NCBI GenBank assembly: GCA_963839405.1 | Contig: CAWIUV010000003.1 | Coordinates: 237,445 to 301,444, forward strand | DNA length: 64,000 nucleotides | Direction of reading: 5' to 3' | Source of the DNA: an uncultured Thermoleophilaceae bacterium | Lineage (GTDB): Bacteria; Actinomycetota; Thermoleophilia; Solirubrobacterales; Thermoleophilaceae | Shown: one piece after another, positions 1-64,000 of the stretch | How the letters are laid out: every line of letters begins with the position of its first letter | How positions within the stretch are numbered: position 1 is the stretch's first letter | Program-made: the position numbers and the translations under genes | Notes under the pieces: generated by a model | Seen by the model: only the letters and a program-made list of their open reading frames with translations | Databases searched by the model: none | Told to the model about the DNA's origin: nothing

Positions 1-19
1 CGAGGGCGGGGGCCAGTAG

Positions 20-250
20 CTCGCGGACGAGCTCGACGTGCCCCTGCTCGGCAAGATTCCGCTTCAGGAGGAGCTACGTCTCGGCGCCGACGAGGGGCGG
101 CCGCTGGTTCTCTCTGATCCCGACGCGCCCGCCTCCCAGGCGCTCTTCCACACGGCCCGCGGGCTCATCTCGGTGGCCCCGCCGCAGCCGCTGCCCGCGG
201 GTGAGCCGGAGCCGGCAGTGACCGGCACGCCGCTGCCGATGGCGCCCTAG
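20..250 (+). CDS. C-terminal fragment of an Mrp/ApbC-type P-loop Fe-S cluster carrier (gene begins upstream of the window)
   Basis: Translation LADELDVPLLGKIPLQEELRLGADEGRPLVLSDPDAP resembles the conserved C-terminal block of Mrp/NBP35 ATPases. An in-frame TAG at 17-19 interrupts the frame further upstream. Confidence 0.5.
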   Translation, partial: LADELDVPLLGKIPLQEELRLGADEGRPLVLSDPDAPASQALFHTARGLISVAPPQPLPAGEPEPAVTGTPLPMAP

Positions 251-519
251 GCGCCCGCGCCTTCCTTGTAGTAGTCGGCGTTGATCTGGATGTACTTGTT
301 CCACTCCTCCGGGAGCTGGTCCTCGGCGAAGCAGGCGTCCACCGGGCAAGCCTCGACGCACGCGTCGCAGTCGATGCACTCCTCGGGGTCGATGTAGAGC
401 ATCTCGACCTTGTCGTAGTCAGCCTCGTCGGGAGTGGGGTGGATGCAGTCGACCGGGCACACCTCGACGCACGAGTTGTCCTTCTGGCCGATGCAGGGCT
501 CTGCGATTACGTAAGCCAT
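247..519 (-). CDS. fdxA: 7Fe-type ferredoxin
   Basis: 90-aa ORF with the cysteine clusters CIGQKDNSCVEVCP and CIDCDACVEACP typical of actinobacterial FdxA. Shares a 4-nt CTAG stop/stop overlap with the convergent upstream gene. Confidence 0.9.
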   Translation of the reverse strand: MAYVIAEPCIGQKDNSCVEVCPVDCIHPTPDEADYDKVEMLYIDPEECIDCDACVEACPVDACFAEDQLPEEWNKYIQINADYYKEGAGA

Positions 520-579
520 CTGGCGGGATGCAGCTCCTTAGGGGTGGTGAGAGAGGAGCCCGATTCTATAGTCAGCCCG

Positions 580-1203
580 GTGGCCATCACATCGCGAATG
601 CTCGCTGCGCGTGGGCGCAAGCAGGCCGAGAAGCTCGGGATAGACCCGGCGCGCATTCCCCCGGGCCAGTACCTGACCGAGCGGTTCCCGGTCCTCACCG
701 TGGGCCCGAATCCGAAGTACGACCTGAGCACGTGGGACTTCACCGTCTTCGGCGAGGTCGAGAACGAGCTCCGGCTCTCGTGGGACGAGCTGATGGCGCT
801 GCCGCAGCGCGACGTGACGCTCGACATCCACTGCGTGACGCGTTGGTCCAAGCTCGACACGACGTGGACGGGCGTGGCGGTGAAGGAGGTGCTCGACCGC
901 GCGGGTGTGAAGCCGACGGGCTCGCACCTGATGGCCTACTCCGACGGCGGCTACACCACCAACATGCCGCTCGAGGCGGTCCTCGACGACAACGCGCTGC
1001 TCGCGCACACCTACGAGGGCGAGCCGCTCGAGCACGACCACGGCGCTCCGCTCAGGCTGATCGTGCCCAAGCGCTACTTCTGGAAGTCGGCGAAGTTCCT
1101 GCGCAAGCTCGAGGTGATGAGCGCCGACCGGATGGGCTTCTGGGAGCTCAACGGCTACCACAACGACGCCGACCCATGGCAAGAGCAGAGGCACTGGTTC
1201 TGA
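580..1203 (+). CDS. Small molybdopterin-dependent (sulfite-oxidase / YedY-like) oxidoreductase
   Basis: Blocks RFPVLTVGPNP, DIHCVTRWSKLDTTWTGV and PLRLIVPKRYFWKSAKFLRKLE fit the ~200-aa Moco oxidoreductase domain. TATAGT at 567-572 lies 7 nt before GTG 580 (leaderless-type start). ATG 598 is the alternative start. Confidence 0.75.
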   Translation: MAITSRMLAARGRKQAEKLGIDPARIPPGQYLTERFPVLTVGPNPKYDLSTWDFTVFGEVENELRLSWDELMALPQRDVTLDIHCVTRWSKLDTTWTGVAVKEVLDRAGVKPTGSHLMAYSDGGYTTNMPLEAVLDDNALLAHTYEGEPLEHDHGAPLRLIVPKRYFWKSAKFLRKLEVMSADRMGFWELNGYHNDADPWQEQRHWF

Positions 1204-1207
1204 GCCG

Positions 1208-2084
1208 ATGATTCTCCTGACGGGCGCCACTGGCACGATCGGCACGCCGCTGCTGCGGCGCCTGGTCGCCGCCGGCGAGCCGGTGCGTTGCCTCGTGCGC
1301 GAACCGCGGCGGCTCGGCCCCGAACGCGTCCGCGTGCAGATCGCGCTCGGCGACCTGGGCAACCCGGCCTCGTTCCGCAACGCGATGCGCGGCGTCGACA
1401 CCGTCGTGCACCTGGCAGCGGCGATCCGCGACCAGCCGGGCGGCTCGATCGAGGAGCTCGACGCCGTCGCGACGCTGCGCCTCGTGCGTGCGGCCGAGCG
1501 GGCGGGCGTGAAGCGGTTCCTCTTCTTCTCCGCCATCGGCGCGTCGCTTCATTCGCCCGCGCGTTTCTTCCGCGCGAAGGCCCTGGCCGAGGAGGCGGTT
1601 CAGGAGGCGGACTTGGAGGCGCACGATCTTCGCGCCCTCGATCACGTACTGCGCCGGGCGATCCATGGATAACGCTGCTCGACAGGCTGTCCCGCCTGCC
1701 TGTGGCGCCCGTGTCCGGTGGCGGCGACGCCCGCTACCAGCCGATCTGGGCGGACGACGTCGCCGACTGCGTGGTGTCGCGCGCTGCGCAACCCGAACGG
1801 CAAGGCTCGCTACGAGCTGGCCGGCCCGGACGAGCTGACCTACGACGGCATCGTGAAGACGGCGCTGCGCGCGTTCGGCCGCCGCCGCCGGCTGCTGCAC
1901 GTGCCGCTGCCGGCCGTGCGCGCCGGCCTGAAGGTCGCGGAGGTCTTCGCCGGCCCGTCGGTGTTCGCGACCTGGGACGAGGCCGAGCTGATGGAGCTCT
2001 CGATGACGACGCCCGAGGGAACGGCGGACGCCGAGTCGCTCGGGCGTCAGGCCGCTGCCGATGGCGGCGGTGCTCGGCGCCTAG
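1208..2084 (+). pseudogene. NAD(P)-binding NmrA/NDUFA9-like epimerase-family protein, frame broken about 4 times
   Basis: Rossmann N-terminus MILLTGATGTIGTPLL. The continuation appears successively in other frames (TIFAPSITY; PGDPWITLLDRL..YQPIWADDVADCVV; ALRNPNGKARYELAGPDELTYDG..AESLG; VRPLPMAAVLGA-stop), with switches near 1620, 1655, 1775 and 2042. Confidence 0.7.
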
Positions 2085-2087
2085 GGC

Positions 2088-2116
2088 AAAAAAAAGGCCC
2101 GGCGCGATGCCGGGCC
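2088..2116 (-). terminator. Rho-independent terminator after groEL (also closes the convergent + strand gene)
   Basis: Stem GGCCCGGC, loop gcgat, stem GCCGGGCC. It is flanked by A8 on the + strand, which is a T8 tail after the stem on the - strand, 28 nt past the groEL stop. Confidence 0.8.
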
Positions 2117-2143
2117 CTTCTCACAGCGAAGCCGTGCGGCTCC

Positions 2144-3772
2144 TTACATCATTCCGTCCATGCCTCCGGGCATGCCGCCCATGCCGGCGCCGTCCTTCTC
2201 CGGCATCTCGGCGACGATCGCCTCGGTGGTGAGGATGTTCTTCGCGATCGACGCGGCGTTCTGCAGCGCCGAGCGCGTCACCATCGCGGGATCGATGATC
2301 CCGGCCTCGACGAGGTCCTCGATCTCGCCCGTCTCGGCGTTCAGGCCGTCGCCCTTCTTCGCCTTGCGGACGTCGTTGACCACGACCGAGCCCTCTAGCC
2401 CGGCGTTCTCGGCGAGCTGGCGGACGGGCTCCTCGAGCGCGCGGAGGATGATCCGCGCCCCGGTCTGCTCGTCCGCGTCGTCGAGAGCGTCGACCTTGAT
2501 CGAGTCGGAAGCGCGCAGCAGCGCGGTGCCGCCGCCCGCGACGATGCCCTCCTCGAGGGCGGCGCGGGTGGCCTGCAGCGCGTCCTCGACGCGGTGCTTC
2601 TTCTCCTTCATCTCGGTCTCGGTGGCAGCGCCGACCTTGACCACCGCGACGCCGCCCGAGAGCTTCGCCAGGCGCTCCTGGAGCTTCTCACGGTCGAAGT
2701 CGGAGTCGGTGTTCTCGATCTCCTGCTTGATCTGGTTGATCCGGCCCTTGATCGCGTCGGCTTCGCCGGCACCGTCGATGACCGTCGAGGTGTCCTTCGT
2801 GACCACGACGCGGCGGGCCTGGCCGAGCTGCGAGAGCTGCGTGTTCTCGAGCTTGAGGCCCATCTCCTCGGTGATCACCTCGCCGCCCGTGAGGATCGCG
2901 ATGTCCTCGAGCATGCGCTTGCGGCGATCGCCGAAGCCCGGCGCCTTGACCGCGACGGCCGTGAAGGTGCCGCGGAGCTTGTTCACGACGAGCGTGGCGA
3001 GCGCCTCGCCCTCGACGTCCTCGGCGACGATCACCAGCGGCTTGCCCGACTGGATGACCTGCTCGAGCACCGGCAGAAGGTCGCGGACCGAGCCGATCTT
3101 CTGGTTGGCGATCAGGATGTAGGGGTCCTCGAGGACGGCCTCCATCCGGTCCTGGTCGGTGACCATGTACGGCGAGATGTAGCCCTTGTCGAACTGCATG
3201 CCCTCGGTGAACTCGAGGTCCATGCCGAACGTCTGGCCCTCCTCGACGTTCACGACGCCGTCCTTGCCGACCTTCTCGATCGCGTCGGCGATGACCTCGC
3301 CGATCTCGTCGTCGCCGGCCGAGATGGCCGCCACGCGCGCGATCTGCTCCTTGCCCGAGATCTCCTTCGACTGCGAGCGGATGTCCTCGACCACCTGGTC
3401 GACGGCCTTCTCGATGCCGCGCCGCAGCGCGATCGGGTTGGCGCCCGCCGTGACGTTCTTCAGTCCCTGGCGGACGATCGTCTGCGCGAGGACCGTGGCG
3501 GTCGTCGTGCCGTCGCCGGCAACGTCGTTCGTCGCCGTGGCGACCTCGCGGACGAGCTGCGCGCCCTGGTTCTCGAAGACGTCCTCGACCTCGATCTCGC
3601 GAGCGATGGTCACGCCGTCGTTCGTGATGGTCGGGGCGCCGAACTTCTTGTCGAGGACGACGTAGCGTCCCTTCGGGCCAAGGGTTACCTTGACCGCGTT
3701 GGCGACACTGTCGACGCCGGCCTCGAGGGCCTGGCGCGCGGCGGTGTCGTACTTCAGCTCCTTGTGAGCCAT
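2144..3772 (-). CDS. groL: Chaperonin GroEL (60 kDa), with C-terminal GGM-type tail
   Basis: 542-aa intact ORF: [62 protein letters not shown], ending in [11 protein letters not shown]. Confidence 0.98.
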
Positions 3773-3803
3773 TTCTAGGTTCCTCCGTCTTCAGTCTTGT
3801 GAG

Positions 3804-4094
3804 TTAGCCGACCTTGGCCAGCACGTCGGACTCGCGGAGGACGAGCAGGTCGTCGCCCTCGACGTTGATCTCCGTGCCGCCGTACTTGGAGTAGAGGACC
3901 TCGTCGCCCTCTGCGACGTCGAGCGGAATCCGCTTCTCGCCGTCCTCGTCCCACTTGCCCTCTCCAGCGGCAACGACCTTGCCCCGCTGGGGCTTCTCCT
4001 TCGCGGTGTCGGGAAGGACGATGCCGCTTGCGGTCGTCTCATCCTCATCGATTGCCTTGACGATCACGCGATCGCCGAGCGGCTTCAGCTTCAT
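3804..4094 (-). CDS. groES: Co-chaperonin GroES
   Basis: 96-aa [44 protein letters not shown].., preceded by GGAGGA, 31 nt upstream of groEL. The longer track ORF (to 4253) is an upstream extension. Confidence 0.95.
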
Positions 4095-4108
4095 AGATAA
4101 ATCCTCCG

Positions 4109-4135
4109 TTGGCACTCTACGTACGAGAGTGCCAG
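4109..4135 (-). promoter_or_regulatory. CIRCE operator 1 (HrcA binding site)
   Basis: TTGGCACTC-N9-GAGTGCCAG against the consensus TTAGCACTC-N9-GAGTGCTAA. Lies 15 nt upstream of the groES start. Confidence 0.85.
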
Positions 4136-4140
4136 TTATA
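4135..4140 (-). promoter_or_regulatory. Candidate -10 box (TATAAC) of the groESL promoter, lying between the two CIRCE elements
   Basis: The minus strand reads TCGGCA-18nt-TATAAC. The -35-like hexamer lies inside CIRCE 2 and the -10 bridges the two operators. Confidence 0.35.
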
Positions 4141-4164
4141 GCACTCAGGATCAGAGAGTGCCGA
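4138..4164 (-). promoter_or_regulatory. CIRCE operator 2 (HrcA binding site)
   Basis: ATAGCACTC-N9-GAGTGCCGA, 2 nt from operator 1. Confidence 0.8.
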
Positions 4165-4167
4165 GGC

Positions 4168-4572
4168 TTAGTTCTGGTGCGACCCGGAGCCGCGCAGGCG
4201 CTCCGAGAACTCGCTCGGGGGAGGCGTCTCCTTGATCTCGGAGAAGCGCACAACGGTGACGATGTCGTCCTCGCTCACCGACCGGCCGTAGATCTGCTCG
4301 AGGAAGTGGATCGTCTCGTCGAGCCGCCGGAACTCCGGGTTGTCGTGCTCGATGTCGCGCGGGGAGAGCTCCTTCACGCGCTTCACCTCCACCTCGTCGA
4401 TGACGGCCAGGAAGATCTTCTCCCGGGGCGAGTGCTGGAAGCCCACCGTGACCATCACGACGTTGCCCTTGCGGTACTTCGCGCTCTTGTCGCCGAGGCG
4501 GATCGTGGCCGTCTTCCTGTGCCTGCGTAGCTGGTCCACGAACACGGGCGAGTAGAAGTTCAGGACGAACAC
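4168..4572 (-). CDS. ASCH (ASC-1 homology) domain protein
   Basis: 134-aa ORF (GTG start) with [24 protein letters not shown], matching the ASCH core motif (G-x-K-T-x-T-x-R). Confidence 0.6.
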
Positions 4573-4582
4573 GCGCGGGAGC

Positions 4583-5023
4583 CTAGCCTTCTTCGGCGAG
4601 CTTCGACAGGGCGGCGCGGGCCATTTCCTTCTCGCCCCGGTAGGCCAGCCGCGACGCCGCCTCCTCGAGTGGCACCCATTCCGCGCCGTCCACCTCCGCG
4701 CGCTGGTAGTCGCGCACCGAGCCGGACCGGTAGCGGAGGAGGAAGAACGACACGACCTTCAGCACGCGCGCGCCGTCGCGCGTGTACCAGTAGCGGATGT
4801 CGTCCAGCTTCTCGACGAGCGTGCTTTCGATGCCCGCCTCCTCGCGCACCTCGCGGACGGCGGCCTCCGCGCCGCTCTCGCCCTGCTCGATATGGCCCTT
4901 CGGCAGCGCCAGGACCGTCCCGTCCTTGACGCGCACGGCCGCGATGTAGGGCCGGCCCCGCATCTGCCGCACGACGAGGCCGCCGGCAGAGAACTCGCGC
5001 AGGAGCGGGGGTTTCTCGTTCAC
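4583..5023 (-). CDS. NUDIX hydrolase
   Basis: Nudix box [23 protein letters not shown] (GX5EX7REUXEEXGU). GTG start at 5023 overlaps the pcm stop. The 359-aa track ORF 4583..5662 is a read-through artefact of the pcm frameshift. Confidence 0.85.
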
Positions 5024-5614
5024 TCGTCGCTGACCAGCGGGACGAACCGGACCGCGGCGAGGGTCTCCTCGACCCCGTCGCGCACCCGCACCAGGTGCTC
5101 GCCGCCCTGCCTGCGGACCGGGCAGACGAGCGTGCCTTTCGAGGAGAGCTGTTCGAGCAGCGCTTGCGGTGGGGCGCCCTCGGCCGTTGCGGTCACCGAT
5201 ATGCCGTCGAACGGAGCGCGGTCGGGTGCTCCCAGGGTGCCGTCGCCCGCGCGCACCTCGACATTGTCGCGGCCGAGGTCGCGCAGGAGCGCCTTCGCCT
5301 GGTCGGCGAGCGCGACGTGCCGCTCGATCGTGACGAGCTCGCGGCAGAGCAGCGACAGCACGGCCGCCGAGTAGCCCGGAGCCCGCGCCGACCTCGAGCA
5401 CCCGCTCGTCGCCGCGGAGCTCCAGGGCCTGAGCCATCGCGGCCACGATCCACGGCTGCGAGATGGTCTGCCCGGATCCGATGGGAAGCGCCCCGTCGCG
5501 GTAGGCGCGGCGTCGTTCGCGCGGCGGCACGAAGCGCTCGCGCGGGACCGTGTTCATGGCGGCCAGCACGCGCTCGTCCTCGATGCCGCGCCGCCGCAGC
5601 TGGCGCTCGACCAT
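5020..5614 (-). pseudogene. pcm: Protein-L-isoaspartate O-methyltransferase, one frameshift near 5375
   Basis: N-terminal part [52 protein letters not shown]. The remainder ([31 protein letters not shown]) is in the frame of ORF 5020..5361. An extra G in CCGGG restores [10 protein letters not shown] when removed. Confidence 0.85.
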
Positions 5615-5627
5615 GCGGGCGCGCGCC

Positions 5628-6320
5628 TCAGTAGATGTAGTTTCGGAGCGCCGCGGGGTCATGCACGGTCACCTTGGCACGTCCCGTGGAGACGACTCCG
5701 GCGCGTTCGAGCGTCGCCAGGAAGCGCGACGCCGACTCGCGCGACGACCCGGCAAGCTGGGCGATGTCCGCCTGGGTGGCGGAGATCACGATGTCCGTCG
5801 GATCCGCACCCTCGCGGATCCGAGCCTCGACCTGCCCCACGAGGACGGACGCCACGCGACCCGCGACGGTCTGGAACGACTGCCGGGTGATCCGCTCGTT
5901 CGCCGCCCGCAGGCGAGCGGCCAGCTCGCCGAGCAGCTTCACGGCGATCTCGGGCCGGGCGGCGAGCAGGCGGCGGACGTCCGCGGCCAGCAGCGCGACG
6001 GCCGTCGTGTCCTCTAGCGCTTCGATCGTCGCGGAGCGGGTCTCGCCCCCCCACATCGCGAGCTCGCCGAAGATGTCGCCGCGCCGCAGCTCCGCCAGCG
6101 TGATCGCGCGCCCGTCGGAGTGGTTTCGCGTGACGCGCGCAGCGCCGCTGCGCACCACGTAGCACGTGTCGCCCTCGTCGCCCTCGCGGAAGACGACCTC
6201 GCCGGCGCTCCAGCGCCGCGGGACACCGACATCGGCGAGCTGCGCGATGTCAGCGGGTGCCAGCCCGGCGAACAGCGGCACCTGGGCAAGCAGTTCGGCT
6301 GTGTCGGAGCCTTTGGGCAG
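5628..6320 (-). CDS. Crp/Fnr-family transcriptional regulator (cNMP-binding domain + HTH)
   Basis: [47 protein letters not shown] plus C-terminal [26 protein letters not shown]. The start is uncertain: the ORF upstream of about 6320 overlaps the previous gene, CTG 6320 or GTG 6281 are candidates, and there is no ATG. Confidence 0.8.
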
Positions 6321-6330
6321 AGGGAAAAGC

Positions 6331-7356
6331 CTAGGCCAGCGCGCGCTCGCGTGCGCGCCGTCGTGCGCGTGAGGCCACGAGCCAGCCCACCAGCCCCAGC
6401 AGAGCGAGGGGTAGGAGGATCGCTCCGGCCCGGATGAGGAAGTTGAGAATGTCCTCCAGCGACCCGACGGCGTCGTCGACCGCCTCGTCCGTCTCACCTG
6501 TGACGGCACCCGCGTCCTCGTCCACGAGGTCCACGACGATGGTCGCGTACTCGGTGCGCTCGCGCACCCCGCGCAGCTGGTCGCGCAGCGCCGTGATGCG
6601 ATTGCCGACGATCGTGAGCCGCCGGCGGAGAGCCTGGGCGGCCGTGTCGGTCTCCGCCAGCTCGAGGCGGCGCAGGAGGCTCGTACGCAGCGCCCGAGCC
6701 GTGCGCAGGCGGTCGCGGATCGAGACGAACGATCCGGTCACGTCAGTGCCCGACTCGCTCCTCGCGCGCACGGTGGCGAGCCGTGACAGCTCGTTGAGCG
6801 CGGGCTGCAGCTGCGATGACGGCACACGCAGCTGGAAGAAGCCGGTGCTGAAGCCCTCCTCGCCCTGGGTGAAGGACGACTGGAGGACGAAGCCGTCGCG
6901 GCGGTCGGCCGTGCGGAAGATCGCGTCGGCGATGCTGTCGAACTCGTCCGGATCGGAGGCCAGGGTGAGCTGGGCGGAGCGCTCGATGCGCCGGACCTCC
7001 GCGCCTGGAGCGATGTCTTCGCCTCCGACGGGCGGCGGGATCGGCTGGGGCAGCGCGGTCCCGGGCTCGGCCGCACGGCTTGCGGTGTCGGCGCCCAGGC
7101 TCTCGGCCGCGGCCGGGGCGTCGGTCGCCGTAGGGGCGCTTGGCTCCTCGCCCGAATCCAGCACGGCGACGGCCACGAGTACGGCCAGGCCGGCGCTGGC
7201 CGCGAACGCCGCAATGGGTCGCGGGCGGAGGGCGGGGAGGCGACGCTTCCGCTCGTGCGGGAAGCCGCGCTTCATCCGCCACTCCATGTCGGCGACGAAG
7301 TCGGGGTCCGGCGTCGGCCGGATCTCCTCCAGGACGTCCTCAAGCGTCTTCATCAC
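6331..7356 (-). CDS. Membrane anti-sigma-factor-like protein with extracytoplasmic DUF4349-like domain
   Basis: Overlaps the ECF sigma gene by 17 nt. Has a TM segment (IAAFAASAGLAVLVAVAVL), a coiled region resembling DUF4349 (FFQLRVPSSQLQPALNELSRL..DVTGSFVSIRDRL) and a C-terminal TM. The anti-sigma role is inferred from position only. Confidence 0.6.
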   Translation of the reverse strand: MMKTLEDVLEEIRPTPDPDFVADMEWRMKRGFPHERKRRLPALRPRPIAAFAASAGLAVLVAVAVLDSGEEPSAPTATDAPAAAESLGADTASRAAEPGTALPQPIPPPVGGEDIAPGAEVRRIERSAQLTLASDPDEFDSIADAIFRTADRRDGFVLQSSFTQGEEGFSTGFFQLRVPSSQLQPALNELSRLATVRARSESGTDVTGSFVSIRDRLRTARALRTSLLRRLELAETDTAAQALRRRLTIVGNRITALRDQLRGVRERTEYATIVVDLVDEDAGAVTGETDEAVDDAVGSLEDILNFLIRAGAILLPLALLGLVGWLVASRARRRARERALA

Positions 7357-7888
7357 ATTCCCTCCTCAGCTTCTCGAGCGTTCGGTGCAGCCGAGTCCCG
7401 GCGTTCGACGCCGATATCCCGAGCACGCGGGCGATCTCCTCGTGCGAGAGCCCGCCGGCGAACTTGAGCGCGACGATCTCGCGCTCGCGCGGGGCGAGCC
7501 GGCCCAGCGCGGCGCGTACGGCCTCGCGGCGAAGCGCTCCGTCCGCCAGCTCGTCGGCGGCGGGCGCGTGGACGTCCTCCGGATCGGCTTCGAGAACCGC
7601 ACGGCGCTTCTGCCGGCGGAGCTCGTCGAGGGCCGCGTTGCGCGCGATCCCGAAGAGCCACGCCTCCTCGCTGCCGCGCGACGCCCTGAATGTGCGCCGC
7701 TTGCGGTACGCGCGCTCGAACGCCTGCGCCGTTACCTCCTCCGCGGCGGTGCGGTCGCGCAGCAGCGTCGCGACGTATCCGTACACGCGCGGGAAGGAGC
7801 GGCGGTACAGGGCCTCGAATGCCTCGGAAGGAGTGCTCGTGGCGCGCCGGAGCGGGCGGGCGATCCGTTCGGCGACTGCTTCGCTCAT
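7340..7888 (-). CDS. ECF-type RNA polymerase sigma-70 family factor
   Basis: Region 2 (FEALYRRSFPRVYGYVATLLRDRTAAEEVTAQAF..AWLFGIARNAALD) and region 4 (LAPREREIVALKFAGGLSHEEIARVLGISASNAGTRLHR). Confidence 0.9.
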   Translation of the reverse strand: MSEAVAERIARPLRRATSTPSEAFEALYRRSFPRVYGYVATLLRDRTAAEEVTAQAFERAYRKRRTFRASRGSEEAWLFGIARNAALDELRRQKRRAVLEADPEDVHAPAADELADGALRREAVRAALGRLAPREREIVALKFAGGLSHEEIARVLGISASNAGTRLHRTLEKLRRECDEDA

Positions 7889-8408
7889 GCCTCAACTACG
7901 CTCCAGGCGGCCTTTCATCACGGTGGTTTTTCTTCTTCTCGCACTTGTTCTCGCACTGACCCTGCCGGGCCCGGCAGCGGCCAACCACACCGGCGACCTC
8001 TGGGCGACCGTGAACATCTGCGACACCCAGGAGAACCCGAACGTCCTCGGCGTGCGCGCCAGCATGCCCGGCAACGGGACGAAGCAGACGATGTGGATGC
8101 GCTTCCGTGCGAGCTACTACGACAGGGGCACGGAGGAGTGGTACGACGTGGGCGGCGACAGCATCTCGCCGTGGATCAAGGTGGGCAACGCGAAGTACCG
8201 CAGCCGCGAGTCCGGGCGCAAGTTCCACATCGACCCGCCCGTGCCGACGACGAGCCACGTGGTGCGCGGCCTCGTCGACTTCCGCTGGCGCCGCGACGGG
8301 GAGACGGTCCGGCGTACCACGCGCAAGACGCTGGCCGGCCACCCGACCGGCACTCACGGAGACCCGGACAACTACTCGGCCGGGCTGTGTGAGATTGCGT
8401 TCCCGTAG
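7887..8408 (+). CDS. Secreted protein of unknown function
   Basis: Signal peptide MPQLRSRRPFITVVFLLLALVLALTLPGPAAA followed by a 140-aa domain with no motif I recognise. Only the C-terminal part of track ORF 7140..8408 is plausible coding sequence. Confidence 0.55.
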   Translation: MPQLRSRRPFITVVFLLLALVLALTLPGPAAANHTGDLWATVNICDTQENPNVLGVRASMPGNGTKQTMWMRFRASYYDRGTEEWYDVGGDSISPWIKVGNAKYRSRESGRKFHIDPPVPTTSHVVRGLVDFRWRRDGETVRRTTRKTLAGHPTGTHGDPDNYSAGLCEIAFP

Positions 8409-9109
8409 AGCCCGTCGAAGAGCCGCGGGTCGTTCGTGATGACCGCGTGCACGCCGATCGCCTCGAGGCGGGCGATCTTGTCGGCGTCGTCCACCGTCCA
8501 GACGTAGAGCTCGCCGCCCGCCGCGCGGACCTGCTGCGCCAGCCGTGGCGTGACCACGTAGTGGTGCGCCATCACCGCCTGGATCCGGCCGGCGCGGATG
8601 AAGCTGGCGGCGCGGGCGGGCAGCCGGCGCTTGATCACCTGTAGGACCCCGTACGCCGGGACCGCCCAGATGCTGCGCGTGTAGTCGCGCTGCGCGCGCG
8701 GCACCGACCAGCCACGCGGGATGTCCGGATCGAGCTCGCGCACCCGGTCGAGGCTCTCGAGGTACTGGCTCGAGATGAGCGACCTCGCCGACAGCCCTCG
8801 TGCGGCCAGGCCCTCGACCACCTCGCGCTCGTACCCCGGCAGCTTCAGATCGACGTCCAGCTCCACGCCCGCGTACGCCTCGCCCGCGAACAGGTCGAGT
8901 CCCTCGTCGAGCGTGAGCGGCGTCCGCTTCGCGGCGTCCTTGAAGTCGTGCGCGAGCACAAGCCGGCCGTCACGCAGCCGCAGGACGTCGAACTCGATCA
9001 TGTCGACGCCGTGCTCGAGCGCCGCCTCGAAGCTCGCGCGCGTGTTGCCGGGGGCCACGTGGTCGGCGCCCTTGTGGCCGACTCGCTTCAGCGCTGACAA
9101 CCGGGACAC
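8372..9109 (-). CDS. Glycerophosphodiester phosphodiesterase (GDPD family)
   Basis: [37 protein letters not shown] matches the GDPD catalytic N-terminus (HRG..ENT..E.D). GTG 9109 overlaps the nei stop. The track ORF 8372..9865 fuses it artefactually to nei. Confidence 0.8.
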
Positions 9110-9865
9110 CAGTAGGTCGTACGGTTGTCGTCGCCCTGGCCGCGAGCTCGTATGCGGGTCGTGCAGCGTGGACATGGCCGCCCTGAACAGTCGTACAACT
9201 GCAGCCCGCGGATGTGACCTCCTCGTGAAACCGACTCCTGCATACGCCGGCGCGTGCAGCGGACGATCCGCAGCGCTTCGTCGTCCGTGACATCGCCGAC
9301 CTTTCGCCACGGGTCGACGCACGCGTCGAAACAGCCCTCGCTCTTCCACACGTTGCCAATCCCCGCAATGTTGCGCTGGTCGAGCAGCGCGTCGCCAATG
9401 CCGCGGGTCGGGTCGTCCTCGCGCAGGCGCGTGAGGAAGCGACGCTCGTCGAGCTCCGGGCTGAGGATGTCCGGGCCGAGGGCGGCGAGGCGCGCGTCGA
9501 ATCGCGTGCGGCTCTCCGTCATCAGCTCGAGCACGGGCCCGTCGAACTGGACGACCTCGGCGGCGTCGGTCCGGAGGACGAGCCACGCGCGGTGGCGCCC
9601 GCGCGACCACCGCTTGCCGGAGCGGATAGACGCCCCACATGCCGCCCATCCGCAGGTGCGAGTGGAGCGTGAGGTCGCCCTCGAAGCGGAGGAACAGGTG
9701 CTTGCCGTGCGCATCCACCGAATGGACGGGCCGTCCGGCCAGGCGCTCGGGCCAGCGGTCCATCGCATGCCGTGGCTGCGGCGTCTCGACAGCGACGATC
9801 TCGTTGCCGACCAGGGCGGCGCCGACCCGCCGGGCCGCCGCGTGGATCGTGTCTCCCTCAGGCAC
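9088..9865 (-). pseudogene. nei: Endonuclease VIII / Fpg-family DNA glycosylase, one frameshift near 9635
   Basis: N-terminus MPEGDTIH (catalytic P2/E3), H2TH region IGDALLDQRNIAGIGNVWKSE and zinc finger CPRC..CPGCQR. The two halves lie in different frames and join at ..MGGMWGVY / RSGKRW.. (an extra C). Confidence 0.85.
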
Positions 9866-12800
9866 TGAGGGTCAGCTTCCGCGGCCCCTGACGGAAGCCG
9901 AGCTCGATGAGCAGTTCCTCGACCGGAGAGCCGACGATCGGCTCGCCGTCGAAGCGCTCCAGCGCGAGCCGCTTGAGCCGTCCGCGCCGGACGTGCTCGG
10001 CGAGTGCCTCGAGCGCGTCTCTGAGCCACGACTCGTCGGGCTCGCGGAGCGGGACGAGGCCCTTTCCTCCGCGCTCGACGTAGAGCACCGGCTCGGCGTC
10101 GAGCAGCACGACGTAGGCGCCCGCTACGCGCGCGGGGCGGCGGCGCTGGTCCTCGTCGCGCCGCGGCCATGGAAGCGAAGCGCCGTAGGGGTTCGCGGGA
10201 TCCGTTGCCGCCAGCACCAGCGCTCCGGCCGGCTCGTCCGAGCGCAGGCTGCGCAGCCGCTCGACCGCCCCGGCGAGGGCGAACTGCGCTCCCCAAGCCC
10301 CTCGACGAAGTAGCCGCGGCGGGCGGTCCCCAGCGTCTCCAGGTTCGTCAGCTCTCCGTACAGGGTCGCGAATCCACCGGGCACGCCCTCGGCGAGGACC
10401 GTCTCGCGCGTGACGATGCCGTAGCGCTCGAGCAGGAGCTCCGCCTGCGCGCGCATGCGCGGCCCGTACGCCGGTTGATCCGCGAACAACGACGCGGTGA
10501 GCGACCAGCGGCCCTGCACCTGAGGCGCGCCGGGACGACGGTGCTTCGCAAAGCGCCGCCCGCGCTTGTGCTGCTGGTCGCGGGCGACCGTCAGCCGCGG
10601 AGCGCGCAGCGGCGCCCAGGCATCGTTAGTCACCTCGCCCGCCCAGACGAGGTCCCAGAGCCCCTCCTGGAGCTCCGCCGTCTCGATCTCGCCGAGGTCC
10701 ACGAGCAGGTCCGACCAGAAAGCGGCGCCGGTGCCGAGCCGCTCGCGGATCGCGTCGTGCACAGGACCAGCGGGGGCGTCGCCGCGGTTCGTGGGCGGCC
10801 CCAGCCAGCGCACGTCATCGCGGAAGTAGAGCGCCACGCGGCCCGAGCTACGGCCCAGCGCGCCGGCGCCGATCCACACGACCTCGCCGCCGGAGCAGAG
10901 CTGGTCGAGCCAGGTGGGGGACCAGCTGCCGAGCCGGCGCGGGAGTACGTCACGCTCCCAAGTCTCGGGCGTCAGGGCGATGCCCTGGAGCGGGACGAGC
11001 ACCTCGCGCAGTCGGTCGATGCCTGCGCCGCCGGGCGGTGCCGCGTCCACGCCCTGCCAGGCGGGAAGGAAGCGGGCGAGCTGCTTCTGCTCGACGGCCT
11101 CGACCTCCTTGCGGAGCGTGGCGAGCGAAGCCCGCCGGAGGCGGCGCAGCACGTCGGGGTCGCACCACTCGCGCTCGCGGCCGCCTGGTCGCAGCTCGCC
11201 GCGCACGAGCGCGCCGGTGCGCTCGAGCTCACGCAGGACCGGCCCAGGATCGATGCTGTAGCGGGCCGCGAGGTTTCCGGTCGGGAACGGCCCGTGCGTG
11301 CGCGCGTACCGCCGAACGAGCCGCTGCAGCGGCTCCTCGACCGGCTCGAGGAAGGTCTCGGGCAGGCCGCCCGGCGGCACGGCCCCGAGGGCGTCGCGAT
11401 AGAGGCCCGCGTCCTCGGACGCGATGAAGCGCTCCTCGCCGCCGATCCGCATCGACACCGCGCGGCGCTCGGCGGCGAGCCCGTCAAGGATCCGCTTCGC
11501 CGACACGCCGCGGTGGCAGCGCGCCTGCACCTCGTCGAGGGTCAGGTCGCCGACCGCGCGCAGGATGTCGTGGGCGCCGTCGGCGTTCACCGGCCTGGGT
11601 GCGCTCGGAGAGGCGCTGGAGATCCGCCTCGACCTCCGCGAGCGCCTCGGCGTCGATCAGGTCGCGGAGCTCCTCCTGTCCGAGCAGTTCAGCGAGTAAC
11701 TCGCGGTCAAGTGAAAGAGCGGCGGCCCGCCGCTCAGCGTTCGGCGTGTCGCCCTCGTACATGTACGTGGCGACGTAGTCGAAGAGCAGCGAGGAGGCGA
11801 ACGGCGACGAGCGCGGCGTCTCGACCTCGACGAGCGACAGCTCGCGCGTGTGCAACCCGCGCAGCAGGTCCTTCAGCGCGGGCAGGTCGAACACGTCCTG
11901 GAGGCACTCGCGGTAGGTCTCGAGCACGATCGGGAACTGGCCGTAGCGCTTCGCGACCTCGAGCAGCGACTGGGCCTTCAGGCGCTGCTGCCACAGCGGC
12001 GTGCGCTTGCCGGGGTAGGCGCGCGGGAGCAGCAGCGCGCGGGCGGCGTTCTCGCGGAACCGGGAGCCGAAGAGCGCGGAGTTCCCGAGCTCGCGCACGA
12101 CCAGGTCCTCGACCTCGTCGGGGTCGACCATCACGAGCTCGGATCCGGGCGGCTCGTCCGCATCGGGGAGGTGCACGACGATCCCGTCGTCGGACCAGAT
12201 CGCGTCGGCCTCGAGCCCGAATTCGTCGCGGATGCGAGCAGCGAGTGCGAGGCCCCACGCCGCGTGCACCCGGCCGCCGTAGGGCGACAGCACGCACAGG
12301 CGCCAGTCGCCGATCTCGTCACGGAAGCGCTCGACCACGATCGTGCGGTCACTCGGCACGACGCGCGTGGCCTCCTGCTGCTCGCGCAGGTACATGACCA
12401 GGTTGCCTGCCGCGCGCTCGTCCAGCCCGTACTCGGCCGCAAGCGTCGCCGGCTCCTTGTCCACCGCGGTGCGGGAGAACTCGCCGAGCGCCTTGCCCAG
12501 CTCTGCCGGCCGGCCGACCATGTCGCCGCGCCAGAACGGGATCGCGCCCGGCGCGCCCGGGGCCGGCGTGACGAGCACGCGGTCGCGGGTGATCTCCTCG
12601 ATCCGCCAGGTGGACGCTCCGAGCATGAACGTCTGGCCCGCGCGCGCCTCGTAGACCATCTCCTCGTCCAGCTCGCCCACCCGGCGCCCGTCCGGGAGGT
12701 GGACGCCGAACAGCCCGCGGTCGGGGATCGTGCCCGCGTTCGTGATCGCCAGCTGGCGTGCGCCCTGGCGTGCCCGGATGACGTCCTCGACTCGGTCCCA

Positions 12801-14244
12801 GACGATCCGCGGCTTGAGCTCGGCGAACTCCTCGGACGGGTAGCGCCCGTCGAGCATGTCGAGGACGTTGTCCAGCAGCTTGCGGTCCAGCTCCGCGAAC
12901 GGGTACGCGCGCCTGACCAGGTCGTGCAGCTCGGGCACCTTCCACTCGTCGCCCGTTGCGACGCAGGCGACGATCTGCTGCGCGAGGACGTCGAGCGGGT
13001 TGCGCGGCACGACCGTCTCCTCGATCAGCGCCTCGCGCATCCGCTGAGCGACCACCGCCGACTCGAGCAGGTCGGAGCGGAACTTCGGGAAGATCCGGCC
13101 CTTCGACGTCTCGCCGACGCCGTGCCCGGCGCGGCCGATCCGCTGCAGGCCGCGCGTCACGGACTTGGGCGACTCGACCTGCAGCACGAGGTCGACGGCG
13201 CCCATGTCGATGCCGAGCTCGAGCGAGGAGGTCGCCACGAGGCACGGCAGCTCGCCGGACTTCAGCATCTCCTCGACGACCAGCCGCTCCTCGCGCGCGA
13301 GCGATCCGTGGTGGGCGCGCGCGATGTCGGCGGGCTTCCCGTCCTCGCCCGCCAGCTCGTTCAACCGCATCGCGAGCCGCTCCGCGCCGCGGCGGTTGTT
13401 CACGAAGACGATCGTCGACTTGTGCGACTGGACCAGTTCGAGCAGCTCGGGGTAGATCGCGGGCCAGATCGAACGGCGCGTGGCGCCGCCCGCCGGCGAG
13501 CGGGTCCAGGTCGTCCGTGCCCTCATCCGGCTCGCGCATGTCCTCGACCGGGACCTTGATCTCGAGGTCGAGCGGCTTCCGCAGGCCGGTGTCCACGACC
13601 TTGCACTCGCGCGTCGGGCCCACCAGGAAGCGGCCGACCTCGTCGAGCGGCCGCTGGGTCGCCGAGAGCCCGATGCGCTGCACCGGGTGCCCTGCCTCGT
13701 GCTCGAGGCGCTCGAGCGTCAGCGCAAGGTGTGCGCCGCGCTTGGACTGCGCTACGGCATGGATCTCGTCCACGATCACCCACTCCGCGTCGCGCAGGAA
13801 CTCGCGCGCGCGCGAAGTCAGCATCAGGTAGAGCGACTCAGGCGTCGTGATAAGGATGTCCGGCGGCTTGCGAAGCATCGCCGCGCGCTCCTTCTGCGGC
13901 GTGTCGCCGGTGCGGATCGCCACCGAGATGTCGCCGCCAATGCCCTTGAGCGGTGCGCGCAGGTTGCGCTCGATGTCGTAGGAGAGCGCCTTCAGCGGGG
14001 ATACGTAGACGAGCCGCGTCTTCCGCTCGTCCGCAGGCAGGGGCTCTGCGACCAGCCGGTCGAGGCCCCACAGGAAGGCCGCGAGCGTCTTGCCCGAGCC
14101 GGTCGGCGCGGACAGGAGGACGTGTTCGCCGCCTGCGATGGCCGGCCATGCCTGCTCCTGCGCCCGAGTGGGCTCTGCGAAGGCGCGCTTGAACCAGTCG
14201 CGAACCTGAGGAGTGAAGTTGGCCAGTGGGTCAGCTGAAGGCAC
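9858..14244 (-). pseudogene. lhr: Lhr-type large ATP-dependent DEAH helicase (~1460 aa), three frame switches
   Basis: Motifs LLSAPTGSGKTLAAF, VIVDEIHAV, LSAT and HHGSLAREER..VATSSLELGIDMG, plus the long Lhr C-terminal extension ending ..LAATDPANPYGASLPWP. Pieces are ORFs 12349..14571, 11484..13526, 10124..11590 and 9858..10217, with junctions near 13490, 11590 and 10290. GTG 14244 follows AAGGG. Confidence 0.9.
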
Positions 14245-14252
14245 GGAACCCT

Positions 14253-14918
14253 TCAGCGTATCGCCAGCTCGGACGCGCGTACAAACACGGCGTCCGTCAT
14301 CTCCTCGGTCAGCCTGCCGGTGAACGTGTTCTGCTGCGACGGGTGGTACGAGCCGAGCAGGTGGCGCCCGCTCGGCAGCTCGAATTCCGCCATGTGACCG
14401 AACTTCGGGCGCGGCGGCGGGGGCGGGTCGAGCTTGAGCGCGGCGTCCCAGGCGAACCCGCCCAGGCAGACGATCACGCGCACGGATGGCATCAACTCGA
14501 GCTCTCCGGCCGCGTACGGCAGGCAGTTGTCGCGCTCGCTCGGCAGCGGCCGGTTGGCCGGCGGCGCACACCGGACGGCCGCCGCCACGAATGCGCCGTG
14601 CAGCTCGAGCCCGTCGCCGGCATGGAGCGAGGTCGGCTGGTTCGCGAAGCCGGTGCGGTGGAGCGAGGCGAACAGCCAGTCGCCTGAGCGGTCGCCCGTG
14701 AAAACGCGCCCGGTGCGGTTCCCGCCGTGGGCTGCCGGTGCGAGTCCGAGCACGTAGACGCTCGCCTCGGGGTCGCCAAAGCCCGGCACGGGCCGGCCCC
14801 AGTACTCCTCGCCGGCGTAGGCGGCGCGCTTCTCGCGTGCGACTCGCTCACGCCACTCCACGAGGCGCGGGCACCTGCGGCAGGCGATGACCTGTCGCTC
14901 GAGCTCGTCGAGGTTCAA
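14253..14918 (-). CDS. udgB: Uracil-DNA glycosylase, family 5-like (Fe-S type)
   Basis: CRRCPRL, motif A GLAPAAHGGNRTGRVFTGD (GLAPA rather than GEAPG) and motif B GSYHPSQQN. TTG start 14918 overlaps the preceding stop (TTGA). Confidence 0.8.
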   Translation of the reverse strand: MNLDELERQVIACRRCPRLVEWRERVAREKRAAYAGEEYWGRPVPGFGDPEASVYVLGLAPAAHGGNRTGRVFTGDRSGDWLFASLHRTGFANQPTSLHAGDGLELHGAFVAAAVRCAPPANRPLPSERDNCLPYAAGELELMPSVRVIVCLGGFAWDAALKLDPPPPPRPKFGHMAEFELPSGRHLLGSYHPSQQNTFTGRLTEEMTDAVFVRASELAIR

Positions 14919-15415
14919 AGGTTCGCGCGCACCAGCCGCACGAACACGTCGACCACCTCCGGGTCGAAGTGCTTGCCGGCTGCGTGCTCGAGCTCCTCGA
15001 GCGCCACCTCCGCCGGGATCGGCGGCCTGTAGGCGCGCGGTGACGTCATGCCCACGTAGGCGTCGAGGACCGCGATGATGCGGGCGCCCATCGGGATCTC
15101 CTCGCCCTCGAGATGGTCCGGGTAGCCGGTGCCGTCGAGCCGCTCGTGGTGGTGGCGCACCCACTGGCCCACGTCCTCCCCGTGGCCCTCTTCGCGCGCG
15201 TACGCCTCGCCGAGCTCGGGGTGCTTGCGCATCGCCTCCCATTCGGCCTTGGTCAGGGGCCCGGGCTTCTCGACGATCCGCTCGGAGATCATCTGCTTGC
15301 CCACGTCGTGCAGCGAGCCGGCCAGCTCGAGCATCTCGAGCGTCTCCGCGTCGAGCTCGAGGATCTCGCCGACGCGCCGCGCGTACTGCCCGACGCGGTT
15401 CTCCTCCTCGCTCAC
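14915..15415 (-). CDS. Stand-alone HD-GYP domain phosphohydrolase (166 aa)
   Basis: LHDVGK, HPELG and HHHERLDGTGYPDHL motifs. GTG start overlaps the permease stop (GTGA). There is no receiver or sensor domain. Confidence 0.8.
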   Translation of the reverse strand: MSEEENRVGQYARRVGEILELDAETLEMLELAGSLHDVGKQMISERIVEKPGPLTKAEWEAMRKHPELGEAYAREEGHGEDVGQWVRHHHERLDGTGYPDHLEGEEIPMGARIIAVLDAYVGMTSPRAYRPPIPAEVALEELEHAAGKHFDPEVVDVFVRLVRANL

Positions 15416-16191
15416 GCCTTGAGCCTCCTGCCGCTCGTGAAGAGATACTGCGAGAAGAGGTACGCCGGGATGGCGACGGCTGCGGTCACCCCCAGGGAGA
15501 GCACCACGCTCACGTCGCTCTCGCCCAGCATCCCGAACCGCATCGCCTGGACCAGGTAGAAGAGCGGGTTGAAGTGGGACAGCTCCTCCCACGGCGAGCC
15601 GAGCATGTCCACGGAGTAGAAGACGCCGCCGACGAAGGCGAGCGGGAGGATCACGATGTTCGAGATGAACGTGGTGTGGTCCCACTGCTCCGCGTAGATG
15701 CCGACGATCGTCCCAAGGGCGCCGAACCCGATCAAGGCGAGCAGCGCGGCCAGCAGGAGGACGTGCGGCTGCTCGACGGGCACGCCGGTGAGCGGGATCG
15801 CGAGCGCCAGCAGCCCGGCTCCGATCGCGAGCCCGCGCGCGACGCCGCCGAGGTTCCACCCGAGGTTCAGCTGCCACGGGTGCATCGGGGCCGCGAGGAC
15901 GTCGTTCACGTAGCGGTCGGAGCGCGCCTGGTAGATCGACGAAGCGTTGTTGTTGTAGGCCTGCTGCACGATCGTCATGGCGATCAGGCCGGGCACGATG
16001 AACACCTCGTAGTCGAAACCCTCCACCTGCTTTATCCGCCCGCCGAGCGACAGGCCGAAGACCACGATGAAGAGCGTGGAGGACACAACGGGGGCCAGAA
16101 CGGTCTGGGTCCACAGCTTCGAGACCCGCAGCGTCTCGCGCCTGGCCAACCATATGAGGCCTCCGTACCCATTCTCGACGCGTTCGTGCAC
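15412..16191 (-). CDS. ABC-2 type transporter permease
   Basis: 259-aa ORF with six predicted TM helices and ABC-2 features (ETLRVSKLWTQTVLAPVVSSTLF..; FNPLFYLVQAMR). GTG start, with TACTCT 7 nt upstream. Confidence 0.8.
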   Translation of the reverse strand: MHERVENGYGGLIWLARRETLRVSKLWTQTVLAPVVSSTLFIVVFGLSLGGRIKQVEGFDYEVFIVPGLIAMTIVQQAYNNNASSIYQARSDRYVNDVLAAPMHPWQLNLGWNLGGVARGLAIGAGLLALAIPLTGVPVEQPHVLLLAALLALIGFGALGTIVGIYAEQWDHTTFISNIVILPLAFVGGVFYSVDMLGSPWEELSHFNPLFYLVQAMRFGMLGESDVSVVLSLGVTAAVAIPAYLFSQYLFTSGRRLKA

Positions 16192-16233
16192 CCAGCCGAG
16201 AGTAACGGTGGGCCCTAACCTGCCCCTGCGCGG

Positions 16234-17821
16234 ATGCCTCGCTCACTCCTGACAATGCTCGCCCTCGCGGCAATCTCCGGCGCGCCTGCGCATGCCGCCA
16301 TGTCCGAGCCGCCGATGACGCTCCCCGGCGACGCCCGCGCCGCCGGCGTGCTCGCCGACCGTGACACGTGGATCGTCGCCGCCCACGACACCCGTGCGGC
16401 AGCCTCGCTCGCGCGCCGCTACGGCGCGAAGCCAGTGGGGTCGGTCGGCGCTCACGTCGTGGCCCGCCGCCACGCGCGCGCCTTCGCCACGGCCCTGCGC
16501 CGCCGCGGGCTGCTCAAGTTCGCCGAGCCCAACATCCTCAGCCGCCCGCGGGCCTCGGGCGGCGACCCGTTCACCAGCAGCACGAGGTGGCGCCCGGCGG
16601 TGGTCGAAGAGGGGCTCGAGCCGCCCGCCGTCACGGCCTCAAGCCCGAAGCTCGCGCTGATCGACTCCAAGCTCGACGAGAGCCATCCGGAGTTCGCCGG
16701 CGGCCGCATCAACTCGGTCGGCTCAGGAGCGGTCCGCGACGAGCACGGCACGGCGACGGCGGCGGTCGCGGCCGCGCCAACCAACGGGCAGGGGATCGAG
16801 GGGATCTGGCCGGGCATGATCACCACCAACTTCCCCACCACCCTCTCGTGTGGCGACATCGTGCGCCGCATCAAGGCGGTCGTCCGGGGCGGATACGACG
16901 TGCTCAACATGAGCTACGGCTCGAGCCAGGAATGCTTCTCGGAATCCGCCGAGCTGCAGCGCGCCACCGGCGCCGGCGTTCTGCTGGTGGCCGCCGCCGG
17001 CAACGAGTTCGCCGAGGGCAACCCGCTCGAGTACCCGGCGTCGCTCCCGCACGTGGTCACGGTTGCCGCGGTCGACTTCGCGGGCGAGACCAGCTACTTC
17101 TCGAACGCGAACGCGGCGGTTGACGTCGCCGCGCCCGGCGAGCGGATCGGCACCGCGGTCCCGATGACGCACGACCCCGACGGGGACGGCAACGGCTACG
17201 CGTTTGTAGACGGCACCAGCTTCGCCGCGCCTATGGTCGCGGCGGTGGCCACGTGGGTCACGGCCGTGCGGCGCAACCTGACCGTTGACCAGGTGGCCCA
17301 GGTGGTGAAGCTCTCGGCGATCGACCTGGACCGCGAGGGATGGGACCCGAACACCGGCTACGGGCTCGTTCAGGTGGGGAACGCGCTGCGCGTACGCGCC
17401 GCCGGCGAACGACCCGCTCGAGCCGAACGAGAACATCTTCTGGGTCAACGGCGAGATCTTCCGCAACCCCGATCCGATCGTTTACGACGGGAAGCCGCGC
17501 CGGCGCAGGTTCAAGGCGCGCCTCGACCAGTTCGAGGATCCGTCCGACGTCTACCGCGTCCGCTTCCCCGCCAGGTCGCGCACGCGCATCGCCGTCGTGC
17601 CGAGCTTCGGCGATCCGGATCTGGCGGTGTTCCACGGCAACGCCGACAGCACCTCCGACCCGCCGCTCGGGTTGTCTCAGCGAGTCGGCAGCGCGCGGGA
17701 CTTCCTTGTGATCCGAAACGGCAGCCGGCGGGCCGCGCGCGCCTTCGTCGAGGTCTACATCGATCCGTCGGCGCGCGGGCTGGACGCGGGCTACTCGCTC
17801 CGGTTCAAGCGGGCTCGCTGA
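16234..17821 (+). pseudogene. Secreted subtilisin-like serine protease (S8) with C-terminal PPC-like domain, one frameshift near 17395
   Basis: Signal peptide. Catalytic triad blocks LIDSKLD, HGTATAAV and GTSFAAPMVAA. The C-terminal domain (NDPLEPNENIFWVNGE..VYRVRFPARSRTRIAVVPSFGDPDLAVF..YSLRFKRAR) continues in the frame of ORF 17597..17821. Confidence 0.85.
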
Positions 17822-18546
17822 CGCCCACGCTCATCGCCTTCACGTAGACGTCCTCCAGCGAGGTCGCGCCGTAGTGCGCGCGCAGGCCGGCCGCCGTGTC
17901 GCGCGCGATCAGGCGGCCGTGCTGGATCAGGGCGATCTCCTCGCACAGCGCCTCCGCCTCGTCGAGGTAGTGCGTCGTCAGGAGGATCGTGGTGCCCTCC
18001 GCGTGCAGCCGGCGGATGTAGCTCCACAGCTCGGTGCGCAGCTCGAAGTCGACGCCAGCCGTCGGCTCGTCGAGGATCACCAGCCGCGGGCGGTGCATCA
18101 GCGCGCGCGCGAGGAGCACCCTGCGCCGCATGCCGCCCGACAACTTCGAGGTCCGCGTGTGCGCCTTCGCGCGAAGGTCGAACACGTCGATCATCTCGTC
18201 GGCGCGCCGGTTCGCCTCCGCTCCGCCCATCCCGAAGTAGCCGCCGTGGTAGACGAGCGTCTCCTGCACGGTGAGGAAGCGGTCGAGGTTGATGTCCTGC
18301 TCCGCGAGCCCGACGTCTCGCCGCGCCGCGCAGCGTGTGGGCCGGGCGCCCGAACACGAGCGCTTCGCCGCTCGTGATCCGGATCAGGTTGCAGACGGCG
18401 TTGATCGCGGTGGTCTTCCCGGCGCCGTTGGGCCCGAGCAGCCCGAAGAACGCGCCGTCTGGAATGGCCAGGTCGAAGTTCTCGAGCGCGAGCGTGCCGT
18501 CGTCGTAGCGCTTGGTCAGGCCGCGGAGCTCGAGGGCGGGAGTCAC
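17805..18546 (-). pseudogene. ABC transporter ATP-binding protein, one frameshift near 18318
   Basis: Walker A GLLGPNGAGKTT in ORF 17791..18546. Signature LSGGMRRRV, Walker B LVILDEPTAGVD and the H-loop lie in ORF 17805..18269. Confidence 0.85.
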
Positions 18547-18558
18547 GCTTCCAGCCTA

Positions 18559-18587
18559 GGGGTCTGACCCCACCGGGGTCAGACCCC
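18559..18587 (-). terminator. Perfect 13-bp-stem hairpin right after the rmlB stop
   Basis: GGGGTCTGACCCC-acc-GGGGTCAGACCCC with no U-tract. It ends 12 nt upstream of the ABC ATPase start codon. Confidence 0.5.
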
Positions 18588-18589
18588 CT

Positions 18590-19588
18590 TTAGGAAAGGC
18601 TGCGGCCGTACTGGCGCTCGTAGTACTCGCGGTACTCGCCCGAGCGGATCGGCTCCCACCACCACTCGTTGTCGCGGTACCACTCGACCGTGCGCGCGAG
18701 GCCCTCGTCGAAGGAGACCTGAGCCTCCCAGCCGAGCGCGGCGACCTTCTCGGACGAGAGCGAGTAGCGGCGGTCGTGCCCCTTCCGGTCCTCGACGTGC
18801 TCGATCAGCGACCGGTCGCGCCCGGTCAGCTCGAGGATGCGCTCGACGACCGCGAGGTTCTCCTCCTCGTCCGGGCCGCCGACGTTGTACACGTCACCCG
18901 GCTTGCCCTCCCGCAGCACGAGGTCGATCGCGCGCGCGAAGTCCTCCATGTAGAGCCAGTTGCGCACCTGGCGCCCGTCCCCGTACACGGGCAGCGGGTC
19001 CTCGTGCAGGGCGTTCAGCGTGCAGAGCGGAATCAGCTTCTCCGGGTACTGGCGCGGGCCGTAGTTGTTCGAGCCGCGGCAGATCACGGCCTCGATGCCG
19101 TGCGTGTGGACGTGCGCCTGCACGAGCAGGTCGCCGGCCGCCTTGGTGGCCGAGTACGGCGAGGAGGGCTCGAGCGGGGACTCCTCGGTGAACGATCCGC
19201 GCTCGATCGAGCCGTACACCTCGTCGGTCGAGACCTGGAGGAAGCGCGCGACTCCGAGCTCGCGCACGGCGTCGAGCAAGACGCCCGTGCCGATCACGTG
19301 CGTCACCGCGAACGGGTCCTGACCCGCGATGGAGCGGTCCACGTGCGACTCGGCTGCGAAGTTCACGACGAGCTCGCAGCCCTGCATCGCATCGCGGACC
19401 ACGGCCGGGTCCTCGATTGCGCCCTCGATGAACTCGATCCGGTCCTCGACCTCGGCGAGGTTCTCGCGCCGGCCCGCGTAGGTGAGCTTGTCGAGCACGA
19501 CCACCTGGTCATCGGGGCGGGCGTCCAGGAGCACGCGGACGTATGCCGAGCCGATGAACCCGGCCGCGCCCGTCACAAGGGTCCTCAT
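18590..19588 (-). CDS. rmlB: dTDP-glucose 4,6-dehydratase
   Basis: MRTLVTGAAGFIGS.., STDEVYG and YSATKAAGDLL (YxxxK). Start ATG 19588 overlaps the rmlD stop. The longer track ORF is an upstream extension. Confidence 0.92.
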   Translation of the reverse strand: MRTLVTGAAGFIGSAYVRVLLDARPDDQVVVLDKLTYAGRRENLAEVEDRIEFIEGAIEDPAVVRDAMQGCELVVNFAAESHVDRSIAGQDPFAVTHVIGTGVLLDAVRELGVARFLQVSTDEVYGSIERGSFTEESPLEPSSPYSATKAAGDLLVQAHVHTHGIEAVICRGSNNYGPRQYPEKLIPLCTLNALHEDPLPVYGDGRQVRNWLYMEDFARAIDLVLREGKPGDVYNVGGPDEEENLAVVERILELTGRDRSLIEHVEDRKGHDRRYSLSSEKVAALGWEAQVSFDEGLARTVEWYRDNEWWWEPIRSGEYREYYERQYGRSLS

Positions 19589-20427
19589 GTCGCTACCGCC
19601 CGCTCGGCCAGGTACGAGGACAGGCCCTCCTGCCAGTCGGGCAGGTGGATGGCCTCCGTGCGCTCGGTCGCAAGGACCGAGTACGGCGGCCGGGGCGCCG
19701 GCCGGTTGAGCTCGTCGGTCGTCATGGACATCATCCGGACGTCGAGCGCGCTCTGGCGGAAGATCTCCTCGGCGAACTCGAACCACGAGCACTCCCCGCC
19801 GCCGGCGATGTGGTGGATGCCGAATGCGCTGGTGGCGATGAGCCGGACGAGCGCGTCGGCGAGGTGGGCCGTGTAGGTCGGGCAGCCGACCTGGTCGCGG
19901 ACGACGACCACCTCGCCCTGGTCGCGGCCGAGCAGGAGCATGGTCTCGACGAAGTTCCGCCCGGCCGTCCCGTACAGCCACGAGGTGCGCACGATGAAGT
20001 AGCGCTGGTTCGCCGCCGCCGTCTCGGCCTCGCCGGCAGCCTTCGTCTGTCCGTAGACCGATATCGGGCGGGTGGCGTCGGACTCGACGTAGGGCGCTCC
20101 CTTGAGCCCGTCGAACACGTAGTCGGTCGACGGGTAGACGATGCTCGCTCCCACCTCCGCCGCGCCGAGGGCCAGGTACCGCGCGCCCTCGACGTTCACG
20201 CGCGAGGCGGTCTCGAGGTTGTCCTCGCAGCCGTCCACGTCGGCGTACGCGGCGCAGTTCACGACGACGTCGGGCTTGTGCTCTGCGCAGGTGCGCCAGA
20301 CCGCCTCGGAGTCCGTGATGTCGACCTCGGGCAGGTCGAAGCCCACGACATCGTGGTTCCAGTAGGTCGCGGCCCGGACGAAGTCCGTGCCGAGCATCCC
20401 GCGCGCTCCTGCGACAAGGATCTTCAC
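19585..20427 (-). CDS. rmlD: dTDP-4-dehydrorhamnose reductase
   Basis: MKILVAGARGMLG.., VVNCAAYADVDGCE, STDYVFDG and YGQTKAAGE. Confidence 0.9.
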   Translation of the reverse strand: MKILVAGARGMLGTDFVRAATYWNHDVVGFDLPEVDITDSEAVWRTCAEHKPDVVVNCAAYADVDGCEDNLETASRVNVEGARYLALGAAEVGASIVYPSTDYVFDGLKGAPYVESDATRPISVYGQTKAAGEAETAAANQRYFIVRTSWLYGTAGRNFVETMLLLGRDQGEVVVVRDQVGCPTYTAHLADALVRLIATSAFGIHHIAGGGECSWFEFAEEIFRQSALDVRMMSMTTDELNRPAPRPPYSVLATERTEAIHLPDWQEGLSSYLAERAVAT

Positions 20428-20431
20428 GGCG

Positions 20432-21508
20432 TCACAGGATCGCGATCTCGGCGTTGTCGCCCACGACGAAGCGGAAGGCGCGCGGCAGCTCCGGGCTGCG
20501 GGCGATCGCCACGTTCTTGCCGATCAAGCTGGCCTCGATGCGGCCGTCCAGGTCCTGGATCGAGGATCCCTCCAGCACGATCGCGTGCTCGATCTCGGCG
20601 TTCGAGACCACCACGTGGGCCCCGATCGCCGTGTACGGCCCGATGTAGGCGTCGGTCAGGACGGCGCCGCGGCCGATGATCGCCGGGCCGCGCACGGTCG
20701 TGCGCTCGAGCCGCGCTCCGCTCTCGATCGCAACCCGCCCCTCGACGCGCGACTCGATCAGCTCGCCCTCGTGACGCTCCTCGATGTCGTCGAGGATCAG
20801 GCGGTTCGCCTCGAGCATGTCCTGGACCTGGCCGGTGTCCTTCCACCAGCCGCGCACGATGTGCGGGTCCACGCGCAGCCCGGAGTCGACGAGGTGCTGG
20901 ATCGCGTCGGTGATCTCGAGCTCGCCGCGACCCGACGGCTTGATCGCGCGCGCGGCGTCGAAAACCGTCGGGGTGAACATGTAGACGCCGACGAGCGCCA
21001 GGTCGGTGTTGGGCTCGGCCGGCTTCTCGACGAGGCGGGATACGCGCCCGTCCCCGTCCAGCTCCGCCACGCCGTAGTGCTCGGGGTCGGGCACCGGCGT
21101 CAGAAGGATCAGCGCGTCGGGCTCGTCGGAGCGGAACGTCTCGACGAGCTCCGTGATGCCGTCGCGCAGCAGGTTGTCGCCCAGATACATCACGAACGGC
21201 GACTCGCCGAGGAAGTCCTCGGCCGTGAGCACCGCGTGAGCGAGGCCGAGCGGCTCGTCCTGCTCGATGTAGGTGATGTCGATGCCGAAAGCGGATCCGT
21301 CGCCGGCGACCTCGCGGATCTCCGCGCCCGTCTCCGGGGCGATGATGATCCCGACGTCGCGGATGCCCGCGGCGGCCATTGCCTCGATCCCGTAGAAGAG
21401 GACGGGCTTGTTCGCCACGGGGACGAGCTGTTTCGCGCTCGTGTAGGTGATCGGGCGCAGCCGCGTGCCGCGGCCACCGGACAGGATCAGCCCCTTCAGG
21501 CCCTCCAT
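20432..21508 (-). CDS. rmlA: Glucose-1-phosphate thymidylyltransferase, long form with C-terminal left-handed beta-helix
   Basis: GLILSGGRGTRLRPITYTSAKQLVPVANKP.., then hexapeptide-repeat tail. Start MEGLKG at 21508. Confidence 0.88.
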   Translation of the reverse strand: MEGLKGLILSGGRGTRLRPITYTSAKQLVPVANKPVLFYGIEAMAAAGIRDVGIIIAPETGAEIREVAGDGSAFGIDITYIEQDEPLGLAHAVLTAEDFLGESPFVMYLGDNLLRDGITELVETFRSDEPDALILLTPVPDPEHYGVAELDGDGRVSRLVEKPAEPNTDLALVGVYMFTPTVFDAARAIKPSGRGELEITDAIQHLVDSGLRVDPHIVRGWWKDTGQVQDMLEANRLILDDIEERHEGELIESRVEGRVAIESGARLERTTVRGPAIIGRGAVLTDAYIGPYTAIGAHVVVSNAEIEHAIVLEGSSIQDLDGRIEASLIGKNVAIARSPELPRAFRFVVGDNAEIAIL

Positions 21509-21958
21509 CAGTAGGTACCGCCCAACTTGGAGTGGTCCCACGAGACGATTCGCGTGGGCGTGAACCGGAGGCCGACGCGCTTCGGCGCCTGCTGCTCGAC
21601 CATCGCGGTGACGGACTCGTCGAGGGTGCCCGCGTAGCGCTCGAAGAGGGCCAGGCCGTATCCCTTCGCGTCAGCGTCGAGGGTCACGTCGCACTCCATC
21701 ATCACGCCACGCAGCTCGTGGTACTGGACACCGCTGCTCGACATGGATCGTCGCGCGCGGGTCGCGCTCCAGGTTCTTGGCCTTCTGCGACTTCGCATAT
21801 GTCCAGCCTGTCATGCCGAGCCCATCCGGCACGTACCAGAGCGCCATCAGGTGGGGGCGGCCGCGCGGGCCGATCGTCCCCACCGTCATCACCTTCTGCT
21901 CGGCGAGGAACGCGCGCACCTCGTCGTCGGACATGCGGATTTGATCGCGCCGCGACAT
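21508..21958 (-). pseudogene. Pyridoxamine 5'-phosphate oxidase-family (PPOX / F420-dependent class) protein, one frameshift near 21735
   Basis: N-terminal half MSRRDQIRMSDDEVRAFLAEQKVMTVGTIGPRGRPHLMALWY (ORF 21671..21958) and C-terminal half YHELRGVMMECDVTL..RIVSWDHSKLGGTY (ORF 21508..21798). Confidence 0.7.
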
Positions 21959-21974
21959 GTGCGGCGAAACCTAC

Positions 21975-24036
21975 TCAGCTGTGCGCGAGCCCGGCGAGCG
22001 CTTCCGCGCCCTCGAGGACCGCGGCGCGGGCCTCCTCGGGCTCGAGCACCACCGCATCGCCGCTCAGGCTGAGGATCAGGTGCACGAGCCAGTCGGTGCC
22101 CTTGAAGGGCTGCTCCACGATCACGGCCCCGTCCTTCAGCTCCTGCACGACCCGCTTGTCCTCGCGCGCCCAGCGCGCCCGCTCGGGCGACCACCAGATC
22201 CGTGCGACCTGCGAGGCCTCGACCTCGCCGGTCTTCAGCCAGCCGCGCGTGTCGGCCTCGACGCCCTCGCGCGGCTCGAACTCCTCGTCGAGCACGCTGG
22301 CGGAGCGGATGCGGTCGAGCCGGAACGTGCGCGTATCGTCGCGCTCGAGGTCGAACGAGACGACGTACCAGCCCTCACGGCCGTTGGCGAGCTGGTACGG
22401 CTCGATCCGGCGAGTCGAGAAGTCGTCCTCGTTCTCCTTGTAGTACTCGAGCTCCACCAGGCGGTGCGACACGATGCCCTCGCTGAGCACCCGCGCGACA
22501 TCGGAGTCGTCGCCCTTCGCGCGCGTGATCTGGAGGCCGTCCTGGGCGGGGTCCTGCCCGAGCGCCTTGGTGATCTTCTTGCGCGCGGACTCCAGCGAGC
22601 CCTCCGGGATGTGCTCGCCGATCAGGTCGATGGCGGCCACCAGCGCCTTCGCCTGCAGCGGGAGGAGGCGTGCCGGGCGGGCGAAGTTGTCGCCGTAGGG
22701 CTCGGGGTCCACCTCGATCGTGTCGCCGACGACCTCGGCGTACACGACGTAGCTGCCGCCCGCCGAAGTTGACGACGTTGAGCACGTCGATGTCCTCCTG
22801 CAGCTCCTGCTCGGTCACGTTCAGCCGCTCGCAGAGCGGAGCGAGGTCGAGCTTGATGCCCTCGCGCGCAGCCTCGATCAGGATGCTGGCGAGCGTGACG
22901 AGGCGGGCGAACCGCTCAGGGCGGATCGGTGACTCGCCCTTGCCCTCATCGTCATCCGGCGCCGGCCGCTCGGTCTGGCGTGCCTTCGGCTTCGCCGCCT
23001 CGAAGGCGCCGCGATGCCGCTCGACGATCAGCTCCAGCCGCTCGCCGGCGAGCTTGACCAGGTCGGGTGGGTCGAGCAGGCGCGCACGGTCGCCCAGCTC
23101 GAGCACCCAGTCGACGATCGCGCGCGGGTCCGCGTACTCGGTTTCGAAGACCGAGCCGTCCGACGGCGCGTCCTCGACGTCCGCGGCCGGCTGAATCGAG
23201 CCGGCGTGCCCGTAGTGGCGCTCGATCAGCCAGTCGACGCGCGGGGACAGCCAGATCCGGGCGGTGCCCTCCGCGTCACCGAGCTGCCAGTCCGTCCGGG
23301 TGGCGTACCAGCGGTGATCGAAGTCCTCCGGGCGGGCGAAGTCATGCTCGGCCTTCGACGAGTACGACACCTTGCCGCGGATGCGCGAGAGCCGGAATAC
23401 CCGGATGTCCTGGCGCTCGTGCGAGTAGCCGATCAAATAGAACTGCCCGCGCTGGTAGAGGAGCTGGTACGGGTCGACCTTGCGCTTCTCCTCCGCGTCG
23501 CGGCCGATCGTGTAGTAGTCGAAGACGATCGTCTTGCGCCGGAAGATCGCGGTCTCGATCTTCGACAGCCGCTGCGACAGCTCACGCCCGCCGGCCTCCG
23601 CCGTCTGCGCGAGCGCCACCGCCTGGCTGTCGGCGGTTCCCAGGGGCGAGGGCTTGCCCCAGGAGAGCTGCTGGAGCGCGAGCCGGAGCGGCTCGGCGTA
23701 GGCGAACTCGCCGTCCAGCAGGCTGAGCGCCATCCGCAGCGCGCCCAGCTCGGCGTCCGAGAACCTGATCGCCGGCAGGTAGAAGTTCTCCGGCGGGAGC
23801 GTGTAGCTCTCCGCCTCGTACGAGCCGTCGGCGGGCTTGTCCACCTTCAGGTCGATGCCGAGCGACTCGAGCTCCGCGCGGTCGGCGTAGAAGCGGCGCG
23901 CGAAGGCGTCGTCGTTCATGCCCGAGTAGCCCTCCACCTCCTGCTTGATCTCGAGCGCGGTGACCGAGCGCCGCTCCGCCATGAGGAACGAGATCAGGGA
24001 GAGCTGCCGTATGAGCTTTTCGGTGTCTTTTGCCAC
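21975..24036 (-). pseudogene. pafBC: Fused PafB-PafC-type regulator (two HTH-WYL-WCX modules in one polypeptide), one frameshift near 22745
   Basis: Module 1: VAKDTEKLIRQLSLISFLM.. and KVDPYQLLYQRGQFYLIGYSHERQDIRVFRLSRI. Linker ..PAPDDDEGKGES... Module 2: RPERFARLVTLASILIEA.. and RIEPYQLANGREGWYVVSFDLERDDTRTFRLDRI. There is no stop or frame change at the module junction. An extra G in GGCGGGCGG breaks the frame inside module 2. Start is GTG 24036. Confidence 0.8.
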
Positions 24037-24124
24037 TGGCGGCCCAGCATAAAGAGGGTTAAGCGACGCCGGAGCGCCGCTGTGCGACGAAGGCGTGCTC
24101 GCTTTTCCGCTCTTTGCGGGCTGG

Positions 24125-25120
24125 CTAGGCGGCGTCGCGGCGGGCGAAGTACGCCGAGCCGTCCAGTGCGCGGTCGAAGCGGGACCAGCGCTCGCCGTCG
24201 CCAAGCGACTTCTCGAGCCGGTCGAAGCTCCCGAGCTTGCCGCCGAGGTTGTCGATCGCGTGCACGAGGGTGGCCTCCCGCGTGCACGGCACGACCGGGC
24301 TGCCGTGCTCGAGCGAGCCGTGGTGGGAGAGGATGATGTGAAGGACGGCCTCCGCCGTCTCCGGCGGGAAGCCGGGGATCTCCTCGATCTCGCGCCGGAC
24401 GGTGTAGTAGCCGAGCGGGATCTCGCCCTGGAGCTTGCCGGCGTCGCTCAGGTCGATGGCGTCGCCCTCCATCGAGTACGCCTCGATCTTCCCGATGTCG
24501 TGAAGCAACGCGCCGGTGACCGCGACGTCGCGGTCGAGCCCGGGAAACGTGGCCGCCATCGCGCTGACGCCCTGCGCGACCGACAGGCAGTGCTCGAGCA
24601 GCCCGTGCCGGTAGGCCTGGTGGTAGTGCTTGGCCGCCGGCCAGACGCTCCACTTCTCCCAGATCGGGCTGTCGGCGCCCAGGCAGCGGTCGAGCAGCCG
24701 CCGCAGGTGCGGGCACTGGACGGTGCCGATCAGCTCGCGCAGGTCGGCCTCCATCTGCGCAAGGGGCACCGGGGCGCACTCGTGCAGGTCGGCGGCCTCG
24801 TACTCCCCCTCGGCGGCGGCCCGCAGCGTGCGCACCGTGAGGTTGGACCCGAACCGCTCGTCAACGGAGTAGGTGGCCTGAACGATCACGACAGCGCCGG
24901 GGAGGGCCACCTCGGCGACGGCGTCGACGCCGTCCCAGCAGACCGCTTCGATCCGGCCGGTCACGTCGCCGAGCTGGAGCTTCAGGAAGGCATCGCCGTT
25001 GCGCTTGGAGCGCCGGCTGACCTCGCGCACCACGAACGCGGTCTCGACCTGCTGGCCGTCCACGAGGTCGCGCGCGAACACCTTCTCGGTGACGGTGGGG
25101 ATCAGAATTGCCTGCTCCAT
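24125..25120 (-). CDS. YhaM-like 3'-5' exoribonuclease (OB-fold + HD domain)
   Basis: OB part FVVREVSRRSKRNGDAFLKLQLGDVTG. HD part HHQAYRHGLLEHCLSV, ALLHDIGK and ILSHHG. Start MEQAILIP at 25120. Confidence 0.75.
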   Translation of the reverse strand: MEQAILIPTVTEKVFARDLVDGQQVETAFVVREVSRRSKRNGDAFLKLQLGDVTGRIEAVCWDGVDAVAEVALPGAVVIVQATYSVDERFGSNLTVRTLRAAAEGEYEAADLHECAPVPLAQMEADLRELIGTVQCPHLRRLLDRCLGADSPIWEKWSVWPAAKHYHQAYRHGLLEHCLSVAQGVSAMAATFPGLDRDVAVTGALLHDIGKIEAYSMEGDAIDLSDAGKLQGEIPLGYYTVRREIEEIPGFPPETAEAVLHIILSHHGSLEHGSPVVPCTREATLVHAIDNLGGKLGSFDRLEKSLGDGERWSRFDRALDGSAYFARRDAA

Positions 25121-25174
25121 CCGGCGGTCCAAGTTAGGGCCGTCGCCGGACGGCCTGGCGCCTAGAGTCTCCGC

Positions 25175-25849
25175 ATGCACGCGGTTCTCGTGGCCGGCGG
25201 AACGGGCGCGCTCGGCGGCGCGGTAGTGGGCGATCTGCTCGCCGCGGGGCACCCGGTGACGGCGACGTGGGTCGTCGAAAAGGAGCGTGACCGGATGGTC
25301 GAGGCGGACGGCTTGTCGCTCGTCCAGGCCGACCTGATGGACCCCGACGCGGTGGCCTCGGCCGTCGACTCCGTCGACGATCTCGGGGCGGTGGTCAACC
25401 TGGTCGGCGGGTTCTCCTACGGGCCGCGCGTGCACGAGATGGACCCGGACGAATGGGAGCGACTGCTTCGGCTGAATCTGCGGCCCGGCTTCCTGCTCGC
25501 GCGCGCGGCGATGCCCCGGCTCGTCGAGCGGGGCGGTGGCGCATATGTGGGCGTCTCGGCTCGCGCCGCACTCCGCCCGTTCCCCGGCGCTTCCGCGTAC
25601 GTCACCTCGAAAGCGGCTGTGATCGCGTTCGTGCAGACCCTCGACGCCGACTATCGCCAGGACGGGATCCGCGCGAACGCTGTGCTGCCGAGCGTGATCG
25701 ACACGCCCGCGAACCGCGCCGCGGAGCCGGACGCCGACTACTCGAAGTGGGTGCAGCCGGCCGAGATAGCGAAGGTGATCCGCTTCCTCGTCTCGGGCGA
25801 CTCAGCGGTGACCAGCGGCGGCGCGATCCCCGTCTACGGCCGCGCCTAG
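25175..25849 (+). CDS. SDR-family oxidoreductase
   Basis: VAGGTGALGGAV (TGxxxGxG) and YVTSKAAV (YxxxK). TAGAGT lies 6 nt before the ATG. Confidence 0.85.
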   Translation: MHAVLVAGGTGALGGAVVGDLLAAGHPVTATWVVEKERDRMVEADGLSLVQADLMDPDAVASAVDSVDDLGAVVNLVGGFSYGPRVHEMDPDEWERLLRLNLRPGFLLARAAMPRLVERGGGAYVGVSARAALRPFPGASAYVTSKAAVIAFVQTLDADYRQDGIRANAVLPSVIDTPANRAAEPDADYSKWVQPAEIAKVIRFLVSGDSAVTSGGAIPVYGRA

Positions 25850-26349
25850 CCGCCGTAGAAGCGGAGCGCGCGGTGGCCGAGCTCGGCAACGGCGTTGCCG
25901 TTCTGGACGGCCATGATCGGCGAGGCGACGACCGGGATCAGCTTCCCGGCGGTCCACTTCGTGAAGTGCCCGCCGACCATCTCGGATCAGGCGGCCCTGG
26001 AGCGTCCCTTTCTCGTCCCCGCGGAGCTTGCCCTCGCCGTAGGCGACAGCGAAGTGGCGGCCCACGCCGTCGAGCGCTGCGCGCGCATCCTCCGCGGTCT
26101 CGTAGAGGCGCGTGAGCGTGAGCAGCTCGGCCGGGCGCATCGGGTGGCGCGGGTCGAATCCGAACGAGGCCGCGACGTGGAACACCATCCGGCTCTGAGC
26201 CAGGCGAGCGCAACGACGTCCGGGATGATTCCCCAGGCCCCCGCCAGCCCCGCGGTCGCGCCTTCCAGCCGCGAGATGCGCACGTGACGCTTCACGCGCG
26301 TGCCGCGCGAGCGTCGGCGGGTGGCTCGCCCGCGTGCTCGGCGGCCCAC
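25846..26349 (-). pseudogene. EcsC-like protein, fragmented over three frames
   Basis: LEGATAGLAGAWGIIPDVVALAWLR / MVFHVAASFGFDPRHPMRPAELLTLTRLY.. / ..SEMVGGHFTKWTAGKLIPVVASPIMAVQNGNAVAELGHRALRFYGG-stop. The family assignment is tentative and the start is undefined. Confidence 0.35.
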
Positions 26350-26392
26350 CGCTCGGCGCTCGGCGCGAACCGCTCGGACGCGGCGAGAGCGA

Positions 26393-27536
26393 TCAACTCG
26401 GGAGCCCGGTCCGGCCGTGCGCGGATCTGGTCCCAGACCTCTTGGCGGAGTCGGTGGTCTCTGCTGCGGGGCTCTCAGCAGTGACCTCGGCCCTGCGCCC
26501 GACGCGCAGCCGCAGGCCGGAGGGGAAAGCGAAGTCGCGCGTCACGGTTGCGCCACTTCCTACCAGGCTGTCCTCGAGACGGTGTCCGATGTGCCGGATC
26601 ACCGCGTGGTCGAGCACGATCGAGTGCTCAAGCTCGGCGCCCTCTAGGCGCACCTCGGACCCGACAGCGCTGTAGGGGCCGACGAAGGCGTCCTGGAGCA
26701 CCGCGCGCGGCCCGATCACCGCTGGGCCGCGGATCGTGCTCCGCTCGATGACGGCGGTCGGGTGGATCTGAACCCGCCCTTCGATCCGCGCGTGCGACAG
26801 GTCGCATCCGGCGAGTTCCGAATCGATCTCGTCGAGCACCATCCGATTCGCCGCCAGCAGCCCGTCGACCTCGCCCGTGTACTTCCAGGAGCCGTTGACG
26901 ATCCGGGTTTCGAGCCGGCCATCCGCCTCGCCGATCGCCCGGACGATCTCCGTGACTCCGGCTTCGTCCGGGAGCGCCAGCGCGGCGGCGACGGCCGCGG
27001 GGCCGAGGACGAAGACACCAGCCAGTGCCTGCTCGGCCGGTGGGACCGGCTTGTCCTCGACGAGCCGAAGCGGGCGGGCGTCGCTCTCCGGCCCTTGCCG
27101 GCCGAACTCGGCGGCGTTGCGGACGAGCATCAGCGCGTCGCTGCCGCTCGCGCTCGAGCTCCTCGAAGAGCGGCGGGAGGGGCTGTGAGACGAGCGCATC
27201 GCCCAGATGGACCATCACCGGGCGCTCGTCGAGGAAGTGGTCAGCCGCGCGGAGCGCCTGGACGAGGCCCTGCGGCTCGCCCGCGTCGATGCAGCCGATC
27301 CGCATCGCGCCGTCCGTGGCTGCCGAGAGCAGCATCTGCACGTCGGCCGACGTGCCCGGCGAGACGATCACCGCGACGTCCTCGATGCCCGACGCCTGCA
27401 TCGCGGCGAGCCCGTAGGTGAGCAGCGGCTGGTTCGCCACGGGCAGCCGGTGGGCCGCGCGGGCGCCGGCGAGTGCGGTCAGCTCGTCGTCGCGGGTGGA
27501 CGCGGCCAGAAGGAGCCCCTTGCCCGTACGGGTCAT
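26393..27536 (-). pseudogene. Second RmlA-like sugar-nucleotidyltransferase paralogue with beta-helix tail, one frameshift near 27135
   Basis: MTRTGKGLLLAAS..LPVANQPLLTYGLAAMQASGIEDVAVIVSP.. (ORF 26628..27884) continues as ..GSWKYTGEVDGLLAANRMVLDEI..IEGRVQIHPTAVIERSTIRGPAVIG.. (ORF 26393..27199). Confidence 0.65.
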
Positions 27537-27571
27537 ACACGACCTAACGAAGTGAGACCCGAGAACTGGCG

Positions 27572-28757
27572 TCAGACGGAGCGGGCGCGGGCGGCCGTCA
27601 CGGTCAGGTCGGCCAGCTCGAAGTCCGGCTCCTCGCCGAACTCGCGCAGCATCCGCATCCGGAAGGACGTGTACCTGCGCGCCGCCTCGGTCCGCCGGCC
27701 AAGCCGCAGCCAGGCGGTGAGCAGCTGGCGGTGCACCTCGGCGTCGTACGGCTCGAGCTCGGCGAGCTGCTCGAGCACGGCTGCCGCGCCGTCCAGGTCG
27801 TCGCGCTTCGCGAGGATCGTGGCGAGCAGGCGGAGGCACTGCGTGGTCAGCCCGCGAAGCCGGTCGCGCTCCGCGTAGGCCCACTCGGCGTACGGCTCAT
27901 CCGAGAGGAAGTCCCCGCGGTACAGCTCGAGCGCCTTCGATAGCTCGGCCTCGGCGTCCGCCGTGCGCGCCGCGGCGCGCCGCGTTGATGCCGTTCTTGG
28001 CCGCCTCCTCGAACTCGTCCGCGTCGATCTGCACACGCCGCCGGTCGATCGCGTAGCCGCCCTGTACCGCCGCGATGAAGGACGACGGAGCCCGCTTCGG
28101 CCGGTCCGGCTCGAGCTTGTCGCGCAGGGAATGGATGAAGTGGCGCACGTTGTTGAGCGCCGTCGGGCCGGCGCCGGGCCAGAGCGCCTCGGCGATCTCC
28201 TCGGCGTGGACCACGCGGTTGCGCTCGCAGACCAGGTACTTGAGGACGTGACCGGGCCGCTGCTGCAGCCACTTGCCGCCGAGCGGCCCCTCGGGGCTGT
28301 CGACGTGCATCCGGCCGAAGGCCGAGATTCGCAGCCGCGGGCCGCTGATCCAGTGCGGGTCGCTGCGCCGGCGGCGGTCGCGGGCGTCGCCGGGGCGGAG
28401 GTGCAGCAGTGCGCGGCCGTCGCCAAGCGGCGCGGCGGTCACCCACAGCGCGCTCACGCCGCCCGCGCGGTTCGTGTCGATCCGGATCTCCGGGAGGGCG
28501 GCCTCGGAGCCCGCGGCGCGCTCGGCCAGGCAGCCTTCGGCGCAGGGCCCGCCCGGGGCCATGCAGTCGAAGAGCTCCCCGCAGCGAAGCGAGGCGTCGC
28601 CCTCCAGGTCAGGCAGGTAGCCCTGCGCGCACGGGTTGCTCGCGCTCACATGGCCGCCGGGCTCGACGATCACGACGCCATAGGGCAGGCGTGAGAAGAC
28701 GTTGTCTGCATGCGCGGGGCCAGTTTCCGCGCGCGGCGTCATGGAGCGAGATCCCAT
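27572..28757 (-). pseudogene. PAS-like sensor + winged-helix + BTAD (SARP/AfsR-type) transcriptional regulator, one frameshift near 27955
   Basis: N-terminal PAS-like region with a 4-Cys patch (LRCGELFDCMAPGGPCAEGCL). OmpR-type wHTH (RISAFGRMHV..LKYLVCERNRVVHAEEIAEALWP). BTAD (ALELYRGDFLSDEPYAEWAYAERDRL..YDAEVHRQLLTAWLRLGRRTEAARRY) in ORF 27572..28426. Confidence 0.8.
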
Positions 28758-28819
28758 CCGCGTGCCCTTCTGTCGATCATAGCCCGCTTAGCCAAGAGCT
28801 GGTCCCCAATTCGGGTTAC

Positions 28820-28831
28820 AACAAATTTGTT
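28820..28831. promoter_or_regulatory. 12-bp perfect palindrome AACAAATTTGTT in an AT-rich divergent intergenic region
   Basis: Read directly. It lies in the only clearly AT-rich intergenic stretch (28758-28950), between the SARP-type regulator and a sigma factor gene. Confidence 0.35.
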
Positions 28832-28950
28832 AGCTCGCTAATTGCTGACTAACAAGACACCTAATCGGCGCCAAAGGAGCGGTACTTAAGTTGCTCGGCA
28901 TCGGATCAACCGGGGGGCGGGGGCCCAGGCTCACACAGGAGGAACGACGG

Positions 28951-29574
28951 ATGAACCACCTGCTCGACCGTTACTCGGCCCTCAACGAGGGACGTTTCCA
29001 CCGCAAGCAGAAGCTCGACGAGGATCGCTCTCCTCAGGAGCTCGCACGCGTGATCGTACGTGCGAAGCAGGGCGATTCCGAGGCGCTTCGCTACCTCTAC
29101 CTGCGCTTCGCCGACAACGTGTACGGCTACGCCCGCAGCATCGTTCGCGACGATCACGAGGCCGAGGACGTGACCCAGCAGGTGTTCACCAGGCTGATGG
29201 GCTCGATCGAACGCTACGAGCAGCGCTCGGTGCCGTTTTCGTCGTGGCTCCTGCGAATCACGCACAACATGGCGATCGACCACATCCGCAAGCGCCGCGC
29301 CGTGCCGTGCGAGGACACCTACGCGGTGGACGAGGGGCACGACGAGCAGGGCGCAGCGCTGTCACTCACACTGCGCGATGCACTGGCCGAGCTTCCCGAG
29401 GAACAGCGCGAGGTTGTCGTGCTGCGCCACGTCGCCGGCTGGAGCCCGGGCGAGATCGCCGCTCATCTCGGCAAGTCCGAGGACTCGATCCACGGCCTGC
29501 ACCACCGCGGACGCAGGGCGCTCCAGCAGGAGCTGGTCGCCCGCGAGGCCGCGCCCGTGGCTCTCTCCGCCTAG
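28951..29574 (+). CDS. Sigma-70 family (ECF-like) RNA polymerase sigma factor
   Basis: ACAGGAGGAACGACGG precedes the ATG. Region 2 YLYLRFADNVYGYARSIVRDDHEAEDVTQQVF..SWLLRITHNMAIDHIR. Region 4 LPEEQREVVVLRHVAGWSPGEIAAHLGKSEDSIHGLHHRG. Confidence 0.88.
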   Translation: MNHLLDRYSALNEGRFHRKQKLDEDRSPQELARVIVRAKQGDSEALRYLYLRFADNVYGYARSIVRDDHEAEDVTQQVFTRLMGSIERYEQRSVPFSSWLLRITHNMAIDHIRKRRAVPCEDTYAVDEGHDEQGAALSLTLRDALAELPEEQREVVVLRHVAGWSPGEIAAHLGKSEDSIHGLHHRGRRALQQELVAREAAPVALSA

Positions 29575-32048
29575 CGCGCGCGAACGATCTTCGTGCGGGC
29601 CCGCATGGCGCGCTCGCCCTTGCGGCCCGTGACGACCGCGCGGTAGCGGCCGGGCCGTTCGATCCGGAAGCGTGCGACCCAGCGGCGGCGTCGCGGTCGT
29701 GAGGCGCTTCGTCGCCACGGTCTCGCCGCGGCGCAGGAGGCGGACCTTGAGCTGTGAGCCCTTCGGCGCCCGGCCGCGCACGACCAGGCGCTCGCCGTCG
29801 TCGCTCTTCGCGAGCCGCGCCGAGAACCGTCGCCGCGGCTTGTCCTTGCCCTTCCCGCCCGGCGTCGGATTCCCGCCCTCGCCGCGCCGCGCCACCATCT
29901 CGGGCGGCAGCGGGAACGAGGCGGCGGTCCCGCCCTCGATCGTCTCCTCGGAGAGCTCGATCGGCGTGTTCGCGAGGTAGGCCTCGAGCCTGACCGATCG
30001 CTTCCCGTCGATGTGGTCGGGACGCGTGTAGCCGAGGAAGGGCAGCTCGAGCGTTGCGCTTCGTGACCGACACCGTCTGCTGAGTGGGCACGGCGGCGAG
30101 CCACCACTCGGAGTGCGCCGTGGAGACCATGACGCCGATCCGGTGTCCCGGCAGGATGCGCCAGTCGTTGCCGTACATCCGGAGCGTGTAGGTACCGCTC
30201 TCCGGAACCAGCCGGCCCTGACGCGAGATGAGCGTCGCGCGGTTCTCCGCGTCGATGTCGTAGACGGCCGCAGCGAGGTTCGCGTTCGGCGCGCTCGATT
30301 CGACGTCAACGGTCAGCTGCGGGACGCCGGCCATGTGCGCCTCGTAGGGGAGCGGCGGCGAGATCGTCCAGATCCCAACGCCCGGGGTCCCGGTCACGGA
30401 TAGGCCGTCGTTGCTTGCCTTCGTGGCTGCGTCGTCCACGTACTCGCCAGCGTTGAGCGGCACCTCCACCGCGCGTGAGTCGGCGGGGGGCCACTGCTCC
30501 TCCGCTCGCCAGGTCCCGTCGCTCGTCTGGAGCGCGAGCGTCGGATCCTGGACCGTCGGCTCAACGCCCTTGAGCCACCGGTCGTAGAAGCGCAGGACCT
30601 CTTCGTTGAAGCCCTTGCGCCCCATTAGCAGCCGGTTGTCCTCGTTCACGTCGGTGCCGCGCACGTGGTCCCACATGCCGAACCAGGCGCGCTTCGGCGC
30701 GTCGACGGCGTTGAAGAAGTCCCAGGTCCCGTCGGGCTTCGTGTTGTTCTCGAGGAAGCCCTGGGTCAGGAAGAGGGGCGTCTTGCCGTCCGACGCCTTC
30801 GAGATCAGGTCGCGGTCAAGCCAGTACTGCGAGTCGTGGTTCGAGTCCTGCTGGTCGGCCCAGTTGAGCGCCTCGCAGCCGGGCCGCTCCGTCGTGTTGA
30901 CGCTGCCGATGAAGTAGTCGGGCTCGTCCGCGACGCTGCCGGGCGTGGCCGCGATCGCGTCGTAAAGCGCGGGTGTCGCGAGGGAGTTCAGGAAGCGGAT
31001 GCCGTCCGCGTACAGGTACCGGTACATGTCGTAGACCGGCTCCTGCGCGACGACGGCGGCCAGGCCCTTCGGGTTGAGGATCTCGCCCAGCAGGCCGGTG
31101 ACGCCGTCGTACGACTTGCCGTACATCCCGACCTTGCCGGTCGACCACGGCTGCGAGGCCGCCCATTCGACGGCGGCGACGACGTCGGCCTGCTCGCCCG
31201 GGCCGCTCCAGTCGAGGCAGCCCGTGCTGCCGCCGAACCCGCGCAGGTCGACCTGGACCCACGTGTAGCCCTTGCGGATGACGTCCGCGCCGAGGATGAA
31301 GTCCGCGAACCGGTTGGACGGGCCGGGCGTCGCGAACGGGTCGTAGGAGGTCCCCTGCGTCGGGCCCGCCGGGCCGGTCTGGCCCGTGTGGTTGAAGTAG
31401 GGGCCGATCGAGAGGATGACCGGCGTCTTCTGGTCGGCCGGCATGCCTTCGGGGCGAAGGATGTCCGCGTGCAGCACCGTGCCGTCCGGCTCCTCGATGT
31501 AGGCCTGGAGCCACTCGGCGCCCGCCTGCTTGTACCAGTCGAACGTGCTCGCGTCCGGCGGCTCGGGGCCGTATTCCGCCGGGGTCTTCGCCTTGCGTGA
31601 GTGTCGCCGTCGCCTCGTAGGTGGCGGCGACCGAGAGGAGCGCTTCCGCGCGGACGATGTAGTCACCCGCCTCGACCGTGGCGAGGAGGGCGCCCTGGTT
31701 GTCGAAGGCGCCGGTGCCCGCGACCGCGTCGCCCTGCGCGTTCCCCTCAGCGTCGCTCTTGTAGAGCGACATGTTGAGCCAGCCCTGATCGCTGGGCGAG
31801 CTGGCCTTCCAAGCGATCTCGAGCTGGCCCCCGTCCCCGACGTGCAGCAGGACGTCCTCGCATTGGTGCGTCGTGCCGCACGGCTCTCCGGCCAGGTTGC
31901 CGCCGCTCAGCGGTCCGCCGGTCCAGGTGAACGTCGGCGAGGCGGCCGAGACCGAGCCCGTCTGGACCGGTGCCGCGGCCGCGAGGGCGGGGAGGACGAA
32001 GAGGAGCAGCAGTGGGAGGGCGCGCAGGCGCCGAAGGTAAGAAGTCAT
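29571..32048 (-). pseudogene. Secreted CocE/NonD / X-Pro dipeptidyl-peptidase (S15) family hydrolase, three frame switches
   Basis: Signal peptide MTSYLRRLRALPLLLLFVLPALAAAAP, an N-terminal beta-rich domain and the S15 nucleophile block GMYGKSYDG. Pieces are ORFs 30816..32048, 29366..31666, 29362..30309 and 29571..30107, with junctions near 31600, 30075 and 29700. Confidence 0.8.
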
Positions 32049-32156
32049 TACTCAGCCTCAACGCTCGACGCGGCGCGGAAACTTGCATCGTGGGGTACGG
32101 TTTCGTACCAGCTGGCGCAGGCAGGGGGCTTCGCGCCGCTAGACCGAGGGAGACAG

Positions 32157-34359
32157 ATGAAGAAGCTGTTCGGTGCCGCGTTCGTCGCCTGCTTGCTGTG
32201 CGCGCCCGCTGCCCAGGCCGCCGTCGAGATCGACGTCCTGTCGAACCGCGCCGACCTCATCTCCGCCGGCGACGCGCTCGTCGAGGTCAAGCTTCCCGCC
32301 GGCACCGACCCCTCCGGCGTCGTCGTCACGGACGACGGCCGCGACGTGTCGAGCGCTTTCGCCGTGAACGGGGACGGGCGCTTCCTCGGCCTGGTCGAAG
32401 GTCTCGACGACGGCGACAACGTGCTTCAGGCGACCCTGCCGGACGGCTCGGGCGCGCGCATCACGATCACGAACCATCCGAACGGCGGGCCGGTCTTCTC
32501 GGGGCCGCAGGTGCAGCCGTGGGTCTGCCAGGAGACCGCCGTCGACGAGCAGTGCAACCAGCCCGTGTCGTACGAGTTCCAGTACCAGAACACGAACGGC
32601 CAGTTCGCCGCCTACGACCCGGAGAGCCCGCCGTCCGATGTGGCGACCACCACGACCGACGAGGGCAACGAGGTGCCCTACATCGTCCGGATCGAGACGG
32701 GCTACCAGGCGCGCGACCAGTACAAGATCGCGGTCCTCTACGACCCGTCGCAGCCGTTCACGGCGGCCAGCCCGCAGGACGGCTTCAACCACAAGCTTCT
32801 GATCACGCACGGCGCGAGCTGCGGGATCGAGCGCCAGGCCGGCTCGGCGCCCGACGTGATGAACGACACCGCGCTCTCGCGCGGCTTCGCGGTCATGTCA
32901 ACCGCGCTCAACAACGCCGGGCACAACTGCAACATCATCACCCAGGCCGAGTCGATGGTGATGGCGAAGGAGCGGCTCGTCGAGCAGTACGGCGAGCTCC
33001 GCTACACGATCGGCACCGGCTGCTCGGGCGGCTCGCTGACGCAGCAGCAGGTGGCGAACGCCTACCCCGGCCTGTACCAGGGGATCCTCCCTGCTTGCTC
33101 GTTCCCGGACTCGTGGTCCACGGGGCAGCAGCTCGCTTCGTACAACCTTCTGCGGCGCTACCTCGAGGACCCGACGAAGTGGGCGCCGGGTGTCGTGTGG
33201 GAGCCGGCCTCGATCGGCGCGGTCGAGGGCCATCCCAACCACGTCAACTCGATCGTCTTCGACACGGTCTACTGGACCTCGCTCGGCGTGCCGGACGACG
33301 GCTGCCCGGGCGTCCCGCCGAGCAGAACTACAACGCGGAGACGAACCCCACCGGGGTCCGCTGCACGCTCGCGGACTACATGATCAACGTCTTCGGCCCG
33401 CGGCCGGAGGAGCTCTGGACGCCGCAGGAGCACGCGGCCGGCTACGGCTTCGCCGGGCTGCCGCTCGGCGACGAGGGCGTGCAGTTCGGGCTGAAGGCGC
33501 TCGAGAAGGGCCAGATCACCCCGGCGCAGTTCGTTGACCTGAACGCGAAGGTGGGCGGTGTCGACATCGACATCAACCCGATCCCCGAGCGCCTCCCCGC
33601 CACCCAGCCCGCGCTCGACCGCGCGTACAAGAGCGGCGCGATCAACCAGGGCAACAACCTCGATCAGGTCGCGATCATCGACCTGCGCGGTCCCGACCCG
33701 GGTGCGTTCCACGACGCGTACCGCTCGTGGGCGATCCGGGCGCGGCTCGAGCGCGAGCAGGGCCACTTCAAGCAACCACGTCATCTGGTTCGGCCACGTC
33801 CCGCTGTCGGGCGACTCGAACTTCGTCAGCGATGCCATCGTCGCGATGGACGGCTGGCTCGCCGCGGTCGAGGCCGACTCGAGCGACAAGTCGCTGGCGG
33901 ACAAGATCGTGGACAACCGGCCCGCCGAGATCCAGGACAAGTGCTCGCAGATCCCCGGTGTCGAGCAGGTCGTCGTCCCGGGCATCGGGAAGGTCTGCGA
34001 GAACGAGCAGGTCCAGACCCGATACGGCACGCCGGTGACGGTTGCGGGCGAGAGCATCGCCACCGACACGAACCAGTGCCAGCTGAAGCCGCTGCAGCGC
34101 GAGCGACTACTACCCGATCGGCTTCACGGACGATCAGTGGGCGCAGCTCGAGGCGACGTTCCCGACGGGCGTCTGCGACTGGTCAGTTCCGGGGGTCAGC
34201 CAGCAGGACACGATCCCGTGGCAGACCTACCAGGAGAAGGACGGATCTGTCATCTACGGCGGGCGCCCGCTGGGCGACGCCCCGACTTCGGAGGCATTCG
34301 ATGGTTCGACGGCTCGTGGCAGTGGTCGCGCTCGCGGTCGCGGTCCCCGCGGCGGCTAA
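32157..34359 (+). pseudogene. Secreted large hydrolase-like protein (resembles the actinobacterial DUF6351 family), three frame switches
   Basis: GAGGGAGACAG-ATG and signal peptide MKKLFGAAFVACLLCAPAAQA. Conserved blocks ITNHPNGGPVFSGPQVQPWVC, GTGCSGGSLTQQQ and RDYYPIGFTDDQWAQLEATFPTGVCDW. Junctions near 33310, 33775 and 34100. The 3' end is uncertain. Confidence 0.55.
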
Positions 34360-35760
34360 CGCGCCAGGTTCCCAATCCGACGGTCGAGGGCCCGATCGAG
34401 GGCGGCGTCCGCGGGTACCCGTGGAACAAGAGCCTGTTCGACCTCGAGAAGCCCGACTACTCGGAGAAGGAGTACTTCTTCGGCGGGGTAGCCACGAACC
34501 TATCGAGCGGGCTGACCGCGCCCTACAAGAGCCGGATGCTCGTGCGCCTGCCGCGCGACCCGAAGGACTTCAGCGGGACGGTGACGGTGGAGTGGCTGAA
34601 CGTCACCGGCCAGAACGACCTGGAGACGAGCTGGCCGCCGGCGGGCGAGTACATGATGGAGCAGGGGGTCGGCTACGTCGGGGTCTCGGCGCAGCTCGCC
34701 GGCGTGTGCTGCGGGCCGACGACGCTGAAGGGGTGGGACGCGACGCGCTACGCGACGCTGGTCCACCCGGGCGACGAGTTCTCGTTCGACATCTTCTCCC
34801 AGGCGATCGAGGCGCTGAGCGACCCGGCTCACAACGCGACCACGCCCGGATCGCCGAAGCAGATCGACCCGATGCTGGGCTTGGAGGCCGAGCACATCGT
34901 CGCCAACGGCGCCTCGCAATCCGCCGGCCGGCTCACCACGCACGTGAACGACGGCTACAACCGCGGCGGCATCGACCTCTACACGATCACCCGCGGGGGC
35001 GGGCCGTACGACGACTTCTCGACGCCGATCTTCCAGCTGAACGAGGAGGGGCTCGGCGAGCTCCAGCCCGACAGCGACAGCTACCGCGCATGGGAGGAGG
35101 CGGGCACGGCGCACGCGCCCGCGGCGTGGTGGAACTACGTGTGGGCGGAGCTCCAGCGCGACCACGTCGGCGCACCGGCGCCGGACGCGTTGAACGTGGC
35201 GTGCGCGGTGAACCGCGGCTCGGTGGACTACAGCGCGCGGGCGCTCGCGTTCTGGACCGAGGAGTACTTCAAGAACGGCACCCTCCCGCCGTCGGTCCCG
35301 CGGATCGAGCGCGACGAGAACGGGGACGTCGTTCGCGACGAGCACGGCGCTGGCCGTCGGCGGAATCCGGCATCCGTTCATCGAGGTGCCGGTGGCCCAC
35401 AACGCGGCCGAGGGCTGCCCGCTGTGGGGCACCTACAAGTCCTGGAGCTCGGAGAAGATCAAGTCCCTCTACCCGACGCACGACGAGTACGTCGACCAGG
35501 TCAAGGACTGGACGGGCCAGGAGGTCAAGCTCGGCTGGATGATCCCCGCGGATCGCGATGACGCGATCCGCAAGGCGGAGCAGTTCGACCTGCCCTGGAC
35601 CGCCGGCTCCTGCTACGACACCTACAACCAGCAGGCGAACGAGACGGGGCCGCTGTCGGGGCCGATCGGCCAGGCCAGCTTCGAGCCGAGCCTCCCTGGC
35701 GGCAGCCAGGCTGCGCTTCGCGAGGCGAACTGCAACGCGGTGGTGCCGCTCGGCCTGTAG
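34301..35760 (+). pseudogene. Secreted alpha/beta-hydrolase-domain protein, two frame switches
   Basis: Signal peptide MVRRLVAVVALAVAVPAAANA, then PNPTVEGPIEGGVRGYPWNKS..VTVEWLNVTGQNDLE..ANGASQSAGRL... The C-terminal part (GIRHPFIEVPVAHNAAEGCPLWGTYKSW..) is in ORF 35386..35760. Junctions near 34365 and 35355. Confidence 0.6.
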
Positions 35761-35779
35761 ATCGTGAGAGGATCGCCCT

Positions 35780-36704
35780 GTGGACGCCCAGCTCGAAGAC
35801 TGGCGGTCGCGGGGCGAGGCCTTCGACTACCTCGGCTTCGAGGTCTTCTACCGCCGTGAGGGCAGCGGCCCGGTGCTGCTTCTGGTCCACGGGTATCCGT
35901 TCAGCTCGTTCGACTGGAAGGAGATCTGGCCGGCGCTGACCGAGCGCTTCACGGTGATCGCGCCGGACATGCTGGGCATGGGCTTCTCGGCGAAGCCGGC
36001 GGAGTACGAGTACACGGTTCACGACCACGCCGACATGCACGAGGCGCTGCTCGAGCACCTCGGCATCACCGAGTGTCACGTGCTGGCACACGACATCGGT
36101 GACAGCGTCGTGCAGGAGATGCTCGCGCGACACGAGGAGCGCGACGAGGCGAGCCGGCCGTATGCGATCAGGTCGATCACCTGGCTGAACGGCGGCATGT
36201 TCATCGAGGCGTACCGGCCGCGCATGATCCAGACGCTCACCGCAAAGACGCCCGTCGGCGGCCTGTTCGCGATGTTTCCCTCGGTGTTCCTCTCCGACCG
36301 GGTCCTCCGTCCCGCGATCAACGAGGTGTTCGGGCCGAACACGAAGCCGTCGGACGAGCTGTGGCAGCAGCTGAGCGAGATCCTGAGCTACAACGACGGC
36401 CGCGTCGTCACGCACAAGGTCGGCCGCTTCGTCATCGACCGCGCGCACCACCGCAACCGTTGGGTCGCCGGCGATGCGCGCGACGAGTGTCCCTATGCGA
36501 CTGATCGACGGGCCGTGCGACCCGAACTCAGGCCGCCACATGGCCGAGCGCTACGCGGAGCTGATGCCCGACGCCGACGTCGTTTTCCTCGACGAGGACA
36601 TCGGGCACTGGCCGCAGATCGAGGATCCCGAGGGAGTGCTGAAGCACTTCCTCGAGTTCGTCGATCAGGTGGAGGCGACGTCCACCGTGATCAAGCCGCG
36701 GTAG
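35780..36704 (+). pseudogene. Alpha/beta-fold hydrolase (epoxide hydrolase / MEST-like, Asp nucleophile), one frameshift near 36470
   Basis: LLLVHGYPFSSFDW and nucleophile elbow LAHDIGD. C-terminal part PMRLIDGPCDPNSG..DIGHWPQIEDPEG is in ORF 36474..36704. GTG start. Confidence 0.75.
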
Positions 36705-37338
36705 CCGCGCCCTTCTCCGACAGCGTGAGCTCGAGATCCTCGCTGTAGAGGCTGTCGTTCTCGTTGAGCGTCGTGCGCCCCTCGTGCGAGGCATAGGGCT
36801 CTGCCTCGAAAACCTTCCCGCTGAATTCGTCATCGAAGCTGAACTGGGTCGTCAGCACGGTCTGCCTGTCGACATGGACCTTGGCGTGGATGTGAACCGT
36901 GCGGCCGGGGTACCAGCCCGGGTAGATCGTGGTGAATTCGGCAACGCCGTTCTTGTCGGTCACCTGGGCGCCGCGTAGATATGTCTCGCCCTCCGCGGAG
37001 TAGTTACCTGTCGCGTCGCAATGCCAGATGTCCACCACGGAGTCGGCAAGCGGGCTGCAATCCGCCGCGTCGCGGACCCGAATGCCCAGCCGGAGCTCCG
37101 CTCCCTCACGGTCCTCGCGAATGTCGCTGCGGATCTTGTCAACGTCGAAGTAGAAGGGGCCCTCGGTCAGCTCGGCTGTCTGCGTGCAGGTGGCCGCGGA
37201 GTCGAAGTCGTCTCCGCCGGTGGTCTCGCCGGCGTGACGGCTCCGTCGTCGTCATCGCCGCCGCAGGCGGCGAGCAGCGCGGCCAGGCTGACGCTCCCGA
37301 GGCCCGCGAGCGCCTGTCGTCTGCTGCACGCGGTTCAC
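36691..37338 (-). pseudogene. Intradiol ring-cleavage dioxygenase-family protein with Tat/lipoprotein-type signal, two frame switches in the N-terminal 50 codons
   Basis: Mature part TEGPFYFDVDKIRSDIRED..VVDIWHCDATGNYS..YPGWYPGRTVHIHAKV. The signal RRQALAGLGSVSLAALLAACGG and the start VNRVQQ lie in other frames. Confidence 0.7.
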
Positions 37339-37395
37339 TCGGGGGAGACTAAGGCCCGCGGCGCGGGATGATGGAGGCAATGGCCCGCGCCGCCC

Positions 37396-37866
37396 ATGCC
37401 ACGACGGGACCGGGCGGCGATCGTCGCGATCGTCAACGCCGCCGCCGAGGCGTATCGCGACGTCATTCCGGCGGACCGCTGGCATGAGCCGTACATGCCG
37501 GCCGAGCGAGCTCGACGGGGAGATCGGGGCAGGCGTCAGGTTCTGGGGCTACGAGGCTGGCGGCGAGTTGATCGGCGTGATGGGGATCCAGGAAGTGGAG
37601 GACGTCACGCTGATTCGCCACGCCTACGTCGCGCCCGGTAGCCAGCGGCGCGGCGTCGGCGGCGCACTGCTCGAGCAGCTGCTCGCATCGACCGACCGGC
37701 CGATCCTCGTCGGCACCTGGGCGGCGGCCGAGTGGGCGATCCGCTTCTACGAGCGGCACGGCTTCGAACTCGTCTCGCCGGAGCGACCGCCGAGCTGCTC
37801 AAGCGCTACTGGTCGATCCCTGACCGCCAGATCGAGACGTCCGTCGTGCTCACTCGGTCGCGCTGA
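37396..37866 (+). pseudogene. GNAT-family N-acetyltransferase, two frame switches (near 37505 and 37785)
   Basis: IVAIVNAAAEAYRDVIP.., then GVMGIQEVEDVTLIRHAYVAPGSQRRGVGGALL (Q/RxxGxG/A) and FYERHGFELV, then C-terminus TAELLKRYWSIPDRQIETSVVL. Confidence 0.75.
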
Positions 37867-39211
37867 CGACGAGCCGCGCAAACGCGTCGAGCCCGACGTC
37901 GTCATCCGGCACGTTCCAGCCCATCCGCGCGATCACGAGATCGTGGCTCGGGATCACGAGCGCCGCCTGGCCGAACGCCCCGGACGCGTAGTAGGTGTCG
38001 GGCGGCAGCGACGGGAATGCCTCCTGGCCGCTGTTGATCCACCAGAACCCGCCGTAATGCGTGGCGGTGGGGGCGGGCGTTCGCACGAACTTCGTCCACT
38101 TGCGCGAGAGCATGCGGCGGCCGTTCCAGCGCCCGTTCTGCAGGTGGACCAGGCCGAGCCGGGCGAGGTCGCGTGCCGTCGTGAAGGCGGTGCCGCTCGC
38201 GATGAACTGTCCGTACGGGTCGGTCTCGAGCGTCGTCGTGCGCATCCCGAGCGGCTCGAGCAGGTGGCGCTGCGCCCATGCCGAGAAGTTCCTTCCCCGG
38301 CGCGCGAGCACCCGCTTGGCGGAAGCCGCCGCGGACAGGACGTTCGCGTTCCGGTACTGCCAGCGCGTGTTCGGCGGCACCTCCAGCGGCGCTTCGAGCG
38401 CGTCCGCGTAGGTGTCGAAGCCGTCGAAGTAGATGAAGGCGTGCTCGCTCTCCGGCGTGAACGTCTGGAGGCTGTTGACGGTGCCCTCGTACTGGTTCTG
38501 CTTCAGGCCGCTCGACATGTTGAGCAGGTTGCGAAGAGTGATCTCGCGCCGCTCGTCGCCGTCCCACTCGTGCAGGAGCGGCGGCCGGCGGTCGAGGTCG
38601 AGCCTGCCGCGATCGACGAGCAGGCCGACGATCGACGCGGTGACGCTCTTCGCCGTGGACCAGCTGCGCTGCTGCACGAACGGTCCGAAGCCGGGCGCGT
38701 ACTGCTCGCCGACCAGCTCGCCCTTGTGCACCACCACGAGCGCGCGCGTCCCCTCGCGCTTGATGTAGGTGTCGAGCGCGAGGTCGAGCGCGTTCTGGTC
38801 GATGTCGCTCTTGCCGTGCCAGACGCGCTCGCCCACAGGCCAGCGCTTGCTGCGCGGCGGGCCGCGCCACGGCAGCGAGCGCGGCTTGTAGTGAAGCTGC
38901 TCGGAGTAGCTCGGCAGGATCACGCAGCCCTGGTCCTTCGCGCGCACGGCGGTGCGCGGCGGCTGCCCGGGGTGCGAGACCGTGACGCGCTGCTGCTCGC
39001 GGTCGATGGCGATCTCCGCGCTGTCGATCACGAAGCCGGGGGCGAGGATGAACGCCCCGCGCAGGTCGTTCTTGATCGGCGCCGGGTCCTCCTTCGCTAT
39101 CAGCGCGCGTGAGCAGATCTCCTTCGCGGCGAAAGCGGAGGCGTACTCGGCCGGGTCGCCCTCGAACTCGGGCCCGGGCGGGGTCGGGTGCTCCTCTGCT
39201 TCTTCGCGGAC
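37850..39211 (-). CDS. Serine hydrolase of the beta-lactamase (class C / esterase) family; N-terminal boundary undefined
   Basis: SxxK motif WSTAKSV, YxN motif YRNAN and the characteristic C-terminal half. The same frame stays open upstream into the beta-propeller gene, with no stop or obvious start in between. Confidence 0.7.
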   Translation of the reverse strand, partial: VREEAEEHPTPPGPEFEGDPAEYASAFAAKEICSRALIAKEDPAPIKNDLRGAFILAPGFVIDSAEIAIDREQQRVTVSHPGQPPRTAVRAKDQGCVILPSYSEQLHYKPRSLPWRGPPRSKRWPVGERVWHGKSDIDQNALDLALDTYIKREGTRALVVVHKGELVGEQYAPGFGPFVQQRSWSTAKSVTASIVGLLVDRGRLDLDRRPPLLHEWDGDERREITLRNLLNMSSGLKQNQYEGTVNSLQTFTPESEHAFIYFDGFDTYADALEAPLEVPPNTRWQYRNANVLSAAASAKRVLARRGRNFSAWAQRHLLEPLGMRTTTLETDPYGQFIASGTAFTTARDLARLGLVHLQNGRWNGRRMLSRKWTKFVRTPAPTATHYGGFWWINSGQEAFPSLPPDTYYASGAFGQAALVIPSHDLVIARMGWNVPDDDVGLDAFARLVVSATE

Positions 39212-40455
39212 GCTCGCGCGGCGCGTCGTCCAGCTCCGCTTGACCTTGCAGCCCAGGATCGTCGGCAGCGTGCAGATCACCCCGCGTGGCAGGCGCGCGG
39301 CCTCGATCTGCTTCGGCCCGTCGCCGGTCTCGATCCGCCGGATCTCCTTCTCCCTCCTGATCGAGATCACCGACAGCGTGTCGGCGCGGGTGTTCGGCAC
39401 GAAGCAGCGCCCGCCGCGCGGGCTGATCGCCGCCCAGCCGGGCGCGTCGTCCACCTCGATGATCGCGCGCGGCCGCAGCCGCCGCGTGGAGAGGAGCGCG
39501 ACGTAGTCCGACGCGCGGCCGGCGCCGCACAGAGCGTGCGCTCGTCGGGCGTCATCGCGAGGCCGTGATGCGGCGCCTCGAAGTCGTAGTCGTCCTCGGT
39601 GACGCCGTCGTCGATCGGGAGCTTCCGCTCGCGCACGATGCGCCCCGTCTCGAGATCGAACTTCACGACTCCGTGGAACTCGGACAGCTGCGCGTACAGG
39701 CGGCGCTCGTCGTGCGTGATCACGTACGGCCTGATGCCGCGCTCGAAGTCGTATGCGCGCACCGGCTCGAGGGTCTGCGAGTCGACGACCGTCAGCCGGT
39801 ACGGCGAGGCTCCGCCGGCGGCCGCCTCGCGGCTCTCCTCGGGCGCGACGATGTTGCCGATGCTGCCGTTGTAGATGCGCTCGCCGTCCGGGCTCAGGTG
39901 GTTGTCGTGCGGCCACTGTCCGGACGGGAACGTCGCGACGATCGCGTGGCTGCTCGGTGTCGATCACCTCGACCTCGTCCTCGGTGAGCGCGGAGACGTA
40001 GAGGCGGCTGCCGTCTTCTGAGATCGTCATGTGGTCCGAGCGGAAGCCCGGGATCGGCACCTTCCAGAGCAGCCTGCCCGCTCCTGATCGAGAACGCCGC
40101 CACGTCGCCGCGATGGCCGCGCGATACGTAGAGGGTGCGCCCGTCCGGCGACACGTCCAGGTCCTGCGCGAAGTTCTTGCCGCCGGCCGCTTCGACCATC
40201 TGCTGCCCGAAGATGCGCCTGCGTCGGGTTGTCCGTCAGCCCGGGCTCGGGCCCGTCGGGCAGGATGTCGATGCTCCTCAGCACCCGCGGGCGGCGCGCG
40301 TCCACGATGTCGACCGTCCCGCCCTCCGCGTTCGCGACGAGCATGACGTCGCGGGCGCCGATGGTGCCCTCCGGCACGCCGCCGACGTTGGCGGCAGCGG
40401 ACGACGCGGTCGCAAGAACCGCCGCCATCGCCGCAACGCATACCCCCAGCCTCAC
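39212..40455 (-). pseudogene. Secreted YVTN/YncE-like beta-propeller repeat protein, four frame switches
   Basis: Signal VRLGVCVAAMAAVLATASSAAA and repeated ..SPDG(R/E)..Y(V/N).. blades (DVSPDGRTLYVS, ISEDGSRLYVS, LSPDGERIYNG, MTPDERTLCAA). Junctions near 40225, 40080, 39950 and 39520. Confidence 0.6.
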
Positions 40456-40478
40456 GCCGCGCTTAGGGTACTTCGCGC

Positions 40479-41024
40479 GTGGTGCAATCCGCTGAACACG
40501 ACGCGGCCGTCGCACCGTTCCCGGGTGGCCCGATCCGGCGGTTCATCTTCGCCCACCTCGCATCGCGCCAGGTCTCGCGCGTCATCTACGGCGCGATCAT
40601 CGGGCTGGCGCTGATCGTTGCGCTGGAGACGCATTCGCCCGGCGTGGGATCGGTCATCGCCACGTTGCTGGGAACGGCGGTGGCCGTCGCGCTGGCGGAG
40701 CTCTACAGCGAGGTGATCGGGTTCGAGGCGATGGGGCGCAGGAAGGCCAGCCGTGCGGAGTTGCCGCATCTGGCAGGCGACATCGCGGCGGTCACGTTCG
40801 GGGTCGCGTTTCCGACTGTGTTCTTCGTCCTCGCCGCCGTTGACGTCCTCGACGAGGAGACGGCGTTCGAGGTCGCGAAGTGGGCGGGGCTCGGCCTCAT
40901 CGGGCTGTACGGATTCGCGGGCGCGCGCCTCTCGGGCAACAGCCGCCTCAACTCGCTTCTGAAGGCGACGGGGGTGGCGTTGATCGGCGCGGCGTTGATC
41001 GGGCTGAAGGCGCTCGTGCACTGA
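40479..41024 (+). CDS. Integral membrane protein of unknown function (4-5 TM helices)
   Basis: Hydrophobic segments IYGAIIGLALIVAL, VIATLLGTAVAVALA, IAAVTFGVAFPTVFFVLAAV, LGLIGLYGFAG and VALIGAALIGL. The start is uncertain. Confidence 0.5.
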   Translation: MVQSAEHDAAVAPFPGGPIRRFIFAHLASRQVSRVIYGAIIGLALIVALETHSPGVGSVIATLLGTAVAVALAELYSEVIGFEAMGRRKASRAELPHLAGDIAAVTFGVAFPTVFFVLAAVDVLDEETAFEVAKWAGLGLIGLYGFAGARLSGNSRLNSLLKATGVALIGAALIGLKALVH

Positions 41025-41113
41025 CTCAGTACACGATGCGGGCGCGCTGCCGTCGCGATGAGCAACGCTGCTGTGACTCGATGAGTTTGAATCACAGGAG
41101 CAGTCATACCGAC

Positions 41114-41749
41114 ATGAGCAAATTGAGAGCCCACATTTCAGTGTCCGCGGACGGCTACGTGGCCGGTCCGAATCAGAGCAAGGACGAGCCGCTCGGCGAG
41201 GGCGGCGAGAGCCTGCACGACTGGGTCGTCGCCCTAAAGGCGTGGCGCGAGCCCCACGGCAAGGAGGGCGGGGACGTGAACGCGAGCACCGCCGTCATGG
41301 AGGAGTCGCTCGCGAACGTCGGCGCCGAGATCATGGGCCGCGGGAAGTTCGGCGGCGGGCCAGGACCGTGGCCCGACGATCCGTGGAACGGATGGTGGGG
41401 CGACGACCCGCCGTTCCACATGCCGGTGTTCGTGCTCACGAATTACGAGCGCGAACCGCTCACGCTCTCGGACACGACGTTCACCTTCGTCACCGACGGC
41501 ATCGAGTCGGCCTTGGAGCAGGCGAGGGCCGCAGCCGGTGGGAAGGACGTCATGATCGGCGGCGGAGCCGATGCGATCAATCAGTACCTGGCAGCGGGAC
41601 TCCTCGACGAGCTCGACCTGCATGTGGCGCCGATCGTGCTTGGCGGCGGCGCGAGGCTGTTCGAAGGCGTCGGCCCTGAGATCAAGCTGGAGCTGGTCCG
41701 GGCGATCGAGGCGCCCGGCGTGACTCACGTGAAGTACCGCGTCGGGTAA
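41114..41749 (+). CDS. Dihydrofolate-reductase-family (RibD C-terminal domain) protein
   Basis: MSKLRAHISVSADGYVAGPN.. and the C-terminal block MIGGGADAINQYLAAGLLDELDLHVAPIVLGGGARLF. Confidence 0.8.
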   Translation: MSKLRAHISVSADGYVAGPNQSKDEPLGEGGESLHDWVVALKAWREPHGKEGGDVNASTAVMEESLANVGAEIMGRGKFGGGPGPWPDDPWNGWWGDDPPFHMPVFVLTNYEREPLTLSDTTFTFVTDGIESALEQARAAAGGKDVMIGGGADAINQYLAAGLLDELDLHVAPIVLGGGARLFEGVGPEIKLELVRAIEAPGVTHVKYRVG

Positions 41750-41773
41750 TGGCGAGGGCCGGAATCGAACCGG
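41750..41773 (-). repeat. Orphan copy of the last 24 nt of tRNA-Phe (T-arm 3' half + acceptor 3' strand)
   Basis: TGGCGAGGGCCGGAATCGAACCGG is identical to 41828-41851. It starts directly after the stop codon of the DHFR-family gene, and no matching 5' tRNA half is present. Confidence 0.85.
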
Positions 41774-41827
41774 ATGGGAGGCCGGAGGCCGAGCGACGTC
41801 GCCGGTCGTTCGGGGCCGAGCCTGGGA

Positions 41828-41900
41828 TGGCGAGGGCCGGAATCGAACCGGCGACACCACGATTTTCAGTCGTGTGCTCTACCAACTGAGCTACCTCGCC
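41828..41900 (-). tRNA. tRNA-Phe(GAA): tRNA-Phe (anticodon GAA), CCA not encoded
   Basis: Manual fold: acceptor GGCGAGG/CCTCGCC, D-stem GCTC/GAGC, anticodon stem CACGA/TCGTG with loop CTGAAAA, T-stem GCCGG/CCGGC with loop TTCGATT. Confidence 0.93.
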
Positions 41901-41951
41901 GCGCGCGGGGAGATGGTAGCCGTGGTGGCGATCGCCGCCCGTGCGACCTGA

Positions 41952-44556
41952 CTACTCGGTCGTCGGAGTCTCGGTCGCTTCCGGGGCCGGCACGTCCTCA
42001 GGCGGGCGAGTGGGTGGAAGCGTCGGGAGAGGCGCGTTGCTGCCTTGCGGTGGGACGGACTCGATCTCCGCTGGCGGAACGAAGGCCGGCGGCTCCTCTT
42101 CGGACTCGCCGGGGATGAAGATGTTCTCGGTCGGCGTCTCGATGCTCGGTGCCGGGCTGACGACGCTGGTCGCGGGGGCGCGCGGGTCCTCGGGCTTGTC
42201 GGGTTTCTCGGAATGCTCCGGGTGGTCGGGCTTGACGGGGTGGTCGGCCTTGTCGGCGGGCGGCTCGTTGGCGTCTGCGTCGTCGTGCGCTGCCGGCTGC
42301 TCGGGCTCTTGTTCGGGCTCGTCCTCGGCGGCCGGTGTGGTTGCCGACTCGTCCTGGCCGTCTCGAGCTCCGCCAGCTGCTCGTCCAGCTGGAGGCTGCT
42401 CGTCCGCCGGCGTCGTCGCGGACGGTCTCGACCTCGTCGGGCTGCTCGTCCAGCGGAGGCCACCTCGTCGGCTGCTCTCGTGGTCCTCCGGCGGCGGTCT
42501 TCGTCCGCGGAGGCTCCTGCTCGCTTCTCGCCGGCGGTCTTCGTCGTGTCCTCTGCCGCGGTCCGTCCTGCGGCTGGTCGTCCTGCGGCTGGTCGTCCTG
42601 CGGCTCTGTCTGGGTCTCGTCCTCGAACGACGGCTGCTCGTCCTTCTCCTTGTCCTTCTCCTGCCCAGGCGACCCCCCGTTCGGATGCTCGGGCTTCTTG
42701 TCGTCGTTCGAGGTGGGCTTGCGAGTCTCGTCAGGCACTGGGTCGGTGAACTCGGCGACCGGGAGGAGCTCGGGGGCAGTGGCCGTGACGGGCTGCAGTG
42801 ACGGCGTCACCGGAGCGGCCGGCACGGGCACGGCAACGACGGGCGTCGCGGGCGCCGGCCACGCTGCCTGGGGCTCGGGCGTAGGAGGGCTCTCCGGTGC
42901 GACTGGGTGGCTGCGCCGCTCGGTGGCCAGGTCGAGCAGGCCCTCGCTGTCGAGGAGCGCGACCGTCGAGAAGCCGTCGTCGGACTGGCCGCGATAGGTC
43001 GGGACGTCATAGGCCACGTTGCGCAGGGCGGGGAACTCGAGGTCGGGCGTCAGCACCGCTACCGGGACGATCTCGGGTACCTCTTCGATTGGACGGAGCG
43101 AGAAGTCCTCGGCTGCCTCGGCTTCGGCGGTCTTGAGCGCGTTACCCGGCACCACCTTGTCCACCACGTCGCTCACGACATGACGGACGTCGTCCGACGC
43201 GGCGTACGCGGTACTGCCACCGCCGACCGCGAGGGCCGCGAGCAGCGCCGCCAGCCGGCGCGGTCGCGGCAGTGCCGCGCGGTTTGCACGGCGCACGTCG
43301 CGCGCCACGGCCACGAGCGCTTCGACGACGCGCGGGTCGAACTGCCTTCCGGCGCTCGCCTGGACCTCCTTGAGCGCTTCGTCTGCGGTCCGCCCGGCCC
43401 TGTACGGACGATCGGAGCGGATCGCATGGAAGGCGTCGGCGCACAGGATGATCCGGCTCGCGAGCGGGATCTCCTCGCCGGCGAGGCCGTCCGGATACCC
43501 GCTTCCGTCCCAGCTCTCGTGCGAGTGGCGGACCATGTTCGCCACGGCACCCATCTCCGGCACCGCGCGGAGCATGCGCTCCCCAATCACGGTGTGCTCG
43601 CGGATGATCTCCCACTCGTCGTCGTCGAGCGGGCCGGGCTTGTCCAGGATCTCGGTCGGCATCGCGAGCTTGCCGACGTCGTGCAGCTGGGCGGCGGCCA
43701 GCGAGCCGATCGAGCTGCTCGTCGGTCAGGCCGAGGCGCGAGCCGATCGATTCGCACAGCGTGACGACGTCTTCCGAGTGGGCGGCCGTCGCCCGGTCGC
43801 GCGCCTCGAGCGATGCGACTGCCACCGCGAGTGCCGCCCTGCGGGCGGTGCGCTCTCCGTCGTGATGCCCGTTGCCGTTCCCGTTGCCATTCCCATTCGT
43901 CTCGACGTGGCCGTTGCTCCGTTGCCGTTCTGGTCGTTACGGCCGAGCTCCGTCGTCAGCACGACGCGGTTGCCACCGGCGCGCTTGGCCGCCTGAAGAG
44001 CGGGGCCCGCCTTGGCGAGCGCGACGATGGGCTCCACGGGAGCGCGCAGCACCGCGACGCCGACGGAGACGGTGACCGCCGGCAGCTTCGTGTTCTGCGC
44101 GGCGATCCGGTCGCGCACGCGCTCGGCGACCTCGCCGCCGTCCTCCTCGTCGCCCGGCACGAGCAGCACCAGCTCGTCGTCGCGATACCTGAACGCCAGA
44201 TTCGCCGACGGCGCCTCAGCCCTGGCTGCCTCCGCGCACACCCGCAGCACCTGGTCGCCGACCGAGCGGTTGTACCGCTCGTTCACCTCCTCGAAGCGGT
44301 CGAAGTCGAGCACCACTACCGCGAGGGGCGAGCTTTCGGAGCAGGCAACGGCCCGCTGGGCGAGCTCCTTCCAGAGCACGCGCTGATTCCTCAGGCCGGT
44401 GACCCTGTCGAGCGCCACGCCGAAGCCGTTGGAGCCAGGGGGCGTCGGGTGCCCGAAGCGTGGGTTAAGTACCTCTGCCGGGGGCGCCGCCGGTGGGGAC
44501 GATTCGAGCACGCCCCCCGGCCATCGACAAATGCCGGAAATTGCGAGATCGAACAT
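41952..44556 (-). pseudogene. Degenerate-GGDEF + HD-GYP signalling protein with one TM segment and a long acidic Pro/Glu/Asp-rich C-terminal tail; at least 3 frame switches
   Basis: GGDEF domain with RYRDDEL in place of GGDEF (ORF 43726..44607). HD-GYP with QLHDVGK and HESWDGSGYPDGL (ORFs 43142..43825 and 41998..43662). TM LAALLAALAVGGGSTAYAA. The tail continues in a third frame to TAG at 41952-41954. Junctions near 43915, 43700 and 42565. Confidence 0.75.
42561..42606 (-). repeat. Three tandem 15-nt repeats encoding (QPQDD)n in the acidic tail
   Basis: GTCGTCCTGCGGCTG appears three times on the + strand. The first copy carries one extra C, exactly where the frame is lost. Confidence 0.8.
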
Positions 44557-44665
44557 CCGTCGAGATGCGCCAACTTCGCTCAAGAAAGCGGATTGGCGCT
44601 GCCGCATACACCCCAGACGGGTGCGCGCCCATCGCCCGCCTCAGCGGCGCGCTACCTACAGTCGG

Positions 44666-46828
44666 TCAGCCGCAGCGGCCGCCGCGGAACGATTCCTCGG
44701 CGATGAGCGCGACGTTCCGTGACGAGCGGCCGATCACGACCTGGTAGCAGCCGCGCGCGATTCGCCAGCCGTCCGCGTCCACGTTCCAGTAGGAGATGTC
44801 GCGCGGGTCGATGCGGAAGCGGACGCGCTTGCGCTGCCCCGGCTCGAGCGTCAGCTTGCGGAAGTCCTTCAACTGCGCCGGTGGCTGTTCGACGTCAGTG
44901 GAGGGCAGCCCGAGGTAGAGCTGCGGCACCTCGATGCCGGCTCGGCGGCCAACGTTCTTGACCGTGAACGAGACGGTCGCCGCGTCCTGTCCGCGGCGAC
45001 GGATCCGCAGCTTGCCGTAGCGGAACTTCGTGTACGAGCGCCCGAAGCCGAACGGGTAGGCCGGCTTGAGGCCCTCCGTGTCGAACCAGCGGTAGCCGAC
45101 GAAGACGCCCTCCTTGTACTCGACCTGCTCCCCGACGCCCGGGTACGCCTCGGAGTCGCCGTGATACGGGTAGTCCTCCTCGCTCCGCGGGAACGTCGCC
45201 GGCAGCCGCCCTCCGGGATCGACGTCGCCGAACAGGACGCGCGCGAGCGCCGGCCCGCCGCCCGAGCCCGGGTACCAGGCCTCCAGGATCGCGGCGACCT
45301 TGCCACGCCAGGGAGTCAGGACGGGCCCGCCGGTCTCGAGCACGACGATCGTCCGATCGTTCTGGTCGGCGACCGCCTCGATCAGCGCGTCCTGGTCGCC
45401 GTTCCACGGGGGGCACTGGAGGCTGAGGCAGCGACGATCGATGAACTCCGTCTGGTAGTCGGCGGCGAAGACGATCGCCACGTCCGACGCGCGTGCGAGG
45501 GCGGCCGCGCGCTCGGGGTCGCTGCCGTCGTCGAAGCGCACATCGACGCCCTCGCCGGCGCGCTCCTCGATCGCCGCGCGCGGCGACTGGAACTCGAACG
45601 GGCGCACGTTCGCCGAGCCGCCGCCCGTCGTGAACTCGTCCGCGTTGCGCCCGATCAGCGCGATCGACTCGAGCTTGTTCGCCTTGAGCGGAAGCGTCTT
45701 GCGCTTGTTGCGCAGGAGCGTGATCGCGGCCTCCTCGATCAGCTGCGCGGCGCGCAGGTTCGCTTGCTTATCGATCTGGTTGTCGTCGTAGACGTACGCG
45801 TCGCGGTCGAAGAAGCCGTAGGCGAACAGCGTGCGCAGGATCGCGTGGACGTGCTCGTTCACGCGCTCGAAGTCCGCCTGGCCGCTCATGACCGCCGCGT
45901 TCACGTTCGCCGGGTTGTACGAGATGCCCGGCCACGGGTCGAAGTCCAGGCCGTTGTTCAGGGAGGGAGCCGTCGTTTTCGCCGCGCCGTAGTCGGCCAG
46001 CACGTAGCCCTTGAAGCCCCAGTCGTCGCGGAGGACGTCCTGGAGGAGGACGCCGTTCTCGCACGCGTACGCCCCGTTCACGCGCGGATACGCGCACATC
46101 ACCGAGCCGACCTTCGCGTCCTTCACGGCCATCTCGAACTGCGGGAGGTAGATCTCGCGCAACGCCCGTTCGTCGACCACGACGTTCACGGTCAGGCGGT
46201 TGCCCTCGGTGGCGGGCGGGCCGACCGGCTGGCCGGGCCGGCTCTCGTCGGCCTGTGCGCCGGCGCCCTCCTGGTTGTTCGCCGCGTAGTGCTTGACGTT
46301 CCCGATCACGCCGGTGGACTGGGCGCCCCGGATCCAGCCGACGCCGATCCGTCCGCTGAGATACGGGTCCTCGCCGAACGTCTCGAAGGCGCGCCCCCAG
46401 AGGGGCGTGCGCAGGATGTTCACCGTCGGCGCGTAGACGACGTCGTTGCCTTTCGCGCGCGCCTCGGTCGCGATCGTCAGGCCGTGCAGGCGTGCGAGCT
46501 TCATGTCGAACGTCGCTGCGAGCCCCATCGGGATCGGCATCGCGGTCGCCTGCCCGGAGCGGACGCCGACCGGGCCGTCGGTGTAGTAGGTGGTCGGCAG
46601 GTCGACGCGCGGGATGCCGTCACTCGTGCCGGTGTGCGTGCCCTCGGCGCCGAGCACGCCCTGGAGATCGTCGCCGCCGAGCAGTGAGACCCGCTCGTCG
46701 TTCGTCAGCTCGGCGAGCAGGAGCGAGGCGCGCGCGTCAGGCGAGAGGTTGGTGTCGCACCAGACGTGGTCGCCGCAGCGGCCGACGGCCTGGGCGGCGA
46801 GGGGAAGTGCGAGCAGCTGCGGCGGCAA
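44666..46828 (-). CDS. Glycoside hydrolase family 3 beta-glucosidase (BglX-like), intact
   Basis: 720-aa ORF with GH3 blocks (LGAEGTHTG..GIPRV, KHYAANNQE, GYVLADYG) and a C-terminal Fn3-like domain. The signal peptide is probably truncated or frameshifted near 46815 (VVKLAIAV lies in another frame), so the start (TTG 46828 or GTG ~46852) is uncertain. Confidence 0.88.
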   Translation of the reverse strand: MPPQLLALPLAAQAVGRCGDHVWCDTNLSPDARASLLLAELTNDERVSLLGGDDLQGVLGAEGTHTGTSDGIPRVDLPTTYYTDGPVGVRSGQATAMPIPMGLAATFDMKLARLHGLTIATEARAKGNDVVYAPTVNILRTPLWGRAFETFGEDPYLSGRIGVGWIRGAQSTGVIGNVKHYAANNQEGAGAQADESRPGQPVGPPATEGNRLTVNVVVDERALREIYLPQFEMAVKDAKVGSVMCAYPRVNGAYACENGVLLQDVLRDDWGFKGYVLADYGAAKTTAPSLNNGLDFDPWPGISYNPANVNAAVMSGQADFERVNEHVHAILRTLFAYGFFDRDAYVYDDNQIDKQANLRAAQLIEEAAITLLRNKRKTLPLKANKLESIALIGRNADEFTTGGGSANVRPFEFQSPRAAIEERAGEGVDVRFDDGSDPERAAALARASDVAIVFAADYQTEFIDRRCLSLQCPPWNGDQDALIEAVADQNDRTIVVLETGGPVLTPWRGKVAAILEAWYPGSGGGPALARVLFGDVDPGGRLPATFPRSEEDYPYHGDSEAYPGVGEQVEYKEGVFVGYRWFDTEGLKPAYPFGFGRSYTKFRYGKLRIRRRGQDAATVSFTVKNVGRRAGIEVPQLYLGLPSTDVEQPPAQLKDFRKLTLEPGQRKRVRFRIDPRDISYWNVDADGWRIARGCYQVVIGRSSRNVALIAEESFRGGRCG

Positions 46829-46885
46829 CCGCGATGGCGAGCTTCACCACACACCAAGCTACACGTCGCGGTAGCGTCTTCTTTC

Positions 46886-47261
46886 ATGTCCGAGCTGATC
46901 CACACCTGTTACCGCATCGGCGACATCGACCGTTCCGTGTCCTTCTACGAGAAGCTCGGCTTCGAGGAGACGGGGCGGTTTCCGATTCGCGACGAGGCGA
47001 TCAACGTCTTCATGGGCCTGCCCGGCGACGGCGCACGGCTCGAGCTGACCTACAACCACGGCGTCGACTCGTACGAGCTCGGCACCGGCTACAACCACAT
47101 CGCGCTGACGGTCGACGACATGGACGGGACGCTCGAGCGGCTCGCCGGAGTGGGCATCGAGCCCGAGAAGCCGCCGTACACGGTGCGCGAGGGCGGCTCG
47201 CGCCTGTGCTTCGTGCGCGATCCCGGACGGCTATCGAATCGAGCTGATTGAGAAGGGCTGA
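46886..47261 (+). pseudogene. gloA: Lactoylglutathione lyase (glyoxalase I), frame lost in the last 12 codons
   Basis: MSELIHTCYRIGDIDRSVSFYEKLGFEE..GYNHIALTVDDM... The expected C-terminus DPDGYRIELIEKG-stop is present but one nucleotide out of frame (GATCCCGGACGGC). TAGCGT lies 8 nt before the ATG. Confidence 0.85.
47226..47261 (+). repeat. gloA 3'-end repeat, copy R1 (native)
   Basis: GACGGCTATCGAATCGAGCTGATTGAGAAGGGCTGA (DGYRIELIEKG-stop). Confidence 0.9.
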
Positions 47262-47666
47262 AGCTCGGGCTGCTCCGACAGCCCGCGGCTTCGATGGCGT
47301 CGCCGCGGTTCGAGTAGGCTTGCGCACGATCTTGCCGTCGCGCAGAGTGAACAGGTCTCGTTTTCGTGCTCGATAGGGCCACCGCTCTCATGCCACATGC
47401 AGTGTGCCCGGAGCACTGACGCGGCCCTCCCTGAGATCGATGATCGCTCGGCTTCGATGCGCAGGTCCGCCAAGGCCCGGAGGTACTCGCGCATCGCGGC
47501 CCTCATGCCGTCGAAGCGCGAGCCACCGCCCCTCCATGCCCGGCGTTGCAGAGCCGATGCGCGAATACTCGGCATCGGCGTCGAAGAAGTCCGTCGAGCT
47601 GAGATCGCCGTGATCCAGATGCTCATAGAGCCGAGCGCACGGTATCTCGACGTTCTCCTGCGACAT
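47231..47666 (-). pseudogene. NTF2/SnoaL-like protein, unit 1 (decayed, at least 3 frame switches)
   Basis: Starts MSQENVEIPCARLYEHLDHGDLS... Later blocks (GSRFDGMRAAMREYL.., FTLRDGKIVR, AIEAAGLSEQ) lie in other frames. It reads into the antisense of gloA repeat R1, where TAG 47231 terminates it. Confidence 0.7.
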
Positions 47667-47683
47667 CGCCCGCGCAGTATCGC
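47646..47683 (-). promoter_or_regulatory. Conserved junction module, copy P1 (truncated): GATACT box, 9 nt, then ATGTCGCAGGAGAACGTCGAG
   Basis: CTCGACGTTCTCCTGCGACATCGCCCGCGCAGTATCGC on the + strand. Confidence 0.6.
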
Positions 47684-47689
47684 CGGTAT

Positions 47690-47732
47690 CCGGACGGCTA
47701 TCGAATTGAGATAATCGAGAGGAAGAAGCTAG
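47690..47732 (+). repeat. gloA 3'-end repeat, copy R2 (diverged)
   Basis: CCGGACGGCTATCGAATTGAGATAATCGAGAGGAAGAAGCTAG (DGYRIEIIERKKL). Confidence 0.8.
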
Positions 47733-48200
47733 GGAGGGCGCTCCGGGCGGCTTCGTACGGCGCTTCGGCCTCAGACGGACGAACTACTCCACGCACGCCG
47801 TTCGGCCTCGAGAGCTTCGCTCTCCCGCGTACGACGGGCCATCGGATCACAATTCCATCCCGGAACTGATTCACGTGCAGACTGGCGGCATCGAGGGGGA
47901 TGTCGCACCAGCGCCGTGGACCGCATCGACGGACGGGCCCTCCCAGATGCGGACTCCCAGTCGGTATCGTCCCGAATCGCAGCGTGAAGCAGGAGAGGTG
48001 CCGAGTCAACTGCGCAACCACCGCTTCTATCCCATCTGCTCAGCCTCTGGAACCCCTCCAGGCGGCTAGATCGCGATGGAGAGGCCTACGTGCATCATGA
48101 AAACTCGCCTGCCGGCATCTAGCTCGCGATCTAACGCCAAACTTGGCGGCGTCGAGCAACCCATGCCCTCAGTGCGACGGCTCCCAGGTGTATGGGCCAT
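47733..48200 (-). pseudogene. NTF2/SnoaL-like remnant, unit 2 (lower GC, several stops, conserved start module missing)
   Basis: Only fragments are recognisable (IRDDTDWES, HVNQFRDGIVIR, ESEALEA), scattered over three frames. Confidence 0.35.
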
Positions 48201-48239
48201 GCGGACGGCTATCGAATTGAGCTGATCGAGAAGGGCTGA
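48172..48239 (+). repeat. gloA 3'-end repeat, copy R3 (~68 nt)
   Basis: ..GTGCGACGGCTCCCAGGTGTATGGGCCATGCGGACGGCTATCGAATTGAGCTGATCGAGAAGGGCTGA aligns by eye with the last ~70 nt of gloA. Confidence 0.85.
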
Positions 48240-48251
48240 CGTCCCGGCGAC

Positions 48252-48650
48252 CTACTCCGGCAGTCCGGCGGCTTCGAGGGCGTCTTGCTCGACGTTAAAG
48301 GTCCATGCTGGATCGCCTTGCGTGCCCTAAGTCGGCCAGACGTGCCAGATGGGACTCGGCCCGGCGTCGCTTCCCTCCACAACGTGAAGCTTTGCCCGAG
48401 CGTGACGATCACAAGTCGCCGAGGTAGCGAAGCTCCGGCACCAGTGGAGTATTCGCTGAGGGCGTCATAGACGTCAGGCCGCGCGAAAGCTCCCGCATCT
48501 CGTCGAAGCGGTATCGAGCGCGCCCCGGCCAGCCGAGGCGCATGTGAGAGCAAATAGTCTCGGGAACCAGGTCGCCAAGAGTCTCGATATCTCGGCGGTC
48601 GTACGCGTCAATGAAGGCGCACGGACAATCTCGACGTTCTCCTGCGACAT
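48252..48650 (-). pseudogene. NTF2/SnoaL-like protein, unit 3 (decayed, at least 3 frame switches)
   Basis: MSQENVEIVRA / FIDAYDRRDIETLGDLVPE.. / ..VIVTLGQSFTLW.. / TFNVEQDALEAAGLPE-stop, in different frames. Confidence 0.7.
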
Positions 48651-48702
48651 CGCCCGCCCAGTATCGCGCGTGTTCCTAGTGCCAGGGGTTGCGTTAGCCC
48701 GG
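48629..48702 (-). promoter_or_regulatory. Conserved junction module, copy P2 (74 nt)
   Basis: TCTCGACGTTCTCCTGCGACATCGCCCGCCCAGTATCGCGCGTGTTCCTAGTGCCAGGGGTTGCGTTAGCCCGG. Confidence 0.6.
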
Positions 48703-48709
48703 TACGGCG

Positions 48710-49105
48710 CTACTCGAGCAGCCCTACGGCTTCCAGGGCTTCATCGTGGTTCCAGAAGTACTCCTGCGTGATGACCTTGCCCTTACGGAAGGTGAGGATC
48801 ACGCTGAACCCCATCGTCTGATCCGGGATCTCTCCCGACACATGCCATACAGCTCGCACGAGGACCCGGTTGCCGACATCGACGGGCTCACCGATCACTT
48901 CCAAGCTGTCCCGGCTCCAGGCTTCGCGAAGAATCTCCAACGAGCGCACCACCGCATCACGCCCAACGGACGGTCCAGCCTCTGGCCAGCCCTCCAGGTG
49001 GTGCATGACAACGGCCGGGTCGTACATCTCACGCATAGGGGCGAAGTCCCCCGCGTTGTACGCGTTCAAGACCCGCAGGGCGATCTCGACGTTCTCCTGC
49101 GACAT
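48710..49105 (-). CDS. NTF2/SnoaL-like protein, unit 4 (the only intact copy, 131 aa)
   Basis: MSQENVEIALRVLNAYNAGDFAPMREMYDPAVVMHH..GNRVLVRAVWHVSGEIPDQTMGFSVILTFRKGKVITQEYFWNHDEALEAVGLLE. This is the internal ATG of track ORF 48710..49399. Confidence 0.8.
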   Translation of the reverse strand: MSQENVEIALRVLNAYNAGDFAPMREMYDPAVVMHHLEGWPEAGPSVGRDAVVRSLEILREAWSRDSLEVIGEPVDVGNRVLVRAVWHVSGEIPDQTMGFSVILTFRKGKVITQEYFWNHDEALEAVGLLE

Positions 49106-49157
49106 CGCCCGCGCAGTATCGCGCGTGTTCCTAGTGCTAGGGGTTGCGTTAGCCCGG
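49084..49157 (-). promoter_or_regulatory. Conserved junction module, copy P3 (74 nt; drives the intact unit 4)
   Basis: Differs from P2 at only 2 of 74 positions, by eye. Confidence 0.6.
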
Positions 49158-49595
49158 AAACGGCGAGCTACTCCGCAGCCCCACGGCTTCGAGGGCCTTC
49201 GCTGGCTCGACGTAGACGCGCAGCCGACGATCCCTTGCCGGCCCGGAGCTGCCCAAACAGGCGACGATCGTCTGCTGTACTTCCGCGCCGCTCTCCCTGC
49301 CCGTGCCGCGAACCTCCACGATGGCGACGACCTGATCGCCGGCGTCAGCATCTCCACGTGGTACGAAGCTGACGAAAGTCCTCGTCCAGACTCGAACACC
49401 TCGCGGGCGGACTGCGCCAGCCCCTCGATAACCGTCGAATGTTCCCCCGAGTTCAGCGATCGGACGCGGTCTGCCGGATTTCGACCTCTGGATCGACGAA
49501 CTCCAGGATCTCAAGGCCTCAGCAACCGTCTCCGGCCTGGCCAGGAATTCTCGTAGAGCCGCGCGCAATGAAGTCTCCACGTTCTCCTGCGACAT
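49149..49595 (-). pseudogene. NTF2/SnoaL-like protein, unit 5 (decayed, about 6 frame switches)
   Basis: MSQENVET.., ARLYEN, DPEVEIRQ, REVFES/LDEDF/VSF/YHVE and GDQVVAIVEVRGTGRESGAEV..EPAKALEAVGLR alternate between frames. Confidence 0.7.
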
Positions 49596-49632
49596 CGCCC
49601 GCGCAGTATCGCGCGTGTTCCTAGTGCCAGGG
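49574..49632 (-). promoter_or_regulatory. Conserved junction module, copy P4 (runs into gloA repeat R4)
   Basis: TCTCCACGTTCTCCTGCGACATCGCCCGCGCAGTATCGCGCGTGTTCCTAGTGCCAGGG. Confidence 0.6.
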
Positions 49633-49691
49633 CTCCCAGCTGTTGCGCACATCCCGACGGCTACCGAATCGAGCTCATCGAGAAGGGCTGA
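49624..49691 (+). repeat. gloA 3'-end repeat, copy R4 (~68 nt)
   Basis: GTGCCAGGGCTCCCAGCTGTTGCGCACATCCCGACGGCTACCGAATCGAGCTCATCGAGAAGGGCTGA. Confidence 0.85.
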
Positions 49692-49740
49692 ACTCGCGCG
49701 AGATTCGCGGAGTTGCCTTACGCTGAACGCAGACGTTCAG

Positions 49741-51027
49741 ATGCGCAAGAAGCGCAGACTCGCACTTCCACTAGTACTGGTCGCACCCATCCTCGTTGCC
49801 GGCCTGTTCGCCCCTGCCGCTGACGCAGCGCGCGGCGAGTGCCTTCCCGGCCAGAAGCAGCCGAAGTGTCAGCTGTCGACGGCGAAGGTCGTGGGCATCA
49901 CCGACGGCGATACCGTCAGGGCGAAGATCAAGCAGGGGTCGAGCTGGTCGAAGCCCACGCAGGTCCGCCTCACCGCCGTGCAGGCGATGGAGCTGACCGC
50001 GTTCGGCCGCAAGTCGGGGCGGCAGGGTGAGTGCCATTCCGTCGAGGCCGCGGAGCGGCTCGAGGAGCTGATCAGGACGAAGACCGTCCGCCTTGCCGCC
50101 CTCAGGAGCGGGGGCCAGCTGCGCGGCATCGCCTTCAAACAGGGAGGCGGCTGGACGGACGTCGGCTCGATTCTGATCCGCGAGGGCCACGCGCTGTGGG
50201 ATCCCCACCCCAGGGAGTGGGCGTGGAACAAGCGCTACGCGAAGCTGGCGGGTCAGGCGGCGAGCCGGGGCGCGCGACTGTGGGACACGGACTCGTGCGG
50301 AGCCGGCCCGGCGCAGGCGAGCGGACTCGAGCTCAAGGTGAAGTGGAACGCCGACGGAGCGGACGGGAGGAACGTGAACGGCGAGTTCGTTCGCATCAGC
50401 AACACCGACTCTTCCGATTCCGTCTCCCTCGCCGGCTGGTGGGTGCGCGACAGCTTCGATCGCCGCTACAAATTCCGCCAAGGGACCACCGTTCCCGCCG
50501 GTGGGTCGATCGAGGTCCACGTGGGGAGGGGACAGAACGACGCGAGCACCTTCTACTGGGGGTTGCGCGGTTCGGTCTTCGAGAACGTCGTCGGCGGCGC
50601 CAAGGGCATAGGCGACGGCGGGTACCTGTTCGACCCGGACGGTGACCCGCGTGCGTGGCAGCTGTACCCCTGCTACGTCGACTGCGCGGAGCCGCTCAAG
50701 GGCAAGGTGGACTTCACCGTGAACAAGACGAGCCCGGAGTCTGCGCAGATCGCGAACAAGTCGAGTGGGCCCATCGACCTGTCGGAGTACGAGGTGGAGA
50801 GCGCGCCCTACTTCTACGAGTTCGCACGCGGCACGGTCCTTCAGGCAGGCGAGGCGATCACGCTCGTCGTCGACCAGAACCCGAACGCGGATACGCAGTT
50901 CGTGAAGGGTTGGGGCTTCAACGGTTCCCTCTTCGCAGACAGGAAGGACGCCGTAACACTGCGGAATCCGCTCGGCGCGCCCGTAGTGTGTGACCGCTGG
51001 GGCGGCGCCCGCTGCCCGCGCGTCTAG
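49741..51027 (+). CDS. Secreted thermonuclease (SNase)-like nuclease with two lamin-tail (LTD) domains
   Basis: Signal MRKKRRLALPLVLVAPILVAGLFAPAADA. SNase block VVGITDGDTVRAKI..VRLTAVQAMEL..ECH..REGHALW. LTD blocks NGEFVRISNTDSSDSVSLAGWWVRDS..GDGGYLFDPDGD, plus a second LTD. Intact. Confidence 0.8.
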   Translation: MRKKRRLALPLVLVAPILVAGLFAPAADAARGECLPGQKQPKCQLSTAKVVGITDGDTVRAKIKQGSSWSKPTQVRLTAVQAMELTAFGRKSGRQGECHSVEAAERLEELIRTKTVRLAALRSGGQLRGIAFKQGGGWTDVGSILIREGHALWDPHPREWAWNKRYAKLAGQAASRGARLWDTDSCGAGPAQASGLELKVKWNADGADGRNVNGEFVRISNTDSSDSVSLAGWWVRDSFDRRYKFRQGTTVPAGGSIEVHVGRGQNDASTFYWGLRGSVFENVVGGAKGIGDGGYLFDPDGDPRAWQLYPCYVDCAEPLKGKVDFTVNKTSPESAQIANKSSGPIDLSEYEVESAPYFYEFARGTVLQAGEAITLVVDQNPNADTQFVKGWGFNGSLFADRKDAVTLRNPLGAPVVCDRWGGARCPRV

Positions 51028-51054
51028 CGCCGTCCCCTAACCTCCGCCGGCCAG

Positions 51055-52029
51055 ATGCGCCGGACGCGCTTCCACGCACTCGCGGGCCTGCTGCTCGCGC
51101 TTCTGCTTCTTGCCCCTACGGCTGAGGCACGGCGCGGTCCCTGCATACCTGGGATCAAGCGGCCGACGTGCTACGTCTGGACCGGCAAGGTGATGCAGGT
51201 CGCGGACGGCGACACCGTCAACGTGCGCGTCAGACAGAACGGGCGCTGGTCGGAGCGGCGCGACGTTCGCATGACCGGGGTTCAGGCGATGGAGCTCACG
51301 AGCTACAGCCGCGTCGGCCGAGGCCGCCGCGGCGCCTGCCACGCGCGCGCCGCCGCCGAGCGGCTCGAGCGGCTGCTCAAGGGCCCGCGCAACAAGCGGC
51401 GCAAGATCCGGCTTGCGGCGCGGCGGCGCGACAGCATGACGCAGGGCCCGCGCGGCCGCCTGCGGCGCGCGATCGCGTTCCGCCAGGACGGGCGGTGGCA
51501 CGACGCCGGCGCGGTCCTCATGCGCGAGGGCCACGGCCTCTGGGACCCGAACCGCAAGGAGTGGGCGTGGAACAAGCGCTACTCGAAGCTCGCCCAGCTC
51601 GCATCGCTTGCCGGCCGGCGGATCTGGAACACGAGCGCCTGCCGCACGGGGCCGCGCCAAGCCGCGCCGCTCACCGTCAGGGTCAGGTGGGATGCCAAGG
51701 GCTCTGACGGCGCCCATCCGAACGGCGAGTGGATCCGGATCAAGAACGGCGACCCCGTCAATCCGGTCGGGCTACGTGGATGGTGGGTCCGTGACTCGGC
51801 GCTGCGCCGGTACAGGTTCCGCCGAGGCGCGGTCATCCCGCCGGGCAGGTCGATTCGCGTGCGCATCGGTCCCGGCCGCGACAGGCCAAGGACGTTCCAC
51901 TGGGGACTGCCCGATCCGATCTTCGAGAACGTGAAACGACGCCGCGGCATCGGCGACGGCGGATATCTGTTCGACCGGCACGGGGACCTGCGCGCGTGGC
52001 GCATGTACCCGTGCCGGGTCTTCTGTTAG
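51055..52029 (+). CDS. Secreted thermonuclease (SNase)-like nuclease with one LTD domain (paralogue of the previous gene)
   Basis: Signal MRRTRFHALAGLLLALLLLAPTAEA. VMQVADGDTVNVRV..VRMTGVQAMEL..REGHGLW. NGEWIRIKNGDPVNPVGLRGWWVRDS..GDGGYLFDRHGD. Intact. Confidence 0.8.
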   Translation: MRRTRFHALAGLLLALLLLAPTAEARRGPCIPGIKRPTCYVWTGKVMQVADGDTVNVRVRQNGRWSERRDVRMTGVQAMELTSYSRVGRGRRGACHARAAAERLERLLKGPRNKRRKIRLAARRRDSMTQGPRGRLRRAIAFRQDGRWHDAGAVLMREGHGLWDPNRKEWAWNKRYSKLAQLASLAGRRIWNTSACRTGPRQAAPLTVRVRWDAKGSDGAHPNGEWIRIKNGDPVNPVGLRGWWVRDSALRRYRFRRGAVIPPGRSIRVRIGPGRDRPRTFHWGLPDPIFENVKRRRGIGDGGYLFDRHGDLRAWRMYPCRVFC

Positions 52030-55000
52030 CGGCGGCGGATTGCCAGTCCGTCGAACGACACGACACCGCGCAGCACTCGCAGCCTGAACCGCAGTGAGCG
52101 CTTGTCGGTGCGGTTGATGACCGCGACGACGCGCCGGTGGCGCACGCGCTTCGAGCGGAACGAGACGACTCGCCGCTCGCCGCCGCGAGCGCGGACGACC
52201 GCCTTGCCGCCGTTCGGCCCGGTGCGGCCGACCAGGTACACGCGGCCGCCGCCACGCGTCCTGAAGCGAAGCGTCGCGCCGCGTTCCGAGGTCTGCGTGT
52301 AGCCGCCACGCCACGCGCGCCGGCTCGTGACTCGCGTCCAGGCCGACGAGTACTGGCGCTTCTTGCCGCGGTCGTCGTACGGGAACACGATGCGCGCGTA
52401 CTGCCAGTCGCTCGTGATGCCGCTCTTGCCGACCGCACGGATGCGCAGCAGATACGTCTCGCCGATCTTGCCCCGCTTGAACCTGATACTTCTTCACGCT
52501 CGGGCTCATCCGCGGCCGGAGATGCGTGAACGTCCGGTTCGTCCCGCGGCCGGTGCGCCGGTACTGGAGCTGCAGGTAGTCGATCTGGTTCCTCCCGTTC
52601 GCACGGATGCGAACCGGGACCCTGCGCCCGTTCCGCGTGCTCGTGCTCGCGAGCAGCGGCGTCTTCAGGCTCGCACCGAAGCCGACGTTCACCGGGCCGG
52701 GCGGAGCGGGCTCGTTCGGCAGCGCCGGGCGCGACTTGCGCTCGTATTGGCAGTCGACGAGGTTGCAGAACAGGATGTAGCCCGTGTAGGTGACCGCGTA
52801 CGGCTCTAGGCCGAGCGGGTGGTCGTACTCGTCGCTCGGCTGCGGTAGAAGCGCGCCGAGGATCCGGATCTTGCCCTGGCCGACGGCGAGTTCGCCGAGC
52901 GTCGACCGCTCCGGAACGGCCGCCGCGTCGCGCGCGCCGGAGTTCGCTGAGCCGCCGACTGCACGGCCGCCGGCCCCCGTCCACGTCAGGCTGTGTGATG
53001 TCGAACTGGCGCGCGAATGACGCATCGCCGCCGTCGGCGCCCTGGATCGCAAAGCCAATCGGGGTCGATTCGTACGTCTGGCGTCTCATCCCCGTGTTGA
53101 AACGTGAGCCGAGCTGGTCCACGTTCTTCGCGAGCGGATCGTCGAGCGTCTCCTTCGTCTCGCACGTGCCGTCGTCGTTGAACGTGTCGCAAACCTGGAA
53201 CGACGTTTGCCCGACGTAGACGACGCGCTCGTTGATCGCGCTGCCGGGGACGCTCGTCAGCTCTGCCACCGCCTTCAGTGCCCCGTCGGTGAGCACGAGG
53301 TTTCCGCCGCCCTCGACCCAGCTGCGCAGCTTGCGCCATCCACGCGTCCTTCTGCTCGACGGTGTACGTGCTCGCGGGCGGCGGCGGCTCGGGCTCGAAG
53401 GTCACCGTCCCTGTAAACGGGTCGGCGGCCGCGGCCGCGACGCAGTTGATCGCGACGATGACGTACTCGCCCGGGCGGGGGAGCTGGATCTGGAGCGTCT
53501 CTACGGTGCCCGGCGGGTTCGAGTCGGTGGAGCCCGCCAGCTCGCGCTTGCCGCCCTCGACGCGGAAAACGGCCAGCGCCCAGTCGTTGGTCGGCTGAGA
53601 CCACTCGATCGTCGCAGTGAACGACCGGTTGAGCTCGTTCGGCCCGATCGTGAATGTGTGCTCGTCGGTGGCCTCGGCATTCGTGGCGGCCGGCGTGCAG
53701 CCGTCCGCCGTCTGCCCAGGCGTGGTCGGCTCATCGTTCGGGAACGTGAAGTCGGCGGTGGGGCCACCGGTGGGCGCGGCCTGGCCCTTGTACGCGCCGG
53801 TGTAGCCGGGCAGCGCCTCATCGGCCAGGACGATCGTCCGGAACGAGTCGAGCGACTGCTCGCCGGAGATGACCTTCGCCGGATCGATCGGGTCGAACTC
53901 GTCGTTCGCCGCCTGGGCGTCGCCGTTCAGGTCCCTGAAGAAGTCCGTGTTCGCCACGTCGTAGCCGGCGAGGAATGGCGGCTCATCGCCACCCGTTGCG
54001 CCGTCGGCGGTCGCCGGGTCGGAGGTGAAGTCGACGCTGAAGGACGGAATTCCACCCTCAGCGCTCACGACCGCGCGCCACTGGATCTGGTCATCGCCGA
54101 GGCGGCTCTTGGGCCGGTTGACCGCCGCCGTCAGGCCGGCCTGCGCGTAGCCGAGTCCCTGGTTGTAGTCCTCCGCGACCGTGATCCAGTCGTCGTCCTG
54201 CACGACGCCGACGTGGTCGTCGCAGTTCCTGCACTGGACCTCCAGCGTGGCGATGCCGCTGCCGATGCCCTGGACGTTGGACGCGGTGACATCCACCCGC
54301 ATGCCGCCGTTGAAGGTGTCGGCGTCGCGCTCGACCTCGAACTCGAAGACGCTTCCTTCGGGTCCAGGCGTCCCTGGCGTGGACGGGATGTCGTCCTGCG
54401 CCGTCGTTCCGGGCGGCGGACCGGGCTGGACCTGCGACTCCGTGCGGGACAGGCGGGTGTTCGGCACGTAGCCGCTCTTCACCGGGGACCGAGTAGGCCG
54501 TTCCGGGCGGACGCAGGATGTCGGCGATGTGCGAATAGATGATCGCCTTGTTGCCCGCGACGTGCAGCTGCTCGCCGTGGGGCTCGAAGGCGATGTTGCG
54601 GTCGAGGTGCGAGAACGACATCTCGTTGTCGATCCCGTCCGCGCCCAGGCCGAGGCGCGAGTCGAACCAGCTGCCGACGTCGCCCGTGGTCGTGTAGTTG
54701 ATCGTGTCGTAGACGGAGCCCCACGTCTGCGCGTAGATGGCGTCGCAAGTGGCGCCGAGGGTGTCCTCGCAGACCGTGGCCTCCTGGTCGTTCTCGATGA
54801 TGTACGGCGACCACTTCGTCGCTTCGTACTGCGCACGGTTGATCAGCTTCGACGCCTCGCGGATCCGGTAGTCCTTGTCGATGTCGTGCCGTCCGTGCGG
54901 CATGAGCGTGTACGAGAGCGCGTCCGCGAACGGCTGTCCGTGAAGGTCGTCGCCGGCCGCGAACTGTCCGCCGCGCTCCTCGACCTGGCGGTAGAAGTTC

Positions 55001-55836
55001 ATGAACGCGCGCGTCTCGGGCTCGGAGGCTCCGCTGTAGGGGCGGAACGTGTAGCCGATGTCCGGCCAGTCGCGGTTCGGGTCGATCCCGTTGCCGTTGT
55101 AGCGCTGGAAGAAGACCCCGGGGCCCTTCTCCGTGTCGCCGACCGACCCTCGCCGCCAGCCGTCCGGGTTCGGGAGCGTGAAGTAGACGATCGTGTTCGC
55201 GAGCGCCGCCTGCCACGAGGGTGCGTTCTCGCGCACCTCCTTCGGGAGGATCGGATCCTCGCCGCGTCCCTCCGCGGCCGCGGTGACCATCTCCTCCATC
55301 GCACGGATCCCGCCCTCCGCGCCGGCGCGTTCGATGCCGTGGATCGAAAGTGAGAGCGCGTACCGCTTCTTGTCTGCATCCGGGACGTTCTCATCAGTCA
55401 CGCGGATGACGATCAGGTCTGACTTCTGTCGCCCGAGGTCCGTGGTTGGCAGCCCTGCGGACTGGTACTCCTCCTTGGGAGTCCACTCGAGCTTCGACAG
55501 GTTGTTGCCGGGCCACATGGCGTTGCCCGCCTCTGTGCCGCTTCCTTCGCCCTTCTTGCCGTCGAGCGGCAGCACCTCCATGTAGCGCCGCCAGTCCTCG
55601 TTCTGGTTCATGAACGTGATGGCGTCGTTGAACTCCTGCCACTGGATGTGGTTCGTGGCGTTGGTGCGCCCTCGCGAGGCCGGGTCGCAGTTCTGCTGGC
55701 AGACGGCGAGCGGATCGGGGAACACGGCGCCGTAGGCCTGGTACTGCGGCATCGACGTGGCGACCGGCCCGGCGGCTGCCGACGCCGGAACGATCAGCAG
55801 GACAGACGCAGCCAGGACGGCGAAAGTCAGACGCAA
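52026..55836 (-). pseudogene. Large secreted M14-family zinc carboxypeptidase-like protein (~1270 aa) with C-terminal beta-rich domains, four frame switches
   Basis: Signal MRLTFAVLAASVLLIVPASAAAG. HxxE block SLSIHGIERAGAEG. NGIDPNRDWP. Pieces are ORFs 54091..55836, 52986..54836, 51833..53296, 51772..53058 and 52026..52388. Junctions near 54480, 53320, 52985 and 52490. Confidence 0.75.
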
Positions 55837-55946
55837 GGCAGCAACCCCCAGTTACCCCAAACCAGTTTTTCGAGAGCGCGATGGTAAAGGTCGAGGCGCC
55901 AAGACGCCTCAATTCCCCTTCACGCAGCGTCGCTAGGATCGCCGCC

Positions 55947-57440
55947 ATGCTCTCTCCCAGGCTCTCCCATGCAGTCCCTGCCCTCGTCGCCGCGGCCGCG
56001 ATCGCATTCGCCGGCTGCGGTGGGGACGACGACGCGGCCTCGCCGCTCGACGAGGCCCTCGGCTACCTGTCGGAGGACGCCGGCTTCGCCCTGGTCGCGT
56101 CCACGGACCTCCAGGACTACGACGACCTGCGCGAGATCCTCGACAAGTTCCCGTTCGCGGGCCGCGCCGAGGATCTGTTGAAGCAGAGCATCTCCCAGGC
56201 GGGATTCGACTTCGAGGAGGACGTGCAGCCGCTGCTCGGCAACGAGGTCGTCATCGGGACCGACGAGAACGCCAGCTTCATCGACAGCGGGTCGGATACC
56301 CCGTTCGTCATGGCGATCGAGACCGAGGACGCCGGCAAGCTCGAGGACCTCATGACCGAGGACGCCCGCGACGCGGGCGAGAGCGAGGGTTACGACGTCT
56401 TCCAGGGCCAGGAGGAGGACACCTGGTTCGCCCTCAAGGACGAGGTGCTCGTGCTGTCGGACAGCGAGGAGACGCTGAAGGACGCCCTGGCCCAGCGCGG
56501 CGAGGACGACCGGCTCACCGAGGACGACCTGGACGCGGCCTTCGAGGATCTCCCCGAGGACGCGCCGATCAAGGCGTACGCCAACGTCAAGGAATTGCTC
56601 GCCGCTTCGCCGGATTCGGAGAAGGCGCTCGAGGTCGAGTGGGTCGACCACATCGAGACGTTCGGGCTGAGCGCCGACGCCACCGATGACGGCGTCGCGC
56701 TCGACTGGTCCGTGCGCACCGATCCCGAGGGACTGGCCGATGAGGACCTTCCGCTTGCGAGCGGCAGCGAGGCGCCGCAGCTGCTCGAGCGTGACGAGGG
56801 CAGCGCCGAGATCGTGCTCGGGTTGCGCGACCCGGCGCAGATCGTGAACTTCGCGCTCGCCACGGCCGAGGTCGTCGATCCCGCGGGCTTCGCCGAGGTC
56901 GAGAGCGCGAAGCAACAGGCCGGGCGGCGGCTCGGCGTCGACATCGACCAGGACGTGATCGCCCAGCTCACCGGCGACGTGTCGGCCGTGGTCTCGATCG
57001 ATGGCAAGTTCGGCGTGCGGGCGGAGCTCGACGACGCGGCTGCCTTCGAGCGCACGCTGGCGAAGATCATGGACGGGCTGCCCGAGTTCTCGGACGACGT
57101 CACGATCGCCAAGGCGGGTGGGCGCTACTACACCCTCTCCACGGAGGACGGTAAGCGCTACGCGCTCGGCGTTGCCGAGGAAGCGCTCATCGTGGCCAGC
57201 GACCTGCCGACCGCCACGCAGGTGGCCAGCAGGCCGGTCGTCGATGCCGAGGGCCAGGAGGGCGCCTTCGTCGCGTCCGCCGATGCCGAGCAGCTCGCGA
57301 ACGCCGTGCTCGGCATGGCTGCCGGCGGGCTCCAGGGACTCGGCGGCAGCCTCTTCACGGGGCCGCTCGGCGACCTGCTTACGTCGGCTAGCGCCTCGAC
57401 CGACGGCCTGACCGGCCGGCTGGAACTGAAGATCGAATAG
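55947..57440 (+). CDS. Acidic lipoprotein (resembles the DUF3352 family), intact
   Basis: Lipobox AIAFAGC after MLSPRLSHAVPALVAAAA. TAGGAT lies 7 nt before the ATG. The family assignment is tentative. Confidence 0.55.
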   Translation: MLSPRLSHAVPALVAAAAIAFAGCGGDDDAASPLDEALGYLSEDAGFALVASTDLQDYDDLREILDKFPFAGRAEDLLKQSISQAGFDFEEDVQPLLGNEVVIGTDENASFIDSGSDTPFVMAIETEDAGKLEDLMTEDARDAGESEGYDVFQGQEEDTWFALKDEVLVLSDSEETLKDALAQRGEDDRLTEDDLDAAFEDLPEDAPIKAYANVKELLAASPDSEKALEVEWVDHIETFGLSADATDDGVALDWSVRTDPEGLADEDLPLASGSEAPQLLERDEGSAEIVLGLRDPAQIVNFALATAEVVDPAGFAEVESAKQQAGRRLGVDIDQDVIAQLTGDVSAVVSIDGKFGVRAELDDAAAFERTLAKIMDGLPEFSDDVTIAKAGGRYYTLSTEDGKRYALGVAEEALIVASDLPTATQVASRPVVDAEGQEGAFVASADAEQLANAVLGMAAGGLQGLGGSLFTGPLGDLLTSASASTDGLTGRLELKIE

Positions 57441-57459
57441 CTGCTGAGGCGGCCGCTGG

Positions 57460-58443
57460 CTAGGACCAGCGGTCCCAGCGGCGGAGTGACGGGAACGGGT
57501 CGATCGGCTCGCCGCCGCCGTACCACGCTCCCTTCCAGATCTCGAAGTGGAGGTGGGCGCCGAAGGACGCGCCGGTGTTGCCGACGCTGCCGATCCACTG
57601 ACCGGTCTTGACGCGCTGCCCCTCGTGCACGCGGACCGAGCCGGTCAGCATGTGCATGTAGACGTAGTCGCGGTTCTGGCCTGCGCCGTCGATCACCACG
57701 TAGTGGCCGGCGCCGGCAGCTTGATAGGCGACGGTCTTGACGATTCCACCGCGGGCCGCGCGGATCTGCGTCCCCTCGGGGGCGCTGATGTCCTGGCCCT
57801 GGTGGCTGTGGCCGCTGCGCGGGGCGCCGAAGCGCGAGCCCGGATCGCCGTAGGGGAAGTTGCCCTTCAGCGGGAAGCGGTAGGGGAAGACGCCGATCTC
57901 GTCGACCGCGCTTGTGTGGGCGCTCCGGACGAGTGAGTTGCCGGCGCCGTCCCGGGCGCGGACGCGGACCTGGTAGCGGCCCGCGGGCAGCGCACCTCCC
58001 TCGCGGCCGGTGAAGCGGTAGCTGTGCGCGACGCCCGTGGCCTGGTCGCCGAGCTCGATGATGCGAACCCGCTCGCCGGTCGTGACGGACACGACGACGA
58101 GCCGGACCGACACCGTGTCGGCGCGGTCGTTGATCTGAAAGCTGACCGAGGCGGCCTTGCCGTAGAGATACAGGCGCGGAGAGCCGACGCCGAACGTGGT
58201 GAGGAGGGGATGGCCGCCGCTCCCGGTGGCCTGCGGCGTGTTGTCCGCCCTTGGCTGCGGCTTGGGCTTCTGGATCGAGGTCGCCGGGTTGCGGTCGACC
58301 GCCTGGTCAGGCGCTCCCAGCTCGCCGTAGCCGGCGCCGCCGTAGGCGGGGGCCTCAGCCGTGCCATCGGCCGCCGACGCGGTGGGGACGGCGACCAGCA
58401 GCAGTGAAAGGACTAGGAAGTTTTGGAAGGTTCGGCGGAACAC
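57460..58443 (-). CDS. Secreted M23-family metallopeptidase
   Basis: Signal peptide. Catalytic blocks HQGQDISAP (HxxxD) and GAHLHFEIW (HxH). GGGAGG precedes the GTG start. Confidence 0.88.
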   Translation of the reverse strand: MFRRTFQNFLVLSLLLVAVPTASAADGTAEAPAYGGAGYGELGAPDQAVDRNPATSIQKPKPQPRADNTPQATGSGGHPLLTTFGVGSPRLYLYGKAASVSFQINDRADTVSVRLVVVSVTTGERVRIIELGDQATGVAHSYRFTGREGGALPAGRYQVRVRARDGAGNSLVRSAHTSAVDEIGVFPYRFPLKGNFPYGDPGSRFGAPRSGHSHQGQDISAPEGTQIRAARGGIVKTVAYQAAGAGHYVVIDGAGQNRDYVYMHMLTGSVRVHEGQRVKTGQWIGSVGNTGASFGAHLHFEIWKGAWYGGGEPIDPFPSLRRWDRWS

Positions 58444-58529
58444 CCTCCCTGCGTCGGCATCCCGGCCGCCAGTCCTCTACGTCTGGCCCGGAGCTAGAAC
58501 GTCTGTCCATACGTTCCCCCTGCAAATAG

Positions 58530-60765
58530 CTATGCAGCCTGCATGCGGGTCATCACTTCGAGCGCGCCGTTCTTGTTGAGCGGCTCGTTCAAATTGCCGC
58601 ATTTCGGCGATTGGACGCACGACGGGCAGCCGAGCTTGCAGGGGCACTCGGCGATGAGGCGCCGCGCGTCATCCACGAGCGTCTCGAACATGCGGAAGCC
58701 GATCCGCGTGATCCCCACGCCGCCCGCGTGGCCGTCGTAGATGAAGACGGTGGGCCGTGCGGTCTGCGGGTGTGAGTTCGTCGAGAGCCCGCCGATGTCC
58801 CAGCGGTCGCACATGGCGATCAGCGGCAGGACGGCGATCTGGGTGTGCTCGGCAGCGTGCAGCGACCCCAGCAGCACCTCGAGCGGGAACTCCGAGCGCA
58901 GGAGCTCGTCGGGGACCTCGTACCAGAGGGCCTGGGTGACGAACTGCTGCTCGGGCAGGTCCACCGGGAGCAGGTCGAGCACCTCGTGGTCGGCCACCCG
59001 CTTCTTCTGGAACGCGACCACCTGCTCCGTTACCGAGACCACGCCGAACGAGAGCTCGACGCCGTAGATGGTGCGGCGGTCGAGCACCTCCTCGATCCAC
59101 GTCTCCGTCTCCTTCTTCGGCTGCGTGTACCAGTCGCCGGAGAACGGCCGGACGAGCGCGCGGCTGCCGCGCAGGTCGAGCTCCTCCACCTCGTAGCTCT
59201 GGCCCATGTGGAGGTAGACCGCCCCCGGATGGATCGTCGTGTGGGCGCGGCCCAGCTCGACCGAGCCGATCAGCTCGCCGCCGTCCGCCTCGACGACGGC
59301 GATCGAATCGATCCCGGCCGAGCGCAGCGAGATCCGCCCGGCTGGGAACTCGTCTGTGCGCGGCGTGTAGCGCCCGGCTCGCTCACGCAGCCGCCCCTCG
59401 GCGACCAACCGCTCGGCGTACAGCTCCCAGCGCGGGCCGAGCGTGTCGGCATCGTCCGCGGTCAGCGGCAGCTCATATGCCGCCGCGACCAGGTGCTGGA
59501 CGTGGATCTCCTCGGACTCGTGGTCGAGGATCGCGTGCTCGACGGACCGGTCGAGGAACTCGTCGGGATGGCGGCAGAAGAATTGGTCGAGCGCGTCGTC
59601 GCCGGCCACGTACAGCGCCAGCCCGGTTTGGCGGCGGCCGGCGCGGCCCCACATCTGGCGCAGGCTCGCCACCGTGCCCGGGAACGTCACGCATATGGCG
59701 GCGTCGAGGTCGCCGACGTCGATCCCGAGCTCGAGCGCGTCGGTGGCCACGACCGCGAGCAGCTCGCCCTCGGACAGCCGTCGCTCGATCTCGCGCCGCT
59801 GGGTCGGCGTGTAGCCGGCGCGGTACGGCGCGATCCGCTCGGCCAAGTCCGCTCGGCCGGCGTCCTCGAGGCGGAGCTTCGTGAACCGCTGGATCAGCTC
59901 GACCCCGCGGCGCGACTTGAGGAAGCAGATCGTGCGCACCTCGGCCTGCATCAGCTCCGCGAGGAGCTGCGCCGCCTCCGACAGCGCCGACCCGCGGATG
60001 CCCGCGTCCTCGTCGATGAGCGGCGGGTTCCACATGACGACCTGGCGCTCGGCGTGCGGCGCGCCGTCGCGGTCCACCAGCCCGAGGTCGAGGCCCGTCA
60101 GGCGCTCGCCGAGCTCGAGCGGGTTGCCGATCGTCGCACTGGTCAGCACGAACCGCGGCTCGCGTGCCATACGCGCGCGCGAGCCGGCGCAGGCGCCGGA
60201 GCACGTTGCCGACGTGCGAGCCGAACACGCCGCGATAGACGTGAGCCTCGTCCACCACGACCCAGGCGAGGTTCGCCAGCACGTCGCCCCAGTTGCGGTG
60301 ATGGGGCAGCACCCCCACGTTCAGCATGTCCGGGTTCGTGAGGATCAGGTTCGACCGCCCGCGGATCGCGCGGCGCTCCTCCTTCGGCGTGTCGCCGTCG
60401 TAGATCGCGTGGCGCAGGAACGGCGCGCGCAGCTCGTGGAGCTTCCGCGCCTGGTCCTGCGCGAGCGCCTTCGTCGGGTAGAGGTAGAGCGCGCGTGCGC
60501 GTGGGTCGCGCGCGAGCGTGTCGAGCACGGGCAGGTTGAACGCGAGCGACTTGCCGCTCGCGGTGCCGGTCGTGACGATCACCGGTCCGGCCATCGCCGC
60601 CTCGAACGCCTCGGCCTGGTGCGAGTAGAGCTCGTCGATGCCCGCTCCGCCGAGCGACTCCCGCAGGGCGGGATGGAGCTCGTCAGGCAGCGCGGTGGTC
60701 TCGGCCGGCTTCGCGCCGTAGCGGGCCTGGCGCACGAGCTGCTCGCCGCGGCCCGCCTCGATCAC
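58530..60765 (-). pseudogene. DEAD/DEAH-box helicase with C-terminal DUF1998/MZB 4-Cys domain (MrfA/YprA-like), one frameshift near 60170
   Basis: [22 protein letters not shown] and TSATIGNP. C-terminal CPCKLGCPSCVQSPKCGNLN. The two halves are ORFs 59473..60765 and 58530..60170. Confidence 0.85.
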
Positions 60766-60804
60766 GTCGCTCCAGGGCGTCTTCGCGGCGGTCGTTGGGC
60801 ATCG

Positions 60805-60828
60805 GGGGTCAGGCTAAAGCCTGACCCC
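60805..60828 (-). terminator. Hairpin after the lipoprotein gene
   Basis: GGGGTCAGGC-taaa-GCCTGACCCC, 17 nt past the stop at 60845 and about 40 nt before the helicase start. Confidence 0.5.
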
Positions 60829-60844
60829 GGTAGCGAGGATTCGC

Positions 60845-61859
60845 CTACTGGCAGTTCGGGTCGTCGCCGTCGACCAGGCCCGGCTCGCCCTCGTTGTCGA
60901 GGCCGTCGTTGCAGATGTCGGTCGGGGGCGGCGGGGGCGGCGGCGGGTCGGCGCGGGCTCGGGCGCGTTGCCCTCCAGCTCGGCGCACTGCTCGGCCTCG
61001 AGCTGCGAGCGCGGCGGGTCGCACTGGAGGCCCTGGGGCTCGGGGGGCCGGCGCCGGCTCGGGCGCGGGTTCGGGCAGGGGCGCAGGCTCGGGTTCGGGC
61101 GGCGGTCCGTAGATGTTCACCGCGGTCACCACCGGCGGATCCGGATACGCCTTGTAACAGTCCTTGTACGGACCGGACTGCTGCTGCGAGATGTACACCT
61201 CGTCGTAGCCGCCGTTCGGGTAGTACGTCTTGCGGTAATAGGTCTTGTCGTAGCTCCGCCCGGGCTCGAACTTGCACTGCTTGGGCGGCTGGTAGTCGGG
61301 CGGGCAGCCGGTGCACTTCGGCCTCCGGCGTGAAGACGGCCGGGCCGAGCGGGTTGCCGCAGTAGCAGCGCACGACCGGCACGCCGTACTCGTCGACGAG
61401 CACGGCGGTTCCGGCCTGGAGGATCGCCTGGAACGGCACGGCCTGCCCGTTCGTGAACGCGTGGTTGGTGACCTGGGTGTCGCGGGTCAGCGTCACCGGG
61501 TGGAGCTTCGCGATGTACTTCTTCACCGCGCTGATCTGCGGCTCGATGCCGAGTACGCGCGCCCATTCGGCCATGCGCTCGGGGTTCGCCTCGAGGAACT
61601 CGATCAGCTTGTCGCGGTCGCAGACGCGGTTCGAGCCGCTGCCGCCGAACGGCTGCTGGACCTCGACGGTCTCGTCTCCCTCGACGTCCGCCGGCGGGGT
61701 GAACGGGTCCTCGCCCGGGTCCTCCGGCTCCTGGAAGCTGATCGTTTGCGTGTCGGCGGCCTCGGACGAGGCGTCGTCGTCATCGCCGCCGCAGGCCCCA
61801 ATGGCGAGGCAGGCAGCCACCAGAGCGAGCCACCAGGTGTACCGCAGGAGCCAAGACAC
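60845..61859 (-). pseudogene. Conserved actinobacterial lipoprotein (resembles the DUF6777 family) with Pro-rich linker and Cys-rich C-terminus, at least one frameshift near 61318
   Basis: Lipobox LAIGACGG. Block NRVCDRDKLIEFLEANPERMAEWARVLGI..VTNHAFTNGQAVPFQAILQAGTAVLVDEYGVPVVRCYCGNPL. It continues as CTGCPPDYQPPKQCKFEPG..DICNDGLDNEGEPGLVDGDDPNCQ in ORF 60845..61198. Confidence 0.6.
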
Positions 61860-61912
61860 CTACGAACGAGTGTCTCAGCGCCAACGGACTGCGTCAACTA
61901 ATTTCCGCCGCG

Positions 61913-62695
61913 ATGGCGATTCGCTGCGTTTACACGGACCTGGACGGCACTCTCCTCGGCCGGGGAGCCTCACTCTTCCGCGATGCCGAAGGCAACTTCA
62001 CGCTGCTGCCCGCGCGCGCTCTCGAGGCATGCCACCGCGCCGGCGTCGAGGTCGTCATCAAGTCGGGCCGGCGCAAGGCGCAGGTGATGGAGGACGCGCG
62101 GCTGCTCGGGCAGACGGCCTACATCTACGAGGTCGGCTGCGGCCTTCACCTCGACGGCGAGGACACCTACCTCGGCGAGCTGACGCCGCAGGAGGGCAAG
62201 ACGGTCTGGCAGCAGATCGACGAGTCGGGCGCGCCTCGGCTACTGCTCGAGCGCTACGAGGGCCGGCTCGAGCCCCACGCTCCTTGGCATCGCGATCGTC
62301 AGTTCTCGCATCTGCTCCGCGGGCTGGTCGACGTCGACGAGGCGAACGCGCTTCTGCCGGACAACCTGCGGCTCGTGGACAACGGCGACATCTCGCCGAA
62401 GGAGACGCTGCTCGGGCTGGAGGGCCCGCCGCACGCCTATCACCTGATCCCACGCGGGGCATCGAAGGCCGAGGCGGTCGCGGCTCACATGCGCGCGCGC
62501 GGGTACGCGCGCGAGGAGTGCATGGCGGTCGGCGACTCGGTCGAGGACATGGGCGTGGCGGAGCACGTCGGCCGCTTCTTCCTGGTCGCGAACGCGAAGG
62601 TGCAGCCCGCAGGCGACAACGTCGAGGTGACCGAGGCCGCCAACGGCGAGGGGTTCTACGAGGCCGTTGTACGAGCGCTTGCAGAGTCCCGGTAG
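61913..62695 (+). CDS. HAD-superfamily (Cof/MPGP-like) phosphatase
   Basis: Motif I YTDLDGTLL, motif III K and motif IV GDSVEDM. TAATTT lies 8 nt before the ATG. Confidence 0.8.
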   Translation: MAIRCVYTDLDGTLLGRGASLFRDAEGNFTLLPARALEACHRAGVEVVIKSGRRKAQVMEDARLLGQTAYIYEVGCGLHLDGEDTYLGELTPQEGKTVWQQIDESGAPRLLLERYEGRLEPHAPWHRDRQFSHLLRGLVDVDEANALLPDNLRLVDNGDISPKETLLGLEGPPHAYHLIPRGASKAEAVAAHMRARGYAREECMAVGDSVEDMGVAEHVGRFFLVANAKVQPAGDNVEVTEAANGEGFYEAVVRALAESR

Positions 62696-62763
62696 CTCGT
62701 AACCGTCGTCACAAGCTCGGTGTAGATAGGCCGCAACGCAGTTGGAACCCAAAGGAGGTTCTG

Positions 62764-63474
62764 ATGTCACGCCTGTCTGACTCGCACCACTTCCGCAAGA
62801 CCGTTGCGGGCGTGTGCATGATCGGCGCGCCGCTCCTGCTCCTCGTCGGGATGATCATCCACCCGGAGAGCAAGACCGACGTCGCTGACCAACTCGCCGT
62901 GATCTCGTCGAACATGGACGAGTGGTACGTGGCGCACCTGATCGTCGCCATCTCGCTCGTGCTCGCCGTGCCGGCCGTCCTCGGCCTGATGCACATGCTG
63001 CGCGAGCGTGAGGTCGCCTACGGCCATCTGGGTGGCGGCTTCGCCATGGTCGGGCTGCTCGCCATCATGGGCATCGTCGCGATGGAGGGCTTTGTCGGCT
63101 GGCAGGCTGCCGCCGCTGGCCCGGCCGATGCGCCCGCGATGACAGCCCTGTTCGAGCGCGTGACGGAGACGACGGGCGTGGTCCTGCCGTTCTTCGTCAT
63201 GTCGTACGCGTTCACCGTCGGGATGCTGTTCCTGGCGGCAGGCCTCTACCGCGCTCGTGCGGTCCAGTCGTGGACCGCGGCGATGCTCGGTATCGGCGCG
63301 ATCGTCTTTGCCGTGGGCACGTCCATGGCCGAGAACGTCGTGGCGATCATCGGGGCCGCCGTTCTGCTGGTCGGCTTCTTCCAGGTCGGCCGGACGGTGC
63401 TCACCGAGTCCGACGAGGACTGGGAGCACACCCCCGAGCACAGCGGCTTCCGCCCGCTGGCCGGGACCCGCTAA
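62764..63474 (+). CDS. Integral membrane protein of unknown function (about 6 TM helices)
   Basis: AAAGGAGG lies 6 nt before the ATG. Only this C-terminal part of the 673-aa track ORF 61453..63474 looks like real coding sequence. Confidence 0.6.
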   Translation: MSRLSDSHHFRKTVAGVCMIGAPLLLLVGMIIHPESKTDVADQLAVISSNMDEWYVAHLIVAISLVLAVPAVLGLMHMLREREVAYGHLGGGFAMVGLLAIMGIVAMEGFVGWQAAAAGPADAPAMTALFERVTETTGVVLPFFVMSYAFTVGMLFLAAGLYRARAVQSWTAAMLGIGAIVFAVGTSMAENVVAIIGAAVLLVGFFQVGRTVLTESDEDWEHTPEHSGFRPLAGTR

Positions 63475-64000
63475 GCGAGCTCTTGACCCGCGCGCCGCAG
63501 GGCGCGCGGGTCTCTCGCTTCCCGCACGCTCGCGAGGTCGAGCACGCGGCGTCCGAACATGTCGAGCTCGTCCTCGCCGACGATCGCGTGGCACCAGACG
63601 CCCGCTTGGCGGCATCGCGTCGCCACCTCGGCAACGGCCTTGCCCGCGAGCGTCGACTCGTCCAGCTTCCCCTCGCCGGTGACGACGAACGGCGCCCGGC
63701 GCATGTGATCGTCGAAGCCGATCGCGTCGAGCACGTAAGACGGCCCGGCCACCAGCTCCGCGCCGAGCTCGGACCACAGCGCTCCTGAGATGCCACCGCC
63801 GCAGCCGGTCATCGGCACGCCGCGTGGGTCCTTCTTCATCGCGCGTGCCTGGCGGGCGAGCTTCGCGCTCAGGCGCTTGACCGCGTCCTTGTCGGCGCCC
63901 TTCTGCGGGCCGAAGTCGCTCGCCGCGCGATCCCAGGGTGTGCGCACGTCGCACACCGCCGTGAAGCGAGTGCCGCGCGGAACCTCGCCCAGCGCATCCA
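63471..64000 (-). CDS. glxK: Glycerate kinase, C-terminal part (gene continues past the window end)
   Basis: ..AVCDVRTPWDRAASDFGPQKGADKDAV.. and PFVVTGEGKLDESTLAGKAVAEVA match the glycerate kinase C-terminal half. Confidence 0.8.
   Translation of the reverse strand, partial: DALGEVPRGTRFTAVCDVRTPWDRAASDFGPQKGADKDAVKRLSAKLARQARAMKKDPRGVPMTGCGGGISGALWSELGAELVAGPSYVLDAIGFDDHMRRAPFVVTGEGKLDESTLAGKAVAEVATRCRQAGVWCHAIVGEDELDMFGRRVLDLASVREARDPRALRRAGQELA

Follow-up and report, generated by a model that had tools for sequence, protein, structure and literature searches.

An lhr-nei repair gene pair with lineage-specific neighbours on both sides in a Thermoleophilaceae genome

We analysed a 64-kb stretch of DNA (hereafter, the window) from a Thermoleophilaceae MAG (G000), the host being a soil actinobacterium. 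Searches with Pfam and NCBIfam models, and with PDB 2D3Y for the UDG, bore out the order and domain families that an earlier note had assigned to six co-directional genes of the minus strand: an ABC-2 permease, a 166-aa HD-GYP protein, a family-5 UDG, a long Lhr, a Nei2-like enzyme and a GDPD-like protein. The genes and associated features are as follows:

16199..16204, minus strand: candidate promoter, of leaderless type, for a first module (module 1): -10-like TACTCT, 7 nt before the permease GTG
15412..16191, minus strand: ABC-2 permease, 259 aa, YadH/DrrB/NodJ-like (PF01061 and NF011648)
14915..15415, minus strand: stand-alone, N-terminally truncated HD-GYP, 166 aa, GTG start (PF13487 HD_5)
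14253..14918, minus strand: family-5 UDG (UDGb), 221 aa, TTG start; full-length match to 2D3Y
14255..14274, minus strand: candidate lhr promoter (GTC 14274-14272, 11 nt, TACGCT 14260-14255)
9858..14244, minus strand: lhr, long form with Lhr-Core and winged-helix CTD, about 1461 codons, four frames in the assembly
13488..13490, minus strand: lhr frame break 1, one extra base relative to G003 and G004
11590..11593, minus strand: lhr frame break 2, one extra base
10292..10301, minus strand: lhr frame break 3, one base missing
9088..9865, minus strand: nei (Nei2-like Fpg/Nei family glycosylase/AP lyase), about 258 codons, GTG start, two frames
9618..9623, minus strand: nei frame break, one extra base, between ...GVYP and SGKRW...
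8372..9100, minus strand: GDPD-family phosphodiesterase, HKG/PGNT subfamily, 242 aa from TTG 9100 (245 aa from GTG 9109) (PF03009)

Three junctions in the string are as the earlier note had described them: the permease stop and HD-GYP start share a GTGA (15415-15412), the HD-GYP stop and UDG start share a TTGA (14918-14915), and 8 nt separate the UDG stop (14255-14253) from the lhr GTG at 14244. The 6-nt gap proposed between lhr and nei was an error, as the nei GTG (9865-9863; MPEGDT...) overlaps the lhr stop (TGA, 9860-9858) by 8 nt. The overlap of nei with the GDPD gene exists, but its proposed length of 22 nt holds only for a GDPD start at GTG 9109; an overlap of 13 nt is more likely, because the codon homologous to TTG 9100 is ATG in seven orthologues and a stop lies directly upstream of it in one. 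Taken alone, such junctions say little, because operon genes in compact, high-GC actinobacterial genomes usually meet in overlapping stop and start codons. The evidential weight lies in the recurrence of identical junctions in other genera, not in the overlaps themselves.

The permease matched PF01061 at 99 bits and NF011648 at 223.3 bits, below the cut-off of 225; its orthologues score 234-235 bits against the latter model. The HD-GYP protein matched PF13487 (HD_5) at 112 bits and has the HD and HHExxDGxGYP motifs, and all four motifs of its subfamily (HD, H, HHExxDGxGYP and a distal D) are invariant. Unlike canonical HD-GYP phosphodiesterases (Pfam HD_5), this predicted enzyme is domain-only (166-180 aa), with neither a receiver nor a sensor domain. 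Also missing is the N-terminal helix, which in canonical members holds the first His (HxxRV) and a Glu ligand. The UDG aligned over its full length with the T. thermophilus family-5 enzyme 2D3Y (E 3e-66); family-4 structures matched at only E 2e-5. The motif GLAPAAHGGNRTGR was read in this protein. As in T. thermophilus TTUDGB (2D3Y) and mycobacterial UdgB, the GLAPxAHG motif is present without the family-4 catalytic acid and the Fe-S cluster cysteines are conserved. Lhr linkage has not been described for the TTUDGB and UdgB genes, whereas the UDG gene here adjoins lhr. The best NCBIfam model for nei was Nei2.

The GDPD-like protein matched PF03009 at 88.8 bits and reached the cut-off of none of the NCBIfam models. 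Its AlphaFold model (pLDDT 94) retrieved only GDPDs as top PDB matches (TM 0.7-0.76), and the predicted TIM-barrel fold resembles bacterial GDPDs such as T. tengcongensis 2PZ0 and B. subtilis GlpQ 5T9B (TM 0.73-0.76). The protein retains the two catalytic His residues of these enzymes and their E/D metal ligands. Unlike them, however, it has an invariant HKG for HRG, PGNT for PENT and DxK for ExK, and the HKG, GNT, ExD, HD and DxK motifs are invariant in 24 orthologues. It forms a distinct subfamily (HKG/PGNT), encoded in a context of DNA repair rather than of glycerol-phosphate or phosphate uptake.

The earlier note treated lhr and nei as ordinary genes and overlooked that a continuous ORF for either is absent from the sequence, lhr being spread over four frames and nei over two. 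In lhr, the DEAD domain is in frame 0, Helicase_C, WH_Lhr and DEAD_assoc are in frame 2, WH2/3/4_Lhr are in frame 1 and the tail is again in frame 2; in nei, the Fapy_DNA_glyco N-terminal domain is in frame 1 and the H2TH and zinc finger are in frame 0. The N-terminal nei frame stays open into the GDPD gene and generates a spurious 497-aa ORF (8372-9865). We read the three lhr breaks and the nei break as assembly indel errors and not as biology, because rpoB, rpoC and secA are similarly broken in G000 and lhr is intact in sister genomes. At least nine breaks relative to G003 and G004 are distributed over the whole window, and the housekeeping genes of G000 show the same pattern (rpoB over 3 frames, rpoC with about 3 frame changes, secA over 2 frames). 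In both G003 and G004, lhr is an intact open frame of 1461-1473 aa (about 95-96% identity in the helicase segment). The G000 assembly has 14 contigs, yet its marker completeness is 56.6%. Many of the relatives are long-read 'MFD' MAGs, and the reference genomes are themselves frameshifted in places (UDG and GDPD in G003; gyrA in G003 and G004).

Genuine pseudogenization of lhr and nei, in a strain losing its crosslink-repair operon, is very unlikely. It would accommodate the four breaks in 5.2 kb, a density somewhat above the window average (4 of about 9-13 breaks in about 12% of the aligned sequence; roughly p = 0.02-0.06), and the dispensability of nei in sister lineages, where it is deleted (G004, contig C15) or absent (G017). 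Yet in this assembly the essential genes rpoB, rpoC and secA have breaks of similar density (6 in about 12.6 kb), and every lhr segment is stop-free and has 93-96% protein identity to the intact 1461-aa G003 orthologue despite a DNA identity of only 83% across the region. Further, each of the four lesions adds or removes a single nucleotide at a short G/C run, and short-read contigs of related populations have the intact state at two of the sites: they are one base shorter at 11590 or 11592 (break 2) and, in all four runs, carry an extra G behind 10292 (break 3). One of the four sites may nevertheless hold a real lesion.

The earlier note had proposed surveying lhr-nei neighbourhoods for recurring partners, and the survey, run over about 145 loci, recovered them. 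UDG5 upstream and GDPD downstream of lhr-nei were present in 9/9 Thermoleophilaceae loci (3 from the same genus and 6 from other genera); in the other genera, UDG5 and GDPD were each found at 6/6 loci and the permease at 5/6. Of the other Thermoleophilia loci whose flanks were long enough, 14/62 had UDG5 and 21/67 had GDPD. In the phylum sample of Actinomycetota, nei lay downstream of lhr in 27/39 loci, but UDG5, GDPD and the permease were beside lhr in 0 of 37-39; likewise, 40 loci from the rest of the phylum had neither HD-GYP nor permease next to lhr, except for one unrelated HD-GYP. By taxon, nei is thus a phylum-wide neighbour, UDG5 and the GDPD-like gene are restricted to Solirubrobacterales and the ABC-2 transporter to Thermoleophilaceae. 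The truncated HD-GYP is confined to a small subclade, always between permease and UDG5, and its orthologues (at least 88% identity) are found in the genus only, the best matches elsewhere being paralogues of at most 50% identity. The permease-HDGYP-UDG5 association is not unique to this genome, for it recurs in 4 same-genus genomes, and 14/14 metagenome contigs with the HD-GYP subfamily have permease-HDGYP and/or HDGYP-UDG5 adjacency as far as the contigs reach. HD-GYP and permease are, therefore, recent and narrow accretions.

A conserved neighbourhood does not prove a common function. It is possible, if doubtful, that the synteny is simply frozen, with UDG5, GDPD-like protein, permease and HD-GYP functionally unconnected to the helicase in a conserved region of a tightly packed, small genome. 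Consistent with this, several families also retain an unrelated ECF sigma gene on the downstream side of GDPD, the insertions in the cluster are heterogeneous, proximity of UDG5 and GDPD to lhr is confined to one order, and families f2, f4 and f5 have the GDPD orthologue elsewhere in the genome. However, many genera have the GDPD start within nei or immediately after lhr, and the gene still adjoins lhr in G004, which has lost nei by deletion, and in G017, which lacks it. The GDPD-like gene is single copy per genome and lhr-linked in all assessable Thermoleophilaceae genomes, and its product belongs to a distinct subfamily marked by an invariant signature. The activities of UDG5, Nei2 and Lhr are, moreover, plausibly consecutive; the Lhr of E. 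coli has itself been reported as a UDG (PMC10953399).

Candidate promoters divide the string. The TACGCT hexamer before lhr runs into the UDG stop codon and lies 10 nt from the lhr GTG, a spacing that in the source lineage exceeds the 6-7 nt typical between the -10 and the start codon of leaderless genes. A TANNNT within -40..+6 of the lhr start was found at 86/94 Thermoleophilia loci (2% background) and is kept whatever gene lies upstream; the full gATACGCT-N10-start is shared with loci L019 and L034, which have a gene other than UDG upstream. For PafBC, the consensus is tGTCgg-N10-tANNNT (PMC8635444), and its -26 element, only approximated here (GTC-N11-TACGCT), is mostly absent in Thermoleophilia but precedes lhr in 11/18 other Actinomycetota loci. 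TANNNT also occurs 6-7 nt ahead of the permease start at 12/18 loci (11 TACTCT, 1 TACCCT), again over a 2% background, and the permeases without it come directly after the ATPase. Other start codons rarely have it (HD-GYP, 0/18; UDG5, 3/37; GDPD, 3/32; 2% background). A search inside the string for promoter or terminator consensus sequences returned none above chance. The conserved -10 ahead of lhr points to an internal promoter for lhr-nei-GDPD.

Because this -10-like TANNNT lies directly ahead of lhr, the string is best read as two butt-joined modules. Module 1, the younger, would comprise permease, HD-GYP and UDG, coupled by 4-nt overlaps and transcribed from the TACTCT 7 nt before the permease. 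Module 2, the old core, would comprise lhr, nei2 and the GDPD-like gene, with its own -10 and a nearly leaderless transcript, and in it nei and the GDPD gene are translationally coupled to the preceding gene through their overlaps. Transcription probably reads through from module 1 into module 2, because UDG and lhr are only 8 nt apart with no terminator between them. We infer the activity of both promoters, and the read-through, from sequence conservation only.

A single promoter upstream of one translationally coupled six-gene operon, with HD-GYP and exporter as partners of UDG, Lhr and Nei in integrated repair and nucleotide signalling, is unlikely. No gap in the string exceeds 8 nt, terminator-like sites are not above chance, and in at least two of the family's lineages the permease-HDGYP-UDG5-lhr order recurs, its tight junctions unchanged. 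In addition, in a distant actinobacterium (L137) a second, unrelated stand-alone HD-GYP precedes lhr by 51 nt, and an ABC-2 ATPase-permease pair adjoins lhr on the opposite side in G026. Against these stand the conserved -10 ahead of lhr, independent of the upstream gene, and the absence of HD-GYP from the site in all other families; with 8-15 HD-GYP paralogues per genome, chance adjacency is not rare. Between the permease and its ATPase there also stands an S8 protease gene on the opposite strand (the 14 metagenome contigs include lineages without this insertion), and unrelated genes (MMPL, MFS, GMC oxidoreductase, PG-binding protein) are inserted within the cluster of relatives. Hence, of the 'larger repair or nucleotide-signalling unit' suggested in the earlier note, the recurrence of extra lhr-nei partners stands, but the -10 before lhr, the narrow accretions and the insertions do not fit one uniform six-gene unit.

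The core resembles the mycobacterial lhr-nei2 operon (M. smegmatis MSMEG lhr-nei2; PMC9841417, PMC11323726), in which a long Lhr (Lhr-Core plus winged-helix CTD) is followed immediately and on the same strand by a Nei2-like Fpg/Nei enzyme. There, lhr has a promoter of its own and comes first after it; the candidate promoter would give lhr the same position here. Unlike the mycobacterial operon, the Thermoleophilaceae string continues at its 3' end into a coupled GDPD-family gene, carries a family-5 UDG (with permease and HD-GYP) abutting lhr on the 5' side, and only approximates the PafBC -26 element. A second parallel is the Lhr-Core/MPE cluster of Pseudomonas putida and other bacteria (cited in PMC8301817), where a gene for a metal-dependent phosphoesterase regularly accompanies that of an Lhr-family helicase. 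That pair, however, joins a short Lhr-Core to a calcineurin-like MPE nuclease, whereas the long Lhr here is partnered by a TIM-barrel GDPD-family enzyme without known action on DNA. The long bLhr-HTH form is reported to have no apparent conserved neighbour (PMC8301817).

We consider it probable that the string is a stepwise-accreted composite around the actinobacterial lhr-nei2, made of two joined transcription modules with no terminator between them and with frame breaks that are assembly errors. By analogy with characterised homologues, UDGb would remove deaminated bases, Lhr would translocate 3'-5' on single-stranded DNA, Nei2 would cut abasic sites and the divergent GDPD-type phosphodiesterase would act on a phosphodiester substrate. 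The DrrAB/YadGH-type exporter half and the domain-only HD-GYP, neither of which is known to act in repair, are lineage-specific additions. The string is thus real and partly conserved, a variant of the known lhr-nei repair operon with lineage-specific neighbours on both sides.

The high G+C content of the window (72%) gives rise to plenty of long spurious open reading frames. The six genes of the string, all on the minus strand, were located with a third-position G+C plot combined with Pfam and NCBIfam searches, and the junctions between them were read from the sequence.

Genes and overlapping junctions of the string
16191-15412, minus strand, ABC-2 permease
15415-15412, minus strand, GTGA junction of permease and HD-GYP gene
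15415-14915, minus strand, HD-GYP domain protein (166 aa)
14918-14915, minus strand, TTGA junction of HD-GYP gene and UDG
14918-14253, minus strand, uracil-DNA glycosylase (family 5)
14244-9858, minus strand, lhr
9865-9088, minus strand, Nei/Fpg-family gene (nei)
9100 or 9109 to 8372, minus strand, GDPD-family gene

The UDG and lhr genes are separated by 8 nt. These genes and most junctions are as the earlier note had described them, but it had overlooked frame breaks in lhr and nei and had placed a 6-nt gap between these two genes, which in fact overlap by 8 nt (GTGCCTGA, 9865-9858). The overlap of nei with the GDPD gene is 13 nt if the latter starts at TTG 9100 and 22 nt if it starts at GTG 9109. 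We prefer the shorter overlap because the codon at 9100 is ATG in seven orthologues and locus L035 has a stop codon just ahead of it. The GTG at 9109 arises where the Trp-Cys pair of the Nei zinc finger (tGG TGt), which is invariant, is read in a different frame; hence, the apparent 'VS/PxxPALK' conservation reflects the nei coding sequence. A plus-strand ORF (6434-8392, 652 aa) was also considered as a conserved downstream gene and rejected: its order-level and distant matches lie only opposite the sigma gene, so that it most likely mirrors ECF sigma/anti-sigma genes of the minus strand in antisense.

The lhr gene of the window is not one uninterrupted frame. Three 1-nt indels break it, and its domains are spread over four successive frames.

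Segments of lhr and their reading frames
Segment 1, frame 0, DEAD
Segment 2, frame 2, Helicase_C, WH_Lhr and DEAD_assoc
Segment 3, frame 1, WH2/3/4_Lhr
Segment 4, frame 2, last 119 codons

Similarly, nei runs in frame 1 from MPEGDT to GVYP and resumes in another frame as SGKRW...CPGCQR and the stop codon, a break that creates a spurious 497-aa ORF (8372-9865) joining the Nei N-terminus to the GDPD protein. Alignment with the same-genus sister genome G003 placed single-base indels at ~13488 (+1), ~11593 (+1), ~10292 (-1) and ~9621 (+1), and tblastn with the proteins of G003 and of a second sister, G004, gave break points in agreement. We concluded from these comparisons that the four indels are probably assembly errors, on several grounds. 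The source genome has only 14 contigs and a marker completeness of 56.6%, against 83-90% in sisters of comparable size. Comparison with G003/G004 revealed at least nine frame breaks, which occur throughout the window. Elsewhere in the assembly, three frames are needed to read rpoB and two to read secA, and rpoC has about three frame changes (gyrA is intact). In both sisters lhr is a single open frame, and the four segments are 93-96% (G003) and 90-95% (G004) identical to it at the protein level. Furthermore, contigs assembled from short reads of closely related soil populations have a sequence that restores the frame at 10292 and at 11590-11592. The relatives found by name are Thermoleophilaceae/Solirubrobacterales soil MAGs, many of them from a long-read series. 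Breaks number four in 5.2 kb in lhr-nei vs. six in ~12.6 kb in rpoB, rpoC and secA, and a real lesion at one of the sites is possible. Programmed frameshifting was rejected, given that the contexts of the four sites differ, +1 and -1 changes both occur, the frame is uninterrupted in the orthologues and essential genes have breaks as well. Two further differences from G003, an apparent 1-nt deletion in the UDG gene (14788) and a 2-nt deletion in the GDPD gene (8804), were assigned to errors or changes of G003 because the window frames agree with G004 and distant orthologues. Additional breaks against G003 and/or G004 lie at window positions ~5376, 17390, 18331, 21736, 22760, 25270, 27100, 27965, 36470, 59285, 60170 and 61912 and affect, among others, the S8 protease gene, the ABC ATPase gene and possibly a fused PafBC gene (~22760, against G004 only). 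ORF-level readings of the window should, therefore, allow for 1-nt indels. More generally, few contigs combined with low marker completeness can flag long-read MAGs whose frame breaks mimic pseudogenes or give rise to spurious gene fusions, as in the 497-aa 'Nei-GDPD' ORF.

Read across the breaks, Lhr has the complete long-form architecture (Lhr-Core plus C-terminal domain). Pfam detected the SF2 motor (DEAD and Helicase_C), WH_Lhr and DEAD_assoc (domain 4), which occupy two frames of the window and are contiguous in the G003 orthologue, as well as WH2/WH3/WH4_Lhr (PF23236, PF23235, PF23234) in a C-terminal extension of ~600 aa. The Lhr pieces span positions 14-1536 of the 1538-position PRK09751 (E. 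coli-type) model in NCBIfam; the pieces are not scorable jointly, and the intact G003 protein reached 1384.5 bits, under the 1496-bit equivalog cut-off. Nei has the Pro2-Glu3 start (MPEGDT), an H2TH domain (45.7 bits) and a CxxC...CxxC zinc finger (CPRC...CPGC). The best model for the intact G003 Nei was Nei2 (NF040775), at 158 bits, far under the 400-bit equivalog cut-off. The gene lies directly 3' of lhr on the same strand, as in mycobacterial-type lhr-nei2 loci. The closest known system is the mycobacterial lhr-nei2 operon, described as two genes, which is induced by DNA damage via PafBC and is required for resistance to inter-strand crosslinkers (PMC9841417, PMC11323726).

The conservation of the neighbours was assessed in four sets of loci: 12 loci around lhr in relatives, 80 named genome loci, 40 loci sampled across Actinomycetota and 80 metagenome loci around HD-GYP homologues. 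In the phylum as a whole lhr was present in 72 of 151 genomes, a count that includes six unpublished genomes (G031, G048, G077, G117, G148 and G173) whose loci were left out of the comparison. A same-strand nei lies 3' of lhr in 27 of 39 loci of the phylum sample (immediately adjoining in 16), so the known lhr-nei pairing is widespread. The same sample had no family-5 UDG (UDG5, or UDGb) beside lhr in 37 loci and no GDPD gene beside it in 39. Within Thermoleophilaceae every locus examined has both genes, in the genus (three loci) as well as in other genera (six loci); elsewhere in Thermoleophilia UDG5 was found in 14/62 loci and the GDPD gene in 21/67. A cultured relative with the arrangement UDG5 ... 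lhr ... nei-GDPD is Solirubrobacter phytolaccae KCTC 29190 (L035). The GDPD orthologue is single-copy and adjoins lhr in every Thermoleophilaceae genome with contigs permitting the check; in families f2, f4 and f5 it lies elsewhere in the genome. The HD-GYP gene has close orthologues (at least 88% identity) in the genus only. In 30 relatives the remaining hits are all paralogues, of at most 50% identity and numbering 8-15 per genome. The metagenome contigs L153 and L154 form a sister tier, with an HD-GYP 62-64% identical to that of the window and an lhr only ~81-87% identical, which indicates another genus. In all 14 contigs with this HD-GYP subfamily the gene sits between permease and UDG5, as far as the contig reaches. 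A second, independent HD-GYP-lhr adjacency occurs in a distant actinobacterium of 60% G+C (G076; L137:13287-13874), where a canonical, co-directional stand-alone HD-GYP gene (195 aa) lies 51 nt 5' of lhr and nei is absent 3' of it.

The ABC-2 ATPase-permease pair was found 5' of UDG5 only in Thermoleophilaceae (5/6) and once 3' of lhr (G026). By sequence comparison the exporter is of the DrrAB/YadGH/NodIJ type, and its permease matches ABC2_membrane. In the window its two genes are parted by an opposite-strand protease gene.

Genes upstream of the permease
17791-18546, minus strand, ABC ATPase, frame-broken
16234-17847, plus strand, secreted S8/mycosin-like protease, between ABC ATPase and permease

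ATPase and permease adjoin in other genera (L034, L075, L154, L165, G015, G008 and G017), and the S8 gene is absent in L154, L165 and, as far as the contig reaches, L153. The insertion is genus-specific, and the permease there has its own TACTCT -10. From these distributions we infer that lhr-nei probably came first, followed by GDPD and UDG5, the ABC-2 pair, HD-GYP and the S8 insertion. Relatives also carry repair-unrelated genes within the cluster (MMPL, MFS, GMC oxidoreductase, PG-binding protein and PD40), indicating a loose neighbourhood rather than a fixed operon.

To locate putative promoters we searched for TANNNT in the 46 nt around every start codon of the Thermoleophilia loci; the motif is present in 2% of random 46-nt windows.

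TANNNT near start codons in Thermoleophilia loci
lhr, 86 of 94 loci
Permease, 12 of 18 loci, 6-7 nt before the start
ATPase, 9 of 17 loci
nei, 23 of 48 loci, at least 14 of them at 6-7 nt before the start (nei joined to and detached from lhr pooled)
HD-GYP, 0 of 18 loci
UDG5, 3 of 37 loci
GDPD, 3 of 32 loci

Anchored alignments placed TACGCT, TACCCT, TAGCCT or TAAGAT 6-10 nt before the lhr start, independent of the gene upstream. Two candidate elements were read in the window.

Candidate -10 elements
14260-14255, minus strand, TACGCT before lhr, overlapping the UDG stop codon and ending 10 nt before the lhr GTG
16204-16199, minus strand, TACTCT, 7 nt before the permease GTG

L019 and L034 share the arrangement gATACGCT-N10-start, although there lhr follows genes for a GMC oxidoreductase and a PG-binding protein. 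Because of these conserved -10-like hexamers before lhr and the permease, we interpret the string as a pair of modules, permease-HDGYP-UDG and lhr-nei-GDPD, with two predicted promoters; read-through from the first module into the second would be likely. PafBC-dependent promoters of mycobacteria have the form tGTCgg-N10-tANNNT, the 3' part being the -10 element (PMC8635444). A strict version of this motif (TGTCRG-N9-15-TANNNT) had no match in the window. GTC-N11-TACGCT, which only approximates it, precedes lhr in the window and genus, with the N11 spacing also seen in L120, a clear PafBC-type locus. PafBC-type GTC-N11/12-TANNNT was found in 11 of 18 anchored loci outside Thermoleophilia (L115, L117, L120, L125, L126, L130, L134-L137 and L139, with the hexamer 6-7 nt before the lhr start) and is rare within the class. 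Most Thermoleophilia loci have no -26 element, even though a fused PafBC-like gene (21975-24036) is present in the window. Consensus scans for sigma-70 promoters and terminators gave nothing above chance, Rfam returned a single tRNA far from the string and no riboswitch, and repeats within 8000-18800 were only low-identity, GC-rich chance matches. Separately, a palindromic element (GGGGTCTGACCCC / GGGGTCAGACCCC) lies at 18559-18587, inside a 42-nt insertion absent from G003. The two sequences occur 17 and 14 times in the genome (2.6 Mb), compared to ~0.5 expected by chance; the element also occurs between UDG5 and lhr in L041, and a similar one in another Solirubrobacterales MAG.

The assignment of the UDG to family 5 held up, because it matched the Thermus thermophilus family-5 structure 2D3Y over its full length (E 3e-66) and family-4 structures at E 2e-5 or weaker. 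A GLAPxAHG motif was read in its sequence. The HD-GYP protein retains the HD, H, HHExxDGxGYP and D motifs with an incomplete metal-ligand set (the His of HxxRV is replaced by Glu in the window and by Pro in the subfamily), and the whole subfamily lacks the preceding N-terminal helix of canonical members.

The most novel element of the string is the lhr-linked GDPD subfamily. The protein scored 88.8 bits against PF03009 (cut-off, 23.6) and is predicted with high confidence to fold as a GDPD TIM barrel (pLDDT 94); its best PDB matches, with TM scores of 0.7-0.76, are all GDPDs. The protein retains the two catalytic histidines and the E/D metal ligands. The canonical HRG and PENT motifs are absent, however, and HKG, PGNT and DxK (for ExK) are invariant in 24 orthologues. 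In contig C15 of G004 (L014:12236-12275) a clean deletion has fused the first 11 nt of nei (GTGCCTGAGGG) to approximately its last 28 nt, leaving the GDPD gene directly 3' of lhr, at 12 nt; another contig of the same bin (C8) retains nei. In G017, which has no Nei2 orthologue, the GDPD gene is still directly behind lhr. Its place beside lhr even without nei suggests that the gene is tied to lhr and not to nei. Trimming of 3' sugar-phosphate remnants after an AP-lyase cut would be plausible chemistry for such an enzyme. The fuller hypothesis, that the HKG/PGNT protein, with its gene translationally coupled to nei2, is a dedicated Solirubrobacterales Lhr partner working on nucleic-acid ends, for example, the 3' remnant left by the Nei2 AP lyase, we regard as unlikely.

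The proposal of a repair or nucleotide-signalling unit larger than lhr-nei is partly supported: the neighbourhood is larger and recurrent, but it appears to be an accreted two-promoter composite in which UDGb and the GDPD-like gene are the only broadly conserved lhr-nei partners. It is a variant on the lhr-nei2 pairing, itself already known. Literature searches found no description of a UdgB/UDGb-Lhr, GDPD-Lhr or GDPD-Nei link. The presence of UDGb beside lhr is less surprising given that E. coli Lhr was reported to be a uracil-DNA glycosylase itself (PMC10953399). A phylogenomic study found a metallophosphoesterase (MPE) gene adjoining short Lhr-Core genes, but long-form genes had no neighbour that was conserved (PMC8301817). 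The known picture is thus extended in two ways: lhr-nei adjacency is widespread in Actinomycetota, and in one order a UDG of family 5 and a divergent phosphodiesterase of the GDPD type have been stably added. Both are concrete, testable candidate partners of Lhr. If the GDPD-like protein did work on nucleic-acid ends, its pairing with Lhr would be analogous to that of Lhr-Core and MPE in other bacteria, and UDGb, Nei2 and the GDPD-like protein would make up a self-contained glycosylase, lyase and end-cleaning module travelling with the helicase.

Follow-up and report, generated by a model that had tools for sequence, protein, structure and literature searches.

The 3' end of a gloA-like gene in an uncultured Thermoleophilaceae bacterium fits a recurrent landing site for small recombinase-free cassettes

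The gloA-like gene and the units downstream of it

The window, i.e. the whole stretch of 64,000 nucleotides analysed here, carries on the plus strand at 46886..47261 a VOC / glyoxalase-I-like gene (Pfam Glyoxalase, E 2e-17). The best NCBIfam models for its product are those of lactoylglutathione lyase (GloA), but it scores below their equivalog cut-offs (92.7 vs 165 bits and 81 vs 120 bits). The product is most safely called a gloA-like VOC protein; we write gloA for short. The 3' end in the current functional position, R1 (47223..47261, plus strand), comprises the codons (P)DGYRIELIEKG and the stop codon. Comparison with a syntenic relative, L001, reveals one additional G in the native gene at about 47224-47225 (GATCCCGGACGGC vs GATCCCGACGGC in L001), through which the last 12 codons fall out of frame.

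Five head-to-tail units of about 455-530 bp each follow gloA, and self-comparison places them essentially where the initial annotation had put them. In agreement with that annotation, every unit holds a SnoaL_2/NTF2-like gene on the minus strand, Unit 4 alone with an intact open reading frame (ORF) and Unit 2 truncated. Unit 1 (47262..47690) carries a full-length SnoaL-family gene according to the family HMM, starting at ATG 47666, which has at least two frameshifts and has lost its stop codon, HMM positions 1-140 being covered across three frames; its promoter-like GATACT-N9-ATG directly adjoins the gene-end copy R2. Unit 2 (47733..48170) is a SnoaL-like pseudogene, homologous to gene C of L001, which lacks the first ~25 codons and was recognized by tblastn at 47794-48108 (36% identity, residues 26-129, E 9e-10). 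Unit 3 (48240..48702), again full-length by the family HMM, starts at 48650 and contains at least two frameshifts. Unit 4 (48703..49157) encodes an intact SnoaL_2 protein of 131 aa (48710-49105; E 5e-9, 37 bits with a cut-off of 27), and an identical protein is recorded in a second assembly. In Unit 5 (49158..49653) the gene extends from 49595 down to 49149; the family HMM matches it in one frame with E 1e-23, and this frame is open, the usual stop having gone through a 1-nt deletion. The middle of the Unit 5 gene is probably frameshifted, and its single-frame translation gave no Pfam match. The family HMM matches to Units 1, 3 and 5 are full-length and split over two or three frames.

The cargo genes fall within the SnoaL_2 / NTF2-like superfamily, Unit 4 by the curated cut-off. 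In this regard, the four intact SnoaL genes of L001 score between E 1e-13 and 1e-16 or are identical to that of Unit 4, and the family profile matches solved NTF2-like proteins such as 3ebt (E 2.5e-17). All units of the window lie in one orientation with one ORF each, and the motif GATACT-N9-ATG is conserved in each of them. A conserved 5' module of 60-80 nt, made up of the gene start ATGTCGCAGGAGAAC (MSQEN) and ~50 nt upstream of it, occupies 48623-48702 in Unit 3 (80 nt), 49078-49157 in Unit 4 and 49568-49632 in Unit 5; the modules of Units 3 and 4 are 95% identical to each other, and the figure for Unit 5 is 78%. The module is shorter in Unit 1 (~45 nt; 64%) and absent from Unit 2. Identity among the units is 38-58% for the DNA of their bodies and only 25-36% for their proteins, which indicates that the units are old paralogues and not recent duplicates. 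The lower GC content noticed earlier was also borne out, the array having 62-65% and its flanks 68-73%.

Displaced copies of the gloA end

Besides R1, the initial annotation had recognized three further copies of the gloA end, which prove to be real by self-comparison and pattern match; gloA-end direct repeats both bound the array on its two sides and intersperse it. R2 (47691..47732, plus strand; DGYRIEIIERKK...) has lost its stop codon and, with 62% identity over 47 nt in the self-comparison, is more diverged than R3 and R4, while its counterpart in L001 still encodes DGYRIELIENG*. R3 (48171..48239, plus strand) has its core at 48202-48239 (ADGYRIELIEKG*), upstream of which lies a decayed gloA-like arm of ~30 nt (GGCTCCCAGGTGT...); alignment with L001 showed no counterpart of R3 at that position. 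R4 (49654..49691, plus strand; PDGYRIELIEKG*, in frame) closes the array on its distal side, directly adjoining the downstream flank, and is preceded by a decayed gloA-like arm within Unit 5 (49633-49653). A degenerate 36-nt pattern for DGYRIELIEKG* matches 47226-47261 (the native end), 48204-48239 (R3) and 49656-49691 (R4), with 0 matches expected by chance (100 shuffles). The boundaries between Units 3 and 4 and between Units 4 and 5 hold no convincing gloA-end copy, and Units 3 to 5 may therefore have entered as one three-gene block. The sequence GTTGCGTTAGCCCGG, previously described as a further-truncated trace of the gloA end, is indeed a conserved boundary motif, but its homology to that end is weak.

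The divergence of the R copies is of a coding type. Within the DGYRIELIE codons, R3 and R4 differ from R1 only synonymously, and R4 shows 3 synonymous and 0 nonsynonymous differences from it. Taking seven copies together (R3 and R4 of the window, R2 and R4 of L001, and those of L172, L174 and L181, loci introduced below), we counted 24 synonymous and 2 nonsynonymous differences from the functional end (P = 1.5e-13), under a null in which 77% of random changes in these codons are nonsynonymous. Since the differences are almost all synonymous, each R copy was formerly a working gene end, and the paired ends had already diverged as working ends before they were joined. In addition, the gloA-like arm to the left of R3 and R4 has an identical shortening of ~5 nt in the window, L001, L128 and L047, which points to inherited cassette sequence rather than to a fresh duplication of the resident gene.

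These observations bear on the two models that had been offered for the array, of which serial, target-regenerating insertion found support and tandem duplication followed by deletion did not. In the latter, a convergent gloA/SnoaL module would have been copied by unequal crossing-over and most of the extra gloA deleted later, which agrees with the similar length and head-to-tail order of the units and with their common 5' and 3' gene ends. Yet no gloA end would be expected by the downstream flank, where R4 lies; the non-coding R copies are 62-87% identical to R1 (47 nt), against 25-36% among the unit proteins; the differences of R3 and R4 are synonymous; and independent deletions must all have halted at one left edge. 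Nor could duplication yield a single gene between two ends, as found in L047, L172, L174, L181 and L191. The bodies of the units (38-58% in DNA) also contrast with the modules of Units 3 to 5 (78-95%), and R4 is distal. Tandem duplication is largely refuted as the origin of the array, and we consider it very improbable.

Related loci and the origin of the array

Our survey set comprised 55 metagenome loci whose gloA is 75-94% identical in protein and is followed by at least 700 nt. Of the 55, 47 lack both a displaced end and a SnoaL gene downstream, and in L129 (93% identical) the next gene begins at the gloA stop codon. Five loci and one MAG (L047, L172, L174/L201, L181 and L191) carry a single insert of 0.4-1.05 kb between gloA-end direct repeats. 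The cargo of these inserts varies, being SnoaL_2 (in either orientation), SnoaL_3, a weak HicA match with SnoaL_2, or a 143-aa protein without assignment, and its orientation differs in L172, L181 and L191. To judge from contig names, most of these loci probably stem from short-read assemblies.

Larger arrays were found in two relatives. L001, whose flanks are 92-94% identical to those of the window, has five units, and three are present in L128, which is 94% identical in protein and shares the upstream GH3 gene; unit number, about which the initial annotation had asked, thus varies among relatives from five and three through single inserts to empty sites. Between the window and L001, the bodies of Units 1 and 5 are unrelated (55% and 49%) and Units 2 and 3 are 64-66% identical (64% for Unit 2), while Unit 4 is identical at 454/455 nt (99.8%), a figure to which cross-strain assembly or polishing may have contributed in part, should the two contigs stem from one sequencing project. 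The first ~22 codons of Unit 1 together with its promoter and R2 are nevertheless 92% identical to unit D of L001, whose gene body is the unrelated one.

An array of stable paralogues subject to intergenic gene conversion, in which gloA pieces are kept for the SnoaL promoters, for instance as a -35 element, would account for the upstream motif of the SnoaL family, conserved lineage-wide, for SnoaL arrays without gloA ends in other contexts (L002, L004 and L125) and for a -35-like TCGATA of Unit 1 located inside R2, 17 nt from GATACT. It is at odds, however, with the R copies, which are conserved by codon in the gloA frame and not at promoter level, with a promoter scan in which no consensus promoters appeared, and with a site that is empty in most relatives. 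The identical syntenic array in all related genomes that the initial annotation had named as a contrary case is not what these relatives show, as content and copy number differ even between close relatives. Such a stable array is, in our opinion, quite improbable.

An assembly artefact, that is, collapsed or chimeric repeats from a noisy long-read metagenome, would be in line with ~2 single-nucleotide indels per kb relative to L001 in an M14 peptidase gene (one 1000-aa ORF in L001), and with several housekeeping ORFs of the window that are split or fused. In this regard, many frameshifts, that of gloA included, may be long-read assembly noise, and those of some units are possibly errors as well. 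The same architecture nonetheless recurs in the independent assembly of L001, and flanked single inserts occur in six or more further assemblies that stem from different projects, some of them apparently short-read by their contig names, which makes an artefactual array extremely improbable.

Homologous recombination alone, acting without a dedicated recombinase, is a further alternative. Recombination between R copies would excise circles or proceed as unequal crossing-over, and the array would be built and reshuffled by Campbell-type re-insertion or by the import of whole arrays from relatives through flanking homology. The swapped bodies of Units 1 and 5 between conserved gene ends are the mark of homologous recombination or gene conversion, the near-identity of Unit 4 stops near conserved boundaries, and two existing R copies permit changes of copy number by unequal crossing-over. 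A Pfam scan of 45 ORFs detected no recombinase domain in the window, as the initial annotation had noted, and the cassettes likewise showed none, nor did the first ORFs that follow gloA in 10 relatives. On the other hand, paired ends are just 64-86% identical over 42 nt, with longest identical runs of 6-23 nt (6 nt in L181), values that lie under the usual requirement of RecA. Moreover, the synonymous-only pattern dates the divergence before the joining, and the first gain of a gloA end by unrelated cargo, in at least five independent lineages, is left unexplained. We therefore regard homologous recombination as the sole agent as unlikely, though less so than the other alternatives above.

Target-regenerating insertion, whatever the enzyme, appears to us a probable origin of the array, on the strength of the empty sites, the flanked inserts, the distal R4, the synonymous divergence and the variation in content. 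The earlier notion of a site-specific insertion is thus supported as regards insertion; site-specificity, since no recombinase was found, is a property that we infer. Together, these findings allow us to propose a model in which the array would have grown by accretion of small recombinase-free gene cassettes, inserted serially in the last ~36-45 nt of gloA, from the DPDGY codons through the stop codon. Each incoming cassette would bring its own copy of the gloA end, and a recombination event close to where the repeat starts on its left (~CC(C/G)GAYGG) would join the resident gene to the cassette-borne end. The gloA ORF would thereby be restored, and the former functional end pushed downstream and kept as an R copy. 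On this view the original end is R4, the oldest, whereas R2 and R3 would have been displaced later, and Units 3 to 5 would probably have arrived as one block of three genes. The model further supposes a site-specific recombinase acting in trans, with its gene at another place in the genome or on an element passing through, following the logic of cis-mobilizable elements (CIMEs), integron cassettes and Xer-dependent dif modules. Paralogous gene bodies would later have been exchanged through their conserved 5' and 3' ends, and some units would have decayed; the cargo would be NTF2/SnoaL-like small proteins, each with the conserved promoter-like GATACT-N9-ATG. The anatomy, the recurrent flanked inserts, the empty sites, the variation in copy number and content and the coding-type divergence of the repeats are observed; in which order the events took place, through what intermediates, circular or not, and by which recombinase of which type is what we infer. 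The whole accretion reading, trans-acting site-specific recombinase included, is one that we favor, though tentatively.

Several features are not those expected of accretion. Unit 1 adjoins gloA and should be the newest, yet it is among the damaged units, and nearly all of the cargo is NTF2-like, contrary to what one would expect of a system blind to its cargo. The Unit 3/4 and 4/5 boundaries have no clear gloA-end copies, and no recombinase was found among the cassettes, the 45 ORFs and the 10 relatives. In L174/L201, the cassette and gloA have diverged alike (83% vs 83%), indicating that this cassette has been stable for long. Searches for an integrase-bearing element next to a gloA-end attP gave none in viral-contig scans and no match in plasmid and phage BLAST; the units contain no mobility-gene relics, the 10 relatives, a limited sampling, have no integrase-bearing element at gloA, and neither an excised circle nor any other direct evidence of movement was observed.

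If confirmed, the model would mean that bacteria can gather and exchange single small genes, in cassettes devoid of a recombinase, through the end of a conserved protein-coding gene, repaired on entry, and it would raise the question of which enzyme recognizes a coding sequence of ~40 nt and recombines partners of 64-86% identity. The host group is a soil lineage that is abundant and has hardly been cultured, with few mobile elements described, and its accessory gene pool could be sampled by cassette PCR or read mining anchored in gloA and a displaced end. For annotation, the lesson is that short 'pseudogene fragments' of gene ends can be scars of att sites.

Relation to known cassette and accretion systems

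Tandem accretion at the 3' end of a conserved gene has been described for ICESt1 and CIMEs at fda in Streptococcus thermophilus and for genomic islands at ssrA in Dehalococcoides (PMC5704250, PMC3146451). As in those arrays, entry takes place at a conserved gene's 3' end for which the element supplies a replacement, displaced ends stay behind as direct repeats (attL/attR), one site takes up a stack of several elements, and integrase-less members would rely on an enzyme from elsewhere. In this respect, the gloA units lie like CIMEs between direct repeats of a gene 3' end, with the ORF restored (R1-R4; L047, L172, L174, L181, L191 and L201). CIMEs, however, are decayed multi-kb ICEs or IMEs, while the gloA units span 0.4-1 kb, carry one small gene (three at most) and lack relics of integration or transfer functions. 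No cognate integrase-bearing element, such as an ICE, IME or prophage from which they could have decayed, was found for them among 10 relatives and viral, plasmid and phage collections, a limited sampling. To our knowledge, a VOC/gloA gene has not been reported as an integration target, and our literature search found no integration site in this gene.

With integron cassettes and clusters of attC sites that lack an integrase (CALINs), the array shares ~0.5-kb, single-gene, recombinase-free units, stacked in one orientation at one attachment site and varying in content among close relatives. Integrons typically carry small genes of the NTF2-like and toxin-antitoxin kinds; a literature search on this point returned nothing. 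In contrast to integrons, the boundaries of the gloA array have no attC-type imperfect palindrome, a structure that in integrons comprises R''/L''/L'/R' boxes: eight boundary segments folded as single-stranded DNA gave z-scores of -0.75 to +1.44, not those of attC sites, and an inverted-repeat search found no palindromes at unit boundaries. The core pair GTTRRRY / RYYYAAC is absent, one near-match, GTTAGCC, having no inverse partner, and the 45 ORFs of the window contain no integrase domain, so that it holds no complete integron with IntI and attI; a CALIN needs no integrase. Furthermore, the repeat is ~40 nt of a coding gene end and not a 7-nt core, and the units carry their own promoter-like motif. 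Integron cassettes are mostly promoterless and of one orientation; the units of the window share one orientation, and cargo orientation differs in L172, L181 and L191.

Xer-dependent dif modules of Acinetobacter plasmids are recombinase-less accessory modules, thought to be moved by a host site-specific recombinase and shuffled between replicons (PMC6449649, PMC13141974). The gloA units are likewise small accessory genes without a recombinase of their own, but they are chromosomal, stand at one gene and are delimited by direct copies of its end. Inspection of the R copies and boundaries revealed no dif-like 11-6-11 palindromic site, in contrast to the 28-bp XerC-spacer-XerD arrangement. A further parallel is offered by the orphan toxin-tip/immunity modules downstream of cdiA/rhs, where 3' fragments of the main gene alternate with small genes and displaced ends pile up downstream as new ones arrive. 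Unlike in those modules, gloA is not a toxin gene, the repeat encodes just the final 11-12 residues, which are conserved, and includes no variable domain, and no evidence ties SnoaL proteins to immunity.

Taken together, the related genomes fit the view that the end of gloA is a recurrent landing site for small recombinase-free cassettes. It is conceivable, though doubtful, that Thermoleophilia (Solirubrobacterales and relatives) possess an undescribed cassette system, with recombinase-free single-gene cassettes that each bring a functional gloA-end replacement, the conserved coding 3' end of a gloA-like housekeeping gene as attachment site and a recombinase supplied in trans. Such a system may have a connection with the twin-hairpin repeats found on either side of genes of this SnoaL family in related genomes. 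If confirmed, it would be a third route of cassette accumulation beside integrons and dif modules, one that may work like an integron with a different kind of recombination site.

Anatomy of the array downstream of gloA

The gloA-like VOC gene (46886-47261, plus strand) gives a Pfam Glyoxalase match (E 2e-17), and its top NCBIfam models are those of lactoylglutathione lyase, with scores under the curated cut-offs. In our self-comparison, the 2.43 kb downstream of gloA resolve into five head-to-tail units (U1 to U5), at the positions assigned in the initial annotation. The copies of the gloA 3' end proposed there are likewise genuine: a degenerate 36-nt pattern for DGYRIELIEKG*, with 0 matches expected by chance, is found at the native end (R1, at 47226) and at the displaced copies R3 (48204) and R4 (49656), while the copy R2 (47691-47732) has diverged further. 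A 15-nt "trace" (GTTGCGTTAGCCCGG) bears too little similarity to a truncated gloA end for it to be called one. A module of 60-80 nt, made up of the gene start ATGTCGCAGGAGAAC and ~50 nt upstream of it, has an identity of 95% between U3 and U4, and of 78% in U5; it is shorter in U1 and missing in U2. The GC content of the array is indeed lower than that of its flanks (62-65% vs 68-73%).

The U4 gene (48710-49105, minus strand), encoding a SnoaL_2 protein, is the sole intact ORF of the five. The U1, U3 and U5 genes are full length by the family HMM but extend over two or three frames, and the U2 gene is without its first ~25 codons, a truncation that is genuine. Housekeeping ORFs of the window are also split or fused (8372-9865, 4583-5662, 10124-13526, 52986-55836 and 58530-60170), including an Lhr helicase in pieces, a split M14 peptidase, a Fapy-glycosylase N-terminus fused to GDPD and PCMT fused to NUDIX. 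With respect to L001, a syntenic relative, the M14 peptidase gene, a single 1000-aa ORF in that contig, carries about two single-base indels per kb. These features point to assembly indel errors in the window, and both contigs look like long-read assemblies from their names and indel density. The gloA end is itself frame-shifted by an extra G in the window (GATCCCGGACGGC vs GATCCCGACGGC in L001). Given assemblies of this type and an indel-rich window, both this G and the frameshifts of U1, U3 and U5 (one or two in each) may be assembly noise; since such noise is of similar density, pseudogene status cannot be asserted for these three genes. The extra G lies at 47224-47225 (GATCCC-G-GACGGC), exactly at the would-be junction of resident-type (CCC GAC) and cassette-type sequence (CCG GAC, as in R2 and R3), and could be a recombination scar instead of a sequencing error.

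The upstream motif and gene start (GATACTGSGNGGGCGATGTCG) are present in over 120 stretches from MAGs of Solirubrobacterales and Thermoleophilaceae, and head ORFs of 115-150 aa at 142 of 226 occurrences in the related loci examined. Across the MAGs of both groups, GATACTG(C/G)G(N)GGGCG-ATG-TCG is kept upstream of SnoaL_2-family genes; the motif is found in the window at 47646-47683, 48630-48668, 49085-49123 and 49575-49613, and at more than 200 sites in related contigs (L005-L124). Placed 9 nt upstream of the start codon, GATACT may be read as a -10-like box. Paralogues inside one array have protein identities of just 25-36%, with an invariant N-terminus (MSxEN) and a C-terminus (EALEAAGLxE*) in common, and the family profile matches solved NTF2-like proteins, SnoaL-type cyclases and ketosteroid isomerase.

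Occupied and empty gloA sites among relatives

The ENA contig L001 is 92% identical to the window across 9.4 kb of downstream flank and is alike in layout; it has intact genes in its first four units and a damaged one in the fifth. Identity is 94% at the gloA end, 92% over the U1 5' end with R2, 87% over the U5 module with R4 and 94% in the downstream flank segment, as compared to 55%, 64%, 66% and 49% in the bodies of U1, U2, U3 and U5. U4 is 99.8% identical over the whole unit (454/455), with 1 mismatch observed vs ~29 expected at 94% background identity. Some breakpoints between the two contigs fall within conserved gene ends, the first ~22 codons being common to U1 and L001 unit D. Taken with the missing counterpart of R3 in L001, these segment identities indicate that close relatives differ in content from one cassette to the next.

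Scanning metagenome contigs yielded 80 gloA loci (protein identity 75-94%), and downstream sequence of 700 nt or more is available for 55 of them. In 47 of these 55, gloA is followed by no SnoaL gene and no displaced end, and in one relative, L129 (93% identical), a DUF3352 gene begins at the gloA stop codon. In five of the 55, a displaced end lies 0.4-1.06 kb further downstream, with differing cargo: a weak HicA match, an adjacent HicB-like ORF (HicB by eye only) and a plus-strand SnoaL_2 gene in L172; a 143-aa protein without assigned family in L174 and L201, the latter with two displaced ends; and plus-strand SnoaL_3 and SnoaL_2 genes in L181 and L191, respectively. A cupin assignment of the L174 cargo, suggested by eye, was unconfirmed by Pfam and NCBIfam. 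Additionally, L128 (94% identical, with an upstream GH3 gene in common) carries three SnoaL genes and one decayed end, and L166 and L176 carry one SnoaL gene each, with the displaced end undetected. In the MAG locus L047 (SPAdes-style contig name; gloA 81% identical in DNA), gloA is followed by one minus-strand SnoaL gene, its promoter, a displaced gloA end (DDYRVELLESSGG*) and unrelated genes. As most gloA sites are empty and the inserts vary among relatives, an identical, stable array in all of them, which the initial annotation regarded as incompatible with its proposal, is not what we find.

In the window, 8.6 kb separate gloA from the DUF3352 gene (55881-57440); this stretch is missing in L129, where both genes abut. 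Two tandem paralogous genes (49741-51027 and 51055-52029), whose products look secreted, encode proteins with Pfam matches to Lamin Tail Domains; by eye, these would have a signal-peptide-like start and a staphylococcal-nuclease-like N-terminal part with a DGDT motif. Elsewhere in the window, neighbouring ORFs at 21975-22745 and 22375-24204 both contain the WYL and WCX domains typical of regulators.

Origin of the displaced ends and probable mode of insertion

Comparison of seven displaced copies with the functional end, over the nine DGYRIELIE codons, shows 24 synonymous nucleotide differences and 2 nonsynonymous ones, whereas 77% of random changes in these codons are nonsynonymous (P = 1.5e-13 for the observed pattern). 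Decay of an untranslated copy after insertion is expected to give mostly nonsynonymous changes, and therefore the differences must predate joining. Judging from this codon pattern, both gloA ends derive from gloA genes that were functional, each in a lineage diverged from the other. Additionally, a decayed gloA-like arm lies left of R3, R4 and their counterparts in L001, L128 and L047; it is ~5 nt shorter than the gloA stretch, a common shortening which identifies the arm as inherited cassette sequence.

The initial annotation proposed either tandem duplication or serial insertion. Simple tandem duplication is excluded by the position of R4 at the array's distal edge, by the presence of one gene between two gloA ends in several relatives and by the age of the units, which are old paralogues; the same observations support insertion. 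Three findings do not sit easily with insertion, namely a cargo that is almost entirely NTF2-like, the U3/U4 and U4/U5 boundaries without gloA ends, and the cassettes of L174 and L201, which diverge in step with their gloA genes (83% vs 83%), so that some inserts, at least, are old and stable. Together, our findings establish the feature as real, support the insertion model and reject duplication, the best fit being accretion at the gloA end by serial insertions that regenerate their target. Exchange of bodies between paralogues, and decay, would have followed.

As to the enzyme, a trans-acting site-specific recombinase is the explanation we prefer; its main rival is recombination by homology alone. 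Paired ends compared over 42 nt share 64-86% identity, and their uninterrupted matches are just 6-23 nt long, as expected if an integrating element brought along a variant of the target's end; such sequences would be a poor RecA substrate. In agreement with the earlier reading, the Pfam scan found no recombinase among the 45 window ORFs, and none was found in the cassettes or among the ORFs immediately following gloA in 10 relatives. Two pattern scans of viral contigs for a gloA-end attP had as their sole match an unrelated VOC gene on a low-GC contig, and BLAST of the whole array against plasmid and phage collections gave no match.

Repeats at other SnoaL loci and comparison with known systems

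A composite ~45-nt repeat of two adjacent hairpins (CCGCTTTGGACGAAAAGCGG, 4-9 nt, CCGCTTTGCATGGAAAGCGG) is found at other Solirubrobacterales loci, such as L021, L039 (6205-6270), L059 (nine sites, 251-6388), L027, L079 and L056 (3620-3700), with 134 matches in 1.06 Mb of related loci. Its copies lie 0.35-1.9 kb apart between small genes, many of the SnoaL family, and often adjoin tRNA genes; the stems co-vary between copies, with ssDNA z-scores down to -3.9. The repeat may be a REP-like or attC-like site. It does not bound the units of the window, where none is present. Flanking direct repeats are not a general feature of SnoaL cassettes either, as just 9 of 115 arrays lie above the 99% null, mostly owing to the hairpin repeats. 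In L004, in a different genomic context, a ~80-nt direct repeat (9897-9976 and 10977-11060) flanks a two-gene SnoaL array. Next to this array lie a tRNA-like stretch and the truncated end of an EamA-type transporter, and the second copy of the repeat has a leftover SnoaL start codon fused to it. In L061, an ORF beginning MNYVGIDWAYGRAAF lies near a tRNA gene, downstream of a hairpin-flanked SnoaL gene (4393-4791, minus orientation); by eye, its start may resemble the N-terminus of an IS110-family transposase.

Our literature search returned nothing relevant on integrons with SnoaL, integrons in Solirubrobacterales or gloA as an integration site. Folding of the array boundaries is not attC-like, and intI and a core-site pair are both lacking, so integron membership is rejected and the analogy kept; by inspection, the site structure does not fit dif modules. 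Tandem accretion of integrative elements and cis-mobilizable elements (CIMEs) at a gene's 3' end has been described (PMC5704250, PMC3146451). The array has the repeats of a CIME; an origin from a larger element was not found. It works like such stacked elements, but each of its units is a minimal cassette with a single gene, nearer in size to the cassettes of integrons or to dif modules (PMC6449649).
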